IMG/VR virus record: IMGVR_UViG_3300020045_003677
Span: 1-60,097 of that record
DNA length: 60,097 bases
From: a virus
Lineage: Duplodnaviria > Heunggongvirae > Uroviricota > Caudoviricetes
Strand: one strand, 5' to 3'
The notes under the pieces were generated by a model. That model did no database searches. It saw nothing but the letters and a program-made list of their open reading frames with translations, and was not told the origin of the DNA. This document shows, piece by piece, positions 1 through 60,097 of this stretch (within the stretch, counting starts at the first letter, position 1; each line of letters starts with the position of its first letter). A program made the translations under genes and the position numbers.

Positions 1-2499
1 CTCTTGTTCTTTATCCAACAGTCTTTTAGCAAACTCTGGGGTCTTACCCATTCTGTTTGCGTACTCTTTGATTTGATCTGAATAAGCTAGATTATCTTCT
101 GGTAATAAATTAGCTGTCTCAGTTAATTCATTAGTAGTAATCTCTGCATGTTCATCGTTTGTTTTTGCAGTAGTTTTAGCAGATGCAATAGCTGCTTCAG
201 TAGCAGCAGTAGTTACCGGCTTTGCCTTAAACCATGAACGTTTAACTTCTTCAGCAGCAGTATACATCTCAGGAGTAACCTCCTTATACATCTCCTCAAG
301 TTCGGAGTATGTATTAGCTGCATTCTGGAATGAAGAATTCCTATCGGTCATAAGCTTAGCTAGATCCGGATGATCTTTTACTAGCTTATCATAGGTACCT
401 CTATATCCACCAAGTACTGATTCATAGAAGTTTACTTGCATCATTTTCAGACGGTAGTTGGCTTCTGCAATTGAAAGGTGGTTTGCTTTTTCTTTAGCAT
501 CCAACTCTTCAAGGCGCGTAAATTTCCCGTCCCCATTTAGTTTGTACGAGAACTTGTCAGTACCTAAATGTCCCTTATCTCTAGCATTTGCTAAAGACTC
601 TTTATATAGTTTCAGGTTCTCACCACCGGTAAGTACCAATTTCATTATCTTGTCTTTATCCTCTGTTTGGAAAGGTAGCGACTGGGCTCCGCCATGTCTA
701 AACACAAGTCTAGCCATTGGTCCACCTATAGCGCCACCTACTGCATTCATCAGTAAGTTTGAAGGAGCCTGTTCCCAGTACTCTGCATCATACATCCCAA
801 GCATCTTAGGGTGTTCTTCCCCGGGAGTCGTGAATCTTGAAATGACATTAGCCCCAGTTTTCAGAGCATCTCCAAATAACTGTTCTACTACTTCCTCGGT
901 TGCCTCTCCAGCAGATGCCCATCCCATTTCAGCAGCTTTACTAACCCCGCCCTGAGACATCTTTTCACTCAATGTAGCAAGTAACCCAGAAGTCTTCTGA
1001 GATACTGCCTTAGCAAATGCCCATCTAGAGGCTTCTGATTCCATTGCAGCAGGTGTGGTAAGTGCTAGGCTTTCTCTAGCTACTTTGTCCATCTGTGACT
1101 TAATAAATGGGGCAGAATCTCCGTTGATGATTACGTTTGAGATCTTATTAGCAGCAGCCATTGCTGGAAGATATGCTAGGAATAACCCAGATGCAGCATC
1201 CTCAGAGAATCCGGCTTTGATAGCCTCATCTTTTACTCCAGATGCCCCCATCAACGATAGTGCAGTTATAGTAGCTAAAGATGAAGCGCCACCCATGGTA
1301 GCCATAATCTTTTCTCTAGCTTCTTCTGCAGTTAAGCCGGCTTTGATATAAGCACTTTCGGCTGTAGCTAGTCTAGCTAATCCACCTGCTACTCTACCAA
1401 TACCACCAGCTAATACCAACTGTGCAGCAACATCAGCAACCATATTGGTAGCATTAGCTATTGTCATAGTCCTCTGTTGGTCATAATCAGCTGTAGTCAT
1501 TCCGTATGACTTGAACTTATTAGTCAGGTCATTGGTTGCTTTGATGAAGTCGTTATCATCATCGGAATCCATTAATGTGGCAGTAGAGTTTAATAAGTCT
1601 ACAAATCCACCTGCTAATGAAGACACGGTATTGATGGTTGATCTAGCTATCGCTTTTGGGATAATATATCCACCCGGAGTAGTTAGGTCATTATTAGATG
1701 TAATCCACCCTTTCATATCATGAATTGATACTATCTCACCTGTACTACGGTCTCCTTCATAGACAGCTTTAACACCGCCTTCAGCAATATCTCCTGGTTG
1801 GTACGGCACATACTCTAGAGCAGTAATCAACCTACCATCTTTTGATGCATATTTTGGGTTACCAATTACATCGTCCCATGAGTCTTCTACTTTAACAACA
1901 TCACCAGTCTCTGTAACCAGATTCTTTGAATCCAAATCAGCCTGACGTACAGATTTACGTTGGCCCATAACTTCTCCATTAAAGGAAGCTCCGCCACCAA
2001 TTTGCCTCTTGATGCCCATATCTAGTTGTACGGGCATACCTTTTCTGAACTTAGACCCCATACTGGTATCACCCATTATAAGATCATCTGTCTCATCTGC
2101 TACTTTCTTGAAGTACAACTCTTCGAGTTCTTTGTAGTACTCGTTGTACTTCTCTTTAGCTTGACCTGGGAACTTTAATTCAAATTTACTTCGAACTTCA
2201 GGATCATTCCAGTAATAATCAGCACTTTGTAGTTTGTCAGTAGCGGTCCCTTTGGATGCAGGATCTTCGCTCTTTTTGAGGAAGTCCCCAGCCTTATCTG
2301 TCGGTTTACTAGCATTGCTTTCATCCTCTTGTATTTTTAATGGGGCTGCTGCACTGTACTCAGACTCGACAGTATCAGATACCTTCTTTGGTTCTATTGG
2401 ATCAAGATGACTTGGGACTATTTCATCTGTCGCAAAAGCATTCATCTCTGTAGCAACCTGTGGTTCCATTGTATCTTGAGTTTCTAATTGATCTGCCAT
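1..2499 (-). CDS. N-terminal 833 aa of a giant virion cargo/ejection protein (runs off left edge; absent from ORF track)
   Basis: ATG at 2499 directly after the stop of the upstream gene (2501). Translates MADQLETQDTMEPQVATEMN... with no in-frame stop in my read-through to position 1. Several Gly/Ala-rich hydrophobic helices (QLVLAGGIGRVAGGLARLA, AASGLFLAYLPAMAAA, LLMNAVGGAIGGPMARLVF). Position matches the giant cargo/virion-RNAP gene cluster of crAss-like phages. Confidence 0.85.
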   Translation of the reverse strand, partial: MADQLETQDTMEPQVATEMNAFATDEIVPSHLDPIEPKKVSDTVESEYSAAAPLKIQEDESNASKPTDKAGDFLKKSEDPASKGTATDKLQSADYYWNDPEVRSKFELKFPGQAKEKYNEYYKELEELYFKKVADETDDLIMGDTSMGSKFRKGMPVQLDMGIKRQIGGGASFNGEVMGQRKSVRQADLDSKNLVTETGDVVKVEDSWDDVIGNPKYASKDGRLITALEYVPYQPGDIAEGGVKAVYEGDRSTGEIVSIHDMKGWITSNNDLTTPGGYIIPKAIARSTINTVSSLAGGFVDLLNSTATLMDSDDDNDFIKATNDLTNKFKSYGMTTADYDQQRTMTIANATNMVADVAAQLVLAGGIGRVAGGLARLATAESAYIKAGLTAEEAREKIMATMGGASSLATITALSLMGASGVKDEAIKAGFSEDAASGLFLAYLPAMAAANKISNVIINGDSAPFIKSQMDKVARESLALTTPAAMESEASRWAFAKAVSQKTSGLLATLSEKMSQGGVSKAAEMGWASAGEATEEVVEQLFGDALKTGANVISRFTTPGEEHPKMLGMYDAEYWEQAPSNLLMNAVGGAIGGPMARLVFRHGGAQSLPFQTEDKDKIMKLVLTGGENLKLYKESLANARDKGHLGTDKFSYKLNGDGKFTRLEELDAKEKANHLSIAEANYRLKMMQVNFYESVLGGYRGTYDKLVKDHPDLAKLMTDRNSSFQNAANTYSELEEMYKEVTPEMYTAAEEVKRSWFKAKPVTTAATEAAIASAKTTAKTNDEHAEITTNELTETANLLPEDNLAYSDQIKEYANRMGKTPEFAKRLLDKEQE

Positions 2500-2500
2500 A

Positions 2501-4525
2501 TTATTGTGATATTGTTCGTACAACACTTTCCCTGTTTAATCTTTCTAGTTCACTAGCTGATACCTTATTCGAAGGGTAATAATTTGCTGCTAGTGTAGCC
2601 AACTCTTTATTTGTAGATAAGATGCTGAATACTGGAACCTTAAATAGATCATCAGAAGTTTTCATCTTGATAATTAAATCCTCAGCCTGAGTAAGCCCTT
2701 TGTAGTATTCTTTAATACCGGCATCAGTAACCTTCGAAGATTCACCTACCATTGATTTGTATTCTGTAGCTTCATCAGATATACTTCCAAAGAATGTCTT
2801 TGGATCATCTGGAACTATCATATCATACTTGATGGCTTTTCGAATTGTAATCTTACCCATCTTTCTGATATCTTCATCTACTTTTGCTAGATTATCGTAT
2901 TCTGCTTGCAGAGCTGCCTCAAATACAGGGCCAGATTTCTCTCCTGCAGGATTTGTTTTCTTATTGGCAATTGCATTATCAACTGCTGTTTTATGAATTC
3001 CCGAGTTCATGACATCCCATGCAATCCCAAATTTACCATCTTTAACCACAACTGGTACATCGTGGTAAATAGTCGGATTAGTACCTGGTGCTAATACTGC
3101 TCTAGATAATCCAGATCCACTGCTCAGTTTATTTAACGGAGTGTTGCTCACGTTACCAAGAAATAGGTTATTACCAAGATCATGACCAGCAGCTAGTTGT
3201 GCCATCACAGTATTGTATTGAGCCGTCTTTGGGTACTTATTGGCATCGGCATTCTTGTACCCGTTGAAGGTCAGTAGATCTATCCCCTTGAATTCTGATG
3301 AAGTTACTGGTAGTGATCTAGCTAATTTCTTGTCAGCCTTTCCATGAACATCATCAAATGCTGTCCATTCATCTACAACTAGTGGACCGGCAACCGCAGC
3401 TGTAATAGGATTAAGTTCTGACTTATCAGCAACTTCCTCTCCTGTAGACCCTCCAGCTTCTCCAGCTTTACCTTTTAGCTGAATACTATTACCATAAGAC
3501 TCAGTTAAATGAGACATCATAGCGTTATTCAACTGCTCTTCTACCTTTCTCTTGATATATTGATTGTAGTCTGGAGCTTCTGGTTTACCGGCATACTCTT
3601 GCAAGTATGATACAATAGCACTACGTTTTAGTACTTCGTCAGTACCAGAAGATTGAAGGGTACCTTTAAGCATATTGTAAGCATTGGTCAGCTGACCAAT
3701 ATTTGATTTCTTAGTCTCACTTTCTATTGCACGTTGCCCGCCGGCAGTACCTGCTACTACCCCTGTTTTGTCTGCTAAGAAGTTAAACAGTTCGCCTACT
3801 GGAGCATCTCCAATAGTTGTAAGACCTGTATCCTTATCAGTAGTGGTTCCTATTCCTGTGAAAGCAGCCTTCAGTTGAGTTGTCAAATCCTTAGTACTCT
3901 GAATACTATGTAACATGTTTTCAAGAGCTTCTCCCTTACCACCACGTCTACCGGTAAATTCAGCGTCACCGGCGCGGGCTTCTAAGGCAGTACCAACTGT
4001 CTGTGGTTCATATCTTGACATTAGTGTTCCACCCTTAGTGACTTTCTTAGTCAGAAGGTCGTCGACTGTAACCAGATCAAACTTACCAGTTGTTCTATCT
4101 TTGACGAAAGCTTGGTCTCTATTTATAGCTAATTCCCCTCTCGCAGGTGTAGAAGATGAAACTACCTCTTTGTAGCGTGCTTCTTTCTGTGTAAGATCCG
4201 GAATTCCAACCGTCATAAGATTTTGTAGCCTTTTAGCATCGTTATCGTACGCTTCTCGCGTATACGTAGGTGAGAGGCCACTTTTCATTTTATCTTTAAG
4301 AGACTCGATTTCAGTGTATAAACTTTGCTTATCGTTCTCTAAACCAGACAGTTTGTAGTTACTGTACTTGTCATACTGGCCTTCTAATACTGGAGTAGAT
4401 GCCAGAGCTTTCTGTGGCTTCATCTTGCTGCTGGGATCTTCCCATTCGAAATTCATGGGTACATACTCAGTTTTTGCTGACATTGTTCCTCCAGCTTGGA
4501 ATTTTCTAGTTGATTTTAGTATCAT
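2501..4525 (-). CDS. putative internal virion (cargo/ejection) protein, 674 aa
   Basis: Long ORF with N-terminal RKFQAGG tag, located between the muzzle/lysis genes and the giant cargo gene. Function from synteny only. Confidence 0.6.
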   Translation of the reverse strand: MILKSTRKFQAGGTMSAKTEYVPMNFEWEDPSSKMKPQKALASTPVLEGQYDKYSNYKLSGLENDKQSLYTEIESLKDKMKSGLSPTYTREAYDNDAKRLQNLMTVGIPDLTQKEARYKEVVSSSTPARGELAINRDQAFVKDRTTGKFDLVTVDDLLTKKVTKGGTLMSRYEPQTVGTALEARAGDAEFTGRRGGKGEALENMLHSIQSTKDLTTQLKAAFTGIGTTTDKDTGLTTIGDAPVGELFNFLADKTGVVAGTAGGQRAIESETKKSNIGQLTNAYNMLKGTLQSSGTDEVLKRSAIVSYLQEYAGKPEAPDYNQYIKRKVEEQLNNAMMSHLTESYGNSIQLKGKAGEAGGSTGEEVADKSELNPITAAVAGPLVVDEWTAFDDVHGKADKKLARSLPVTSSEFKGIDLLTFNGYKNADANKYPKTAQYNTVMAQLAAGHDLGNNLFLGNVSNTPLNKLSSGSGLSRAVLAPGTNPTIYHDVPVVVKDGKFGIAWDVMNSGIHKTAVDNAIANKKTNPAGEKSGPVFEAALQAEYDNLAKVDEDIRKMGKITIRKAIKYDMIVPDDPKTFFGSISDEATEYKSMVGESSKVTDAGIKEYYKGLTQAEDLIIKMKTSDDLFKVPVFSILSTNKELATLAANYYPSNKVSASELERLNRESVVRTISQ

Positions 4526-4557
4526 GGTAACTTATATTGTTAAAATTCAATAACTAG

Positions 4558-4567
4558 ATTATAGTAA
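4558..4567 (-). promoter_or_regulatory. TTACTATAAT repeated motif (putative late promoter)
   Basis: Exact copy immediately after a terminator and about 30 nt upstream of the ATG at 4525. Same 10-mer is found in six other intergenic regions. Confidence 0.65.
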
Positions 4568-4595
4568 AAAACCCCACACCTTAGAGGTGCAGGGC
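4566..4595 (-). terminator. intrinsic terminator
   Basis: GCCCTGCACC-TCTAA-GGTGTGGGGT stem followed by a T-run, just after the stop at 4600. Confidence 0.75.
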
Positions 4596-4599
4596 TATA

Positions 4600-5499
4600 T
4601 TAAATTCGAGGTATTAATTTACCACCGTTACGATGGGTCCAGTACCCAGGTGTCTTCTGTCGTAGGACATTATTGTATCGTTGACGGGCAGCTTCGGCTC
4701 TGTCTCTAGCCTCTTTTACTGCAGGATCATATATGTTTCCTTTACTAAGTAAACTCATATATTCCTCCCTGGCTGCATCATAATCACTCTGAGCTATTGC
4801 TGTATCATTCCCCTGTTTAGTGAAGAACTTATTTAAACCGTATGCCTGAGATGTATCTGCGATATCTTTGACATCTTTTCCAGCTTCTGCAAGTAGTCGC
4901 TTCTTCTGGTCCATTGCATTTACACTGGACTCTAGTTTATAGTCAGCCAGTGACTGGGCCCTATCAATGTTTGCATTAGCAGTTTCTCCAGAACGAATCT
5001 GATTTTCTGCTACTTCTTTAGCAACTCGTTGACGTTCAGCTATTAACTGTTGTCCACGTTCAGAAGCTAATTGATCCATTGCTTGACCTCTACCTGCAGC
5101 AGCCATTTGATCTGAAATCAGTTTAGATGCAGCGTCACTACCTTTGTAAGTAGACCTCATTCTAGCAATCTGGTTTGTTCTCTGATTTAGAACTTCTGCC
5201 GGCATATCCTGTACAGGAGCAACATTAGTTTGAATAGGATTTAGACTAAGCATTTGTCGTTGCTGTTGTCTGTTCTTGATCTTATTTATTAGCCCAAGTT
5301 CCCCTAGAGTAGTACCAACAAATGCAGCGCCTTTAATAGCTTGTTCTGGATTTATTGATTTTGGTATTAGATATGTTCCGGTTCCAGGTGTTGAGGAACC
5401 TATTGCTTTCTTCGTAGATTTACCTACAAGTCCAGCTGCCTCATCCAGAAAAGAATACTGATCTGGTTTTGGTATTGGTAGGTATTCATTTAGTGCCAT
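4600..5499 (-). CDS. putative cargo protein, 299 aa, coiled-coil rich
   Basis: Gln/Ala-rich helical ORF with C-terminal HRNGGKLIPRI tag, in the cargo cluster. Confidence 0.6.
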   Translation of the reverse strand: MALNEYLPIPKPDQYSFLDEAAGLVGKSTKKAIGSSTPGTGTYLIPKSINPEQAIKGAAFVGTTLGELGLINKIKNRQQQRQMLSLNPIQTNVAPVQDMPAEVLNQRTNQIARMRSTYKGSDAASKLISDQMAAAGRGQAMDQLASERGQQLIAERQRVAKEVAENQIRSGETANANIDRAQSLADYKLESSVNAMDQKKRLLAEAGKDVKDIADTSQAYGLNKFFTKQGNDTAIAQSDYDAAREEYMSLLSKGNIYDPAVKEARDRAEAARQRYNNVLRQKTPGYWTHRNGGKLIPRI

Positions 5500-6428
5500 T
5501 ATCTGGTAGCATTTAACGGTTGGAAACTAGGAGAGTATGGATTGTACTGCTCGGTTTCTGTAGTGTGTTCTCTATAAGGGCTAATCAATCCAACTATTGT
5601 TTTTGTCTTCTTACCACTAGTGATAGCTTTCACTACCTCAGGTGAAGTTATTTGTAACCCGCTTATTCTGTCCTCTTCTTGTTTGTTGTATCCGTGTGCT
5701 CTGCTAGCTGCAATCATGCTGGATTTATAATTTTCCAGATCTTTTGTAGAAATTTGAGCTGCAGCATCAAACCCGCTTGGTTGTGTATTTGACTTAGGTA
5801 CCAAAGCAGACGCTTTAGGATATGTTACCCCAGGCACCTTCCCATAATCTAAAGACCCCATACCAGTGTATGGTTTAGTAGTAGGTTTTCCATAGTTAAC
5901 TGACCCCATTCCGCTATAAGCTACTGGTCCAGTACTAGAGCTTTGTTCCTCAGTCTCCTGTGTTTTTGGAGCAGAATTAAATCCCATTCTAAACTGTTCA
6001 TCTGGAGCAAATGTTAATCTTCTTGGTACTAAAGTACTAGGAGATCCTAATGAGAATCTATTCTGTACACTAGTCGAATTCCACGGTTCTACAGGACTAC
6101 TAACAGTAGGCTTTGTATCACCTGTGGTAGTAGATTTTGCTTCAGGTTGTTTAGGAGTAGGTGTTGATGGATGTACTTGTGCTGGTATCTCTCCAACCGT
6201 ATTCATCTCAGTATCTCTGGTTAGAGACTTACCTATCAATCGATTAACACGTCTGTTCTTAGCAAATAATCCAGATCCAACATCAATACCACTAAGAGGA
6301 AGGTTTTCAGTTTTACCAGTAGCTTTATTGATCAGTTGGTATGTACCAGCTTCTCTATTGAGTTTAACGTCACTTGTCTTCAAGAGTTCGCTTGCTCGTT
6401 GCTCTGCTTGTTGTCTTAATTTTCCCAT
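5499..6428 (-). CDS. hypothetical protein, 309 aa, Pro/Ser/Thr-rich (likely disordered)
   Basis: ORF coupled by TAATG overlap to the next gene. Short internal repeat YSGMGSVNYGK / YTGMGSLDYGK. Confidence 0.6.
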   Translation of the reverse strand: MGKLRQQAEQRASELLKTSDVKLNREAGTYQLINKATGKTENLPLSGIDVGSGLFAKNRRVNRLIGKSLTRDTEMNTVGEIPAQVHPSTPTPKQPEAKSTTTGDTKPTVSSPVEPWNSTSVQNRFSLGSPSTLVPRRLTFAPDEQFRMGFNSAPKTQETEEQSSSTGPVAYSGMGSVNYGKPTTKPYTGMGSLDYGKVPGVTYPKASALVPKSNTQPSGFDAAAQISTKDLENYKSSMIAASRAHGYNKQEEDRISGLQITSPEVVKAITSGKKTKTIVGLISPYREHTTETEQYNPYSPSFQPLNATR

Positions 6429-6433
6429 AGTAT

Positions 6434-6468
6434 AAAAGAAAAATAGCCGAACTTAACGCCCGGCTATT
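6434..6468 (-). terminator. intrinsic terminator
   Basis: AATAGCCG...CGGCTATT stem followed by TTTCTTTT, directly after the stop at 6472. Confidence 0.75.
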
Positions 6469-6471
6469 AGA

Positions 6472-6819
6472 TTATTTTCTAAACACTGGACCTCTAGTCA
6501 TTCTCATACCGTTGCGTCCCATTGGTGCTCCACCTTGCGGTGCGCCTGCTTCAGCGCCTGGTGCTGGGGCTCCGGGTTGTCCACCCTGTTGTGCTCCCAT
6601 CATTGCTTCTACGAGCATGTCGCAAATAGCAACTGCTAACTGAGGGTCTCTAGTCTGAGCATATTCTGCAAGCATTGCTTCGATGTCAGCTCCACCACCC
6701 TGAGGTGCTCCTTCTTGTCCGCCTGGTGCTCCACCTGGAGCCGGTGCTGGTGCCATAGGGCCACCCTCTTGGAATTTTCTAACTCCACCATTGTATTGAT
6801 TTAACCAATCTTTTGCCAT
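6472..6819 (-). CDS. small Gly/Pro/Gln-rich cargo-like protein, 115 aa (start corrected to MAKDW)
   Basis: ATG at 6819 follows the upstream stop (6824). Carries YNGG, RKFQEGG and RNGM tags around a short helical core IEAMLAEYAQTRDPQLAVAICDMLVEAM. Confidence 0.7.
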   Translation of the reverse strand: MAKDWLNQYNGGVRKFQEGGPMAPAPAPGGAPGGQEGAPQGGGADIEAMLAEYAQTRDPQLAVAICDMLVEAMMGAQQGGQPGAPAPGAEAGAPQGGAPMGRNGMRMTRGPVFRK

Positions 6820-6823
6820 CTTG

Positions 6824-7603
6824 TTAACGATTTTTGTTGTTACTGTTATTATATAAGATACCACCGTGTTTCCGTGTTACTAGTAATGAACCTGATTCAT
6901 CACTTGAAAACCTTTTTAGTATATTTTGTGTGTAGTTAATTGTCTCTTTCTGAGATCCTTTACTTAAATATCTGTACCAGTTATTTGGGTAACCGTCAGC
7001 TTTAGATGCAGCAACTGCGTTAGCTACATTACCAATACCATTATTGTACGCGGCAATCATACGCTTAACTCTTTCTGCTTCTGTTGGAGCATCTTTTACT
7101 CCTGGTTGAGTATAAATCCAATCCATGTACTTCTCTTGAGCTTGTGCAGCCCAATAAGGGTTTCTACGACTTGCATTCTTTGGTACCCATCCTTTAGACT
7201 TCATATCCTCCCATGTAGCAGGCATGAATTGTGCTGGTCCTACTGCACCGGCTTTTGATACGTCTGACCCCTTACCACTCCATTCGAATCCTCTCTGAAT
7301 CTTCAGTAACTTTTCTCTGTGTCTAGGGTCGTTCCAGTTAAGATTAATACTATTAGTATTATCTAGATAGGTAGAATCTACACCAGTATCTGGAGTAGCT
7401 TTTAGTCCCCATTTAACTGTTGGGGTAGGAATTGATGCGGGAGCAGTAACAGCTTCTGTTGTAATCTTAGCTGCAGTTGTCTTCTCCTCTTTATCAGCAA
7501 TCGGGCTGTTATTCTCAATATATGCTCCAGCTGATGATCGTACTATAAGCGGCTTTGCTTCCCATCTATCGAATGGTTCTAATGCCTTCTGTATGATAGC
7601 CAT
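6824..7603 (-). CDS. lytic transglycosylase (SLT / lysozyme-like) domain protein
   Basis: SLT motifs GAVGPAQFMPATW and MIAAYNNGIGNV, ETINY near the C-terminus, candidate catalytic Glu in IQRGFEWSG. C-terminal RKHGG tag. Confidence 0.85.
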   Translation of the reverse strand: MAIIQKALEPFDRWEAKPLIVRSSAGAYIENNSPIADKEEKTTAAKITTEAVTAPASIPTPTVKWGLKATPDTGVDSTYLDNTNSINLNWNDPRHREKLLKIQRGFEWSGKGSDVSKAGAVGPAQFMPATWEDMKSKGWVPKNASRRNPYWAAQAQEKYMDWIYTQPGVKDAPTEAERVKRMIAAYNNGIGNVANAVAASKADGYPNNWYRYLSKGSQKETINYTQNILKRFSSDESGSLLVTRKHGGILYNNSNNKNR

Positions 7604-7606
7604 AGT

Positions 7607-8206
7607 TTAATTATCAGAGTGTTGAGGAGCTTGAGTATCCTGTTTATTTATCATCCTAACCATTGCTCTTCCTACAGCCCTAAAATCTGCTGGTGTTTCG
7701 GCATCTATGACTAGGTCGTATAGCTGTGTTGTATGAATTCTAGAGAATACACGCTCATTACCTTTAACATTCATCTGAACCTTTCCAGTATCGTCTAGAA
7801 CATGTAAGTCGCCTTCTGGTGTTAATCCACCTTCAGCCATAACTATCGTCCCGTCCTCTTTCTTTTCACCTACCCAGTCTACTTCATCACCAACCGAAAC
7901 TGAACCTTTACATCCTAGCTTTACTTCTAGTACAGCGGTAACCGGTTTACCAATATCTATATCTGCAGAACTCACTCTAGCTTTCTTAATTGCTATCACC
8001 TTACCATCATTGATGAATATAAGGTCTAGTGGGAACTTCATCCCCTTCATAGTAATTATTATATTGGTTGGTTGTTCGTATTTCAGAACCAGGCCACTGT
8101 CATCGGGTAAAGACTCTTCATTTATTCCGGATAACCCTCTTCGTCTAGATGCGTCGGTTGAAGCTACTTTAACTGTGAAGGTTTCGTTACCTATATTTAG
8201 CTTCAT
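7607..8206 (-). CDS. DUF192-like domain protein with extra C-terminal domain
   Basis: N-terminal pattern VKVAST...RRRGLS...GLVL...MKGMKFPLDLIFI...AVLEV is typical of DUF192 (COG1430). It is followed by MAEGG and a ~55-aa C-terminal domain. Confidence 0.75.
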   Translation of the reverse strand: MKLNIGNETFTVKVASTDASRRRGLSGINEESLPDDSGLVLKYEQPTNIIITMKGMKFPLDLIFINDGKVIAIKKARVSSADIDIGKPVTAVLEVKLGCKGSVSVGDEVDWVGEKKEDGTIVMAEGGLTPEGDLHVLDDTGKVQMNVKGNERVFSRIHTTQLYDLVIDAETPADFRAVGRAMVRMINKQDTQAPQHSDN

Positions 8207-9259
8207 TTACACCTCCAGTCCAAATTTCTTACTGTTATCCTTAGTGTTGTTGAGTAACTCATGGTGAACCAATTTACCCAATGTCTCCAACACACTGTCC
8301 TCATTTTTTGTATTATAGTTATTAACTAGCTTTTCTACCTGCTTTGAAGCCTCTAGATTTAGAATTAATTCCTCTTTTTCAAGCTCGAACTCCTTTCTAC
8401 CCTTTGAGTCTATCACAGGGATACCTTTGTCTTTATTACCGAGACTATTGTTCTCCTTGTGAAGTTTACCAGAAACTATTACGTTAATAGAACCACCGGC
8501 CTTAAACCGTGGTACTAGCTTATCTTTCTTTTCAAACTTACTTACCAAGTATTCAGTCTTCATTTTCATACCATCCTTACCAAGCATGGCCTGATACTGA
8601 TTGGCATACTGATTACCGTAGAACTTATTGTAGGAAGCATTGTGTGCTTTATTATAAGCATCACCACCAGCTTCTGATTCTTTCTTACCTTTGAAGAACC
8701 CAGATATACCACCTATTAGACCCCCGGCAACAGCACCTACTGCTGTTCCTAGTCCTGGAACCACCGATCCAATCAATGCACCAGTAGCGGCACCTTTGCC
8801 GGCCCCTTGTAATGCTGATTTAGATCCGGATACTCCCTTTGATTCGGCTTTTACATTACCGAACTCATCAGCGCCAGGGTCTTTAGAGAATGCATCAATA
8901 GCTCCAACTCCTAAGGCAGCCACACCCTCCGATATAGCTCCTACTGTGCCGGCTGACATTCCTGCTCCTGCGCCAACTTTAGGTGTTGCAAGAGTTTTAG
9001 CATCCACTAATGGATTGGCTCCTGGTGCACTACCTAGTCCTGTCAATACATTAGCCTGAGATGATCCTAGACTAATAGGTTTGATAGGATCCATGGTACC
9101 ATTAGGTGGTTTCCATGTAGATAGGGTAGCTCCCATATCAACGGTACCTTGCGATGGGTTACCTCCAGTCATATTGAACAGGTATTGATACGGATTAGTA
9201 GCAGTTCTCTGCCTAACCGAGCCACCCTCTTGTAGTTTAGGAATTAACTTTATAGCCAT
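8207..9259 (-). CDS. putative cargo/ejection protein with glycine-zipper hydrophobic segment, 350 aa
   Basis: GAATGALIGSVVPGLGTAVGAVAGGLIGGISG glycine zipper. Tags KLQEGG, KDGMK and RFKAGG. Confidence 0.65.
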   Translation of the reverse strand: MAIKLIPKLQEGGSVRQRTATNPYQYLFNMTGGNPSQGTVDMGATLSTWKPPNGTMDPIKPISLGSSQANVLTGLGSAPGANPLVDAKTLATPKVGAGAGMSAGTVGAISEGVAALGVGAIDAFSKDPGADEFGNVKAESKGVSGSKSALQGAGKGAATGALIGSVVPGLGTAVGAVAGGLIGGISGFFKGKKESEAGGDAYNKAHNASYNKFYGNQYANQYQAMLGKDGMKMKTEYLVSKFEKKDKLVPRFKAGGSINVIVSGKLHKENNSLGNKDKGIPVIDSKGRKEFELEKEELILNLEASKQVEKLVNNYNTKNEDSVLETLGKLVHHELLNNTKDNSKKFGLEV

Positions 9260-9260
9260 A

Positions 9261-9788
9261 CTATTTCTTCTTTAATTGGAAGTTAGCTTCATTTCTGTAA
9301 CCAAACCACCATACTACTGCTGTAGTTGCTAAATAGACAACTAAGTCTACCATATCACTAATAGCTCCAATACCGTTCTGTACCATATAAGCGGTTAGCA
9401 GTACTAACCCTAATGTGATTGCAGGCCTGGTTATAGATCTAATAAAATCAGCAATTCCAAATAAGAACGATAGGATAATACCAACGAACACTCCAAACTT
9501 ATTCTGGAATAATCTCTCCATATAGGTTTCCTTGAATACGCTCTTATTACCTTCTATAATGTTTTTACCGAATATATCAAGCTCACTAAGTTTAATATCA
9601 CCTGCTATCTGAGATTCAGTTACACGAATATTAGCTTCAGCCTCTTTAATCATCGATTCAGTTTCAGCAGCAATTCTTGCTAACTCAAACTTATTATCCA
9701 TCTCTTTTGTTTTACGAGTGTTCCATGCAGTGAATATATTACCTACAAATCCGGTAACCAATCCTGCTACTCCACTAGTTAGTATCAT
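9261..9788 (-). CDS. holin-like / membrane protein, 175 aa
   Basis: N-terminal hydrophobic segment, a coiled region, then three hydrophobic helices (FGVFVGIILSFLFGIA, ITLGLVLLTAYMV, MVDLVVYLATTAVVWWFG) and a basic tail. ATGA-coupled to a putative endolysin. Confidence 0.55.
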   Translation of the reverse strand: MILTSGVAGLVTGFVGNIFTAWNTRKTKEMDNKFELARIAAETESMIKEAEANIRVTESQIAGDIKLSELDIFGKNIIEGNKSVFKETYMERLFQNKFGVFVGIILSFLFGIADFIRSITRPAITLGLVLLTAYMVQNGIGAISDMVDLVVYLATTAVVWWFGYRNEANFQLKKK

Positions 9789-10201
9789 ACAATTATGAGT
9801 TTAAATGGTTTGTACGCCATGTTCTCTTTGAACTTCGTTGCTGTTATTCTGCTATTCAAAATAGCAAATTGTCCACCAAACTGGCCATGAGTTGCTCCTA
9901 GTAGAATACAACCTGCCGAGTGTGTCTTAAATCCTTTAGCTTTATCTCCAGCCCATATACCCGAGTGAAACAATATAGCTGATCTTCCAGGAACTCCTTG
10001 TACAACAAAAGTCCTACCAAACTTCTTAGAATCGAACCTAGCAACATCATATTCACCCGGAGGTATACATGATATAGAGGACCTGTTCTCGCGCCATGGT
10101 AGCTCCATTGTCTTACACATAAATCCTGTCTCGGGACAGAAGAGCATGCCTCCCGTCCCTTGATCAGATGTGGGGTATCTAAATATATAAACAGTATTCA
10201 T
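9785..10201 (-). CDS. DUF5675-family protein (L,D-peptidase-like; candidate endolysin)
   Basis: Motifs T.G.L...CKTMELPW....SCIPPGEY, GRSAILFHSG and HSAGCILLG (His/Cys catalytic-type motif). Confidence 0.75.
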   Translation of the reverse strand: MNTVYIFRYPTSDQGTGGMLFCPETGFMCKTMELPWRENRSSISCIPPGEYDVARFDSKKFGRTFVVQGVPGRSAILFHSGIWAGDKAKGFKTHSAGCILLGATHGQFGGQFAILNSRITATKFKENMAYKPFKLIIV

Positions 10202-10209
10202 AATACATG

Positions 10210-10219
10210 ATTATAGTAA
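10210..10219 (-). promoter_or_regulatory. TTACTATAAT repeated motif (putative late promoter)
   Basis: Exact copy between the muzzle stop (10227) and the ATG at 10201. Confidence 0.65.
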
Positions 10220-10226
10220 AAATTTA

Positions 10227-13200
10227 TTAAGAAAAGCTTTTACTATACGTAGTTACAATAGCTCCTATGTACATTTGGTCTTCTCCTTTGAATGTCATCT
10301 CGAACTTCATCCATTTACTTCTAGGTTTGTTTTTGAACGCCAAACCATTCATACATGAGATCTTAGCGTAGCCTTCCTCAATCGCTGAGTCAGCTAACCA
10401 TACTGGTGTCTTGTACCCAAATACCACGTTCCAGTTAGATAGGTTGGCTACTGCCGGCTTATCTACTGTTATGGTAGTACCACTCACAGATATTATAGTA
10501 AATCTGTAGATAACACCATTATTCTCTAGTGAGATATAGTCCCCTGGTAATAACGCAGAAGTTCTTCCTGGAGGAATCATTGTAGGAGCAGCATCAAGAG
10601 TTAATGTTTTTGATCCTGATATCATAGTTCCTGTACACTGAATGTACTGAGTTCCAACCTTATGCATCAACATGTAAGAGATATTTGTGTATGGTTTCAA
10701 TGGTTGGCTTACCCATGCTCCATTGTCCGCATTACCATCTCCTAAGTATTTTACTTCATCTGGTAGTGGGTTATCTCCTGCTATCCATATGTTCTCGAAT
10801 ACTTTGTACGATCCCGGATCATCTATCACCGAGTATCTGATAACACTCTCTACCTGTACATCATACAGAATGTTGTTCCCTCCGTATGTAACACTAGAAT
10901 CATATGTATAGATGCTAGATGTTTTATCGGTACTATCTGGCCGTAGAGTTGGTACAGGAGTAAACGAGTACCTGTTACTGTTAGCCATTGCGAAGAAACT
11001 TCTGTGATCTTCTGTTTCACATATCCAACAGTTTAACTGTTGTAGTTCATTAAAGACCAGAGTTCTAGCCACATACACCGAGTTGTTACTGGAGTCTCTT
11101 GCTATAAAGGTGAATGATATATCCCCCTTAGCCGGGTCAAATGTAGAAAACACTGTTGTAATAGAGTTTGCACCAACTGTAGAAAGGTCAGCCATAATGT
11201 TTCCAAGTATGTCTTGTACCCTTGTGTCGCTGATTATCTCAGGTGCACCTCCGTTAGTTCTCCAAATCTTAACCCTATTCAGGTCCACACCATAGATGTA
11301 GTTATTGGTAGACACCACAGAACTTGGTTGGTCACTTCCGTATCCAGTAGAGATTATGGTAGCCTTCTGAGCAAGAACATCGGCATTATCTATGAATATA
11401 CCTCCAGTATCGTTGGACACCTGTGCACGTTCATTGATCCCTATTATACCAATACCGTCTCTAAAGATTGCGTATAGCTTATCACTAAGTGTGATAAGTC
11501 TGTATATTGGGCCTAATTCTGAGTTATAGTCTTTATAGTTTAATCCCTTAAAGATAGTGAACCCATTAACAAAATTAGTTTCATGGAACGACTCAGATGC
11601 ATACACCCTATTAGGATACAACTCTTTATAGTATGGAGCAGCGTCACTGAGTTTAAAGAACTTGTTGTCGGATACGTTCTGTGCCATATATCCCTTATTC
11701 ATCTTAGAAGTATCGAATAGTCTGTTACCTCTACTTGATGATAAAGTTCTAGCTGGTATGAATGATCTATCTCTACCAAATGCTGCAAACTCTCCGGCTA
11801 CTGTTCTATCCTTACTTCTGATATTGAAGTTATAGTTGGACTGAGCTGGAATAGGTATTACGTACCCATAATTAAGCATTCCAAGGTTACGTCTACCTTC
11901 TGAGAAAGCTGCAAGGTCAGTTGCCTGTGGGGCCTCTTTGATACCCAATGGGTACCATACTTGCTTCCAACTTAACCCAAGATAGCAATCTCCACCATAC
12001 AAGTCTATCACAGGACTTAGAGCGTTCACTCCTTCAAACTCTTCGTATTTAAATCTTCTACTGATTGCAATGTACTCTGTATCACTATCTTCTGTGTAGA
12101 TTGATTTCCATAACTCTGCAGTCTTGTATCCTTCTTGTCCTGGATTAAAAATCTCTGCATGTGCACCAAATACACTAGTATCAATGAACCCAGTAGAGAA
12201 TCCCTTTACAGACGAAAAGTAATTCACGTTTCTATATTCACTTTCCGAAGATACTGGGTTATCATATATAATGTCTTCTCGTGGGCTTAAAGATTTTAGT
12301 GGTAAATCTGTTGCCCCATAGGATTCTATTTTCATTCCTAGATACCTACCAAATTTTACACAGACACCAAGATTACTTCCAAGGTTATCCCAGTACCCTT
12401 TAGCTACTAATCCTCCGTCTACTCCGGGTAAGAATACCTCGCCTCTGAAAGCATTGTCGTGATTATTCATGATATTGTCGATACCATTAATAGCAGTCTT
12501 TTGTCTATCTCTAGTAAGTCCACTAGAGCCAATGGTATATCTATAATACCACGCATACATTACTCTATCCAGTAGTCCTGTGAAGCTCTTGCTACCAGTC
12601 CCTAAAGCACCATCTCCAATAAAATCAATTGCTCCAGAATAGTATTTATTTGTAGTAGTATCGAATGAGAATGAGCTCTGCAGTTTAGTAAAATAGGGTA
12701 ATTTCTCATTGTATATATCAGGATTGGTAAGCGTCTGAACTTCTCCATCGATACCATTTAATGAGATAGATATGCTGAAATCTCCGTGCATCAATGATGC
12801 AGCTAGTTCTGGACCACACTCAACATCTGGAGAGTATAGTGCCCAACCTTTAAGGTCATTATAGTCACATATTGGTGCCCTTACTACAATATCAGAAGAT
12901 GTGGTTTTACCCAATGTTTCATCAACTCTCTGAAGTGATAGTACCCTTGTGCCCCTAACAATCTTATCTACTGTAGATAAGAAATATGAAAGCGGTACGG
13001 ATACAGTTTTATTGTCTACATCAATGTCGGCAGAGTCAATAGGAACTCCTGTTGCTGTATATGCCGGCTGAACTCCCACTCCTTCAAATAATAGATTAGT
13101 TATCTTAGTGGTAACATAGGTCATTGGAACTACTACTTTTGGTACCAGAACTCCAACATACTTTGGTAGAGTCGGATCCACTAATACTGTGGTAGTTACT

Positions 13201-15395
13201 TCTACTGGAAGTCCATTAGTATCAAGTAGATTGGTTAGGATGGTATCATCAGTTGGTTTAGGTAACGACGCTGTACCAAACGGCGCACATAGACTTGGTG
13301 CTGGAGCTAATACTACGTTATCCTTCTTAATTGAATTAACACCACAACCGGTCCAGTTACTAGGAAATCCAAATTCCACAGTACAAGAGGAATCACCATC
13401 TATACCCCTACTCTCTGTAGGATAAGCTGCGGTTGGAATTACTAATCCTTCTAGTATTTTATCTTTAACACGAGCCCGTCTAACAAAGAAGAATCCTTTA
13501 GATGCTGATTTAGCATCCACAGCAGGCCCATATAATGATGTTAGATTGGTACCAGACTTAGTACCATAATCAAAGACCAGCCCGTCTGTTGTTATTTCGA
13601 TAGAACCAAATCTAAGATTGATCTTAGGTGCTGGAATACCACTGGCTGTAATGTCTATACATGATGCTAAGCTTCCAAACGCTGTTGTAACTGATCCTCG
13701 GATCGAGTATTCGTTTGTTGATGTGTTATAGAATACTCTCCATGGGTTGATTACAACACCTATAGTAGCTTCATTACTTGATAGATATCCTGGAATCGCT
13801 TGTTCATATGGAACTACTGTAAGTAATCCTTGCACATCAACTAGCAGTTTTGTACCCTTAAATATGATATCAGAATCAGTAATGGACCATAGATCTCCGT
13901 TAGCAGCTGTCCTGTATACACCCTTAGTATTTACACCTGAAGTACCAAATATATCCCCATTTAATGGGAGTGGTGGGTATGCAGTTAGAATATCGCCGAA
14001 CGTATCTGCTAACCGGTCCATACCTTTCATAGTATACACTGGGGACAGGCCATTATCAGTAATGAAAACAACTCCCAGTTCGTATGTCTCTCCCTTCCAG
14101 AAGCCTAGATTGTTGTATGTGAAGTCGGTATTTGAGTAGTTCTTTCCAGATTTATCTGGAGTCAATCCACCTGCACTACCTGTATTATCATGATAGATAT
14201 CAAAGACACCCTCTGATATCTCTAATGTTTTTGCTAATGATTCAAGAATGGTATCTGTGGTGTATGACTCTTCGGAGTTTGCTACTATCAGTCTATCATT
14301 TGATATCGCGATAGTTTTCCCCTTACTGATAGAAGAATACTTAAGACCAATCTCATCTTTGTTGAAGTTTGACACTTGTTCATACCCTGTATGTACAATG
14401 ATGCATTTACCATCTATTATCTTGTAAGTGTTCTCGATAGAGAAAGCTGTGGTAACAAAGTCGGCATCACCACTAGCAACAGTAAAGTATACCTTAATAC
14501 CGTAGTATGAGCTGTCCAGGTTCTCTAATGTGAACTTAACAGATCTACTAGTTTTCTGGGTTCCGTCCATACCATAGCTAGTGACATCAGTATTTCCTTG
14601 ATGTACAGTCACTAACCTAGATTCTTCTATAGTATCAGTCTGCGCCCCATCATCCTTGATGTACTTAAAGAAGTACCGATACCCGCCGGCAGGAAGACTT
14701 CCTCCGTCTACTAGCCCATTGAATGTTACTTTAGGAATACTAACAGAAGTTGGTATTAATTCGGTCTGTGAGAAATAGAAGTCACTGTACGAGTTGGTAC
14801 CGTTACCGGTTCTGTGTTTGATAAGCTCAGCTTTCTTACTACCAGCTAACACAGCGAATCGTGTGTTTATAAGTCGTATTGGGTTTGTACTATCTGTGAG
14901 TATGATATTCACAGATGAGTCATATGACTTCGATAGTTTCACATCCACAAAGTCTCCATCAGCAAAATACAAGTTAGAAGTAGTGAATGGACTGAAGTAG
15001 TTTGCATCCTCATAGTTCCCAGAACCATCGTGGTAGTTATTCAATGGTTTGTAAGTATTCTCCATGTTAACAATACCCGATGTACTGCCGGCGTATACCG
15101 GACTTGGGAATGTACCAATCTCACCAACGCTTGTTGTGGAATTGAAACTAATAATGTATAGAACGTTGTCTAGTTCTGATACTGCTACTGGTTTGAACCC
15201 GGGAGATATGTGTGTGACGAATTGGTTACCATCTCGCTTCTGTAGTATTAACTGACTACCAGAAGCGGCGGCAACAAACTCTATATTCTTTGCGTATGTA
15301 AGTGACTTGTTATCAGCTCTCAGTGGGTGAACATCAGTGATCATACCAGCCTCGAAGCTATTAGAAGCATTAATTTTCTGAGGGAGTGTTGCCAT
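10227..15395 (-). CDS. tail muzzle / tail stabilisation protein (P22 gp10-like), 1722 aa
   Basis: N-terminal NSFEAGMITDVHP...LTYAKNIEF, FWKGETYELGVVF, YGGDCY and YPNRVYAS motifs plus C-terminal beta-propeller-like repeats. Located right after the IHF-like genes as in crAss-like phages. Confidence 0.75.
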   Translation of the reverse strand: MATLPQKINASNSFEAGMITDVHPLRADNKSLTYAKNIEFVAAASGSQLILQKRDGNQFVTHISPGFKPVAVSELDNVLYIISFNSTTSVGEIGTFPSPVYAGSTSGIVNMENTYKPLNNYHDGSGNYEDANYFSPFTTSNLYFADGDFVDVKLSKSYDSSVNIILTDSTNPIRLINTRFAVLAGSKKAELIKHRTGNGTNSYSDFYFSQTELIPTSVSIPKVTFNGLVDGGSLPAGGYRYFFKYIKDDGAQTDTIEESRLVTVHQGNTDVTSYGMDGTQKTSRSVKFTLENLDSSYYGIKVYFTVASGDADFVTTAFSIENTYKIIDGKCIIVHTGYEQVSNFNKDEIGLKYSSISKGKTIAISNDRLIVANSEESYTTDTILESLAKTLEISEGVFDIYHDNTGSAGGLTPDKSGKNYSNTDFTYNNLGFWKGETYELGVVFITDNGLSPVYTMKGMDRLADTFGDILTAYPPLPLNGDIFGTSGVNTKGVYRTAANGDLWSITDSDIIFKGTKLLVDVQGLLTVVPYEQAIPGYLSSNEATIGVVINPWRVFYNTSTNEYSIRGSVTTAFGSLASCIDITASGIPAPKINLRFGSIEITTDGLVFDYGTKSGTNLTSLYGPAVDAKSASKGFFFVRRARVKDKILEGLVIPTAAYPTESRGIDGDSSCTVEFGFPSNWTGCGVNSIKKDNVVLAPAPSLCAPFGTASLPKPTDDTILTNLLDTNGLPVEVTTTVLVDPTLPKYVGVLVPKVVVPMTYVTTKITNLLFEGVGVQPAYTATGVPIDSADIDVDNKTVSVPLSYFLSTVDKIVRGTRVLSLQRVDETLGKTTSSDIVVRAPICDYNDLKGWALYSPDVECGPELAASLMHGDFSISISLNGIDGEVQTLTNPDIYNEKLPYFTKLQSSFSFDTTTNKYYSGAIDFIGDGALGTGSKSFTGLLDRVMYAWYYRYTIGSSGLTRDRQKTAINGIDNIMNNHDNAFRGEVFLPGVDGGLVAKGYWDNLGSNLGVCVKFGRYLGMKIESYGATDLPLKSLSPREDIIYDNPVSSESEYRNVNYFSSVKGFSTGFIDTSVFGAHAEIFNPGQEGYKTAELWKSIYTEDSDTEYIAISRRFKYEEFEGVNALSPVIDLYGGDCYLGLSWKQVWYPLGIKEAPQATDLAAFSEGRRNLGMLNYGYVIPIPAQSNYNFNIRSKDRTVAGEFAAFGRDRSFIPARTLSSSRGNRLFDTSKMNKGYMAQNVSDNKFFKLSDAAPYYKELYPNRVYASESFHETNFVNGFTIFKGLNYKDYNSELGPIYRLITLSDKLYAIFRDGIGIIGINERAQVSNDTGGIFIDNADVLAQKATIISTGYGSDQPSSVVSTNNYIYGVDLNRVKIWRTNGGAPEIISDTRVQDILGNIMADLSTVGANSITTVFSTFDPAKGDISFTFIARDSSNNSVYVARTLVFNELQQLNCWICETEDHRSFFAMANSNRYSFTPVPTLRPDSTDKTSSIYTYDSSVTYGGNNILYDVQVESVIRYSVIDDPGSYKVFENIWIAGDNPLPDEVKYLGDGNADNGAWVSQPLKPYTNISYMLMHKVGTQYIQCTGTMISGSKTLTLDAAPTMIPPGRTSALLPGDYISLENNGVIYRFTIISVSGTTITVDKPAVANLSNWNVVFGYKTPVWLADSAIEEGYAKISCMNGLAFKNKPRSKWMKFEMTFKGEDQMYIGAIVTTYSKSFS

Positions 15396-15639
15396 CTTTT
15401 TTACGTTTATCTTTGTATTCGTTAATCTTAGTTCTAGCGAATTGATTTTCTTGCGTGCTTGGTATGTAGAACTTTATCTCTATCATTTTCGGACATTTGA
15501 TAATTAGTTCTCTACCAGATCGTACAATGGTTTTGGATTTTATGAGTCCGTCTTTACATATCTTTCGAATGGACTTCTCACTAATATCCGGAAACTCCTC
15601 ATACATCTCATCTAATAAATCTTCGAAACCTATTATCAT
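15370..15639 (-). CDS. IHF/HU-like small DNA-binding protein
   Basis: 89 aa with helix-turn-helix start LLDEMYEEFPDISEKSIRKIC then beta-arm. Sits in the crAss-like IHF gene position. Confidence 0.55.
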   Translation of the reverse strand: MIIGFEDLLDEMYEEFPDISEKSIRKICKDGLIKSKTIVRSGRELIIKCPKMIEIKFYIPSTQENQFARTKINEYKDKRKKDGNTPSEN

Positions 15640-16154
15640 ACTTGTTTATTTATAATTGTCCATGGTATTTTACCAGACTGAGCATTCTCAGCCGCTTTAT
15701 TCTTTAGTGTCTTACCTGTGTATATTATTATGTCTTTTTTGCGGCTTTTTGGGCCGAAATCAAGCACGAATCTAGGTACCTTATAGTTTGCTGCTATTAA
15801 GTCATAACCGTCTAATTTGCCCGCTTTCTTAGCAATAGCAGTTGCTTGTGGTGTCATCGGTTTTAGAGCAAAATAACTACCACTTACTCCAGGAAAAACA
15901 AACAGATTTCCATCTGCTACCCTATCCAAGACCTTTAGTAGAAATGTAGCAAATATCTTTCGAATAAGACTAGCGTTATCATGGGTATTGTACATCTTCT
16001 GTAGCTTACCAGGTCTAGCACCGCGCTTCTTCCTCAGATACTTCTTAGTGTTCTCCGGGTCGTCAGGGAATATTGTAGTTAGATTTGGAACACCTTTTCT
16101 ACAATATTGCCCAACAACTGTCTTATTACCGTTAGCGTCCAGTTTGTATATCAT
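15636..16154 (-). CDS. IHF-like basic protein (second subunit)
   Basis: Basic 172 aa. RKIFATFLLKVLDRVADGNLFVFPG resembles the HU/IHF helix-to-arm segment. Synteny with the crAss-like pair. Confidence 0.5.
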   Translation of the reverse strand: MIYKLDANGNKTVVGQYCRKGVPNLTTIFPDDPENTKKYLRKKRGARPGKLQKMYNTHDNASLIRKIFATFLLKVLDRVADGNLFVFPGVSGSYFALKPMTPQATAIAKKAGKLDGYDLIAANYKVPRFVLDFGPKSRKKDIIIYTGKTLKNKAAENAQSGKIPWTIINKQV

Positions 16155-16888
16155 TACACGCCAAAGTTAAATCTATTACCATAGGTCTTTCGATCCCAAG
16201 ATGTCTTGATGTCTAGTATCCTATCTATTGCTTCATCCGATATTTTTTCTGGAGACTTAGCAGCAGCCATTAGCCTAGCAGCTTCTGGTCGTAGCATCGC
16301 TACAAGTTTGTCAGATCCTTGAATACGTCTAAACATATCTATTTCAGCTTGTTGTACTGCTAGATTAACAGAGATAGCCTCTACTTCTTTATCATTTAGT
16401 AGTGGTAACCCATCTGCATCAACACTTATTGCTTCGTATAGAACGTTAACTACGCGACCAAATAGATCAGCAGAAGTAAGTTGTATACAACCATCCCCTA
16501 GAATGTAATTCAGAGACTCACCTTCAGCATGAAGACTTGTCTGTCTGGACTCTAGTGCACTGGATAACATGCCTGTAGTAGGTCTTGTCTCCATCTCTCT
16601 GCCGGCACTGTTAAATCCGATTGTACCAGAATTACCATTAGAATCTGTCATAGATCCTGTAGTAACGCGTTTAACAAACTCACAGTCTTTTGGTAAGTAT
16701 ATCACTAAATCCTGTGGTACAGCTACCGAGAAAGGTCTGAGGTCTGTAGCAATATTACCTATCTCCCTCCATATATAGTAGGCCTTCTCGATGAATTCGT
16801 CGTCTGGCATCGATATTCCATACCGGCTCTTAAGTCTAGCTTTAGCGGTCAGGAATGGTAAGTGGTTTTTCTTAGCTGCTAATTCCAT
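16154..16888 (-). CDS. tail tubular / ring (adaptor) protein
   Basis: 244 aa with helical N- and C-termini around a beta core (YLPKDCEFVKRVT, YILGDGCIQL, LPLLNDKEVEAI). Synteny. Confidence 0.6.
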   Translation of the reverse strand: MELAAKKNHLPFLTAKARLKSRYGISMPDDEFIEKAYYIWREIGNIATDLRPFSVAVPQDLVIYLPKDCEFVKRVTTGSMTDSNGNSGTIGFNSAGREMETRPTTGMLSSALESRQTSLHAEGESLNYILGDGCIQLTSADLFGRVVNVLYEAISVDADGLPLLNDKEVEAISVNLAVQQAEIDMFRRIQGSDKLVAMLRPEAARLMAAAKSPEKISDEAIDRILDIKTSWDRKTYGNRFNFGV

Positions 16889-17562
16889 TAGTATTTATCA
16901 GTATTAGTGTTAGCTTCGTTTGGTTGATTACGATCTTTGTAGTAAAGAATGTACCTCTTTGATAATCTATCGATAATCATATCTTGAATGGCCCCAGGTG
17001 CTGGAAACTCTTCATCATCCCCAAGGTATCCATCAGATTCTAATACTTTAGTAGGGTTATCAGCTATTTCACGTACAGCCATCTTACTAAGCATAGAACT
17101 CTCGATTCCAAATATGTACACATCTACGTTACCATCACCATCACCGGCCAGGTCTATGTAGCAGTATGGCCTATTTCCGATAACTCTACTATACTTGTGG
17201 TTATTAAATGATGCATCGTAGTATTTAACAAAGTCCATAGACAGATCAGCAGGTCCTAAGTAGATTATAGCAGAATTGTCTGTGGTCATTACAGGCCTAG
17301 GAATCTTAATATGTGGTACTCTCTTCGATGGATGCTCGCTCTTAAGCGGGAATGTACGAAGATCGATATCAATGTTATCTTTGGATTGAGCAAAATGCTC
17401 TAAGTTAAGTGTCCCGCTCTTAGACTGTTCTAGTATGATGGAGTTTCGCATCAAAGCAATCTCATCTTTCAACTGCTCTATAGAATAAGAGAAGTCATCA
17501 ACTTCCTTTAATCCGGGACCAATATGATCTCTTATGGCTGATGCCATCTGTTCTAATGTCAT
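16888..17562 (-). CDS. tail ring protein (start corrected to MTLEQMAS), 224 aa
   Basis: ATG at 17562 lies downstream of a terminator that the track ORF would overlap. Ring-protein-like architecture; synteny. Confidence 0.6.
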   Translation of the reverse strand: MTLEQMASAIRDHIGPGLKEVDDFSYSIEQLKDEIALMRNSIILEQSKSGTLNLEHFAQSKDNIDIDLRTFPLKSEHPSKRVPHIKIPRPVMTTDNSAIIYLGPADLSMDFVKYYDASFNNHKYSRVIGNRPYCYIDLAGDGDGNVDVYIFGIESSMLSKMAVREIADNPTKVLESDGYLGDDEEFPAPGAIQDMIIDRLSKRYILYYKDRNQPNEANTNTDKY

Positions 17563-17570
17563 GTTGTTGG

Positions 17571-17609
17571 AAATTAAAAAAGGTGACAGGCGCATGGCCC
17601 ATCACCTTC
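17571..17609 (-). terminator. intrinsic terminator
   Basis: 12-bp stem AAGGTGATGGGC / GCCTGTCACCTT followed by TTTAATTT. Confidence 0.8.
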
Positions 17610-17634
17610 TTATTAAGAATTATTTACGTCTAGA

Positions 17635-18843
17635 TTACGCTACGAAAGCTGCACCGTTAGCAGGATTGCTTAAGTCAGCATTGAAGAAGTTCGTGATTGA
17701 AGGAGCGCCATCGACAAGCCAGTCCACAAACAAATCCACTACTCCACCTACATCAAGTAGGGAGGTACCTTCTTTAAAGTACAGAGTGAAAGTTTGATTT
17801 CTAACAGGTGTCTGTGCACCAGCAGCAACTGTGCTAAGGTTAGCATGAGGAGCCCATGTACCACCCTGACCAACGGTAGGGTCGGTTTTCATTGTCCAAG
17901 TGATAGCAGTGTAAACAGCGTTTACATCAGGTCTCTCACCGGCGCCGATTACATATGCACCATCATTATACTCCGTAGACATTGCAACGTTTTCTTCAAG
18001 GTATTTTCCACTGGTTCCAGGCTCTTTACCAAGACGTTTCACCATTAAGGTGTCGTCAATTGCAATTGCTGTACCTAGAGCTGTCTCTATGACAATATCA
18101 GTTGCAGTGAAACTAACAACTTTTGCTTCTGCTGGAAGTACTGCTGTAGCGGATTTATCGTACAGTTGAATAACATCACCAACTTTAAGCCCAGCAGTAG
18201 TATCAGTAACGATAGTAGTTGCATTAGCTAAAGTAACTGCGGGAACAGCTACCAGAGCAGCAAGGCTAGTTGCAGACGGTTTGTAACCGAAGATTTCATG
18301 TCTTTGTACAAATTCAGGAGAAGTTGTAGAGAATGACAAATCATCGTACAATGAAGTAAGAGTAACTACGGTTTTACCATCTACAGTTGTAGTAGCTGCA
18401 GTGAAAGGTAATTTAGCGTTACCGAATTTAAGATTATAATTAGTGAAAGCTGAAGTAACTTTTGCAGCAACCTGAGCGGCTGTATCTGTAGCGTCTAACA
18501 CCAATTCGAAGATCATAGGACGACCGCGTCTGATGAAGTCTGTTGCCCATTCAGAAGCCGTTCTACTAGTTAATACCCTTACGTGAAATACTACTCCAAC
18601 GCCTAATTCACCAGCCGAAAGACCGATAGTAGTTGCCGATGGCATTTCGATACGTAATACTGCTTTTTCGCCTGCTACGAATCTTTGTCCATTAGCAGAT
18701 ACGATCTGACCCTTTTTGAAAGTACCAAATCCTTTAATGTTGATAGCATCATTAGCAACAGCAAATGCTGTACCGTCTGACTCTGTAAAAGGATAGTAAC
18801 TCGAAGAGTTCACAATTGCCTCTTTATTCCCAAGTGTAAACAT
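17635..18843 (-). CDS. abundant structural protein (auxiliary capsid / decoration candidate), 402 aa
   Basis: Ala/Thr/Val-rich beta protein. Codon choice resembles the MCP (GCT, ACT, GTA, TTC, AAC; judged by eye) and it is followed by its own terminator. Located downstream of the MCP as in crAss-like phages. Confidence 0.55.
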   Translation of the reverse strand: MFTLGNKEAIVNSSSYYPFTESDGTAFAVANDAINIKGFGTFKKGQIVSANGQRFVAGEKAVLRIEMPSATTIGLSAGELGVGVVFHVRVLTSRTASEWATDFIRRGRPMIFELVLDATDTAAQVAAKVTSAFTNYNLKFGNAKLPFTAATTTVDGKTVVTLTSLYDDLSFSTTSPEFVQRHEIFGYKPSATSLAALVAVPAVTLANATTIVTDTTAGLKVGDVIQLYDKSATAVLPAEAKVVSFTATDIVIETALGTAIAIDDTLMVKRLGKEPGTSGKYLEENVAMSTEYNDGAYVIGAGERPDVNAVYTAITWTMKTDPTVGQGGTWAPHANLSTVAAGAQTPVRNQTFTLYFKEGTSLLDVGGVVDLFVDWLVDGAPSITNFFNADLSNPANGAAFVA

Positions 18844-18859
18844 AAGAAAAAATTAATTG

Positions 18860-19996
18860 TTATTGATTATTTTGGTTGTCTTGTGAGGATTGACGTCCTC
18901 TATTTTGCTGCATCGCTGAAGATAATTCTAACGGTACTGCTGGTATTTCTTGATTAAATTGTGGATGAGATCCAGCACGTGGACTACCCATATTTTCTAG
19001 CATGTAATCAGTTACTCTACGCACTATTTCGTTTTTGAGGTAATCTGGAAACTCCAGAACCTGAGATGTATCTGCTCCTGCTGTAAAAATATCGATGTCG
19101 TTTAGTATTGCTACTTCCGGTATCTTGATGTAATCTATTACGATCTTATCGAGAGTAACTATGGAATTAGATTTACCTACGTGAACTTCAATTTTTGGTT
19201 TGTTCTGATATGCTTTGTATTCTGCTAGATCTGTGATCTTTTCGATACCAGCATTCATTGTGTTATCGTGTACTCTATAATAAGGACGATTGAAGTTTGG
19301 TCTCATGTATACGTTGTTCTGTATAACATTCTGAATATCAAACGTCATCCTTTTACCACCATACACTAAGTAAGCTTTCTGTCCATTAGGTTTAGCTCCT
19401 TTCCAGAACACACGACACGATAAAATGTGAAGGTAATCTGATGAAGGTAATTCTATATTAAGAATCCCGTCAGCTGTTTCAACTTCATTAGCACCAACAC
19501 CTATGGCATAATCGGTAACCATTCCAACGTTAGGAGTCTCTAAGTAAATAGAGCGTCCTGCTTTAGCATCGGAACTACCACCGGTCACGGTAGTTGCATA
19601 AGGGTAACTAGATGAATTTATTGTAGCAACTGTACTGGTAACTCCAGTCTCTGTGAATCTAATATTCGAACCTACTTCAAAGTCAGCAATAGAACTTACT
19701 GTAAAGTTAACTCCGGGATCCGTAGATGCATATACTTTACCTCTAATAGGATTGTATGTAGCATCTGTACGCGGAGACCCGTCGGCATTCTTATTATAGT
19801 TAAATTTAGCATTAGTTAGCAACACTCTGAGGTCGTCAGAAAGTTGTTGATTAACAGCAAAGAAGTTATACTTCTCATTAGTAAATGCTAAAATAGCTTT
19901 ATTAAGCATATAGTTGAACTCTTCGATTGTGAAGGTTGCGGCATTAACTTTGTTAATTTCAACAAGTACTGCTTCGTATATTTCTCTTACTGTCAT
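18860..19996 (-). CDS. tail ring protein with inserted beta domain, 378 aa
   Basis: MTVREIYEAVLVEINKV...FTIEEFNYMLNKA start and YIKIPE...LEFPDYLKNEIVRRV end are typical of crAss-like ring proteins. Confidence 0.65.
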   Translation of the reverse strand: MTVREIYEAVLVEINKVNAATFTIEEFNYMLNKAILAFTNEKYNFFAVNQQLSDDLRVLLTNAKFNYNKNADGSPRTDATYNPIRGKVYASTDPGVNFTVSSIADFEVGSNIRFTETGVTSTVATINSSSYPYATTVTGGSSDAKAGRSIYLETPNVGMVTDYAIGVGANEVETADGILNIELPSSDYLHILSCRVFWKGAKPNGQKAYLVYGGKRMTFDIQNVIQNNVYMRPNFNRPYYRVHDNTMNAGIEKITDLAEYKAYQNKPKIEVHVGKSNSIVTLDKIVIDYIKIPEVAILNDIDIFTAGADTSQVLEFPDYLKNEIVRRVTDYMLENMGSPRAGSHPQFNQEIPAVPLELSSAMQQNRGRQSSQDNQNNQ

Positions 19997-20008
19997 AGTT
20001 GATGTCTG

Positions 20009-20806
20009 TTATTTAGACGCTGTAGTAGTGTCCGCTTTCTGGAAGTACTCTGGTGAAACCTCTTGCTCCAATTGCTCTACAAGGTGTTTATTTCCAGGGT
20101 CTTGCATCCATGCAACGCACGATGTTTCAGTCATACCCATTACGGTATTTCCATATCTAAACATTCCTGTAGCGTCAGTTGTTATGATGTTAGCTTTCTT
20201 TGCTTTCAAGATCAAAAGACGTAGAGAGATATCTTTACTTTCATAAATAGCTAACACCTTGTCGGTATTAGTGAACGCCTGTTCCATCAGGTATTCTTTT
20301 ATGATCATAGGACTTTCTCCGTCCATATTTACTCCAAGTAATTCTGCACGCATTGGGTAGTAAGCGCTGTTGTCTTCTAACACATAGTTAGATGCTTTAG
20401 TCCTGCGTTCGTACTTAGATACATTAATTTCAGCCTGTTTGTTTTCCATGTAAACATAGAACTCCGCACCTGGCGTGAACTGACATTCTTCTTCTGACAT
20501 GGCGATACAAGCACAATGCTTAACCCATTCCCATGTGATACGTTGAGCTTCATCAGTAAGGTCGAATGTAACACCGTCCTGTAGAACAAACTTACTAGTA
20601 GGTTCTGCCCAATATATTAATTTCTTTTTTTCTTCATCGGATAGTCGTGGTACACCTTTATACCAACCGGTTATCCTGTCTTTCACAGGTTGTACTGTAT
20701 ACTTACCTGTTTTGTATACTGATTTCAGCTTGATAATTTTATCCGCTGGAGTGCCATTCTCTAACTGAGCTATGGTCTTGATCAATCCTTTATTAGCTGG
20801 TGCCAT
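20009..20806 (-). CDS. conserved hypothetical protein following the MCP, 265 aa
   Basis: Clean ORF. C-terminal LLILKAKKANII...G.F.YG motif; synteny. Confidence 0.6.
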   Translation of the reverse strand: MAPANKGLIKTIAQLENGTPADKIIKLKSVYKTGKYTVQPVKDRITGWYKGVPRLSDEEKKKLIYWAEPTSKFVLQDGVTFDLTDEAQRITWEWVKHCACIAMSEEECQFTPGAEFYVYMENKQAEINVSKYERRTKASNYVLEDNSAYYPMRAELLGVNMDGESPMIIKEYLMEQAFTNTDKVLAIYESKDISLRLLILKAKKANIITTDATGMFRYGNTVMGMTETSCVAWMQDPGNKHLVEQLEQEVSPEYFQKADTTTASK

Positions 20807-20822
20807 TTCTTCGTATTGTTAT

Positions 20823-20855
20823 AAATTAAACCCCGGAGCTACATCAGCCCCGGGA
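20823..20855 (-). terminator. intrinsic terminator after MCP
   Basis: CCCGGGGCT-GATGT-AGCTCCGGGG hairpin followed by TTTAATTT. Confidence 0.7.
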
Positions 20856-20872
20856 TTTGTATTCATTTAGTA

Positions 20873-22291
20873 CTAGATTAATTCAATATTTTCTTTAAGA
20901 ATAAATGATTTATAAGGTACAAAAACGACTGCACAACTATATCCTAAGATATGATATTCAGATCCGTGTACACCGGTAGATACGGTACCAGATGTTTTAC
21001 CATCTTGTCCACCCATACCATTAACATAACCTTCAATAAACTCACTGCCTTCTACAGTAAATGAGGCGATGTTTGGTCTTCCGGTTTTAAGGTCGGCTGT
21101 TGTGTCAAGGAAGATACCATATCCGAAGAGATCGTATTCCTGAGACAAAGCACGGTCAGGGATGAAAGTGATTGTGTTACCCTGGAAGGTGTAACTATCG
21201 AATTCAGCACCTGCTTTTACTTTACCACCTTTTTCTTTTGAATATAAGTAAGAAGCATCATTAGGCGCGTTGAAGCGGTAATCACTCTTACCAATTTTAC
21301 CGAACTGATTGTAAAGACGTTCGTTACACATAACGACGTAGATATTACCTGTAGGACGGTCTGATTTCTCAACCATCGAAGCCATAACATCATCAAGAAC
21401 TTCAGATGTCAATTGACTATACAAGAATTTATCACAGTAACGTTCGATCTGTGGAATTACTCCGTCTCCCATTGGTACGTCGCGGCCCTGTTCGTCTTGG
21501 TCAAGACATTTACCGTTAACGTCGTAGTTGGTTTCTGAGAAAATACTAGAGTTATTTTTAGCCATCATGAAAGTGTCCAAACAATCTTTTTCATGACGAT
21601 GCATTTTGTAGTACTCTACTTTATCTTTCTTGGCTAGTTCCAAGTAAACTTTTTCCCTGATTTTGTAGTCAGCTGATACACTTTCAGAAGATCTATGACG
21701 AGACATAAAGTTTCTGTGAGTTTCAGTGTTAGACAGGTACTTAGTGTAGCCTCTCTCTGACAATTCAGGATGGTAGTTAGAACGATAACGTGTAGAACGA
21801 TTACGTTTCAGGAAGCGAGGATCCACATATTTACTATGGTCGTTTCCAACTAGGATAACTGTGTGCTGCCAACGTTTAGCGCTAAGCTGTACTGGAGGAG
21901 CAATTACCATAAGCTGTTGCTTATTTTCAAGAGTGAATGTGTCATTCTTGTCGTAATACTTCTGTTCCAAAACAACTGTAAAAGGAACTTTGTTCAGACC
22001 AGGCTGAGCTGCAGTTACATCTTCTACCACGTATACTTTATGGATATAATTCACATCGATATCCCACTGTACTGCCATAGCATTGATCGGAGTGAAATCC
22101 GAGCTAGATCCTTTAGGGTTAAAGTAAACGTTACGCAAAGCGTCTGTAAGGATTGTGATTGCTAAGTCTGGATACAGAGTTGCAACTAATCCAAGTTTGT
22201 GTGGTTTGTCGCCCAGCAACGTATTGAAATGCTGCACTGTGCGAGTGTCGCCCATATTATGGATGACCGTTTTTCTATCTACTACTTTCAT
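20873..22291 (-). CDS. major capsid protein (crAss-like, HK97 fold)
   Basis: 472 aa. N-terminus (TRTVQHFNTLLGDKPHKLGLVATLYPDL...LTDALRNVY), YHPELSERGYTKY, GDGVIPQIER and GAEFDSYTFQGNTITF resemble, from memory, p-crAssphage-type MCPs. High-expression codon choice and a terminator follow. Confidence 0.88.
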   Translation of the reverse strand: MKVVDRKTVIHNMGDTRTVQHFNTLLGDKPHKLGLVATLYPDLAITILTDALRNVYFNPKGSSSDFTPINAMAVQWDIDVNYIHKVYVVEDVTAAQPGLNKVPFTVVLEQKYYDKNDTFTLENKQQLMVIAPPVQLSAKRWQHTVILVGNDHSKYVDPRFLKRNRSTRYRSNYHPELSERGYTKYLSNTETHRNFMSRHRSSESVSADYKIREKVYLELAKKDKVEYYKMHRHEKDCLDTFMMAKNNSSIFSETNYDVNGKCLDQDEQGRDVPMGDGVIPQIERYCDKFLYSQLTSEVLDDVMASMVEKSDRPTGNIYVVMCNERLYNQFGKIGKSDYRFNAPNDASYLYSKEKGGKVKAGAEFDSYTFQGNTITFIPDRALSQEYDLFGYGIFLDTTADLKTGRPNIASFTVEGSEFIEGYVNGMGGQDGKTSGTVSTGVHGSEYHILGYSCAVVFVPYKSFILKENIELI

Positions 22292-22308
22292 TTGTTAGTA
22301 TTGATTTA

Positions 22309-23457
22309 TTAGTTATGTATGTCCCCCCATTCTTCACTGTCATCTGAACCCACAGTACCTCTTCTACTACCTGGTTGGGTCTGGGCCTGCGAAGCTACGA
22401 ATGACTTTCTTTCTGTGGAACCACTGGTACCAAGTGCGTCTTGTCGACCCCTTTTGTATGCCATTGATTTCTCTTTCTTCCAGTACTCGTCTCTTTGTTT
22501 AGCTAGGTCTTCACCATAGTAATACCAAAATGCTGCTTGAAATAACTTTGTTGGGTCTGAAAAAACCTCTTCCATGAATACGGAATCTCCATCATCATTA
22601 ACTTCCAGCACTCTATCCAGAATACTGTTTTTGACATCATCATTAACTGCCACACCTGCAACGTCTGTAATACTTTTTACAGTATCAACTACTAACCTAC
22701 GCTGGTCTTCTAGTTCATCTAACTGAGCTCTTTTTTCCATATCATTGGCAGCACGTAATTCTGCTACCTGTTCGGATTTAAATTGCTCCCGCAATGAAGC
22801 TGTTACTTTTGAGAATGTACTTCCTGACTTAGCAATTCGTAAATCATCCTCCAATTGTTCTGTAGTTGCTTCCGGGTTACTCTTACTTAAGAATTTAAGG
22901 TATACAGCGTCTTCTGTCAGTGCGTCATAGTCTACGGATGCGCTCTCCTGTCTTGCTAGAATTGTATTAACTCTCTCTGTAGCCATATTCTCAATCATGT
23001 CATTGACAGATAAGTTATTTGCTCTAAGATAATTAATCATCCCAATTTCGTTATCGTCAAGACCGTATGTCTCTTCGATTGTAGATGCGCTAGTATTATG
23101 TAACTGCTGCAGTACTTCTGCTTGTTTCTCTGGTGTTAGATCATTGAAGTGTACCGAAGTATTATCTTCAAATGCTATCATACCGCCCTCAATATCAAAT
23201 TGAGATAAGTATAGTTCTATACCACTAATATCTACGTTTGTATCAGTATCAGTATCTTTTGGGTCTGCTGGTTCTCCGGCGTCGTCATCGTCCTCATCTA
23301 GAGGGTTTAATGTTTGCCGTTCAGCAAAGGGGATATCGTCATCATCAAGTGGTTGTCTATCATCGATAGGCTCACCATCTTCTCCGAGTTTAGCGGTATC
23401 AACTGTATTTGTTGGTTCTAGGTCATTCCAATCGTCCCAACTGTTTGAATCTGCCAT
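22309..23457 (-). CDS. acidic scaffold-like protein upstream of MCP, 382 aa
   Basis: Very acidic N-terminus, helical/coiled core, and Trp-acidic motifs at both ends (SWDDWNDL, DSEEWGDIHN). Position immediately upstream of the MCP. Confidence 0.55.
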   Translation of the reverse strand: MADSNSWDDWNDLEPTNTVDTAKLGEDGEPIDDRQPLDDDDIPFAERQTLNPLDEDDDDAGEPADPKDTDTDTNVDISGIELYLSQFDIEGGMIAFEDNTSVHFNDLTPEKQAEVLQQLHNTSASTIEETYGLDDNEIGMINYLRANNLSVNDMIENMATERVNTILARQESASVDYDALTEDAVYLKFLSKSNPEATTEQLEDDLRIAKSGSTFSKVTASLREQFKSEQVAELRAANDMEKRAQLDELEDQRRLVVDTVKSITDVAGVAVNDDVKNSILDRVLEVNDDGDSVFMEEVFSDPTKLFQAAFWYYYGEDLAKQRDEYWKKEKSMAYKRGRQDALGTSGSTERKSFVASQAQTQPGSRRGTVGSDDSEEWGDIHN

Positions 23458-23469
23458 ATTCTTGCTTAT

Positions 23470-23479
23470 ATTATAGTAA
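23470..23479 (-). promoter_or_regulatory. TTACTATAAT repeated motif (putative late promoter for scaffold-MCP)
   Basis: Exact copy 12 nt upstream of the ATG at 23457. Confidence 0.65.
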
Positions 23480-23496
23480 TATTTATTTAGTTATGA

Positions 23497-23781
23497 TTAC
23501 TTTAATTTAGTGGTTCTGCGTGTAGTTTTTCTTTCTACTATTTTTTTCCAAGCTCTCGTAATGAAAAACGATACTGTTGTGGCTACAAACGTAGTAACTA
23601 CAACCCATAAGAGATCTACCAAATGAGACATCGTGGCCCCAGACATGATAGACATAGTATAGACTTTTACATTACCAATATATTCTGGTGGGAAAAACCC
23701 GCTTGCTCCACCTACCCCACTACCTGTTACCCACGAAAATAATGTTGATCTATCTTTTATCATTTCAAGTATTTTGTCCAT
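23497..23781 (-). CDS. small membrane protein (second holin candidate), 94 aa
   Basis: Hydrophobic segment LLWVVVTTFVATTVSFFI followed by a highly basic C-tail (RAWKKIVERKTTRRTTKLK). Confidence 0.5.
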   Translation of the reverse strand: MDKILEMIKDRSTLFSWVTGSGVGGASGFFPPEYIGNVKVYTMSIMSGATMSHLVDLLWVVVTTFVATTVSFFITRAWKKIVERKTTRRTTKLK

Positions 23782-23851
23782 AATTAGATATGCTTTTAAC
23801 TTTTACCTTAACCTTATGACTATTAGATAGTACAACTATATTCCGGGCGAA

Positions 23852-24304
23852 TTACTTAAGGAAATACCTTATAATCAATGTTTGACGTAAATCTAAGGGC
23901 AATTGGGCCGGTAGTTTGCTTTTATCTATTTTGTATAGTTCAATATCAGACGGTTCAGCTAAAAACTTTGTCTCTATCCCAGCTTGAATTTTTTGCAATT
24001 CTAAGTAAGCAGTACGGTCTTCTTCAGACAACTCTGCAGTTGCTTCAGACATAGCTTCGTACCAATCAACAATCTCTTTCTCTTTAGCGATCTCAGATGC
24101 ACGTTTACTTAATTCAACTGACTGCTCTAGGAATGCTGGATCTGCAGCAGCTTTAAGGGCTTCCCTGATCTTGTTTACTGCTGACGTAAGACGGTCAGTG
24201 TTTTCAATTAGACATAAATGATATTCAAAGTCCTTAATATCAGTAGGAAGTGAATTCATTGCTTCGTGAAGAAACATTACCTCTTGTCGTGTTACTTGTT
24301 CCAT
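23852..24304 (-). CDS. hypothetical helical protein, 150 aa
   Basis: Clean ORF preceded by the TTACTATAAT motif. Confidence 0.6.
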   Translation of the reverse strand: MEQVTRQEVMFLHEAMNSLPTDIKDFEYHLCLIENTDRLTSAVNKIREALKAAADPAFLEQSVELSKRASEIAKEKEIVDWYEAMSEATAELSEEDRTAYLELQKIQAGIETKFLAEPSDIELYKIDKSKLPAQLPLDLRQTLIIRYFLK

Positions 24305-24341
24305 TGTGTTTATATTTTCGTATTGATTTATTACTGTTGAT

Positions 24342-24351
24342 ATTATAGTAA
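24342..24351 (-). promoter_or_regulatory. TTACTATAAT repeated motif (putative late promoter)
   Basis: Exact copy between the recombinase stop and the ATG at 24304. Confidence 0.6.
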
Positions 24352-24373
24352 TAATATTTAATGTATGTGTAGC

Positions 24374-25357
24374 TTACTTCTTAAAATAATTATCACCAGA
24401 TATATTGTTTACTATATCGCTATCTGACGTTCTAATGTATCTGAAGAAACTCTTCTCTGTAGTATGTCCAGTTAAGGACATTATCTCGTATGTCTTCATT
24501 CTACCTGTTTGGTACATATTAGTTGCAGCACTACGTCTAGCCGTGTGTGATGATATTAATTCCCATTTCTTCTTTGACTCTGTAATCAGAGTTCCTCCAC
24601 GAATGTAGTTTATGGTAATATCAGAATCAAACCCTATACGTTTGCATATTTTCTTAAGATACCTGTTAAAGTGTTGGATGGAAATACCAAACGATAGGTC
24701 TCCGTTATACTTTTCGTAGATCTCTCTTACATAATCATGAATTGGTACTATAACCTTTTTATTTGTCTTCTTGGTTATTTTAGTAATAAACTGTTTGCCA
24801 AAATTATCTTTAGTTAGTGTAGAGTAATCGGAATATCGTAAAGCAGTAAGACATCCAACAATAAATAGGTCACGAATACGTTCTTGCTTCTTTGTAAGAC
24901 CTATATAGTAATAGATTCTAGTAATCTCATTTGACGATAGGTATACAGAAAATGGTTCTTCTGGATCTACTTTTACATCATCAAATGATCTGTCTACAGC
25001 ATATCCATATTTTGCTGCCTTACTAGCCATAGATTTTACTAATGATATAAGTGTACCTATGTAGGACTGACGTAGATTTTGCTCTTCTAAGTACACTATA
25101 AAATCATCTAAGAATTCCTCATTTACACTATTGGTATAAACAACTGCGTCATACTGGGCTGAGAAATTAGTTAGGTGGTGGATGAGAGTAGTATAATTCT
25201 TCTTGTAACTCTCACCCATCCTCTTTGCTTTTCTATCTATAGTGTCCTTTACAAACTCAGAAAACAATACTCCTGTCTTAGGTTCGTTCTGAATCAATTT
25301 ATTTATATAATCACGCTTGTGATTAGCATTGTGTACTAATTTTAGTGCTGTTCTCAT
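24374..25357 (-). CDS. tyrosine recombinase / integrase (Bacteroidota type, SAM-like + catalytic domains)
   Basis: Complete catalytic set: R in GCLTALRYSD, K in TKKT, HxxR in SSHTARRS, H in LTGHTT, Y in FFRYIR. N-terminal SAM-like core-binding domain; no obvious arm-binding domain. Confidence 0.92.
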   Translation of the reverse strand: MRTALKLVHNANHKRDYINKLIQNEPKTGVLFSEFVKDTIDRKAKRMGESYKKNYTTLIHHLTNFSAQYDAVVYTNSVNEEFLDDFIVYLEEQNLRQSYIGTLISLVKSMASKAAKYGYAVDRSFDDVKVDPEEPFSVYLSSNEITRIYYYIGLTKKQERIRDLFIVGCLTALRYSDYSTLTKDNFGKQFITKITKKTNKKVIVPIHDYVREIYEKYNGDLSFGISIQHFNRYLKKICKRIGFDSDITINYIRGGTLITESKKKWELISSHTARRSAATNMYQTGRMKTYEIMSLTGHTTEKSFFRYIRTSDSDIVNNISGDNYFKK

Positions 25358-25404
25358 ATTATCATTATCTTATTTATCATGTTTTTGTTTCAAATAGTCC
25401 CATG

Positions 25405-27024
25405 TCACAACATTCGCTTAATCATCTGATCGGCTACATACATCCCAATTCTCCACCGTCCATCGCTATTAGGGTGTAATCCGTCGGTCAGATAATTTGC
25501 CTGATTCGCCTTTGTGATTCCGCAATTGAATAAATCAATATAAGGGACAATCATTGCATCACATATCCTCTTAATTGCAGGGGTGTATGTTCCTGAGATA
25601 GCTTCGTTTGCAGAATCATTTCGCTGACAAGGCAATAAGTAAATAATTTTTACGCTTGGAAAATTGCTTCTAATCCGATCTACATTATAGCGAACAGCCC
25701 CATATATTTCATCTCTATTGCAAGCTGAAGGAGTAGTAGCTAAGGTTGTGTCGAAATCACCAACTACCCTCGCATTTGCCGCGTCATTGGTTCCTAAAGC
25801 AATCAAGATAATATCAGGTATAAAACCTGCTGCGATCATCGTGTTTACTTCTTTATTTAAAGAATTGGCTGATTCGTTACCTGTTAAAAAATATCCGGTA
25901 ACGCCATAGTTTTTATAGTTGTAAAAATTAATTCCTAAAGTCTTGATCAAATTCAGTGGAAATTCGTCAGTTGTTCCGCCAGAAATTGTAATTGAATCGC
26001 CTAAAGCAGCCAGTTTTTTCGAATAGAATGCTGAGTTGATAGTGCAAACATCATTATAACTAATAAATTTATTTCCAGATGTATATAAGCTAGAATCAAC
26101 GATAAACATATTTGAAACATCTAAAGTAACCGCTTCATTTACTGCACTATTAAAATCAAGCACGACAGCATAATAAAATGCGTCAGATGGGAGCGAAAAT
26201 GAAACAGTGAAATCACGAAAAACTGTGCTTAACACAGTCTTGATCGATGTTTCAATTATCCCCAAATAAGAGCCTTCCGAATTGTATTTTATTATAAAAA
26301 TAGTTGGCGTAAGCGCGGTTCCAACAGTCTGTCGAATGCTGACACCAAGCGTATAAGATGCCCCAGCAGGCCCTAATAATGTTGATTTTCGAAATCTAGT
26401 TGATAGCTTTAAAGGAGTGCTAGTTTTATTTGCTGAAATACGGTAATATGATAGACTGCTACTAGGTACGTCTGTTATAAATTCAGCATTTGATGAAACT
26501 AATGTCCCGCCAGAAACAATCGTTAGATAAGGACTTAGCATTGAATTTTGAAGGCTGTTTATTCTGATCGCATCAGGGTAATTAACATCTGTATTGTTCT
26601 GATCATAGATGTAATTCGAAATACTAATCAGATCATTACCTGTAATTCTTGCAGGGAATAGGCAAAAATTGCTCATTGCAGAAAAATTGTAAAACATTAC
26701 GTTTCTGCAATTCGGAATCAGATTTTTAATCAATACCGTTTTAGGGGTCGAATCTGTGGTATAGAAAGTTGAATAAGCACCTGATGCGGTTACGGCAGCA
26801 ATAACAACTGAATCAGAGGCAGGCAAAATCAAACTGTCGTTCGCTGAGTTAGTCGTTGCTGCTGCAATTTGTTTCCCATTTACTGAACTATCAACGAAAT
26901 AACCACCTACGATATTATCAAAGTTTTTTATCCAAAAAACAGCATTTAATGTCGCGGGCGTGATGCTCGTATTTGACCCTTGTCGAACCCCATTAAAGAT
27001 TCCATTTCCTATTAGTAACCCCAT
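25405..27024 (-). CDS. SGNH/GDSL hydrolase domain virion-associated protein (with probable carbohydrate-binding beta domain), 539 aa
   Basis: SGNH blocks: ALGDSIT (Ser), NYGVTG (Gly), IALGTND (Asn), DGLHPN (Asp/His). The N-terminal MGLLIGNGI start is typical of phage tail/decoration proteins. Confidence 0.85.
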   Translation of the reverse strand: MGLLIGNGIFNGVRQGSNTSITPATLNAVFWIKNFDNIVGGYFVDSSVNGKQIAAATTNSANDSLILPASDSVVIAAVTASGAYSTFYTTDSTPKTVLIKNLIPNCRNVMFYNFSAMSNFCLFPARITGNDLISISNYIYDQNNTDVNYPDAIRINSLQNSMLSPYLTIVSGGTLVSSNAEFITDVPSSSLSYYRISANKTSTPLKLSTRFRKSTLLGPAGASYTLGVSIRQTVGTALTPTIFIIKYNSEGSYLGIIETSIKTVLSTVFRDFTVSFSLPSDAFYYAVVLDFNSAVNEAVTLDVSNMFIVDSSLYTSGNKFISYNDVCTINSAFYSKKLAALGDSITISGGTTDEFPLNLIKTLGINFYNYKNYGVTGYFLTGNESANSLNKEVNTMIAAGFIPDIILIALGTNDAANARVVGDFDTTLATTPSACNRDEIYGAVRYNVDRIRSNFPSVKIIYLLPCQRNDSANEAISGTYTPAIKRICDAMIVPYIDLFNCGITKANQANYLTDGLHPNSDGRWRIGMYVADQMIKRML

Positions 27025-27296
27025 ATCAGTGTATTTTCTAATGCGGTTAACTTGATCTCTTTTACCAGATACGCATTATCTCCGGGCTGAAATCTCTTAG
27101 TTACAAACGCACCAGTCTTTGACGCTGCAGGTATTACTTCTAATATGATAGCAGTATCTGTATCGTTACAAATAACGAATGGATGACTATCCTCTAATTT
27201 AAAGTTTGCTGCACCTAGATTGGTGACTGATCCTATCATTGATAGCTGTAGTGAGGTAGATACTCCACCGGTCCCTACTAAAGATGTACTGCTCAT
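27012..27296 (-). CDS. small beta-rich structural protein, 94 aa
   Basis: Clean ORF overlapping the start of the SGNH gene; preceded by a promoter-like motif. Confidence 0.6.
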   Translation of the reverse strand: MSSTSLVGTGGVSTSLQLSMIGSVTNLGAANFKLEDSHPFVICNDTDTAIILEVIPAASKTGAFVTKRFQPGDNAYLVKEIKLTALENTLIWGY

Positions 27297-27319
27297 ATTG
27301 TAATTTGTTAGTTTTTTGT

Positions 27320-27329
27320 ATTATAGTTT
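27320..27329 (-). promoter_or_regulatory. variant late-promoter motif AAACTATAAT
   Basis: Shares ACTATAAT with the repeated motif and sits at the equivalent position between the stop at 27331 and the ATG at 27296. Confidence 0.45.
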
Positions 27330-27330
27330 A

Positions 27331-27924
27331 TTAAATTGTATGAGTAGCTACCAGCGTACAATATTTTTTGCACCAAGTCTCTACTTTATAAGGAGAGGTT
27401 CTCCAGTATTTCTTGAAGTTATCATGTGTGAGAATGTCTATCATCCTACATGATATTTCAGCGTCTGTAGCACGATATATCGCAGTACCGGCAACTTCCG
27501 AACAGTATTCTTTGTCGGTAACTGATTTTCCATGATCCAACCATACAATACCAAATGTGAATATATTCACTATATACGATAGGAAATTAGTGAACTGGTA
27601 TGGCTTACCCTTTAGTTTAGCGAATGTGTCATCCATACTATCTAACTGAATGTCTTCCCATGGGTATCTATAAACAGTAATTACCGTTCCAGTGTTGCCC
27701 ATGTAAGCTCTATTTATCTCTGCCGGCACTACACCATCTTTTACAGCCTCAATTATGATATTACCACCATATCCCATACCAACATGATTAGTAATATTGG
27801 TGTCGTAGAATGGCTTAAACTTACCTTGTGTCCATCTGGTAATATTCATGAATAACTGAATACCCCTTGCTAGAAAGCTTGTTGAATGTACCAGAATGAT
27901 ATCTCCCTTTTGAATCTTGATCAT
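27331..27924 (-). CDS. permuted papain-like (NlpC/P60, YiiX/YaeF-like) amidase
   Basis: GDIILVHS start, His in NHVGMGYG, IIEAV, KGKPY, and Cys late in YCSEVAG (His-before-Cys circular permutation). Confidence 0.8.
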   Translation of the reverse strand: MIKIQKGDIILVHSTSFLARGIQLFMNITRWTQGKFKPFYDTNITNHVGMGYGGNIIIEAVKDGVVPAEINRAYMGNTGTVITVYRYPWEDIQLDSMDDTFAKLKGKPYQFTNFLSYIVNIFTFGIVWLDHGKSVTDKEYCSEVAGTAIYRATDAEISCRMIDILTHDNFKKYWRTSPYKVETWCKKYCTLVATHTI

Positions 27925-28409
27925 AAGAATGATTTTAAAGCGCCCATTAACTGAGAGACCTGTGGCCCTCGTAATATATAATTGTTATAATTATCTACTG
28001 TAAGAGCCTCTATTTCAGCTTTTCCAGTTGTGTACATTACCTTTACCATTGGTAATATAGCTACTAACTCATCAGGAAGAGGAGATAGTAATAACTGGCA
28101 CCGCATTACTAATAGTAGTATTTCGTTGCTTAGTGCCTCCAGATCTGCTCTAAAGAACTCTTTCACTTCTTCTAGGTCTGCCCCACCAGTGCCATTGTAT
28201 GGCTTCCACACTCCGTCATTATAGACGTACTTTCCACCTGCCCAATCTATAGGTGCCTCAACATTGTCAAACAGTAATGCGTTTGATGATGTTATATCGC
28301 ACACTATCTCTCCATTTATAATGCTATTTCTCTCGTTGAATACTACCTCTACTTCATCTTCTAGTAGATACTTTGAAATCCCATAGTCTGTTGTCACTAT
28401 TGTTTTCAT
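27921..28409 (-). CDS. tail fibre assembly / chaperone-like protein, 162 aa
   Basis: DWAGGKYVYNDGVW motif followed by a helical C-terminal domain; directly downstream of fibre-like genes. Confidence 0.45.
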   Translation of the reverse strand: MKTIVTTDYGISKYLLEDEVEVVFNERNSIINGEIVCDITSSNALLFDNVEAPIDWAGGKYVYNDGVWKPYNGTGGADLEEVKEFFRADLEALSNEILLLVMRCQLLLSPLPDELVAILPMVKVMYTTGKAEIEALTVDNYNNYILRGPQVSQLMGALKSFL

Positions 28410-28410
28410 A

Positions 28411-31101
28411 TTATGCCCCCTTTAGTTTTATTGATGTTGTTGATATTGCTTTACCTATTAATACACCGTTTAACGGTACTACTCCAGTTGTTCCATCTGC
28501 ATATACGTAATAGTCGTACCCTGGTGACAGTCCTGAATATCCAGAGTAAACACCACCTAGTAGTTGCACCGGTCTAACATCATTAGCCACTCCGCTACTA
28601 GTCAAGACTCCTACTATAGAAGATTCATCTAAGTTAGTGGTATCTGTTGTTATATGACCAATCTCCATCTTAGATGTTTGGTGCATTACTGCTACTTCTC
28701 CAGATTTTATTGGACTAGCACACATAAATGTCTTTGCAGCATTATTAAGTTTAGCAGTAGATACTGATACTATTTCAGTAGGTGATATTATATCAAATAC
28801 CTCCAGAGTTCTAGGCACGTCACTGTCTCCACTTGCAGACACTCCATAGTATAATGAGAACCTATTTGCTACATCAGAGTCAAATGCCACAACAATCTCA
28901 ACCAGTGAGGCTACACTTTTAAGCGTGATTGCTGGGTATAAAGTAAACGCATCTCGAAGTATCTCTCCAACAATAGCTTTGGTATAAAATGGTGTAGTAC
29001 CATCCGAATACACTATTATGAAGTACTTCTTGTCTTTATCTATATCAAACCCTGTGTCTTTACAATACCCTGTTAGTGTTCTATCAACTACAGTTGCCCA
29101 AGTACTAGTGCTAAACGAGGTTATGTTTAGGGATGTATCCCTATATGGAGCAACTACCATTACGGCATCTGCACTCATAGACTTTGGAAATATCGGCAAA
29201 GAAAACCCGTTATTAGATGATGAATCCAGAACTGCTGATGCAACAGCCGTTGTACCAGTAAGAGTTACCTTCATAAGGTATGCATACGTACTGTAGGTGC
29301 ACCCAACATATACTATATTTGGGACGTACGCGTCAAACTTCATACTACGTACAGAGTACGAGTTGGTTGTTCTTATCACACCATATGCACTACTAGACCC
29401 AACCACGTCATTTGTTATAGTACCTATTGCTAAGTCTACTCCTGTAGAGTACCCGCAAGCAGCGACAAATCTACCCTGTGTTATAGGATCATACTCCACT
29501 CTTACAGATGTAACTGTTGCTCCGTTATTGTAGAAAGTTGCATTATTACTAAGAACGACTATCTTATTATTAGTTAGAGTACATAGTGATACAGCTATGT
29601 AAGTAGTCGTACCATAGGCAACTAAAAATCTATTCTGGTTGAACGGATCGAATGATAATGTGATAGTGGCCGCTCCGTAGTCTACGGCACCACCATACTT
29701 TGGAATATTAGAAGTTAGTGTGTATATGTACGTTTTAAACACGTGTCGTCCAGTAGCTACCAAAAACTTACCAGTTCCTGGAATAGCAGCCATTGAGGAA
29801 TATGTTTCAGCGTAATTCGTTAAAGCTGACCCTATACTAGAGTTACTACCAGACACTGAACTTATAGTAGTACCAGACACTGTAACAGTTAGTACAGTTG
29901 TAATATTTGACGATGCTAAAAAGTATTGAACAAATACTACCCCAGCACTTGTTGTAGAGTATGCTACTGTACAAAAATCAAGTGACCCTAGTGTACCTGT
30001 AGTATCAAGAGTTTTAGTAGTACCAAATGAGACGGCCGTACCACTTATAGTTCCAATTCTCGCAAATTTAGAGTATACAGAAGCTGTTGGAGTCCATACT
30101 ATTATAAACTTTGTGCTGTCATTAGGGTCAAAACTAAATGCTGGCCTTGCAGTTGCGGAAGTATAGTACGTATAAACAGTATTATAGGTTATAGTGGTAC
30201 CAGATATTGACGCTATAACTAGAGTGCCCGTAGAGGTACCTCCTGTTGCAAGCAAGGCTGCTGTAGACGACCCGGGCAAATACGATACATCCGAGTAAGT
30301 TGTCCCCAATCCACTAACCTGCGCAGGTGTGCCGGTAGTAACATTATTACTGCCGTCTAGTTGTATGGTCACTATATAGTTGTATGGTGAGGTATAGTAA
30401 CTGCAGATAAACTTGCCGGCTGCGGCAATATCGTTTGATACCGATACACTAGTTGCTGTAGCTACAGTAGACACAATTGTTACTGCTGTCGCTGCGGAAA
30501 TAGTTGTACCAGTTACAGAACATACAGAAGCCTTAAGCGACAATGCTGTAGAGTCCGTATATGTTACAATAAACCTTCCACTAACTTGTGCATCAAATGC
30601 TACATCGGCCTTTCTAACTGCGTATGTACTATCTACAGGAGACCCTATTAAAACTGGGGTACCTGTTGTAACTATTTCCTCACTAATAGTTCCAGCTACC
30701 ACGTAGACGCAATATACGGAAGCAACTGACTTTCTGTATACCATTACAAACCTAGAACTATTATTAGGATCAAACTTTATTCTATATACAACTATGTTTT
30801 TGGTGGTATCATAAGACTCGTACTCTGTCTGATAGATGTATGGTACTGTTGTTGGGGTAACAACTTCTTTTATGGATTCTATTTTACCGGTCTCCAACAT
30901 CTGTACCACTGTACCAGCAAGTATAGACTCATTTAACGTAAGGTTCGCAATAGTCTTGTCTTCTGTTCCTAATAGTTCTGATAGTTTTTTAGTTCCGGTA
31001 ACTGCATCGGTAAACGTCATGTTGCCGTCTACATCTTTTCCTATCTTTGTTGCGGAGTTCTTAATTCCCAGGTAATCCTTTACTATTAATTCTTTAGCCA
31101 T
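28411..31101 (-). CDS. decoration/fibre protein with two predicted 7-blade beta-propellers, 896 aa
   Basis: Fourteen ~50-aa repeats of the type (F/Y)DP-x3-5-(R/K)F-h-h-x-Y. Termini resemble a capsid-cement (DUF2190-like) domain (ESILAGTVV ... GLSPGYDYYVYADG...IGKAISTT). Confidence 0.65.
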   Translation of the reverse strand: MAKELIVKDYLGIKNSATKIGKDVDGNMTFTDAVTGTKKLSELLGTEDKTIANLTLNESILAGTVVQMLETGKIESIKEVVTPTTVPYIYQTEYESYDTTKNIVVYRIKFDPNNSSRFVMVYRKSVASVYCVYVVAGTISEEIVTTGTPVLIGSPVDSTYAVRKADVAFDAQVSGRFIVTYTDSTALSLKASVCSVTGTTISAATAVTIVSTVATATSVSVSNDIAAAGKFICSYYTSPYNYIVTIQLDGSNNVTTGTPAQVSGLGTTYSDVSYLPGSSTAALLATGGTSTGTLVIASISGTTITYNTVYTYYTSATARPAFSFDPNDSTKFIIVWTPTASVYSKFARIGTISGTAVSFGTTKTLDTTGTLGSLDFCTVAYSTTSAGVVFVQYFLASSNITTVLTVTVSGTTISSVSGSNSSIGSALTNYAETYSSMAAIPGTGKFLVATGRHVFKTYIYTLTSNIPKYGGAVDYGAATITLSFDPFNQNRFLVAYGTTTYIAVSLCTLTNNKIVVLSNNATFYNNGATVTSVRVEYDPITQGRFVAACGYSTGVDLAIGTITNDVVGSSSAYGVIRTTNSYSVRSMKFDAYVPNIVYVGCTYSTYAYLMKVTLTGTTAVASAVLDSSSNNGFSLPIFPKSMSADAVMVVAPYRDTSLNITSFSTSTWATVVDRTLTGYCKDTGFDIDKDKKYFIIVYSDGTTPFYTKAIVGEILRDAFTLYPAITLKSVASLVEIVVAFDSDVANRFSLYYGVSASGDSDVPRTLEVFDIISPTEIVSVSTAKLNNAAKTFMCASPIKSGEVAVMHQTSKMEIGHITTDTTNLDESSIVGVLTSSGVANDVRPVQLLGGVYSGYSGLSPGYDYYVYADGTTGVVPLNGVLIGKAISTTSIKLKGA

Positions 31102-31104
31102 TTC

Positions 31105-32646
31105 TTATATTGTTAATAGCATTTCAGTGGCACTTATCGCAATGCCGACTCTTACATCAGTAACACTAGTGGTTATTGTTCCGTCTTGATTCAAGTAGTA
31201 CTTTAGTCCTGGAGATAAACTACTAAATTCTGAGCATGACCCAGAAAGTTGTACTTTACAGGAAGTCCCTGTAGTAGATGTGATGGTAGATACACCTACT
31301 ACAGATCTAGGCCATACATTGCTCACTGTTGTAGTCATCTGTCCCAGTACTACGGTAGCTATTGAACTATTAGATAAGTCATTATACCCAATCATAAATC
31401 TACATTGGTAGTATGGGTCTTGGTCAATAACACAACCACCAGAAGCTACTGCTAAAGTACTACCACCAAATGTTATAGTGTTTCCGGAAATAGTACCAAC
31501 CATTGAGTATACAGCAGTAGCACTAGAGTGAACTAGTATAACTGAACTATTTGTCATCAGGTCAATCTGAGTAGCAAACGTGCCATTAGTATCCATTGTG
31601 GTTATTAACGATTCAGTACCAAATGATAGAGTTGTGCCGGTAACCGTTGCAATTCTATATGATAGACTGGTTCCTTGCTTATACATTACTAAGACAGAGT
31701 TCTGTGATGTAAACGAACAACTACGTATCATTTGGGTAGCAGACGCCGATGCTGTACCAACTAGTCCATATGTTATGGATGTCCCGGTAACAGTACCTAC
31801 TCTCATCGTTCCAACATTTGAGGCTGCATATGATACAATGAACCTGTCCTGAGTATATTTATCAAACATTATTAATGGAGCAGATATACTAGCCGAAGTA
31901 AATGCAACAGCGGTTCCCTTGGTGACAGTAGTTCCAGAGGTACCAGCAGAGAAGGCTGTTACCGTGCCATACGCGTTTATATTTCTGTAGCATATTAAAT
32001 ACCTTCCAGTTACAAACGGATCTGCTACTATTACAGGACCATATGTAGAATCGCTTAGATACACTAGTTCAGCACCTGCAATCACTTTAGTATCCTCTAT
32101 GGTACAAGTCATTGTATACCCGTACGAAGTAATACCCTTTAGGTAAGAAATAAAGATCCTATCCCTAACCAGCGGGTCATACACACCCATCACGTTACCA
32201 ACGTAAGTGGTCATTAGGATATTTTCTGGCCCAAATATAACCCCACCATCAAGTTGTATTGTTCCTATTACCACAGCTGCATAAGTATACTGGCCCGACA
32301 CAAACCCCTCGTATGTGATAGCGAATTTGTTTCTATTGAATGGGTCGAATGACACACTCATGCTAGATACTGCAGACGTATATGATTCAGTGGATGCTCC
32401 AGACGGAATTGCTGTCTGTAGGGTCTTAATACCAGAACTTTCTATATTACCTGACCCCAGCATACTAACAAACTTGCCTTTTATAATATCCTCATTATAG
32501 GTAAAGTTTCTAAAGAATGAACTGGTTCCTCCCAATTCTGAGAGTTTTTTACTCCCTGTATTTGCATCACTGACTGTTAGTTCGTTAGTGGATACCCCCA
32601 CATTAGTGGAGGGATCCTTTATTCCAATTGAGTCTCTTACTATCAT
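31105..32646 (-). CDS. paralogous decoration/fibre protein with one predicted 7-blade propeller, 513 aa (start corrected to MIVRDS)
   Basis: ATGA overlap with the stop at 32643. Seven FDP-type repeats. N-terminus (GIK...D..TG.KKLSEL) and C-terminus (SLSPGLKYYLNQDG...VGIAISAT) are shared with the 896-aa gene. Confidence 0.7.
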   Translation of the reverse strand: MIVRDSIGIKDPSTNVGVSTNELTVSDANTGSKKLSELGGTSSFFRNFTYNEDIIKGKFVSMLGSGNIESSGIKTLQTAIPSGASTESYTSAVSSMSVSFDPFNRNKFAITYEGFVSGQYTYAAVVIGTIQLDGGVIFGPENILMTTYVGNVMGVYDPLVRDRIFISYLKGITSYGYTMTCTIEDTKVIAGAELVYLSDSTYGPVIVADPFVTGRYLICYRNINAYGTVTAFSAGTSGTTVTKGTAVAFTSASISAPLIMFDKYTQDRFIVSYAASNVGTMRVGTVTGTSITYGLVGTASASATQMIRSCSFTSQNSVLVMYKQGTSLSYRIATVTGTTLSFGTESLITTMDTNGTFATQIDLMTNSSVILVHSSATAVYSMVGTISGNTITFGGSTLAVASGGCVIDQDPYYQCRFMIGYNDLSNSSIATVVLGQMTTTVSNVWPRSVVGVSTITSTTGTSCKVQLSGSCSEFSSLSPGLKYYLNQDGTITTSVTDVRVGIAISATEMLLTI

Positions 32647-35600
32647 AGTTTTCTTATTGAGGCACGTATACTCCAATTATCCGTAGTAACAGTTGCTCTA
32701 AGTTCTACATTAGACCCATTCATTACTACAGATAGAGTAACTTGTGAAGTGTCTCCTATGTCGCTAGTTGACTGTTCAGTGTATTCAATAGAGCTTCCGT
32801 TATTAACAGAGATAACTGTTCCTGCTCGAACGTTGGTGCCATTCTTTATTAAGTAGTCAAAGAATATAGCACCACTAGTATTTGCGATAGTGGCTACCAT
32901 TTCTGTACCTATATCAATGTCAGTGTTTTCCTGAATTGGAATAGCCGCATCAGCAAAGTTGTATACACCATTCCCATCAGTTTTCAGGAATTGACCTGCT
33001 CCTCCATCTGATATTGCAGTGACAGTACCGTCGGCCGCTGTTGAAAGAATACGTGGTTTAGTCGATATAAGTGAACTAAGCAGTAGACTGCTCCTGAATC
33101 TAGCAGTACCATTTCCTAATATTCCAAATAACTCTGAGTCATTGGAATCAACAAATCTAGTAACCATACTACCACTGCCTAAGTCTCCTCCTTTCACATA
33201 GAGACCCTCACCACCATTACCATTAAGTGTGGTGCTCCCAGTCATCCATATATTACCAGATTGAGCCGCTACAGGTGAGACATTAACATAGTTAGCTGAA
33301 CCGCTTATTGGTGCTTTGTTTGCCAACCCCGGAACAGTAGGTAGATCTGCAGTACCACCTAAATCTCCAGCCAATTTAATGATACCCTTAACTAAAGTAG
33401 TAGCATCGACAGGAGCTTGTTGATCAATCTGGTATCGCGTAGTTCCAATAGTGCCATAGAAGTGGGTACCGTCAAATTCGAATGTACCAGCCTCTGGGTT
33501 AGTAAGATTAACTCCTGTAGTAAATTTTAATGGAGCTGTGTTAGCCGCCGCTGTACCTGCCTTTAAATGCAACACCGCTGTTGGAGTTATTCCGAATCCT
33601 GTTTTTCCTGATCCAGGATTGAAAAAGAATCCACCTGTTGTAGTACTATATGTAGCAAGATTCCCTGCACCATTCCATTTCATACCAAATATATCAGAGC
33701 CCGCAGGATTTGCTACTGCAATACTTGGTTGGTGAGCATCTGTTGTTCGTTTATCCCAAACATAAAACCCCCTTGAAGTATCAGTAGATGTACTTTCAAT
33801 TTCTGCTTTTAGTACTGAAGCATATGAAGTTAAAACACCTTTATAACCTAATAGAACAGGTGCAGAAGTACCAGTTAATTTAGTACCTTTATAAATCATT
33901 CCAGTGGTGTAAGTATCCCCTGCAATATTAAGTTTCTCACTTAAGGTTTCCGTACCAATCCCCACATTCGTTGCATCCGTCCAAATAGGACTATTGGCTA
34001 ATACTGTTGCTGATTTATATGGAAGATACCCCGTAGTAAGTCCGGTTGCTGGGTAAACTGATGATACAGCAAAATCTGTACTTGCACTCTGAGCAGCACT
34101 TCCTAGCCCTAGACTAGTACGTCCAGTTGCAGCTACCAATCCAGTAGAACCACCATCCCACTGTCTAGTCTGAGAATAAGCCGTATCCCACTCAGTTTGT
34201 TTTGCTGTAGTAGGAATACCATATCCAGCAGCGTAGGTAAGTGCTAATGTTCCAGAAGATGTTACCGGGTTTCCTGTTATTGATAGTCCTAAAGGAACTG
34301 TCATATCAACCGATGTAACTGTACCTGTACTGGACCCTGCTCCAATAGCTATTTTAAATGCTGTGGCGTCGAGTAAAGAGACTGTATTATCTGCGTTTAC
34401 ACGAAGAAATGTTATAGCAGATGGGTTAGTTACCGTAAATAGGTTGGACCCTACTACAGTGGCTCCTAATGATGTTCTACCAGTTGCAGCTACTAGACCT
34501 GTCGACCCGCCATCCCACTTGTTTCTATCTGTATACGCGGTATCCCAATTAGTCTGACTAGATGTTGTAGGTATTGAATAACCACTCTGTAACCCTATTG
34601 CAATGGTTCCGGTAGTAGTGACCGGAGATCCAGATACTATAGTCAATCCTGTAGGTACTGATACTGCTACAGATGTTACTGCAGTTGTAAGCCATGGTGG
34701 TGTTACATACTCTAGTGCAGTACCACCGGCATTTACTCTAAGTACTTGCAGGGCTGTTCCTATAGCGGTAAGTCCTGTACCACCCTTTGCAACTGCAATT
34801 GATGTAGCACTCCATGTACCTGTAGTGATGGTACCAACAGTTGTGATGCTTGATGAACCTGCTACTGGTGATAGGGTATTTAGTAAAACATTGGTGGCTA
34901 ACCCACCAGAATCAAACCCAGCTAAGCTACTTTCAGTACCTATATGTCCAGATACTGCCCATGTAAGGTTTGATAGCACAGCATGATTGTTTGTGGCTAT
35001 ACCACTTACAGATATCTGAGATGCTCTATTACCAGTTATGTAGGTAATTCCTCCAGTTGCTATTCTACACTTTCCTATATTTGAATCAGATGCTAAAGTA
35101 ACAAAAGTTAGTCTAGTGTACACTACATATTCTGCTGTACTTGATGCTATGTCTCCGAAATTTAATCCTCTAGTATCTTCCGCTTGGGCTGTAGCAAGTG
35201 AGCTAAATGTTGCTTGCGGTTGTAACATTACCATCCTATACTTCTGTGAAGCAGCATCACTAGTAGATGGAATTAATACTTGGTATACATTATAGAACTT
35301 GCCAGTTGAACCGGCAACCATTGCACCTGTTACAGTATTGTTTACTTGAATGTATGTATTAGTGGTAGCTATAAATGGAGTAGTGCTGGTTAGTCCAAAT
35401 GTCATAACTCCGCCAACTCCAACATATGCTGTAGTATATGTGCCCTCATTCCACAATGGAACTGTAGTTCTACTATCCTCATCTTTAATTACTGCAGCAC
35501 TAAAGCTTGGTGTTGTAGCTGAATCTACAGCACTATTTTCTACATATGTTCCAACAACAGGCTTACCACCAGACACTAGGTATGTTCCTAGTTGACTATG

Positions 35601-37409
35601 CAATTCTTCATGAGTTTGGTAATCCATCACACCATGAGTTTCTCGAATTGCAAACGAGGCTGCGGAAGTAGCTTTATACTTAACTGCCGATACCATACAA
35701 TCTTCAAATGCCCATATTGTAGAAGACCATGTAAAGTTGGTGCCATCAGTACTCATAAGATACCAATTACCTTCAGTTGCCGTATGTGCAGCACTAGTCC
35801 ATGGAGATGTAAGAGTCTTAACAACTCCTCTCCACATATACCTAAGGTCACCTGTAAGAGTTATGGTCCTGTTTGTCCAGTTATAACTTACATCAATACC
35901 GTCACCGGCTAAGAATCCTGTTAATGATTTAGCGTCAACCAGTACAGACTTGTCTACCTTTAGAGCTAACGCACTAAACACTGAGTCCTGGGATGGAGCA
36001 ATAGTTGTTAGCCCACTAGTAATAGTGTTTGCTACTTTTGCATCTGCATATGCTGTACTAGCTGCTACAGTAGAGTTAGTGTTAGCTACTGCAGTCGGTA
36101 CTAATGGGGAACTATTAAAAGTCTTAATTCCATAAATAGTCTGTGCTTGATCATTTATGTGCCCATAAGTAATTCCGGATCCAACTAAACTAATGTTAGC
36201 AGTATCATCATGGTTTACTACACTGGAGTACGAATATTGTTTAGAAAGTAGTGATTGAGTCACCCCGCTTACTGCGTTGTAGCTAATTATAGATCTACCT
36301 ATCAACATACAGTGACGTTTTAGTATAGGGGATAGATCTGTTCTAGGCATTTCTAATGCGGCATCTGTAGGGTTATTGTAGTTTCCAACTGTACCTAATA
36401 CATAGAAAAGTTGTTTACTATCACCTATAGATCGATACCACCACCGTACAGCATATTTATTATTACTGATATTACCTAGTGTAGTACCATTATTAAACTG
36501 CGTGTTATTGTAGACTGTTTTATTGGAGTAAGTCCACCCTGTTGGAGTATTTATGGCCTCAGTCATCATATCAGATGCTGAGGTGAAGTATCCAACATCT
36601 TGATGAATTGCTCCAGTATACACCAGTGAGCTTGTTACATTTATTGTGCGTGGTGCAGGAGACGTAGTCTCAGTAATCATCATACCACCATCAGCCGATA
36701 TTTTGTATAGGTCAGTATGGTACATAGCACTCTGGGCCTTATTAGCAAGTCCTGCTCCAAGGCTATCAAAATTAAGAGAGTGGATAACGGTACCAAGTCT
36801 CCATACCACAAAGATAGGAAGTATATCGCTATGGTTCAAATCAGAACCTACTGTCTCCTTATAGTATATTGGATTACCAACATTAAATCGCACACTAACA
36901 TACTCTTCTACACCATCGGTAAATGATAACGTTGCCTGTGGTATAACAAAAGTCTGCATAGTACCAATGTAACCTGGTGCAGGGTAGATATTTACAGTGG
37001 TAGAAGTAATTGTTGCCGTACCATCTCCATTGTCTATCAAATCAGGTGGTGTAGTACACCCAGTTGAAATTCTACCCGCAACCGCATCTGCATATGTTTT
37101 AACTGCCTTTACAGATGGGTACTTTACGTCTGATGAATAGTCGGTAAGTATAGATAATGACTTATTTTCAAGTAACTCATACACTCCAGTATGAAGATGG
37201 TTTCCATATGCTACTTGATTAGCTGCCGTACCAATATCACCATTAGCTAACAGTGTCTCGAATGTAACCTGAGGCAGGTCCACATGTGTGTACTGATCTG
37301 TTCCAGAATCATACACTATAACCCTTCCATCGGCTAATGTACCAACATCTACAACCTTTCCTGCAAGAGTGTTTAATATAACCTTAATAGAGTTCTGTAA
37401 TGGTTTCAT
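32643..37409 (-). CDS. long tail fibre protein, 1588 aa
   Basis: Thr/Ser/Gly-rich with an HxH motif. Duplicated module TVTSV...PTT..QTxWDTAY....WDGGSTGLVAATGRTSLG, GxGGTG repeat, and KGIIKLAGDLGGTA fibre segment. Confidence 0.8.
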   Translation of the reverse strand: MKPLQNSIKVILNTLAGKVVDVGTLADGRVIVYDSGTDQYTHVDLPQVTFETLLANGDIGTAANQVAYGNHLHTGVYELLENKSLSILTDYSSDVKYPSVKAVKTYADAVAGRISTGCTTPPDLIDNGDGTATITSTTVNIYPAPGYIGTMQTFVIPQATLSFTDGVEEYVSVRFNVGNPIYYKETVGSDLNHSDILPIFVVWRLGTVIHSLNFDSLGAGLANKAQSAMYHTDLYKISADGGMMITETTSPAPRTINVTSSLVYTGAIHQDVGYFTSASDMMTEAINTPTGWTYSNKTVYNNTQFNNGTTLGNISNNKYAVRWWYRSIGDSKQLFYVLGTVGNYNNPTDAALEMPRTDLSPILKRHCMLIGRSIISYNAVSGVTQSLLSKQYSYSSVVNHDDTANISLVGSGITYGHINDQAQTIYGIKTFNSSPLVPTAVANTNSTVAASTAYADAKVANTITSGLTTIAPSQDSVFSALALKVDKSVLVDAKSLTGFLAGDGIDVSYNWTNRTITLTGDLRYMWRGVVKTLTSPWTSAAHTATEGNWYLMSTDGTNFTWSSTIWAFEDCMVSAVKYKATSAASFAIRETHGVMDYQTHEELHSQLGTYLVSGGKPVVGTYVENSAVDSATTPSFSAAVIKDEDSRTTVPLWNEGTYTTAYVGVGGVMTFGLTSTTPFIATTNTYIQVNNTVTGAMVAGSTGKFYNVYQVLIPSTSDAASQKYRMVMLQPQATFSSLATAQAEDTRGLNFGDIASSTAEYVVYTRLTFVTLASDSNIGKCRIATGGITYITGNRASQISVSGIATNNHAVLSNLTWAVSGHIGTESSLAGFDSGGLATNVLLNTLSPVAGSSSITTVGTITTGTWSATSIAVAKGGTGLTAIGTALQVLRVNAGGTALEYVTPPWLTTAVTSVAVSVPTGLTIVSGSPVTTTGTIAIGLQSGYSIPTTSSQTNWDTAYTDRNKWDGGSTGLVAATGRTSLGATVVGSNLFTVTNPSAITFLRVNADNTVSLLDATAFKIAIGAGSSTGTVTSVDMTVPLGLSITGNPVTSSGTLALTYAAGYGIPTTAKQTEWDTAYSQTRQWDGGSTGLVAATGRTSLGLGSAAQSASTDFAVSSVYPATGLTTGYLPYKSATVLANSPIWTDATNVGIGTETLSEKLNIAGDTYTTGMIYKGTKLTGTSAPVLLGYKGVLTSYASVLKAEIESTSTDTSRGFYVWDKRTTDAHQPSIAVANPAGSDIFGMKWNGAGNLATYSTTTGGFFFNPGSGKTGFGITPTAVLHLKAGTAAANTAPLKFTTGVNLTNPEAGTFEFDGTHFYGTIGTTRYQIDQQAPVDATTLVKGIIKLAGDLGGTADLPTVPGLANKAPISGSANYVNVSPVAAQSGNIWMTGSTTLNGNGGEGLYVKGGDLGSGSMVTRFVDSNDSELFGILGNGTARFRSSLLLSSLISTKPRILSTAADGTVTAISDGGAGQFLKTDGNGVYNFADAAIPIQENTDIDIGTEMVATIANTSGAIFFDYLIKNGTNVRAGTVISVNNGSSIEYTEQSTSDIGDTSQVTLSVVMNGSNVELRATVTTDNWSIRASIRKL

Positions 37410-37440
37410 ATGTGATAATGGTATTGAGTATAAAGAGTTT

Positions 37441-37467
37441 GGGCCTGATTATAAATTAACCAAGCCC
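37441..37467. terminator. intergenic hairpin (possible weak or bidirectional terminator)
   Basis: 11-bp stem GGGCTTGGTTA / TAATCAGGCCC on the minus strand; no clean U-tract. Confidence 0.4.
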
Positions 37468-37476
37468 ATGTTTTAG

Positions 37477-37749
37477 CTATCCTGCTAATTCGTTTTTTAT
37501 TTCTTCAAGCTTTTCCGTTAGCGGTGTTATTACTGGTAGAATTGCTGATGGATCTGTTGCACTAAACGAAACCGATGACTTACCTGTTTGTTTATTTAAT
37601 GTGATGGTGAGATACTGTTCAGGAGTACTTTCGAACTGTACCGTTCCTGAAATTGTTAGTTCTGTTATTGTTAACAATACTAGCAGCTCCCCAATCATTG
37701 TAGTTCCACTAATAGTTGTGGTATTGAATGTTGTGATAGAATTAATCAT
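37477..37749 (-). CDS. hypothetical protein, 90 aa
   Basis: Short ORF downstream of the TTACTATAAT motif; beta-rich with C-terminal helix. Confidence 0.55.
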   Translation of the reverse strand: MINSITTFNTTTISGTTMIGELLVLLTITELTISGTVQFESTPEQYLTITLNKQTGKSSVSFSATDPSAILPVITPLTEKLEEIKNELAG

Positions 37750-37776
37750 AAAAATGTGGTTTACATTGTTTAATAT

Positions 37777-37786
37777 ATTATAGTAA
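37777..37786 (-). promoter_or_regulatory. TTACTATAAT repeated motif (putative late promoter)
   Basis: Exact copy between the stop at 37793 and the ATG at 37749. Confidence 0.65.
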
Positions 37787-37792
37787 AGTTAT

Positions 37793-39223
37793 TTATATTA
37801 ATCCGTAGTAGCCCAGGTTTGATGGCCATAAAGCGTTCTTTACAATATTAGTCGATACTGGTACGAGTTCTAACCATTGGTCTTGTTGCAGAAACTGCAC
37901 ATTATACCCAGGGCTACCATTTGTACCAAGATAATATATTGTCGGGTCACTTGTAAGATCGACAGTTCTAAATGGTACACTGTTAATAGCATACTCATTT
38001 CCATTATATAGATCTGCTACAGTCGCTCCACCAGACACTAGTCGTATGAAATTTCCTGTAGGACAGTGAGCAACATACTTATAATTAAAGGTATCAGAGG
38101 AGCTTAATGTAGAAGTACCTGGAATAATTCTAGGTATAGGTAGTGTTGCATAATAGCCACCAAATGACGGAAGTGTGATTACGTGTCCTCCAGGTGTTAG
38201 GCTATCTAGGGTATTTGAATATGTTGAATTAGTAAAGCTACAATACTTGTATGGGCTTAATGTACAAGAAAAGCCACTACTAGATCCAGACTGATTTAGT
38301 ACAGAGAACCTAGCATAATTTATAGATGCATAACTAGTAACAGTAGCAGCCGTAGCTATTCTTGTAGAGTTATGCATGTAACTGTCTGTCATGTAGTTGT
38401 TGTTAGAACCATTGACAATAGGAGTAACCACAAACACCTTTGATGAACTACTTGTAGTTGTATTAAATGTGACTTGGTACTGTAGGTCTTTCTGATTTGT
38501 TAGTCCTGTGTTATCGTTTCTAACGAATCTAAAAAACACCATGTCCCCAGAAACACCCCTTCCACCGGAAATCTTTGTTATAGTTAGAAAGGTTGTAAGA
38601 ATACCATACAAAGTTAGTACAAATGTAGTGCCGTTGGTAACAGTACTGTTAGGTACTGATAACGTAGCTCCTGCACCTGCAATCAATCGTACTCTAAATG
38701 ATGAGTAAGGCTGCGGGCTATCCCAGTTGTCATTTACTAATTTCATCATAAATGTAGTAGTGGTAGTTCCTGCAGCTACAGTTGCTGTATAAGATCGTAT
38801 TGTACCAGCCCCATATACAACATTCTCTATTTCAGGTATCTTAGTTACTGATGCACCTCTCCAGTCAGACTGTCCCGATGGAACAGACCCTGATAGAAAA
38901 TCTAAATCGAAAGATACAGTAACTGTGGTGGTAGTTGTTGCTACTGTTGTAAGTACCAGTGTGTAATACGCATACCCAAGAGCACTAGATGAATATGTGC
39001 AAGCCATCGATACCGTAGCAGTAGCCGCAGCACTAGTAATCTGGTTCTGTCCAGGTATCCTGTTTCCAGTTGTAGTTACTCCACTAAGAGTGACCAGATA
39101 CCTATTCAATACCTGGTCACAACTCATACCAATAATGTCATCCGTTCCTGGGGTAATTCCACCCTTCTCGGTAAAATTCACATTCAGGAAATTTTCTGTA
39201 GTTATCCTATTATCCCCTGCCAT
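37793..39223 (-). CDS. fibre-associated beta-rich protein (candidate receptor-binding tip), 476 aa
   Basis: Thr/Ser-rich Ig-like pattern. Overlaps the 3' end of the chaperone-bearing fibre gene. Confidence 0.5.
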   Translation of the reverse strand: MAGDNRITTENFLNVNFTEKGGITPGTDDIIGMSCDQVLNRYLVTLSGVTTTGNRIPGQNQITSAAATATVSMACTYSSSALGYAYYTLVLTTVATTTTTVTVSFDLDFLSGSVPSGQSDWRGASVTKIPEIENVVYGAGTIRSYTATVAAGTTTTTFMMKLVNDNWDSPQPYSSFRVRLIAGAGATLSVPNSTVTNGTTFVLTLYGILTTFLTITKISGGRGVSGDMVFFRFVRNDNTGLTNQKDLQYQVTFNTTTSSSSKVFVVTPIVNGSNNNYMTDSYMHNSTRIATAATVTSYASINYARFSVLNQSGSSSGFSCTLSPYKYCSFTNSTYSNTLDSLTPGGHVITLPSFGGYYATLPIPRIIPGTSTLSSSDTFNYKYVAHCPTGNFIRLVSGGATVADLYNGNEYAINSVPFRTVDLTSDPTIYYLGTNGSPGYNVQFLQQDQWLELVPVSTNIVKNALWPSNLGYYGLI

Positions 39224-42200
39224 ACTCTAATTCTATTATCTTATTTTGTAATTGAATGACTTCATACTCTAACTTCCCTATTCTATCATTTTCTTCCTGA
39301 ATAGCTTTTGTTAATAACCCAAGGTGGTTACCAAAACTATGTCTTTTTTGTTCTGGTCCGGACATCCACGGGTGAGTATCTTCGGCTATAAATCCGATTG
39401 CGAAAGAGTCATCACAATTCATCTTGTAGGTGAATATAGGAGTAGTACATATGATTTCCAAAGCGCTACCATTAAACAGTTCGATGTCGTGTTTGATTTC
39501 TCTAGATGATCCACGGTATACTTCTGATGCTGTTAAGGCTCCAGAGTGTGTAACGTTACCACTGCTATAGAACCAGTGCATACCACCTATACCACTCTTC
39601 CAAAACTCTATCCTACTTGTGTCGTTTGTATCAATTGCCCATCCACCAGGTAAGTCCAGTTCAGATGTAGAGAAGTACTGGGACACGCTACCATTTAGAG
39701 CAGCTTTTCCAGCTAACGCTGTATACACACCTCCAGAAGTTACTGGCAGCACTGAACTAGCTGTTGGAGTCGAATCCCTCTTTGGTGTAATAGTGGCTCC
39801 AACAATATCAAAGTAGGCACTGTTCAGATACCCATACAAACTCGTATTGTCATGAAAGGCTACTTTCTTAGAATCTGTGTAAGCAGTATTCCAGTTAGCA
39901 GAATTATTGGTAATTGATGTTCCCCAAGCAGATCCGGTTGATACGGCAATTCCTGCTCCAGGGTAAACCATACTCCCACTAGCAGATGCTGCTATTGTAA
40001 CATCGGAGCCAGATCTAGATATAGTAACATTAGTACCAGCAATCAGGTTTACGTTAGTATTGGTCCCAACTGTATATGAATTTGCTCCATTTACGTACAA
40101 GTACCATTGCCCATAGTTATCATACACTCCGGTATGGGTATGTGCAGTATAGGCATACCTACCATCTAACGAGACTGTTAGATTACTCATACCGTTTCTA
40201 CCCATAGTTATTGTACCAGAGGAAAACGATAGAGATGATGGATATGGTACAGCATACCATCCCCTAGTGGCTGTGGCATCCGTACCATAATAGTAGTTAG
40301 CAGAGGGAGATGCCACGTCTCCAGTTAAATACAGAATTCTATCTGAACCTAATGTCCCTCCTCCCGAGAGACTAAATTGAGTGTCTATACTTCTACCAGA
40401 AAGGTTTAATGAATGGGTATGCGTAGTACCAGATGCAGTGTTAGCTGAACTGGTATTAATTGTCGATGGTGTACCTAGTACAATACTACCGGAAGTAGTG
40501 AATGTTGCAAAATCCATTCCTACTCCTGCGGCAATAGAGGTTACAGTTCCACCACTAGACCCGGATATAGCGATCCATGAGCGAACTCCAGCTGTTGTAG
40601 ATGATAGTACATACCCATTTGAAGCGGGTAGACCTAAAGCAGGTTCTGGAGTAAACCCAATAGCACCTAACACCATTGCGTTTGTAATAGTGGTAAGATA
40701 GGTTGATGAGTCGATTGACCATGCTCCAGCGCCAGTTCTTTTAAGGAATCCTGTACTTCCAGATATAGCAGCAATTGCTGAAAGCTCGATGCTAGATGGT
40801 TGTTTTAAATCCAGTGCGGTTTGTAGGCCGGTAGTTTTAGCTATGGATATTGCTGGGATATCAAGTTCTACTAATGTGCGTAGTGCTATACCCGTAACAT
40901 GTCCTAAAGCATCACTTGTGAATGTATCCAGTACCTGTCCACTACCAGCATCGATACTACGAGTTGTGTAAGCAGGATGAGAGTACGGGCTGATCCATGA
41001 ACGCACTCCAGCTACTGTTGAGGACAGTATACGACCATCAACTAGTGGGTTTCCTAGGAATGGTTCATACGCATGTGTATGCGATGTTAGACTATATCTG
41101 CCGTCAAAACTTGTAGTCAGATCGGTAGAGTTTGCTCTCGTAAGTGTTAGTACTCCTGTTGCAGCACTAAATACCGAAGATGTAACATATATACTTGCTG
41201 AGTAGTTTGGAATATTTAATACCCCTGTTGCAGAACTATATGATGCAGTACCGGTTGTACCAGTAGTTGTAAGACTGATAGAGGTTCTACTACGCGATGG
41301 GGTAAAGTATAGATTGGTTCCCTCGGCTACAACACTACTAGTAAGTTCTTGGAATGTTTTGTCACCTCTCCAGTACTGTGTAGTAGTTCCCGCAGTTATT
41401 TCATATGCAGCATGTGTATGATCTCCGTAGGCTGCAGTAGTATGATTCGTTCCAAATCCTGGAAAAGATACTGTTCCATATGGAGCATATGCATTTGTAA
41501 TCATGGAAAACACTCCTGTAGTATTGTCGTACACAATTGGAGATGTTGCACTTAAAGAGGTTAGTGATATTGCACCCAGACTTGCTAATGTAGGAACACC
41601 ACCAATTGAAAATTGGTTTGTTACAGTATCATAGTACAGAATGGTATCCTTTAGTGCTGTTGTGGCACCCTGCCATTTAATAGTACCATTACCCAAAATT
41701 TGAAATATTGGATTGGTATAGTTGGCTCTATCCTTTACCTCCAGGGCAATATTTCCTGCAGATATAGAAAGACCATTTCCTGTAACATCATCGATATTAT
41801 TTATGATCTCCATAAAAGATGATGGTGCAGATAATGCCAAGTGCAATGGCACTGATGGAGACCCACTACCTATAGACACCCATCCACCAGAGTAAACTAT
41901 ACCATTAGTAGTCGGAACCCAAAGTCTCTGAAACCACCCCTTAGTACCAGTAGGACTGGTTCCATATAAATAGTTAATACCTGGTGTGGCAGAGTCATTT
42001 ACTAAGCTTATAGTTCTATCAGCTGATAATGTTCCACCACCAGTTAAGCTTCCTGACGTGATTATTGACCTTGTTAGAGGTACATAAAGTGTTGAATGGT
42101 TATGAGTTATAGAAGAGTAATTGGTAGTAACCCAAAACTGCGACGCATATACTGTAGCATCGTATGTGATAACACCTGCTGTTGAATATACTAATCCTGT

Positions 42201-43865
42201 ACCATTCAATGGAAATTGGTAGTTTGTTGATACACTTATAGTACCATCTACTCCTACATTTACACCCGATCCAATTTTAACACCTCCTAGAACTACTGCA
42301 GTTGCAGGTTGTAGTGTGAACCCCTGACTAGGAATTCGTTCCCATACTGTACCACTGTATATGATATCATCACCAACACTGAATACAATACTATTCCAAG
42401 TACCGGCTGTTGTTACCCTATAATACCATCCGGCTGTACCAACTCCATTTGTTAGTGTTGGGGTATTGGTAGTAGCATTCCAAGTACCTTTATAGATGTT
42501 AGAGGCAGCAATTGGGAACCATGCACCAGCACCATTTACATTTGTACACTTCCATATGTAATCCGGTGTTGCTCCTGATGTAAGTTTTACAGTAGGTGTT
42601 GTCAATGATCCAATTGCAGTAACATTTCCTCCGGTAGCTACCTGAAGAACACTGGTATTATTTATATTTACTTCAAACTGTAGTGGGGTTGATAGTATCA
42701 TCTTATTGTCCACTTTCTCGATATCGTAGCCATTGAATACTGAAAGCTTACTTGCTGTTACAGTATTACCGAACGTCGCTCCTAGGGTCGAAGAATTGCC
42801 TCTATTAAGCACTGAGTCTAATGTATCTACTTCAACGTACTGTGGTATCACTACCTCCAGATCAGAAAGACCTGCTGTACGTTCTAAGGTCAAAGTTCTA
42901 GATATAGTATCAAACCCCATGGCTTGTACATATTTATCTACAACAAGAAACCCTGATATCTCCTGACCTTGCTCTATATTAACATGCAACCCACCGGTTA
43001 CTCCTGTACCAATGTATTCAACTATCTGCCCCTCCAACCACTCTTCTGTACCGGTTACTATCATCAAATCCCCGAGTGTTGTGGTTGATAGGAAGTAATC
43101 TGCACCAATAGTGTATGAACCGGGCACTACTCCACTAGTAACATACTTAAATGTACCAGAGTCCAGAATCTGAGATACCACACCAACAGTTCCTGCATTT
43201 GCTGCAGTGTCAGCTTTTGTTAGTACCCATCCAAGTAGTGACGGTTTAATAGGATCTCCAACAGAAAATCCATGACTTGACTGATTGACAGTAAAACTAC
43301 CATCTACTGTGACACTACTCCAGATTATCTTTGATAGTATGTTCCCAGTAGAGTCTAGTATGGCAATGTAATCAGTTCCTGCAATAGTACCCTTTGTAGG
43401 GGAGGCTAGTATTGCAGCTCCCACATTCTCTTTGTCTGTTACATCAGCGCCCTCTTCTATTGTTCCTAGCTTAGTGAACCCGGCCGCTGTCATAAGACCG
43501 GCGAGTGAGACGGTTGCCGCAGGAACTGTTGCGTCGTCACCAGTATTTGAGGCAATATCTAATGTTGTTGCATTTCTATTTAATATACTAAGATCTGTTC
43601 GTATTTCTGCACCTCCGATAGATACTAATCGTCCATTACTAATAACTGTATTTATCCAATCGATTGTTCTTGGTGTAGAAGGACTAACTGATGATTTTAG
43701 AAAGGGCAAAGAATCCCCATTAGCAATAGTATTTATGCTTGGTGCTACATCAATAGCGCTGTCCTTTCTAAGGAATTCCAACAGTAATGTCTCTCTATTA
43801 AGTTTGTAAGAGTCTAATGAGTGTATTGCGTTGGCTACCAGTTTGTCTAATTGTTTCTCTGCCAT
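39210..43865 (-). CDS. tail fibre with C-terminal intramolecular chaperone (peptidase S74-like), 1551 aa
   Basis: C-terminal SSREIKHDI...IFTYKM...IGFIAED followed by a coiled coil. Also YKGTWNATTNTPTL domain, several HxH motifs and an N-proximal cement-like domain. Confidence 0.88.
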   Translation of the reverse strand: MAEKQLDKLVANAIHSLDSYKLNRETLLLEFLRKDSAIDVAPSINTIANGDSLPFLKSSVSPSTPRTIDWINTVISNGRLVSIGGAEIRTDLSILNRNATTLDIASNTGDDATVPAATVSLAGLMTAAGFTKLGTIEEGADVTDKENVGAAILASPTKGTIAGTDYIAILDSTGNILSKIIWSSVTVDGSFTVNQSSHGFSVGDPIKPSLLGWVLTKADTAANAGTVGVVSQILDSGTFKYVTSGVVPGSYTIGADYFLSTTTLGDLMIVTGTEEWLEGQIVEYIGTGVTGGLHVNIEQGQEISGFLVVDKYVQAMGFDTISRTLTLERTAGLSDLEVVIPQYVEVDTLDSVLNRGNSSTLGATFGNTVTASKLSVFNGYDIEKVDNKMILSTPLQFEVNINNTSVLQVATGGNVTAIGSLTTPTVKLTSGATPDYIWKCTNVNGAGAWFPIAASNIYKGTWNATTNTPTLTNGVGTAGWYYRVTTAGTWNSIVFSVGDDIIYSGTVWERIPSQGFTLQPATAVVLGGVKIGSGVNVGVDGTISVSTNYQFPLNGTGLVYSTAGVITYDATVYASQFWVTTNYSSITHNHSTLYVPLTRSIITSGSLTGGGTLSADRTISLVNDSATPGINYLYGTSPTGTKGWFQRLWVPTTNGIVYSGGWVSIGSGSPSVPLHLALSAPSSFMEIINNIDDVTGNGLSISAGNIALEVKDRANYTNPIFQILGNGTIKWQGATTALKDTILYYDTVTNQFSIGGVPTLASLGAISLTSLSATSPIVYDNTTGVFSMITNAYAPYGTVSFPGFGTNHTTAAYGDHTHAAYEITAGTTTQYWRGDKTFQELTSSVVAEGTNLYFTPSRSRTSISLTTTGTTGTASYSSATGVLNIPNYSASIYVTSSVFSAATGVLTLTRANSTDLTTSFDGRYSLTSHTHAYEPFLGNPLVDGRILSSTVAGVRSWISPYSHPAYTTRSIDAGSGQVLDTFTSDALGHVTGIALRTLVELDIPAISIAKTTGLQTALDLKQPSSIELSAIAAISGSTGFLKRTGAGAWSIDSSTYLTTITNAMVLGAIGFTPEPALGLPASNGYVLSSTTAGVRSWIAISGSSGGTVTSIAAGVGMDFATFTTSGSIVLGTPSTINTSSANTASGTTHTHSLNLSGRSIDTQFSLSGGGTLGSDRILYLTGDVASPSANYYYGTDATATRGWYAVPYPSSLSFSSGTITMGRNGMSNLTVSLDGRYAYTAHTHTGVYDNYGQWYLYVNGANSYTVGTNTNVNLIAGTNVTISRSGSDVTIAASASGSMVYPGAGIAVSTGSAWGTSITNNSANWNTAYTDSKKVAFHDNTSLYGYLNSAYFDIVGATITPKRDSTPTASSVLPVTSGGVYTALAGKAALNGSVSQYFSTSELDLPGGWAIDTNDTSRIEFWKSGIGGMHWFYSSGNVTHSGALTASEVYRGSSREIKHDIELFNGSALEIICTTPIFTYKMNCDDSFAIGFIAEDTHPWMSGPEQKRHSFGNHLGLLTKAIQEENDRIGKLEYEVIQLQNKIIELEYGRG

Positions 43866-43866
43866 A

Positions 43867-44721
43867 CTATGCTGGTATTGGTACGTTGTTGTATATTAAG
43901 TTAAGTACATTGTAGTTCTTATCTGAGATTGGTGTAGAATAAACCTCTTCTCTGCTGATTGCTACTACAACACCTAGTTCTTTAATTTCCTTTATCATTA
44001 TAGTATTTTTATAAGCGGGATTAATTCTAGAAGTTAGATAATCCATGGTCCTTTCTTCCTGTTTCCAATGCAGTGGATTGCCATCATCGTAGGTCCAAGC
44101 ATTTGATACCCAGATCTCTGGTAGACTAAACGCATTACCAGAGTAGGCATTCTTGTTAAATAGTGCATTCGTAGATACATACTCTATAATACCGTCAGCA
44201 AAGTTCAATCTATTAAATACTCCAGGATTTAATATTGCATCTCCAAGTACGTCTACCGTAGTATCTGATTCTTTTGCTGGTATCATATTATCTGAAAGGT
44301 CTCTATTGTAACCATTCTCCATGAAGTACATCGATCCACCAACATTAATAGTTTTGGTAAGATTTGATGGGATACCATCTGTTCCGGTATCGCTTACATT
44401 ATAACCCGAATTAGGGTCTGGTATATAGGTACCATCAGACAGTCTTAGATCCCAATAGTCACCTAGTGGGAATGAGATGGTATTACCAACAATTACTGGG
44501 TTACCTGTACCACCACAAGTTACTATAGTGATACCTGATAGTGATGCAAATGTCAACACTCCAGTGTTTGTAGAATGTGCAGATACTCCCATTATGTTTG
44601 CATCTCCCCATTTGTTACCCCTTCTATAGTTTAATACTTCAATCACTTCGTACACCCCAGGTATACTAGAGGGACCCTTAGGCCCCTTATATAGTACAAA
44701 CTTATCTTCTTTTAGTATCAT
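43867..44721 (-). CDS. tail-associated hypothetical protein, 284 aa
   Basis: Clean ORF between two fibre genes. Confidence 0.55.
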   Translation of the reverse strand: MILKEDKFVLYKGPKGPSSIPGVYEVIEVLNYRRGNKWGDANIMGVSAHSTNTGVLTFASLSGITIVTCGGTGNPVIVGNTISFPLGDYWDLRLSDGTYIPDPNSGYNVSDTGTDGIPSNLTKTINVGGSMYFMENGYNRDLSDNMIPAKESDTTVDVLGDAILNPGVFNRLNFADGIIEYVSTNALFNKNAYSGNAFSLPEIWVSNAWTYDDGNPLHWKQEERTMDYLTSRINPAYKNTIMIKEIKELGVVVAISREEVYSTPISDKNYNVLNLIYNNVPIPA

Positions 44722-44727
44722 TGTGGT

Positions 44728-47700
44728 CTAGTTTAATTGCCATATACCAGGATGCACTTCTATGATAACATTAGGTTCCATATCTATGATCTTAGCATTA
44801 GGTAGTGATGGTACAGTGTATTGAACTTCTACTCCAAATAGTGTGGTATTTACCAAGGATATCACTACTGGTTTCTCTCTATTATGGTCGATGACTACAT
44901 AGATTTTATTTGCAGCAGTATTCATTGTGATTTCTAGCCTATCAGTCGAAGTCGATACTGGTATTGTAGTAGTTGTAAGATCTGTCAGTACCTCTACTAT
45001 CACAAACTTACTATTACCGGATCTCTTTATTCCAATCGGGGTTACCTCGTATATATACTGTTTGTTAACTATTCTATGGCCAATATTAAATGCCCAGTCA
45101 ATACCCTCAGTTTCACCTATGTACAGTTCGAATTCATCCCCTGGCTCTGAGAACTGATATGTCCAATTAGCTTCGTTTTCAAGTTCGTCGTAGGCATCCG
45201 CAGGTAGTACCGGGTATAATTCTACAGATACGGGCATATTACCAGTATGCATCATTTGTACCCATGGTAACCACTCTTGCGTAGCTCCATCATGACCCCT
45301 TGCCCAAAGATCAAAACTATTATCTCTAGCTACCCAACGGTTTGCTAATTGATATTTATGTTTCTGTGCCTCTGGTGCATTCTGATTATATATGTATGAA
45401 CTATCTATAGTTTCAATTTGCCACGAATCATCAAATGGTACGTCGCTCTCATATGCATGTACAGTACCTAAATCGTATAGTCCTCTTTCAAGTAACTCTG
45501 AAGCTTTTTTAGTGGAAAATCCTATAGCTCTAGAGTATCTAAATTCATCCCATGGTTTATTATTTAACGACCCGGCATTGTCTGCATATAGGGTTTTTAG
45601 CCCATACCTATCTCCACCAGGAACATCCCAGTAGAATAAATACTTCATGTTATTGTCACTTATTCCAGCTCCGGTCTCCCCTACATCAGATATACCAACC
45701 TCTTTAGATGTGTAGCTAGCGTATATTAGATCCCAGTTGTATAGTCTGCTTACCATACTGGCAGCAGCATTCCAACCAAGTCTATCAACCTCTCCAACAT
45801 GTGGTATTGCATTTGTTATATGTGCTTGTAAGATTGGGTTTGTTACTAAGTCCATAGATGTAACTAAGTCAGACTTAGTAAGATATGTAACCTTATCTCC
45901 AGTTGATATACTTCTACCTAGCACAAATGGCTCCTCGATTATTGATATAGCCGGCATATTAACGTCTGTTAATTGCACCAACTGTTCAACACCTACAATA
46001 TTTCCTGTTCCAGGACCAGTCCATTCTTGAAGATAGTTACCTGTAATTACCACATCACCATCTATAACAAACTTTCCATCTGTACTCTTATAGACCGATA
46101 TGCCATTAACTATCAACGATGTAGCATCTAGCGCGTCGTATATTCTTACACCAGTACTAGTGGTTTCTAAGCGCTTTATATTGTTGTGTCGTAGTTCCAC
46201 ATTAGAGGATCCGGCACCACCATTTAATACTACCAATGAAGCTAGTCCAGTAAGCGATGATCCTGCGCCAACTTGAAGAGATGTGGTTGCCCCAGTATTA
46301 AAGATTCTAAATCCGGATCCATGCACACTTGTACCTGAATTAACTAGACCTACCGACGGAGCCGCAGATGTAACAACTATGTTACCTAGCGTACTAGATG
46401 ATTTGCTAGCATCTCCGTATGTAACAGACCCGTTCTCATTGATAGTCATCACAGACCCTAAAGGTTTAGCAATCACGTATTTGTCCGCGTCCGTTATCAG
46501 ATTTCTGATTCCAGTAGATGTTACTTCAGTTCTAAATATTTCTGTAATACCATTGAATATCTTCATAGAAGTAGTTCCTGTAGAGGAATGTAGTTCTATA
46601 TTTGTATCAAGAGATGTAATAGACAACGGTCCAGTCATGGAGTCCCCGGTAATATTTACATACCTACCATCAGTTTCTATCTTTGTATAGTAACCGGATA
46701 GATCGGGTGGCGTATCGGCTTTATCTATCGCTGCCGTCCATACTCCATTTACCTTCTTTAAAATATACCCATCTGTAGCAGTATCAACCCCATCATCAAC
46801 GTTAGTAAGTTCCGATAGATAAAGTTCAATAGTATTGAATGATAGTCTACCATCTACGTATAGATTATTGTCAATCACAAGTTCTGAACCAGACTCAGCA
46901 ATAGTAGTATTACCAGACATAAGCGATCCAGCTACAATTCTGTTTGAAGAGATTATCTCTAGAGTCGTAGCATTATTCACTGTAAGCACCTCTTGCAGAG
47001 ATACTTGATGCGGATTACTGTGGTTATTTATATGTGAGTTGAGCGATGCTATACTAGCATATGTGGAGGCTGCCTCTAATTTTGTAAGGTATGCTGTAAG
47101 ATCTTGTTTTGGTAATGTATCAGGGTCTACCATCTTCCATTCACCACCAATAGCACGAATGATTCCGCCTTCTAGGTTTGATGGAATAGCTGAGTTACTG
47201 ACATCTGATAGTTTCCACAAAGGAATATCGACGGTGGCTGCGGTAAACGAACCAAGTATAGTCACACCATTAGTAAATGTAGTGTTCCCAGTCCATGTTA
47301 GTATACCTGTAGATCTCTCTACGTTTAGAATTGTTCCAAGTACTGACCCATCATCTGCGTACCTTCTCCATGCATAATTAGACCCAGTATTGTTTATACC
47401 AGTCTCTTCATCCACCAATAAACTAGAAAAGCGTAAATGGTTATTTTCCATTCTAAAATGGTGATTTCCACTTACGCTAGTTCCAGCATTTGAAGTTATC
47501 CAACTTCGAACAAATAATTCACCTCTTCCTGATAGTGTGGCACCAACTATGTTAGCATAGTTTTTAAACACGGCTGTTGAGTTACCTTCGTTTCCGCCGG
47601 TTACTTCGAGACCAAATCCAACACTACTAGTGTTAGTAAATGAAGCAGCAGCCCAAGCATTACCCGGGGTAGTTTCTACCACAGTAATTTTACCTGTAGC

Positions 47701-47982
47701 AGCATTTGTTCCTATAGCAACTTTACCATTTGAGTCAATGAATAACCTGTGAACCCCAAGAGTCTCATTCCATATAGAGAAGTCGTATCCAAAAGTGGAT
47801 GCAGATTTTAACTGCACCCTATCTTGGCCCGTCTTTTTAAATTCTAGCAAAGAAGTTAGCCCAACCGAACCTACAACGTCTAGTTCTAGCAGAGGATTTT
47901 GGTTATTGATTCCAACCTTCCCACTAGTGTTTGTGTTATACAGGTCTCCGGCGAAGTTAACTTCCCAGTAAGTTAGTGCCAT
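44728..47982 (-). CDS. tail fibre protein, 1084 aa
   Basis: VGINNQNP..ELDVVG / VAIGTNAATGKITV beta-helix-like repeats, HINNHSNPHQV motif, L..L.DV repeats, and LWARGHDG..WLPWVQ (gp53-like) motif. Confidence 0.8.
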   Translation of the reverse strand: MALTYWEVNFAGDLYNTNTSGKVGINNQNPLLELDVVGSVGLTSLLEFKKTGQDRVQLKSASTFGYDFSIWNETLGVHRLFIDSNGKVAIGTNAATGKITVVETTPGNAWAAASFTNTSSVGFGLEVTGGNEGNSTAVFKNYANIVGATLSGRGELFVRSWITSNAGTSVSGNHHFRMENNHLRFSSLLVDEETGINNTGSNYAWRRYADDGSVLGTILNVERSTGILTWTGNTTFTNGVTILGSFTAATVDIPLWKLSDVSNSAIPSNLEGGIIRAIGGEWKMVDPDTLPKQDLTAYLTKLEAASTYASIASLNSHINNHSNPHQVSLQEVLTVNNATTLEIISSNRIVAGSLMSGNTTIAESGSELVIDNNLYVDGRLSFNTIELYLSELTNVDDGVDTATDGYILKKVNGVWTAAIDKADTPPDLSGYYTKIETDGRYVNITGDSMTGPLSITSLDTNIELHSSTGTTSMKIFNGITEIFRTEVTSTGIRNLITDADKYVIAKPLGSVMTINENGSVTYGDASKSSSTLGNIVVTSAAPSVGLVNSGTSVHGSGFRIFNTGATTSLQVGAGSSLTGLASLVVLNGGAGSSNVELRHNNIKRLETTSTGVRIYDALDATSLIVNGISVYKSTDGKFVIDGDVVITGNYLQEWTGPGTGNIVGVEQLVQLTDVNMPAISIIEEPFVLGRSISTGDKVTYLTKSDLVTSMDLVTNPILQAHITNAIPHVGEVDRLGWNAAASMVSRLYNWDLIYASYTSKEVGISDVGETGAGISDNNMKYLFYWDVPGGDRYGLKTLYADNAGSLNNKPWDEFRYSRAIGFSTKKASELLERGLYDLGTVHAYESDVPFDDSWQIETIDSSYIYNQNAPEAQKHKYQLANRWVARDNSFDLWARGHDGATQEWLPWVQMMHTGNMPVSVELYPVLPADAYDELENEANWTYQFSEPGDEFELYIGETEGIDWAFNIGHRIVNKQYIYEVTPIGIKRSGNSKFVIVEVLTDLTTTTIPVSTSTDRLEITMNTAANKIYVVIDHNREKPVVISLVNTTLFGVEVQYTVPSLPNAKIIDMEPNVIIEVHPGIWQLN

Positions 47983-47992
47983 ATGCTAATTA

Positions 47993-48595
47993 TTATATTG
48001 TGATTACTGTAAGTACATATTCAGTTATTTCTGGAACAGCATTGTCTGTTAGGTATACAAGCACATTTACTGACTTAAGATCGGTACCTGTGTAGTTTAC
48101 CCTGTAATTACTAAGAAACACCGATGTACTTTCGTCTGCTACAGCAATTGAGTCTATCTCTATTCTGATCAGATCTATTGAACTGTCTCCTACGTAACTA
48201 GCTTTAATATCATACAACTCATCTTCCTTTACCATAAATCCTGTAGATGGTACTGGTAACCCATTAATAGTCAAGGTAGTATTACCTACACTAATAACAG
48301 GCCTAGGAACAAATGATGTAGATACTGAAGAACTACTTCCCGCGTATACGTTGGACATTGATAGTCTCACCACCAAGCTTAGTTTCTCGAAGTCTATCTC
48401 CTCGTTACCTTCAACGTATTCATCTAAAAAATTAGATATCGATGTGAAGTAACTTAGAGAGTCTATCCATGCTTTTATATCATTTGAATTGTAAGTGTAC
48501 GCTCCGTAGTTTCCAATTCTAGAACTAATTTCATCGATGGTCTTAGCCATCCCGATAGAAATCAACCCGTCTATTTCGTTACTATATTGTGACAT
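47993..48595 (-). CDS. structural protein (tail hub/collar region), 200 aa
   Basis: Helical N-terminus plus Ig-like C-terminus; within the portal-to-fibre operon. Confidence 0.5.
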   Translation of the reverse strand: MSQYSNEIDGLISIGMAKTIDEISSRIGNYGAYTYNSNDIKAWIDSLSYFTSISNFLDEYVEGNEEIDFEKLSLVVRLSMSNVYAGSSSSVSTSFVPRPVISVGNTTLTINGLPVPSTGFMVKEDELYDIKASYVGDSSIDLIRIEIDSIAVADESTSVFLSNYRVNYTGTDLKSVNVLVYLTDNAVPEITEYVLTVITI

Positions 48596-49575
48596 TAGCC
48601 TAAAAAGTTATGAGTTGTTCTGTAGTAATCGGACCCCTGAAGAATATACTGAGCCTCCGCGTACTTGCCTTGAGTGGCGTAGTAGTCTATTGAGGTTTGC
48701 ATAGCTTTGATATTTACATACGCAGACCCGAAGTTATTGGTAGATGCGACATAATCGATTACTGCATCTCTGTACACTTTATCATACTGAGACATCCAAA
48801 AGAAGTCTTGTCTAACCCATGGATTATACTCCTGTGCCTTGTTAATAAGCTCGGCAACTGAATTAATAGAATTCCATACGTTAATAGGGAACCATAGAGT
48901 TGTGTCTGTAAGTAGGGTAGGGTCGGCATTGTCTACCAGTGCCATGTATACGGTACCAAACTGTGGTATTGTATTACCAACAGTTAGTGTTGGGTCCTGA
49001 CATAAGAATCCTGCTTTAATAAATGCGCTATCTACTAGTTGGTCGCATACTCCTATGCTTATAAACGAGTACCAACCATCAGTTGCTATACTATCAACAG
49101 ATATTACAGCAGATGGCATACCTGTTACTGGTAAAGCATCGGCTACCGACATAAAGGTATTTGACCCTGTAAATGGTGTAGCTAGTCTGACATTACTTGT
49201 AGCATTGAACATTTTAAAATTTGTAGTACCAACTGGTATATTCAAAGCTACCTCGTATGTGGTATTCTTATACATCATTCGAGGAGAGTAAATATATTCA
49301 TCAGTATTGTCCACTAATTGGGGGTAATTAGACCATACAATCGACGATAACACATCACCTGATAAAGAGAGTCTATTATAGAGAAGAAGGTCTAATTTCG
49401 CCACTATACTACCTGTTCCGGGTATTGGGTTATCGATGGTAATCTGGTTCTGACTAATATCCATTCCTGTGAATGTTATGTAGTTCCCCATATTATTAAT
49501 TGTAATTGGAAGAATGCCGGCATCCCTATCCATATTATTGGATAACTGTTGTCCTGTGTATAAGGTAGGTATCAT
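48595..49575 (-). CDS. structural protein (tail hub-like), 326 aa
   Basis: Shares TDGWY and the C-terminal helical pattern with the upstream 313-aa gene. Confidence 0.5.
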   Translation of the reverse strand: MIPTLYTGQQLSNNMDRDAGILPITINNMGNYITFTGMDISQNQITIDNPIPGTGSIVAKLDLLLYNRLSLSGDVLSSIVWSNYPQLVDNTDEYIYSPRMMYKNTTYEVALNIPVGTTNFKMFNATSNVRLATPFTGSNTFMSVADALPVTGMPSAVISVDSIATDGWYSFISIGVCDQLVDSAFIKAGFLCQDPTLTVGNTIPQFGTVYMALVDNADPTLLTDTTLWFPINVWNSINSVAELINKAQEYNPWVRQDFFWMSQYDKVYRDAVIDYVASTNNFGSAYVNIKAMQTSIDYYATQGKYAEAQYILQGSDYYRTTHNFLG

Positions 49576-49576
49576 A

Positions 49577-50518
49577 TTATAGAGTGAAATTGTTGTTGGA
49601 TATTACCACTGTTCTGTTCGGCCCAAATAATGTATGATACTCGAACGGTACACGATTGATCATGTCTACTGCTTTTATCGGATCTCCACTCTCTAAGTAT
49701 GCAACAGCTGCTTCTCTCATCGCTGTAATTTTAGTTAGTCCGGCCATTCCAACCTTATCATTTGACTCTTTGAAACTAGTCGATTGGATACAAGGGAATA
49801 TGTATGCTTGTTTGATGTTTCTAGTAATAAGAAAGTCGCTGTATATGCGTAACTTAGCATCATGATCAGATAGTCTATTTGTAGCAATTGCGTACACATC
49901 CCATGCTTCATCCGACGGAGCATCCCATACTGTTGGGTCCAATGCTGGATCATGGTTTATGTTTGCAGTTGTACATCTAGCAAATCCACCTTGTTCTGGA
50001 GAGTACACTATATCACCAGCAACATAAGAGTGCCCGGCATCCCATAACGGAATATCGAGAATTGTCATGGTGTACCAACCATCCGTAGATAATGGGAATC
50101 CTGTATTCTCTGATAGATCTGCCCTGTATGGATATGATAGTCGCTTACTTCCATAGGAAGTGTTTATGTTTGCTTCATACGTAAAGAGACTAATGTCAAA
50201 GTTAACAGTTACCACGCTAGCCGATGATCGTATTAGTGTTTTAGTAACTACCTCTATGTCAAACGATAGTTCCTCTGCTGTCATCTGTAGTATCGTTGGG
50301 ATATTTAGATGAGAGTATGTCTGGAACTGCATGTCTACAATATTATAGTCAAACGTCACTCTGCGAATATGGTCTGCTGGTATATCTTTACCAACGGTAA
50401 CTTTAACCATTGAACCTTCCTCTTCCAAGTATGCTGCTACAATATTTTTAGGAGAGGGCATCAATGTGCCGCTCTCCTGATATACTGAATTGAATATCTC
50501 TACTTCTTTTACTTTCAT
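49577..50518 (-). CDS. structural protein with CBM5/12-like motif, 313 aa
   Basis: WDAGHSYVAGDIVY...P..DPTVW motif; first gene after the portal. Confidence 0.5.
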   Translation of the reverse strand: MKVKEVEIFNSVYQESGTLMPSPKNIVAAYLEEEGSMVKVTVGKDIPADHIRRVTFDYNIVDMQFQTYSHLNIPTILQMTAEELSFDIEVVTKTLIRSSASVVTVNFDISLFTYEANINTSYGSKRLSYPYRADLSENTGFPLSTDGWYTMTILDIPLWDAGHSYVAGDIVYSPEQGGFARCTTANINHDPALDPTVWDAPSDEAWDVYAIATNRLSDHDAKLRIYSDFLITRNIKQAYIFPCIQSTSFKESNDKVGMAGLTKITAMREAAVAYLESGDPIKAVDMINRVPFEYHTLFGPNRTVVISNNNFTL

Positions 50519-50520
50519 AG

Positions 50521-52839
50521 TTAGATATTGTTTTTAGGTTCTGATGAACTACCACTACCTGAACTATTTGCAGTGAGGTATAATTGTTCACGTTCTAACT
50601 GTACTAATTGGTCTTTAATCTCAAGACCCGATGCTTGGAACTCTTTTGTGTCCTTTTGTTTCTTTTCTTCCAAGTCCAACTTCTTGTTAACTTCCAGTTC
50701 TTTAAGATCTGTCTCTCTAACTTTAAGTTGTCTGTCTTCCTGAGCTACAGCTTCAAGCTTTTGTTTAGCTTTATTGAGTTCATTAGTAAGTTGTTGTACC
50801 TGCTGTTGTAATTGTTCTGCAGCCTGTGTTGCTTTACTAACCTCTCCAGTTTCGATTTTCTTGTTAGTCCAAGCTTTATCGATAATCTGTTTGACCTCTG
50901 TTGCTGAATCTGAAAGGATTATATGAATAATAGTATCCGGATCAAGGGCTCCAGCTGTTATCAAATCTTTAGCCACTGCTTTCATCTCGGCTAGTTTAGC
51001 AGCATCTTTAGATGAATAGGAGATATTAATAGCAAAGTCTGAGAAGCATAGGTTCTGTGGTATGATATTAAACAGGTAAGACTCTGAACCTACAATGTAC
51101 GCACCTTTCTTACCTTTCTGATAACATATCTTGGATACATTTAACATATCAGTTAACAGTCGTTTCTGGTTCGTACGAATTAAATCGAATAGGTCAGCAT
51201 TAATCATAAGTGACTGACGTATACCTTGTTTCACATTCGACACTGCATCTCTTTCTGCAATCATACCCAGCATTTGTGGGTTAGTTGCTGCAGTAACGTC
51301 GGCCTGTCTTTCCATAGACTTTAGTATCAGGTCTATAGATTGCAGCGATTGGCCATTAACAGAGTTATCAAACTCTCCATAATGATTGAACAATTGTGCT
51401 CCAGGTTCCGTAGGGTCGATTAGTTCGAATCCATTCTTCTTTAATGCAACGAACTTCATAAGTCTTTCCATGAAGTTGCTTCCTAACTGTTTTGGAATAC
51501 CGGCAATGTTTATTCTACTACCAGGTACACCAGAGTTAGCAATCAAGTTATCTCTATAGAAGATAGTTAAGTCGTATACATCCTGAAGATCTTTAAGAGC
51601 ACCAGCAAGAGAGAATGGTTTACCACCTCTATCATTGTATACTACACCACCATAGGTAAATGTACAGTCAAAAGGTCTTGATTCTGAACGTACAACATGA
51701 GCACTTTTACCGCAATTAATGTAAACACTATTCGCAATACGAACCCCTTCATATCTATCCATTCTCCATCCCCACTGACCTACATCTGATTTGTATCCAT
51801 CGGCCTGTGTCTGATCTTCCATCTCTTCTTCATCGATCCTAACCTCATTAAGTGCCAACCATTCAACATGATACACTTCAACTACATCAAGATTACTATA
51901 AGACTTCTGTCCGTTAACCGGATCATCCGCTCCATAGTATCTATCTAAGTCGCGGCCTGAACGAAGGGATCTAGCTGTTTTGATACGTGCTCTATCTGAG
52001 AACAATACCTTCTGCTGTACCTCATCCATGAACTTACCGTACTTACGAAGTACTTCTTTCCTTGTAAGATACTCTCTGTGAACTATTGCATCACAAGTAT
52101 CAATATACTGACTGTTTGTATTTTTATTGTAGAATACATTCTCAGGTTTAATAACCTCAAAGATTGGATCACTACCAACTCGCTCACAATACACACGATA
52201 ATAGCACTCTCCAGTTAGGATGAGGTCCTGTGCTAATTGCTTAAGTTTCTGTGCCATATCAATGAACACATCTGATTCAAAGAATCTTAGTAGATCCTGG
52301 CCTGCTGTCTCAAAATCCGACAGGTAATTCTGACCATATTTACTTTCAATCTTTTTAGATTGCATCTGTAGTTCGGATACCGGCATACCACCCTGTTGGT
52401 CCCCGCCGGCAGTAGAAGCCATATTAGAGGCCACAAAATTCTCTACAGCACTACCAAGTTCTGCTAGGTATCTATTCTTTCTAGTCTCTTCAGCTATATC
52501 GATTGTCTTATCATCTATAACTGTAGCCTTGTAGTTGAATGTCTCATCTACCATCATGGCAACAAGGGCATCAACTCTAGGTTTGATAAGAGGAGTGAAG
52601 TTTAATTTAGATGGTGTTCCTATCCCAAAGTTTTCAGTAAGGTACTTAAACTCCTCATTATCACGTACTCCATTATAATAATTTCTGTAGGTCTTAATGT
52701 ACTTCTTTTCTCTAACCAACTGGTTGATGTAGAAGTCAATGTTGTTCTTTAAGTATTCCTCTGATGACTTTTCTTTCTCGGAATAATGGATGTCCTCTAG
52801 ATATCCGTCCTGATTGTAAGGAGCAGTTTGTTGTGACAT
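50521..52839 (-). CDS. portal protein (crAss-like)
   Basis: 772 aa. YRNYYNGVRDNEEFKYLTENFGIGTPSKLNFTPLIKPRVDAL resembles, from memory, p-crAssphage-type portals. C-terminal coiled coil; located between terminase and tail genes. Confidence 0.9.
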   Translation of the reverse strand: MSQQTAPYNQDGYLEDIHYSEKEKSSEEYLKNNIDFYINQLVREKKYIKTYRNYYNGVRDNEEFKYLTENFGIGTPSKLNFTPLIKPRVDALVAMMVDETFNYKATVIDDKTIDIAEETRKNRYLAELGSAVENFVASNMASTAGGDQQGGMPVSELQMQSKKIESKYGQNYLSDFETAGQDLLRFFESDVFIDMAQKLKQLAQDLILTGECYYRVYCERVGSDPIFEVIKPENVFYNKNTNSQYIDTCDAIVHREYLTRKEVLRKYGKFMDEVQQKVLFSDRARIKTARSLRSGRDLDRYYGADDPVNGQKSYSNLDVVEVYHVEWLALNEVRIDEEEMEDQTQADGYKSDVGQWGWRMDRYEGVRIANSVYINCGKSAHVVRSESRPFDCTFTYGGVVYNDRGGKPFSLAGALKDLQDVYDLTIFYRDNLIANSGVPGSRINIAGIPKQLGSNFMERLMKFVALKKNGFELIDPTEPGAQLFNHYGEFDNSVNGQSLQSIDLILKSMERQADVTAATNPQMLGMIAERDAVSNVKQGIRQSLMINADLFDLIRTNQKRLLTDMLNVSKICYQKGKKGAYIVGSESYLFNIIPQNLCFSDFAINISYSSKDAAKLAEMKAVAKDLITAGALDPDTIIHIILSDSATEVKQIIDKAWTNKKIETGEVSKATQAAEQLQQQVQQLTNELNKAKQKLEAVAQEDRQLKVRETDLKELEVNKKLDLEEKKQKDTKEFQASGLEIKDQLVQLEREQLYLTANSSGSGSSSEPKNNI

Positions 52840-52873
52840 AGTTTTCTATAGTTATTTGTATGAGTTTAAAACC

Positions 52874-52903
52874 AAAAAAGGGACTTAATTACTTAAGCCC
52901 CTT
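52874..52903 (-). terminator. intrinsic terminator
   Basis: AAGGGGCTTAA-GTAA-TTAAGTCCCTT followed by TTTT, after the stop at 52913. Confidence 0.8.
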
Positions 52904-52912
52904 GTGAAATTA

Positions 52913-53521
52913 TCATGCGATGAATAGGATGTCATCTTCTCGGATCAGTTTTAATTCTGCGTCCTCAAGTGATCTCTTACGTTTAGCAATTACACCACAC
53001 CAGGGTTCATATGCTACTAATTGTCCAACTTGTATCTTCTTAGTTGTGGGACCAACCTTTAGAACTACTCCGTAATCTAGGTCTGTTAAACGTGGATCTT
53101 TTACTTCGTTCTCTGATAGAACTAATCCGTCTTCTGTACCATCTACAAAATTGACTGAGATTAAGACTCTATCAGCTGTAGGAGTGGTATTATCTTCTGC
53201 TATATTTTTATAGTCTGTTACTGTTGCCACAATGTCGTATCCCGGTATTACTTTGTATGACTTATCTTCTCTAGTTGAAATATGGTGACCTGCAAATTGT
53301 GAGAACATTGCTGTATCTCCTTCTTGAAGTCCTGGACAATTTAAGTCGTCGGTAGCACTGGGCCCTAGTTTCTTTACCGTCCCAAAATACATCGCGATAT
53401 CTTGAGGTTTACTCTCTGTCTGTCCAAGATACACACCATCTTTCTCTAGTATAGCGTCATGAATGTCCACCAGTACTAAATCCTTCTGAGGCTGTACGTT
53501 GTCTGCGTTTGTTAATTTCAT
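52913..53521 (-). CDS. groES: co-chaperonin with two tandem GroES (Cpn10) domains, 202 aa
   Basis: Two repeats: VQPQKDLVLV...GVYL...GTVKKLGP...LQEGDTAMF...YKVIPGYDIVA and TTPTADRVLI...GLVL...GVVLKVGP...IQVGQLVAY...LKLIREDDILF. Confidence 0.85.
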   Translation of the reverse strand: MKLTNADNVQPQKDLVLVDIHDAILEKDGVYLGQTESKPQDIAMYFGTVKKLGPSATDDLNCPGLQEGDTAMFSQFAGHHISTREDKSYKVIPGYDIVATVTDYKNIAEDNTTPTADRVLISVNFVDGTEDGLVLSENEVKDPRLTDLDYGVVLKVGPTTKKIQVGQLVAYEPWCGVIAKRKRSLEDAELKLIREDDILFIA

Positions 53522-53542
53522 ATAACATTTCCATTTGGTTTG

Positions 53543-53614
53543 TAGCGGGAATCGGAATCGAACCGACGTAGACCAGGGTTATGAGCCCGGTGGAGAACCA
53601 ACGCTCTTCCCACG
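53543..53614 (-). tRNA. tRNA-fMet (CAT), initiator type
   Basis: Cloverleaf with anticodon loop CTCATAA, three consecutive G-C pairs at the base of the anticodon stem, unpaired C1, and T-loop TTCGATT. No encoded CCA. Confidence 0.85.
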
Positions 53615-53627
53615 ATATATTGATTAT

Positions 53628-53637
53628 ATTATAGTAA
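53628..53637 (-). promoter_or_regulatory. TTACTATAAT repeated motif (putative promoter for tRNA-fMet/groES)
   Basis: Exact copy 13 nt upstream of tRNA-fMet. Confidence 0.65.
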
Positions 53638-53643
53638 TAATTT

Positions 53644-53901
53644 TTAACCTATCCACCAAGAATGATCTGCATCTGAGAATTCTTTTGAATTTTCTCCAAT
53701 GCACCAGTTACAATTACTTATCTCACCCTTAGCTAGTAGCTTACGATACTTTCTACCAGATATAAGTTTCTTGTTCCTATCACTCATGTAACGTATGCTA
53801 CAACTCTTCTTGTCGTTCTTAATATCATGCACTTCATTGGTGTGTACATTAAGAAGTAGTCTATAACCTAGACGTAGTTTGATTCTGTAAATTAATCCCA
53901 T
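53644..53901 (-). CDS. small basic Cys-containing hypothetical protein, 85 aa (start corrected to MGLIYR)
   Basis: The track's upstream extension overlaps tRNA-Phe. ATG at 53901; His/Cys residues HTNEVH...C...CNWC could bind Zn. Confidence 0.6.
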   Translation of the reverse strand: MGLIYRIKLRLGYRLLLNVHTNEVHDIKNDKKSCSIRYMSDRNKKLISGRKYRKLLAKGEISNCNWCIGENSKEFSDADHSWWIG

Positions 53902-53915
53902 AGTTAATAATTTTG

Positions 53916-53988
53916 TGGAAAGGGGTGGATTCGAACCACCGACGCCAGCCTCTTCAGGGCTGCGCTCTACCAACTGAGCTACCTCTCC
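53916..53988 (-). tRNA. tRNA-Phe (GAA)
   Basis: GGAGAGG/CCTTTCC acceptor, loop CTGAAGA (G37), TTCGAAT T-loop. Confidence 0.92.
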
Positions 53989-54146
53989 ATAGTGATGTGT
54001 TTAATCCAGATATTTCCCTCCTTCACCACCACAGTGTTAGACTTCTCTATCGTCGGCAACAGTAAAAACATTTCATAAAAGACCTATTAGTGTTGCTTCT
54101 TAGTTACATACCCACATGCATGGTTTTGCACAGAGATAAGAACTTG

Positions 54147-54220
54147 AGCCGATGGACGGATTCGAACCGCCGACAAGCTGATTACAAATCAGCTGCTCTG
54201 GCCAACTGAGCTACAAAGGC
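54147..54220 (-). tRNA. tRNA-Thr (TGT)
   Basis: Loop TTTGTAA with canonical D and T arms. Acceptor GCCTTTG/CATCGGC has two mismatches. Confidence 0.85.
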
Positions 54221-54286
54221 AAGGTTTAATATGGCCGCAGATAAAGTATTAAATACCGTCGATATGACGACGCTGCGACCACATAG

Positions 54287-54359
54287 TCTAAGAGGTAGGA
54301 CTCGAACCTACGATCTCATGGTCCCAAACCATGCGGATTACCAACTTTCCCACACCTAG
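54287..54359 (-). tRNA. tRNA-Pro (TGG)
   Basis: CATGG-TTTGGGA-CCATG anticodon arm; GTAGG-TTCGAGT-CCTAC T arm. Confidence 0.88.
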
Positions 54360-54427
54360 ATGACTGTACTGTAGGCCATTCCTTTTCACGGGTGCTACGA
54401 TTATCAGTCGTTGATCACCTACAGACG

Positions 54428-54514
54428 CGGAAGACAGAGGACACGATCCCCAGGCGCGAACGCCCCACTGGTTTTCAAGACCAGGCTCCGGGCCGACCCC
54501 AGAAATTACCTTCC
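54428..54514 (-). tRNA. tRNA-Ser (TGA), non-canonical 8/4 acceptor/T-stem type
   Basis: Acceptor GGAAGGTA/TGTCTTCC (8 bp), T-stem GGGG/CCTC (4 bp) with loop ATCGTGT, long D-stem, CTGGT-CTTGAAA-ACCAG anticodon arm, long variable arm, G73. Confidence 0.8.
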
Positions 54515-54520
54515 ATATTG

Positions 54521-54593
54521 TTGTTCCACTAGGGCTCGAACCTAGACTCTTCAGGATCAAAACCTGACGTGTTGCCAATTACACCACAGAGCA
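54521..54593 (-). tRNA. tRNA-Gln (TTG)
   Basis: TCAGG-TTTTGAT-CCTGA anticodon arm; CTAGG-TTCGAGC-CCTAG T arm; one acceptor mismatch. Confidence 0.88.
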
Positions 54594-54680
54594 ATGTATT
54601 TGTACTATTGATTAGTACGGTTTGTCGCATTTATAGTATATATTTGCGACATAATATTCTTGTATTTAATTAAGTATTAG

Positions 54681-54754
54681 GGTGTTATATGAGATTTGAA
54701 CTCATGGCCTCCAGAACCACAATCTAGCGCTCTAACCAGCTGAGCTAATAACAC
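54681..54754 (-). tRNA. tRNA-His (GTG)
   Basis: GTGTTAT/ATAACAC acceptor, C73, loop TTGTGGT. Position -1 is T rather than G. Confidence 0.9.
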
Positions 54755-54756
54755 AG

Positions 54757-54831
54757 TGGACACATATGGGCATCGAACCCACAACCTCCTGAATGCAAAT
54801 CAGGTGCTCTAGCCAATTGAGCTAATGGCCC
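54757..54831 (-). tRNA. tRNA-Ala (TGC)
   Basis: Loop TTTGCAT, G3:U70 identity pair, one bulged nucleotide in the 3' acceptor strand. Confidence 0.88.
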
Positions 54832-54845
54832 TTATAATAAAAAAG

Positions 54846-54920
54846 CAGGACGTACGGGATTCGAACCCGTGATCTCCGGCGTGACAGGCCAGCACCTTAA
54901 CCAGACTGAGCTAACGTCCT
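54846..54920 (-). tRNA. tRNA-Asp (GTC)
   Basis: AGGACGT/ACGTCCT acceptor, loop CTGTCAC, G73. Confidence 0.92.
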
Positions 54921-54929
54921 ATAATATTG

Positions 54930-55003
54930 TAGACTAGCTAGGACTTGAACCTAGGACCCCGAAAGTATCAGTTTCGTGCTCTAACCAACTGAGCTATTAG
55001 TCT
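54930..55003 (-). tRNA. tRNA-Ile (GAT)
   Basis: CGAAA-CTGATAC-TTTCG anticodon arm; CTAGG-TTCAAGT-CCTAG T arm. Confidence 0.9.
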
Positions 55004-55015
55004 GTGTAATTTTTG

Positions 55016-55096
55016 TGGGCAAGGAGGGATTCGAACCCCCACGACCGAAGTACTTGATTTACAGTCAAGCGAGCCAGCCAATTGCTCAACATACCC
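55016..55096 (-). tRNA. tRNA-Tyr (GTA)
   Basis: CTTGA-CTGTAAA-TCAAG anticodon arm, extended variable region, GGGGG-TTCGAAT-CCCTC T arm. Confidence 0.9.
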
Positions 55097-55099
55097 ATA

Positions 55100-55480
55100 T
55101 TATATTGTTACTATAAACTTATCAAAATCTTCATTTAAAGTAATTTGAGATCTTACTATTACTTTGTCTATTGGAATCTCATACATCGTTTTCTCACAAG
55201 TTACTACAAATAATATCTCTACTTCTGTGTCTACCACATGTTTGTAGATAACTCCTTTTGTACCACCACTAGACTTCAAACTAACTTTGTAGAAAGTACC
55301 AGTTGGATTATACCTAGTAGACTTAACCTGAACTCTTTTAAGTGTTCCATCATCTACTATTAAATCATAGTCCTGTGTGTCGTTTAATGGTATAGAGACC
55401 GTATATCCATTACTACCATAATATGCAATAGCTAATGCTAGTGCGGAATTTCCGCTATCTTTATTCGTTGCACAATTCAT
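55100..55480 (-). CDS. PD-(D/E)XK endonuclease (I-Ssp6803I / group I intron-associated type), free-standing
   Basis: 126 aa. G..A...AIAYY...GYTVSIPL....YDLIVD.....RVQVKS pattern. Confidence 0.8.
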   Translation of the reverse strand: MNCATNKDSGNSALALAIAYYGSNGYTVSIPLNDTQDYDLIVDDGTLKRVQVKSTRYNPTGTFYKVSLKSSGGTKGVIYKHVVDTEVEILFVVTCEKTMYEIPIDKVIVRSQITLNEDFDKFIVTI

Positions 55481-55548
55481 ATTCTCATTATAGGTAGGAG
55501 TCAGTTACCCTGACCCCTACATTCATCTATTGCTCGTCTAACAATAGT

Positions 55549-55558
55549 ATTATAGTAA
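55549..55558 (-). promoter_or_regulatory. TTACTATAAT repeated motif (putative promoter for endonuclease + tRNA array)
   Basis: Exact copy 7 nt after the terL stop, followed by two leader hairpins. Confidence 0.65.
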
Positions 55559-55565
55559 TTTATTT

Positions 55566-57779
55566 TTAATTATCGTCCAGTCTAAGTACATCAAAATCAT
55601 CATCAAACCTTGGTCTACCTGATGAGTCGATCCATCTCACTGGAGATTCTGCAACTGGTGCTGTCTCATCAAATATGGTCTTAGGACCTACTGGAAGTGC
55701 ACCAAATTGCCTTCTACCAAATTCATCAGTGTAAAATCCAAATAATTCGAATCCTTTTGTCTCATCTCCTGATTCCTTAGATGCAACTCCCATCATATCT
55801 TCGTCTGCTAATTCGCACAAACCCATGGCCACTACTAAGTCAAACTTGGTACGGTCTTCTCTCTGATAATCACGTAGTTGTTCAAGTAAATCTAGAAATA
55901 ATATGTTTTGATAGTAGTCTTCGATATACTCTTTGATCTTACCATCCTGGTGATCTATTACACCTGGAGCGGCTGTAGTACCTATAAGGTTGCTCTTTCG
56001 TAACCCAAACAATGCATCCTGCCCGTCGCCGGCCGAAGACATTGCTACCATCGGACGTTTCATTAACCTGTGATATTGTTTGCATTCTCTGAAGTATTGT
56101 ACAATACCAATCCTTGTGTACTCGATGTTTACTTCAGCATCATAGTACATTGATAGTTTAAGTGCCTCCTCGTAATCCCACCTAACATCAAGACTACGTC
56201 CTAAGTACTTAGCAACGTACAAGTTAGATGTCTGTTTGAAATACTGTCCATCAACAATTCTTTTCTTTACAAGCATAGCAAGTGATGACCTGTTCTTTGT
56301 AGACGTAGAGTCTAACACACCTTGGTCAATACTATCTATACCGGCAACATATAGTCCTTTGAACCCTATGTTACCGTCCGGTCCTCTAAATGGATGCTCG
56401 ATTATCTCGATGTTTCCTTCAGGGTTTGGTGACCATTTAACACCCTTGATAGTTCCGGATGGGGATTTAATCCATTCTAAGAACCCCTTCTCTGGTTTCT
56501 TAATATCTGGAGTGAAGTTAATCTTACCCCATTGCTCTGCTATCTTTCTCTGGTTGAAGTTGTTGGTACCCATCTTTCTGAATACCTCTTCGATTGTATA
56601 CGGGTACTCCTGAGTAACTTTGGAGTGAATCTCCATGTCATCCCGGGTACGCTCACGCTCCTCATCTAAGAATTCCTTCGACGATACGTTGTCGTTAACT
56701 CCTGTCTCTTCCCAACCTTTACCCCCAAGTAAATAGTGAGCCGGCAAGAAGAACCCATGCTCTTTTCCAAAGTCATGTACCGGTAGGATATGGTACGAAC
56801 GTGGTTTATTAAAGATATCCTTGGCCTGGTCCGACTTAACAGATCCACCAGTACCGATCATAAACACACGACATTTCATAATAGATCCTACACGCCATGA
56901 TCCTAAGGACGCACCAATACAGGATTTCAAGTCTCCTGCACCACTACTCCAGTCACCAATCTCTTCAAGTAACTGAATATCCGGACGAGATCCCCTGGTA
57001 ACCCCTGGGTTATCACCATACACAATACGTTGTATACGTGACCTAGGGCCCTCTTTATATTTTACACCATCTCTAACAACCTCTTGTCCAGACTCTATAA
57101 GACCTTTAGTATCCTGTAACCTAGACAATGCTAGTGTCGGATGTACTTCGGCTATGGAGTCCATCATAAGTCTTAGTTTATTAAAGGCTTCCTCCGCGTG
57201 TGTTGCATTAGATGCCGATACTATACCGTGACTCTTTGGTTTGAGATGATAAGTTTTTGCAATGATAGATAGGATAGAGTACGTCTTACCACTACCACGA
57301 CCAGACATCCATGTGAACGCCTCGTTACTAAAGTGTGCTTCCTCTATCAATTTAAATATATAATCATGCATGTATGAGAAGTATGGGAACTGAACGTCGA
57401 ACTCATTGGTTATACGTCCTTTCTTATTCTTCTTTGCTACAAGGAACGGTGTAAAGTTCAATAACCAATAATGATCTCCGGTTACCCTATACCCTCTCCA
57501 TTCAAAGCCATGCACACACCTTGTTAATTGTTCTTCATACCACTCTATATTCTCTAAAGAGTCTAATGGTACTGGTGGTGGTGTTCTGCCCTCGAAAAAT
57601 TTCTCGGGCAGTTTACTACCCCACATATACGACTCAATCCCTAACTCTGAGGGCCTCTTACCTGTGTATCCTGTTTTCTTGCGTAACCACTCACTCTCTT
57701 GTCTAAGTTCATCTGCACGCGCACACATTTCCAAATCAGGTATCCATATCTTTGAAATACCATCTACATTTTCCTTCAT
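55566..57779 (-). CDS. terL: terminase large subunit
   Basis: Walker A GRGSGKT, Walker B QLLEE, motif III IGTGG, and RNase H-like nuclease residues AGIDSID...DLVVAMGL. 737 aa. Confidence 0.95.
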   Translation of the reverse strand: MKENVDGISKIWIPDLEMCARADELRQESEWLRKKTGYTGKRPSELGIESYMWGSKLPEKFFEGRTPPPVPLDSLENIEWYEEQLTRCVHGFEWRGYRVTGDHYWLLNFTPFLVAKKNKKGRITNEFDVQFPYFSYMHDYIFKLIEEAHFSNEAFTWMSGRGSGKTYSILSIIAKTYHLKPKSHGIVSASNATHAEEAFNKLRLMMDSIAEVHPTLALSRLQDTKGLIESGQEVVRDGVKYKEGPRSRIQRIVYGDNPGVTRGSRPDIQLLEEIGDWSSGAGDLKSCIGASLGSWRVGSIMKCRVFMIGTGGSVKSDQAKDIFNKPRSYHILPVHDFGKEHGFFLPAHYLLGGKGWEETGVNDNVSSKEFLDEERERTRDDMEIHSKVTQEYPYTIEEVFRKMGTNNFNQRKIAEQWGKINFTPDIKKPEKGFLEWIKSPSGTIKGVKWSPNPEGNIEIIEHPFRGPDGNIGFKGLYVAGIDSIDQGVLDSTSTKNRSSLAMLVKKRIVDGQYFKQTSNLYVAKYLGRSLDVRWDYEEALKLSMYYDAEVNIEYTRIGIVQYFRECKQYHRLMKRPMVAMSSAGDGQDALFGLRKSNLIGTTAAPGVIDHQDGKIKEYIEDYYQNILFLDLLEQLRDYQREDRTKFDLVVAMGLCELADEDMMGVASKESGDETKGFELFGFYTDEFGRRQFGALPVGPKTIFDETAPVAESPVRWIDSSGRPRFDDDFDVLRLDDN

Positions 57780-57802
57780 ATTGTCATTGTTGATTTGAAG
57801 AT

Positions 57803-57964
57803 CTATTTACTCTTCACTTTGCTACCACCTGGAGCCATGTTCTGTACTGGTGTCTTTTCTAGTTTAGAAGGTTTCACTAATATACCTTTACGTTTAGTTG
57901 ACCAGCCCATCTTATCTTGAGGACCGTCACCACAAGTGGCACATGGTTTTGTCTTTAGGATCAT
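57803..57964 (-). CDS. small basic CxxC protein, 53 aa (below track cutoff)
   Basis: MILKTKPCATCGDGPQDKMGWSTKRKG...NMAPGGSKVKSK; ATGA overlap with the upstream stop; fills the gap before terL. Confidence 0.6.
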   Translation of the reverse strand: MILKTKPCATCGDGPQDKMGWSTKRKGILVKPSKLEKTPVQNMAPGGSKVKSK

Positions 57965-58551
57965 TTCGAAGTTGATTTAAATGTGTTTACCTTTCCAGTA
58001 GTCAGAGGAGACAGCCCACCACGAAGATGTTTTGGTACTGTTCCTTGTACAATCATAGATACTATTGAGGCCTTTGTTTGAATTAATGATACGATATCTT
58101 CAAGTACGTTGTTTATAATCTCTATGTTGGTAGTATATGAAATGCTGTCAACACCTTCATTCTTTTCTATCCTTGGAGTAGTCTCAAGAAGCATAAACCT
58201 AAACTGATCCATCTTCTTATCGTAGGCGTAGATGTCTTTCTCATCTTCCTTTACGATCTTTTTGTTGTAGCATTTAATGGCTGCCACTGTGAGTTTATTC
58301 CACTCTTCACCAAGTTCTTTTTCAATATTGTAGCAGTTGTTTCCAAATGCTATCAGAAGAGCTTCCTCTTGCCTATGTAGATAGGTTACATCCCTTATAG
58401 GGTTAGCATGAGATAGATCACACAATAGGTATACGTATAGTAAAACCTTGTTGCCAATCTCATTATCTTTTTTCAGTATGTCTTTGAACTCCTTGTATTC
58501 TAGCGAATCCGGATCCACTACTGTACCACTTTTGTATAGCATGAATTTCAT
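57961..58551 (-). CDS. hypothetical protein, paralog B (terminase small subunit candidate), 196 aa
   Basis: LLYVYLLCDLSHANPIRDV and C-terminal RGGLSPL motifs are shared with the upstream gene. Confidence 0.6.
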   Translation of the reverse strand: MKFMLYKSGTVVDPDSLEYKEFKDILKKDNEIGNKVLLYVYLLCDLSHANPIRDVTYLHRQEEALLIAFGNNCYNIEKELGEEWNKLTVAAIKCYNKKIVKEDEKDIYAYDKKMDQFRFMLLETTPRIEKNEGVDSISYTTNIEIINNVLEDIVSLIQTKASIVSMIVQGTVPKHLRGGLSPLTTGKVNTFKSTSK

Positions 58552-58553
58552 TT

Positions 58554-59162
58554 CTACACCTCCCTATCTATGAATGATGGCAGGGCAATGTTTCCACGGC
58601 TCAATGGCGATAGTGTCATTTGACCCCTAACACGCTGAGTCATAGCCTCTCTACGCACTGCTGCTATAACATTTATCTTAGCTTTCTTCACCATGTCTAA
58701 CTTCTTCAGACCTTTAGTGATTATAGCAGAATTAGTTACGAACGTAACTACTCCATTCTTATTATTCTCAACCGTCTCCGGCATAGTCTCTTCTAGCGCC
58801 TGGCGCAGTTCCTCAGCCTTTATATCAAAGGCCTCAAGAATTCTTTCTTCAGCAATCGTGTTATACTTTATGAAACAATCGATAGCCGGCTGTAGAACTT
58901 TTAATTCTTCTTTAGAGAACTTGTACTCCCTATTCTTGAATGCATAGAACTTAGCCTCTTCCTCCTTCTTGGCAATGGTTACATCGCGTAGAGGGTTTTC
59001 TTCGGTTAAGTCACATAGAAGAAATATAAAGTAGAATAGTTGGTGGGCCTTAACCTTATTGTTTGAGGTATCCCATTCCCATAAGTCTCTGAATTGCTTG
59101 AACATGAAGAATACTTCATCTGTGACTATTCTTTCTTTTCTAAAAGTAAATCGTATCGCCAT
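58554..59162 (-). CDS. hypothetical protein, paralog A (terminase small subunit candidate), 202 aa (start corrected to MAIRFT)
   Basis: FYFIFLLCDLTEENPLRDV and RGQMTLSPL motifs. ATG at 59162 follows the stop at 59164. Confidence 0.6.
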   Translation of the reverse strand: MAIRFTFRKERIVTDEVFFMFKQFRDLWEWDTSNNKVKAHQLFYFIFLLCDLTEENPLRDVTIAKKEEEAKFYAFKNREYKFSKEELKVLQPAIDCFIKYNTIAEERILEAFDIKAEELRQALEETMPETVENNKNGVVTFVTNSAIITKGLKKLDMVKKAKINVIAAVRREAMTQRVRGQMTLSPLSRGNIALPSFIDREV

Positions 59163-59163
59163 A

Positions 59164-59370
59164 TTAAATTCTTTGTTGCTCGTATTGTTCTCCACACTTG
59201 GTGCATGTAAGTAATACATACACAGGGGTTTCACCATAGACGAATCCATCCGACTCATGCACACATGGTGGTGTTGCTTTAACCCCTTTTGGTAAAGGGG
59301 ACTTCCCGAGTATTTGAGAAATCCCCTCCAACAAAACTTCTTGACTGTCTTCAAAATTATTTACCGACAT
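59164..59370 (-). CDS. small Zn-ribbon-like protein, 68 aa
   Basis: C-x-H ... CTKCG motif; tiles between neighbouring genes. Confidence 0.55.
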   Translation of the reverse strand: MSVNNFEDSQEVLLEGISQILGKSPLPKGVKATPPCVHESDGFVYGETPVYVLLTCTKCGEQYEQQRI

Positions 59371-59593
59371 GTACTAAATCCTTAGTATTGAATCTCTTTT
59401 CCTGATACTCCATACTAGTGGTAAACCAGAAGCATGTGATACCGAATAAGATAGGCTTATTCTCTTTGAACTGCGAGTCTGAGTCGCGAAACGACGTCTT
59501 ATCTACTGTCTTAACAACCATTTCCGGTACATTAGCGATATCTTGTTTCAAGGTCACTACATCTCCGGGTGTGAAAAATACTTTATCTTCCAT
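59357..59593 (-). CDS. DUF2158/YodC-like small protein, 78 aa
   Basis: FTPGDVVTLK...PEMVV...ITCFWF pattern. Confidence 0.65.
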   Translation of the reverse strand: MEDKVFFTPGDVVTLKQDIANVPEMVVKTVDKTSFRDSDSQFKENKPILFGITCFWFTTSMEYQEKRFNTKDLVHVGK

Positions 59594-59634
59594 TATCTAT
59601 TTCATTATTCATTTAAACTACCATCAGAGTTTAA

Positions 59635-60096
59635 TTACTTCTTAGCAGCAAACCCATTCTTATCGAATCCAGGTTTACCTTTATTTGCTTGTCTTAATAA
59701 ATTTGCTTTAGACTGAGCCGCTTTAGCAGCAGCGTCTTGTTTGTCCTGTGGTAAGGCAGAGAAATGTTCCTCGATATTATCAGATAGCTTCTTACTGTAG
59801 TATTTTGTACTATCAGCAGTAACTGTACCACCAGTCTTCTTTAGTACACCCCCGCATTTGCAGTATAGTACACCACCCATAGACTTCTTATCAGGTTTAA
59901 GTTGTGGAAACTTACGGTATACTGCTGCTTTAATTCCACCTGGGTTAGGTGCATGTCCAGATAGTTTAATTGCTGCTTTACCATGAGCTACATCTGGAAT
60001 TGGGTATGAACCCTTTGGAGCACCACCGGACGGGCCGGCATATGGCCCAGTTCTCTTAGACCCATCTGCAAATGTTTTCTTACCAACGTTAGACCC
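59635..60096 (-). CDS. C-terminal 153 aa of a basic protein with a YPIPD-x-AH (DUF6582-like) domain and tandem xxGG tags (5' end outside window)
   Basis: The frame of the track's 81-aa ORF stays open to the right edge: ...YAGPSGGAPKGSYPIPDVAHGKAAIKLSGHAPNPGGIKAAVYRKFPQLKPDKKSMGGVLYCKCGGVLKKTGG... Confidence 0.7.
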   Translation of the reverse strand, partial: GSNVGKKTFADGSKRTGPYAGPSGGAPKGSYPIPDVAHGKAAIKLSGHAPNPGGIKAAVYRKFPQLKPDKKSMGGVLYCKCGGVLKKTGGTVTADSTKYYSKKLSDNIEEHFSALPQDKQDAAAKAAQSKANLLRQANKGKPGFDKNGFAAKK

Positions 60097-60097
60097 A

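What the first reader, a model, noticed from the sequence alone, without database searches (positions are those of the whole stretch)
2501..9259. Shared basic-x-x-GG peptide tag on unrelated cargo proteins: candidate capsid-addressing or processing system
Seen: otherwise unrelated ORFs carry the same short tag at termini or domain borders. Examples: RKFQAGG (674 aa, N-term), HRNGGKL (299 aa, C-term), QYNGGVRKFQEGG and GRNGMRM (115 aa), RKHGGIL (SLT, C-term), VMAEGGL (DUF192, domain border), and KLQEGG, GKDGMKM, RFKAGGSI (350 aa). It recurs at the other end of the window (SMGGVL, KCGGVL, KTGGTV, MAPGGSKV). I did not see it at the termini of MCP, portal, rings or TerL. Inference: a modular 'zip code' that docks proteins inside the procapsid, or marks maturation cleavage, letting the phage load arbitrary enzymes (SLT, DUF192) for injection. 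This would be analogous to the T4 capsid-targeting sequence. I know of no characterisation of this motif, though it may have been noted in crAss-like proteomes.
Basis: partly seen in the sequence, partly recalled or inferred. Interest (0 to 1): 0.78.

Follow-up and report, generated by a model that had tools for sequence, protein, structure and literature searches.

The report
Shared Gly-Gly tag on crassvirus cargo
A short peptide (basic, aromatic, Gln or Lys, any residue, Gly-Gly, any residue, hydrophobic) recurs far beyond chance at the ends and module joints of proteins that this 175-kb crAss-like phage probably packs into its particle and injects; it is most likely an uncut recognition label that I did not find in the papers searched, but what reads it is unknown.

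Summary
The stated rule, basic-x-x-GG, is not enriched (2 sites against 2.7 expected in the block).

A tighter motif is real: [KR]-[FYL]-[QK]-x-G-[G/M]-x-[LIMV].
- It occurs 4 times in the 2,205 aa of the block, against 0.03 expected, and never in the other 53,070 aa of the genome.
- A matrix trained only on distant phages picks the N-termini of the 674-, 115- and 350-aa proteins as the best non-self sites in the proteome.
- The tag survives as a conserved island in orthologues that are only 16-27% identical overall.

The carriers lie between the crAss muzzle gene and the giant polymerase-associated genes. That is where crAss001 encodes its cargo proteins. A second set lies upstream of the terminase gene and includes a homologue of crAss001 cargo protein C1.

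Two "unrelated" instances, the DUF192 border and the internal site of the 350-aa protein, are the same homologous domain of about 100 aa.

Cleavage is disfavoured:
- The second Gly is replaced by Met or other residues at equivalent sites.
- Conservation spans both sides of the Gly-Gly.
- The crAss001 model runs through three GG sites.
- Six protease families are absent from the genome.

My best reading is an uncleaved docking or recognition peptide for cargo loading or ordering (0.5). I found no description in the papers searched. This scan has noted the same tag in at least seven other genomes.

The parts
4481..4507 (-). N-terminal tag RKFQAGGTM (residues 7-15) of the 674-aa cargo-block protein (gene 2501-4525).
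   Evidence: Matrix score 16.1, the second best site in the proteome. It is kept in orthologues that are 16-62% identical overall. Coordinates checked.
4612..4635 (-). C-terminal tag HRNGGKLI of the 299-aa protein (gene 4600-5499). This copy is degenerate.
   Evidence: It lies 8 residues from the stop. Orthologues end in YKNGGKLMPRI, LFKNGGKLIRKK, KRNGGKLIAKS and NKKGGKLIARN. The L002 copy scores 19.8.
6754..6780 (-). N-terminal tag RKFQEGGPM of the 115-aa protein (gene 6472-6819, ATG at 6819).
   Evidence: Matrix score 16.0. It is conserved in seven relatives as RKFQ[EQMA]GG, FQEGG or KFQQGG.
6499..6519 (-). C-terminal tag variant GRNGMRM of the 115-aa protein, with Met in place of the second Gly.
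   Evidence: The orthologue in L014 has PVFKMGGKLLRRN at this position. L011 has MGRKGMKLNRGP, which scores 13.6.
6851..6874 (-). C-terminal tag RKHGGILY of the SLT lytic transglycosylase (gene 6824-7603).
   Evidence: Pfam SLT, E 4.9e-11. Orthologues end in RKHGGILYNN, RKLGGVLFKQ and MKFGGILFKQ. The tag is absent in L004 and L011, and in the glucosaminidase of L003.
7820..7846 (-). IVMAEGGLT, the cap of the C-terminal extension of the DUF192 protein (gene 7607-8206).
   Evidence: DUF192 domain spans residues 10-111. The C-terminal extension is homologous to the 350-aa C-terminal domain (hhalign 90.4%, E 1.4e-6). MAEGG aligns to FKAGG.
9215..9241 (-). N-terminal tag PKLQEGGSV of the 350-aa glycine-zipper protein (gene 8207-9259). 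This protein is the C1-like cargo protein next to the muzzle gene.
   Evidence: Matrix score 14.4. The first Gly is invariant in 24 homologues. The glycine-zipper region matches crAss001 gp45 (hhalign 88%; HMM E 0.027).
8558..8581 (-). Internal tag variant GKDGMKMK of the 350-aa protein.
   Evidence: Conserved as GK[DN]GMK[LM]K in homologues. The L001 copy scores 11.3.
8210..8512 (-). C-terminal domain of about 100 aa of the 350-aa protein, capped by PRFKAGGSI (8486-8512).
   Evidence: The profile finds 1,427 protein clusters at E <= 0.001. Cap logo: F62, K65, G95, G93, K36/S23, L40/I22 out of 100. AF2 pLDDT is 78.7, and the cap sits just before the first strand.
59635..60097 (-). Window part of a 242-aa protein (genome 59635-60363) with KSMGGVLY (59863-59886) and KCGGVLKKTGGTV (59821-59859). 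It is homologous to the middle of crAss001 C1.
   Evidence: It is the best BLASTP hit of gp45 in the whole proteome, E 6e-7 plus E 0.003. KAFGGSLF of gp45 aligns to KSMGGVLY.
57815..57838 (-). MAPGGSKV near the C-terminus of a 53-aa ORF (57803-57964). A weak candidate only.
   Evidence: The string is present. It falls below the matrix threshold. Relatives carry small tagged ORFs at this place upstream of TerL.
10227..15395 (-). crAss muzzle protein gene, the upstream landmark of the cargo block.
   Evidence: Pfam crAss_MUZ, E 6.5e-31. The same gene order holds in relatives L001-L004, L011, L012 and L014.
1..2526 (-). N-terminal 842 aa of the first giant (about 3,550 aa) protein, the downstream landmark of the block. 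The gene continues at 167051-175222 across the contig's terminal repeat.
   Evidence: Relatives encode proteins of 3,238-3,550 aa at this place. No tag at its N-terminus.

Best explanation
The tag is a self-contained peptide of 8-10 residues: [KR]-[FYL]-[QK]-x-G-[G/M]-x-[LIMV], often with a basic tail. It is carried by the cargo (ejected) proteins of this crAss-like phage.

The tag occurs in three settings:
- as the cap of a domain of about 100 aa that is fused to different modules (the glycine-zipper protein and DUF192);
- alone within the first 20 residues (674-, 115- and 350-aa proteins);
- alone within the last 15 residues (299-aa, SLT, 115-aa, 90-aa and 477-aa proteins).

My reading is that it stays uncut and is read by one common partner inside the particle. 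That partner would load, position or order otherwise unrelated cargo during procapsid assembly or ejection.

Shown here: the motif, its enrichment, its conservation under amino-acid-level selection, its restriction to cargo-position genes, and the links to crAss001 C1.

Inferred: that these proteins are in the virion, that the tag is not cut, and that it docks on a partner. The partner is unknown. The portal wing is the lead, because the motif-capped part of C1 binds it in crAss001.
For: Enrichment:
- The strict pattern occurs 4 times against 0.03 expected in the block, and 0 times in the other 53,070 aa.
- In six relatives it occurs 14 times in 13,428 aa of cargo-block proteins. It occurs 0 times in 18,423 aa of upstream structural proteins and 0 times in 8,193 aa of giant proteins.
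- A matrix trained on 93 distant domain caps ranks the three N-terminal tags as the best non-self sites in the proteome. Sites scoring 14 or more: 4 observed against 0.35 expected.

Selection:
- The Gly-Gly codons differ between copies, so selection acts on the protein.
- The tag is a conserved island in orthologues that are 16-27% identical overall.
- In 144 cluster representatives, the N-terminal form occurs in 31 of 144 N-termini against 16 of 1,059 internal windows.

Cargo context:
- The gene order is muzzle gene, tagged block, giant proteins. This is the gp44 / gp45-46 / gp47 order of crAss001, whose gp45 and gp46 are virion cargo by mass spectrometry (PMC10172136).
- crAss001 gp45 hits the 242-aa protein at E 6e-7 and the glycine-zipper region of the 350-aa protein at 88% probability.
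- The block upstream of TerL is tag-rich in relatives too.

One orientation fits a free-standing peptide: the tag has the same polarity whether the rest of the protein lies after it (N-terminal copies) or before it (C-terminal copies). That does not fit a cap of a neighbouring fold.

Adaptor-like use: the capped domain is fused to unrelated modules.

Not cut in the one solved case: the crAss001 model of gp45 425-552 is continuous through GG427-428, 434-435 and 447-448 (PMC10172136; sequence).
Against: - No partner was identified.
- Presence in virions is inferred from gene position and homology only.
- Equivalence of the capped domain to the portal-bound domain of crAss001 C1 is weak. Pfam PF25725 finds nothing in the genome. 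hhalign against gp45 400-600 gives only P 0.03. The link rests mainly on one bridging protein, P0148.
- In crAss001 the copy at 204-213 lies just outside the ordered segment 214-245, so at least that copy is not a rigid contact.
- Some orthologues lack the tag: the SLT proteins of L004 and L011, the glucosaminidase of L003, and FpV4 gp30/gp31. The tag is therefore not obligatory for every block protein.
Confidence: 0.5

Rival explanations
1. The tag is a maturation cleavage site. A phage or host protease cuts after the Gly-Gly, trimming N- and C-terminal peptides and separating modules, as T4 gp21 removes the capsid-targeting sequence or adenain and ASFV pS273R cut at GG-X.
For: - The tag sits where propeptides sit, 8-20 residues from the N-terminus and 6-13 from the C-terminus, and at module joints.
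- Gly-Gly is the P2-P1 pair of several viral maturation proteases (established knowledge).
- Modules that are fused in crAss001 gp45 are separate genes here, with tags at the break points.
Against: - The second Gly is Met at equivalent sites. GRNGMRM here corresponds to FKMGGKL in L014, and GKDGMKMK is a further case.
- The second Gly is any residue in many N-terminal copies, such as KAQxG-x.
- The residue two to three positions after the Gly-Gly is as conserved as those before it.
- The crAss001 gp45 model 425-552 is continuous across three GG sites.
- No match in the complete genome, in six frames, to Peptidase_S78, S77, ClpP, C48, C5 or C39.
- Pfam finds no protease in 59 proteins of the window and the neighbouring blocks.
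- A host protease or an unrecognised fold is not excluded.
Confidence: 0.15
2. The tag is a passive structural joint. It would be a tight turn plus a short strand that merely caps or links small modules and was spread by module shuffling, with no common reader.
For: - In about 95 of 100 family representatives it is the fixed N-terminal edge of one domain.
- In the AF2 model the Gly-Gly lies immediately before the first strand.
- The modules of crAss001 gp45 appear here in a different order and in different genes.
Against: - The free-standing copies at extreme N-termini have only 3-13 residues before them, and the C-terminal copies have 6-13 residues after them, so there is nothing to join.
- The polarity of the tag is the same at both ends.
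- The tag is conserved where the flanking sequence is not.
- It is confined to cargo-position genes and absent from the other 53,070 aa.
Confidence: 0.18
3. The tag acts after ejection or on the packaged genome. It would be a basic-aromatic peptide that binds DNA, the cell wall or the membrane, for example to anchor ejected proteins in the envelope.
For: - Several copies are followed by polybasic tails: GGVLKTKKKKK in the 477-aa protein, GGKVRTKKKK at the C-terminus of crAss001 gp45, and GGTMKKKKSC and GGLLKLK in relatives.
- The carriers include a cell-wall enzyme (SLT) and a glycine-zipper membrane-type protein.
Against: - Nothing tested here bears on binding.
- The N-terminal copies are not followed by basic tails.
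- The strict sequence conservation (F, K/Q, G, G, hydrophobic) is more than a charge patch needs.
Confidence: 0.12
4. Chance, or glycine-rich low complexity. The strings would be unrelated GG dipeptides picked out by eye.
For: - The rule as written (basic-x-x-GG) and plain GG are at the expected frequency.
- MAPGGSKV and QYNGG do not stand out.
Against: - Enrichment of the strict pattern (0 of 2,000 shuffles reach 4).
- The independent matrix test.
- Positional conservation across relatives down to 16% identity.
- Four of the eight GG[KIV]L sites in the genome lie within 13 residues of a C-terminus.
Confidence: 0.02

Closest known systems
Cargo protein C1 (gp45) of Bacteroides phage crAss001 (PDB 7QOG and others; Pfam PF25725 crAss_CARG1; Bayfield et al. 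2023, PMC10172136)
   Same: - It is encoded directly after the muzzle gene.
- Its glycine-zipper or transmembrane region is homologous to the 350-aa protein (hhalign 88%).
- Its residues 376-424 and 284-341 are homologous to the 242-aa protein (E 6e-7 and 0.003).
- It holds about a dozen aromatic-x-x-GG or aromatic-GG sites, including one at the start of the portal-bound segment and one at its polybasic C-terminus.
   Different: - Here the modules are spread over at least two genes 50 kb apart and in another order.
- PF25725 does not match this genome.
- Fold searches did not find gp45.
- The crAss001 paper does not mention the motif.
- Here the tag also marks proteins with no similarity to gp45: the 674-, 299- and 115-aa proteins and SLT.
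Capsid-targeting sequence (CTS) of the phage T4 internal proteins (PMC3012670)
   Same: A short conserved peptide on otherwise diverse injected proteins. In T4 it is sufficient to load foreign proteins into the head. This is the closest analogue for how the tag may work.
   Different: - The T4 CTS is only N-terminal, binds the scaffolding core and is removed by the prohead protease gp21 (established knowledge).
- Here the tag is also C-terminal and internal, and there is no sequence similarity.
- No prohead protease was found, and cleavage is disfavoured.
GG-X maturation sites of adenain (C5), ASFV pS273R and Ulp1-like proteases, and double-glycine leaders cut by C39 peptidases
   Same: A Gly-Gly pair preceded by a hydrophobic residue a few positions upstream.
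   Different: - No C5, C48 or C39 domain in the genome.
- The second Gly is replaceable by Met.
- The P4 position is Gln or Lys rather than hydrophobic.
- There is no long leader and no ABC transporter.

Membership tests
crAss001 C1-type cargo protein (Pfam PF25725 crAss_CARG1) | Match to the PF25725 profile (133 positions) | tested here: not met
   No match at E <= 10 anywhere in the 175-kb genome in six frames. No hit in the Pfam scan of the 350-aa protein.
crAss001 C1-type cargo protein (Pfam PF25725 crAss_CARG1) | Gene directly downstream of the muzzle gene, upstream of the giant polymerase-associated genes | tested here: met
   Muzzle gene at 10227-15395. In relatives the 350-aa homologue is the very next gene. 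Here two extra small genes lie between them.
crAss001 C1-type cargo protein (Pfam PF25725 crAss_CARG1) | Sequence homology to gp45 outside the Pfam domain | tested here: met
   Glycine-zipper region: hhalign 88%, E 3e-6, and HMM E 0.027 against 7qog_M. The 242-aa protein matches gp45 at E 6e-7.
crAss001 C1-type cargo protein (Pfam PF25725 crAss_CARG1) | Portal-bound compact domain (gp45 425-552) | tested here: inconclusive
   hhalign of the domain profile against gp45 400-600 gives P 0.03. P0148 joins a gp45-like module (E 5e-12) directly to this domain (E 1.4e-17). Foldseek and VIA-align did not list gp45.
crAss001 C1-type cargo protein (Pfam PF25725 crAss_CARG1) | Presence in purified virions | not testable with these tools
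   The phage is uncultured and no proteome exists.
T4-type capsid-targeting sequence | Short conserved N-terminal peptide on diverse injected proteins | tested here: met
   N-terminal copies on the 674-, 115- and 350-aa proteins. However, C-terminal and internal copies also exist.
T4-type capsid-targeting sequence | Removed by a prohead protease (T4 gp21, S77) after loading | tested here: not met
   No S77, S78 or ClpP-type protease in the genome. The variants and the crAss001 model argue against cutting.
T4-type capsid-targeting sequence | Binds the scaffolding core; sufficient to package a foreign protein | not testable with these tools
   Needs reporter fusions in a cultured phage.
GG-X viral maturation protease system (adenain, pS273R, Ulp1-like) | A clan CE cysteine protease encoded by the virus | tested here: not met
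   PF00770 and PF02902 give no match at E <= 1 in the complete genome.
GG-X viral maturation protease system (adenain, pS273R, Ulp1-like) | Strict Gly at P1 and P2 | tested here: not met
   Met replaces the second Gly in GRNGMRM and GKDGMKMK and in their orthologues. N-terminal KAQxG-x forms occur.
Double-glycine leader peptide with C39 peptidase | A C39 peptidase or ABC transporter, and a 15-30 residue leader | tested here: not met
   PF03412 gives no match. The peptides before the Gly-Gly are 8-20 residues long and basic.

The most novel reading that the evidence does not exclude
The tag is a portable address code of crAss-like phages. An 8-10 residue peptide, at either end of a protein, would be sufficient for a virion component (portal wing, tail-barrel rings or an inner capsid protein) to load and line up any protein for injection. 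That would explain how these phages swap enzymes in and out of their cargo set.
Probability: 0.3. Interest if true: 0.8.

Novelty: new variant of a known kind. Interest (0 to 1): 0.6.

Why it matters
crAss-like phages are the most abundant viruses of the human gut. They carry megadaltons of protein cargo, including their RNA polymerase, and how that cargo is chosen, loaded and ordered for ejection is not known.

A short shared tag gives a concrete, testable handle.
- It predicts from sequence alone which genes encode injected proteins. Here that means at least ten, in two gene blocks.
- It defines the module boundaries of the mosaic C1-type proteins.
- If sufficient for loading, it would allow foreign proteins to be packaged in these phages, as the T4 capsid-targeting sequence does.
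- It also prompts a second look at the unassigned densities in the crAss001 maps.

Tried and rejected
- **No close relatives in the phage or viral collections.** blastn and tblastn of the block and of the 350-aa protein against the phage collection, and pattern scans of viral contigs, found nothing. Relatives came from protein searches instead.
- **Few 674-aa homologues.** The word-based search for the 674-aa protein returned only seven close homologues.
- **Whole-protein fold failed.** AF2 of the whole 350-aa protein was too poor to use (pLDDT 49).
- **Fold searches.** Foldseek (PDB) and VIA-align (wide) on the domain model gave only generic helical-hairpin rows, best Z 5.0, and did not list gp45.
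- **Complex prediction.** The job pairing the portal (A4) with the capped domain (A3) returned no verdict (score 0.00, controls not run). It counts neither for nor against binding.
- **Shine-Dalgarno idea rejected.** I considered that the tag is an AGGAGG ribosome-binding sequence upstream of an internal Met. The Gly codons vary, upstream regions are A/T-rich without such sites, and orthologues have no downstream Met.
- **Recombination-site idea rejected.** A DNA-level recombination site is ruled out for the same reason.
- **SLT adaptor idea dropped.** A conserved N-terminal adaptor on the SLT and glucosaminidase proteins did not hold up; the alignment is weak.
- **Record searches not possible.** Searching relatives' full records through locus handles failed because the records are not held.
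- **Literature.** Searches found no description of the motif. This is limited to the held library.

Full report
**What the window is.** The window is the first 60 kb of a complete 175,292-bp phage contig with terminal repeats. All its genes are on the minus strand. Pfam identifies a crassvirus major capsid protein at 20873-22291 and the crassvirus muzzle protein at 10227-15395. The portal at 50521-52839 belongs to the P22-portal family by its homologues. The finding's stretch, 2501-9259, lies between the muzzle gene and a giant gene. That giant gene starts at 2526 and continues across the contig ends at 167051-175222. Two more giant genes follow it. In crAss001 this position holds the cargo proteins gp45 and gp46, ahead of the polymerase-associated gp47. 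All of these were found in virions by mass spectrometry (PMC10172136).

**The observation.** The rule in the title is not enriched. [KRH]..GG occurs 2 times in the block against 2.66 expected. Plain GG occurs 22 times against 21.5.

- A tighter pattern, [KR][FYL][QK].GG, occurs 4 times in the block's 2,205 aa against 0.03 in shuffles. It does not occur in the other 53,070 aa of the genome.
- The variant G[KR]xG[MLV][KR][MLT] occurs twice against 0.00 expected.
- Those patterns were chosen after looking, so I built a position matrix from a different source. It uses the conserved peptide at the edge of a domain in 93 distant homologues, leaving out this phage and its near relatives.
- Scanned over the whole proteome, the best non-self sites are residues 7-16 of the 674-aa protein (16.1), 14-23 of the 115-aa protein (16.0) and 7-16 of the 350-aa protein (14.4).
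- Four sites reach 14, against 0.35 per shuffled proteome.
- The C-terminal copies here (HRNGGKL, RKHGGIL) are weaker. MAPGGSKV and QYNGG are not distinguishable from background.

**Conservation.** Homologues of the 350-aa protein led to eight related contigs. All have the order muzzle gene, glycine-zipper protein, DUF192, SLT (glucosaminidase in L003, no lysin called in L014), then a small and several mid-sized proteins (only partly shared by L014), then a giant protein of 3,238-3,550 aa. A ninth relative is a human-gut record whose muzzle protein is 30% identical.

- The tag sits at the same ends throughout.
- The strict pattern occurs 14 times in 13,428 aa of these cargo blocks. It occurs 0 times in 18,423 aa of upstream structural proteins and 0 times in 8,193 aa of giant proteins.
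- In orthologues of the 674-aa protein that are only 16-27% identical overall, M-[IL]-[IL]...[RK]-K-[FLY]-Q-x-G-G is still the start of the protein.
- The Gly-Gly codons differ among copies, and there is no ribosome-binding sequence to explain them.
- Several orthologues have no Met after the tag, so the tag must be translated.

**A domain behind two of the instances.** The internal copy of the 350-aa protein (PRFKAGGSI) is the N-terminal edge of a domain of about 100 aa. A profile of that domain finds 1,427 protein clusters at E <= 0.001.

- Among 100 representatives the edge reads F62, K65, x, G95, G93, K36/S23, L40/I22/M12/V12.
- AF2 folds the domain with pLDDT 78.7 and places the Gly-Gly just before the first strand.
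- The C-terminal extension of the DUF192 protein is the same domain (hhalign 90%, E 1.4e-6). MAEGG aligns to FKAGG.
- These two instances are therefore homologous, not independent. They do show one domain attached to unrelated modules.
- The full-length family members often begin with the free-standing tag too. K[FYLMWA][KQ].G occurs in 31 of 144 N-termini against 16 of 1,059 internal windows.

**Link to crAss001 C1.**

- gp45 matches the glycine-zipper region of the 350-aa family (hhalign 88%; HMM E 0.027).
- Its best BLASTP hit in this proteome is the 242-aa protein at 59635-60363, with E 6e-7 and E 0.003. KAFGGSLF aligns to KSMGGVLY.
The equivalent blocks of two relatives are also full of tagged small proteins.
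- gp45 itself carries about twelve aromatic-x-x-GG or aromatic-GG sites. One is at the start of its portal-bound segment.
- Whether our capped domain equals that portal-bound domain is open. Pfam PF25725 finds nothing. hhalign gives only P 0.03. Fold searches do not list gp45. One protein, P0148, joins a gp45-like module (E 5e-12) directly to our domain (E 1.4e-17).

**Cut or not cut.** Five points argue against cleavage.

- Met replaces the second Gly at equivalent positions. GRNGMRM here corresponds to PVFKMGGKLLRRN in L014. GKDGMKMK is conserved in the 350-aa family.
- Many N-terminal copies have no second Gly.
- The hydrophobic residue after the Gly-Gly is as conserved as the residues before it.
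- The crAss001 model of gp45 425-552 runs through three GG sites without a break.
- The complete genome has no match to six protease families used for such processing. Pfam finds no protease in the 59 proteins scanned.

A host protease or an unrecognised protease remains possible.

**What it most likely does.** The tag has the same polarity at N-termini, where the protein follows it, and at C-termini, where the protein precedes it. It is conserved where its flanks are not, and it is confined to cargo-position genes. This fits a free-standing recognition peptide better than a passive joint. I therefore favour an uncleaved docking tag read by a common virion partner (0.5). The rivals are a passive turn or joint (0.18), a cleavage site (0.15), a post-ejection or DNA-binding role (0.12) and chance (0.02). 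The partner is unknown. The one complex prediction I ran is recorded under Tried and rejected.

**Known or new.** The working analogue is the T4 capsid-targeting sequence (PMC3012670). That sequence is N-terminal only and is cut off. The crAss001 paper does not mention the motif, and three literature searches found no description. Earlier notes of this scan report the same tag in at least seven other crAss-like genomes, with similar readings. Those notes are not independent evidence. I used them only for the PF25725 lead and tested their claims here.

Noticed in passing
window 9261-10201: Two genes sit between the muzzle gene and the C1-like gene. One is a DUF5675 protein (E 3e-25) whose sequence shows an H...S-x-G-C pattern like L,D-transpeptidase-type enzymes (my reading, untested). 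The other is a 175-aa protein with several hydrophobic segments (phrog_6637). They are absent from relatives L001-L004. The membrane protein is present in L012.
   Followed up: partly
window 6472-6819: The 115-aa protein has a tag at each end, Gly/Ala/Pro-rich spacers and a central helical pair. The helical pair weakly resembles the helical hairpin of the capped domain (E 0.086 in a 208-protein search). It may be a two-ended adaptor.
   Followed up: partly
genome 59635-62061 (window 59635-60097 and locus L005): The 242-aa protein holds two crAss001 gp45 modules, NKGKFT...KRAxFAQNAxxW and SYPIP, in the opposite order to gp45. The neighbouring 90-aa and 477-aa proteins end in RGFGGILKHE and KCGGVLKTKKKKK. 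None has a Pfam or PHROG match.
   Followed up: partly
window 24374-27024: A tyrosine integrase or recombinase (PF00589, PF13102) and a 539-aa protein with a C-terminal GDSL lipase/acylhydrolase domain lie inside the structural gene module.
   Followed up: no
window 52913-53521: A 202-aa protein containing a GroES (Cpn10) domain sits just upstream of the portal gene. It is conserved at that place in relatives L015 and L016.
   Followed up: no
window 1-2526 and genome 167051-175222: The first giant gene is split by the contig ends. The last 19 residues of the window's reading frame repeat the first residues of the ORF at 167051-175222, which fits the terminal repeat of the assembly.
   Followed up: partly
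L013 (whole locus): A related crAss-like contig reads its genes only with TAG as Gln. There are 18-34 in-frame TAG codons per gene under table 11.
   Followed up: no
L016:6328-9012: The terminase large subunit of a relative carries a Hint (intein or homing-endonuclease) domain, and the protein is 894 aa instead of about 740.
   Followed up: no
window 53644-54578: The ORFs listed here translate like tRNA genes (GSNPP-type strings). This is probably a tRNA cluster between the terminase and portal genes. Not scanned.
   Followed up: no
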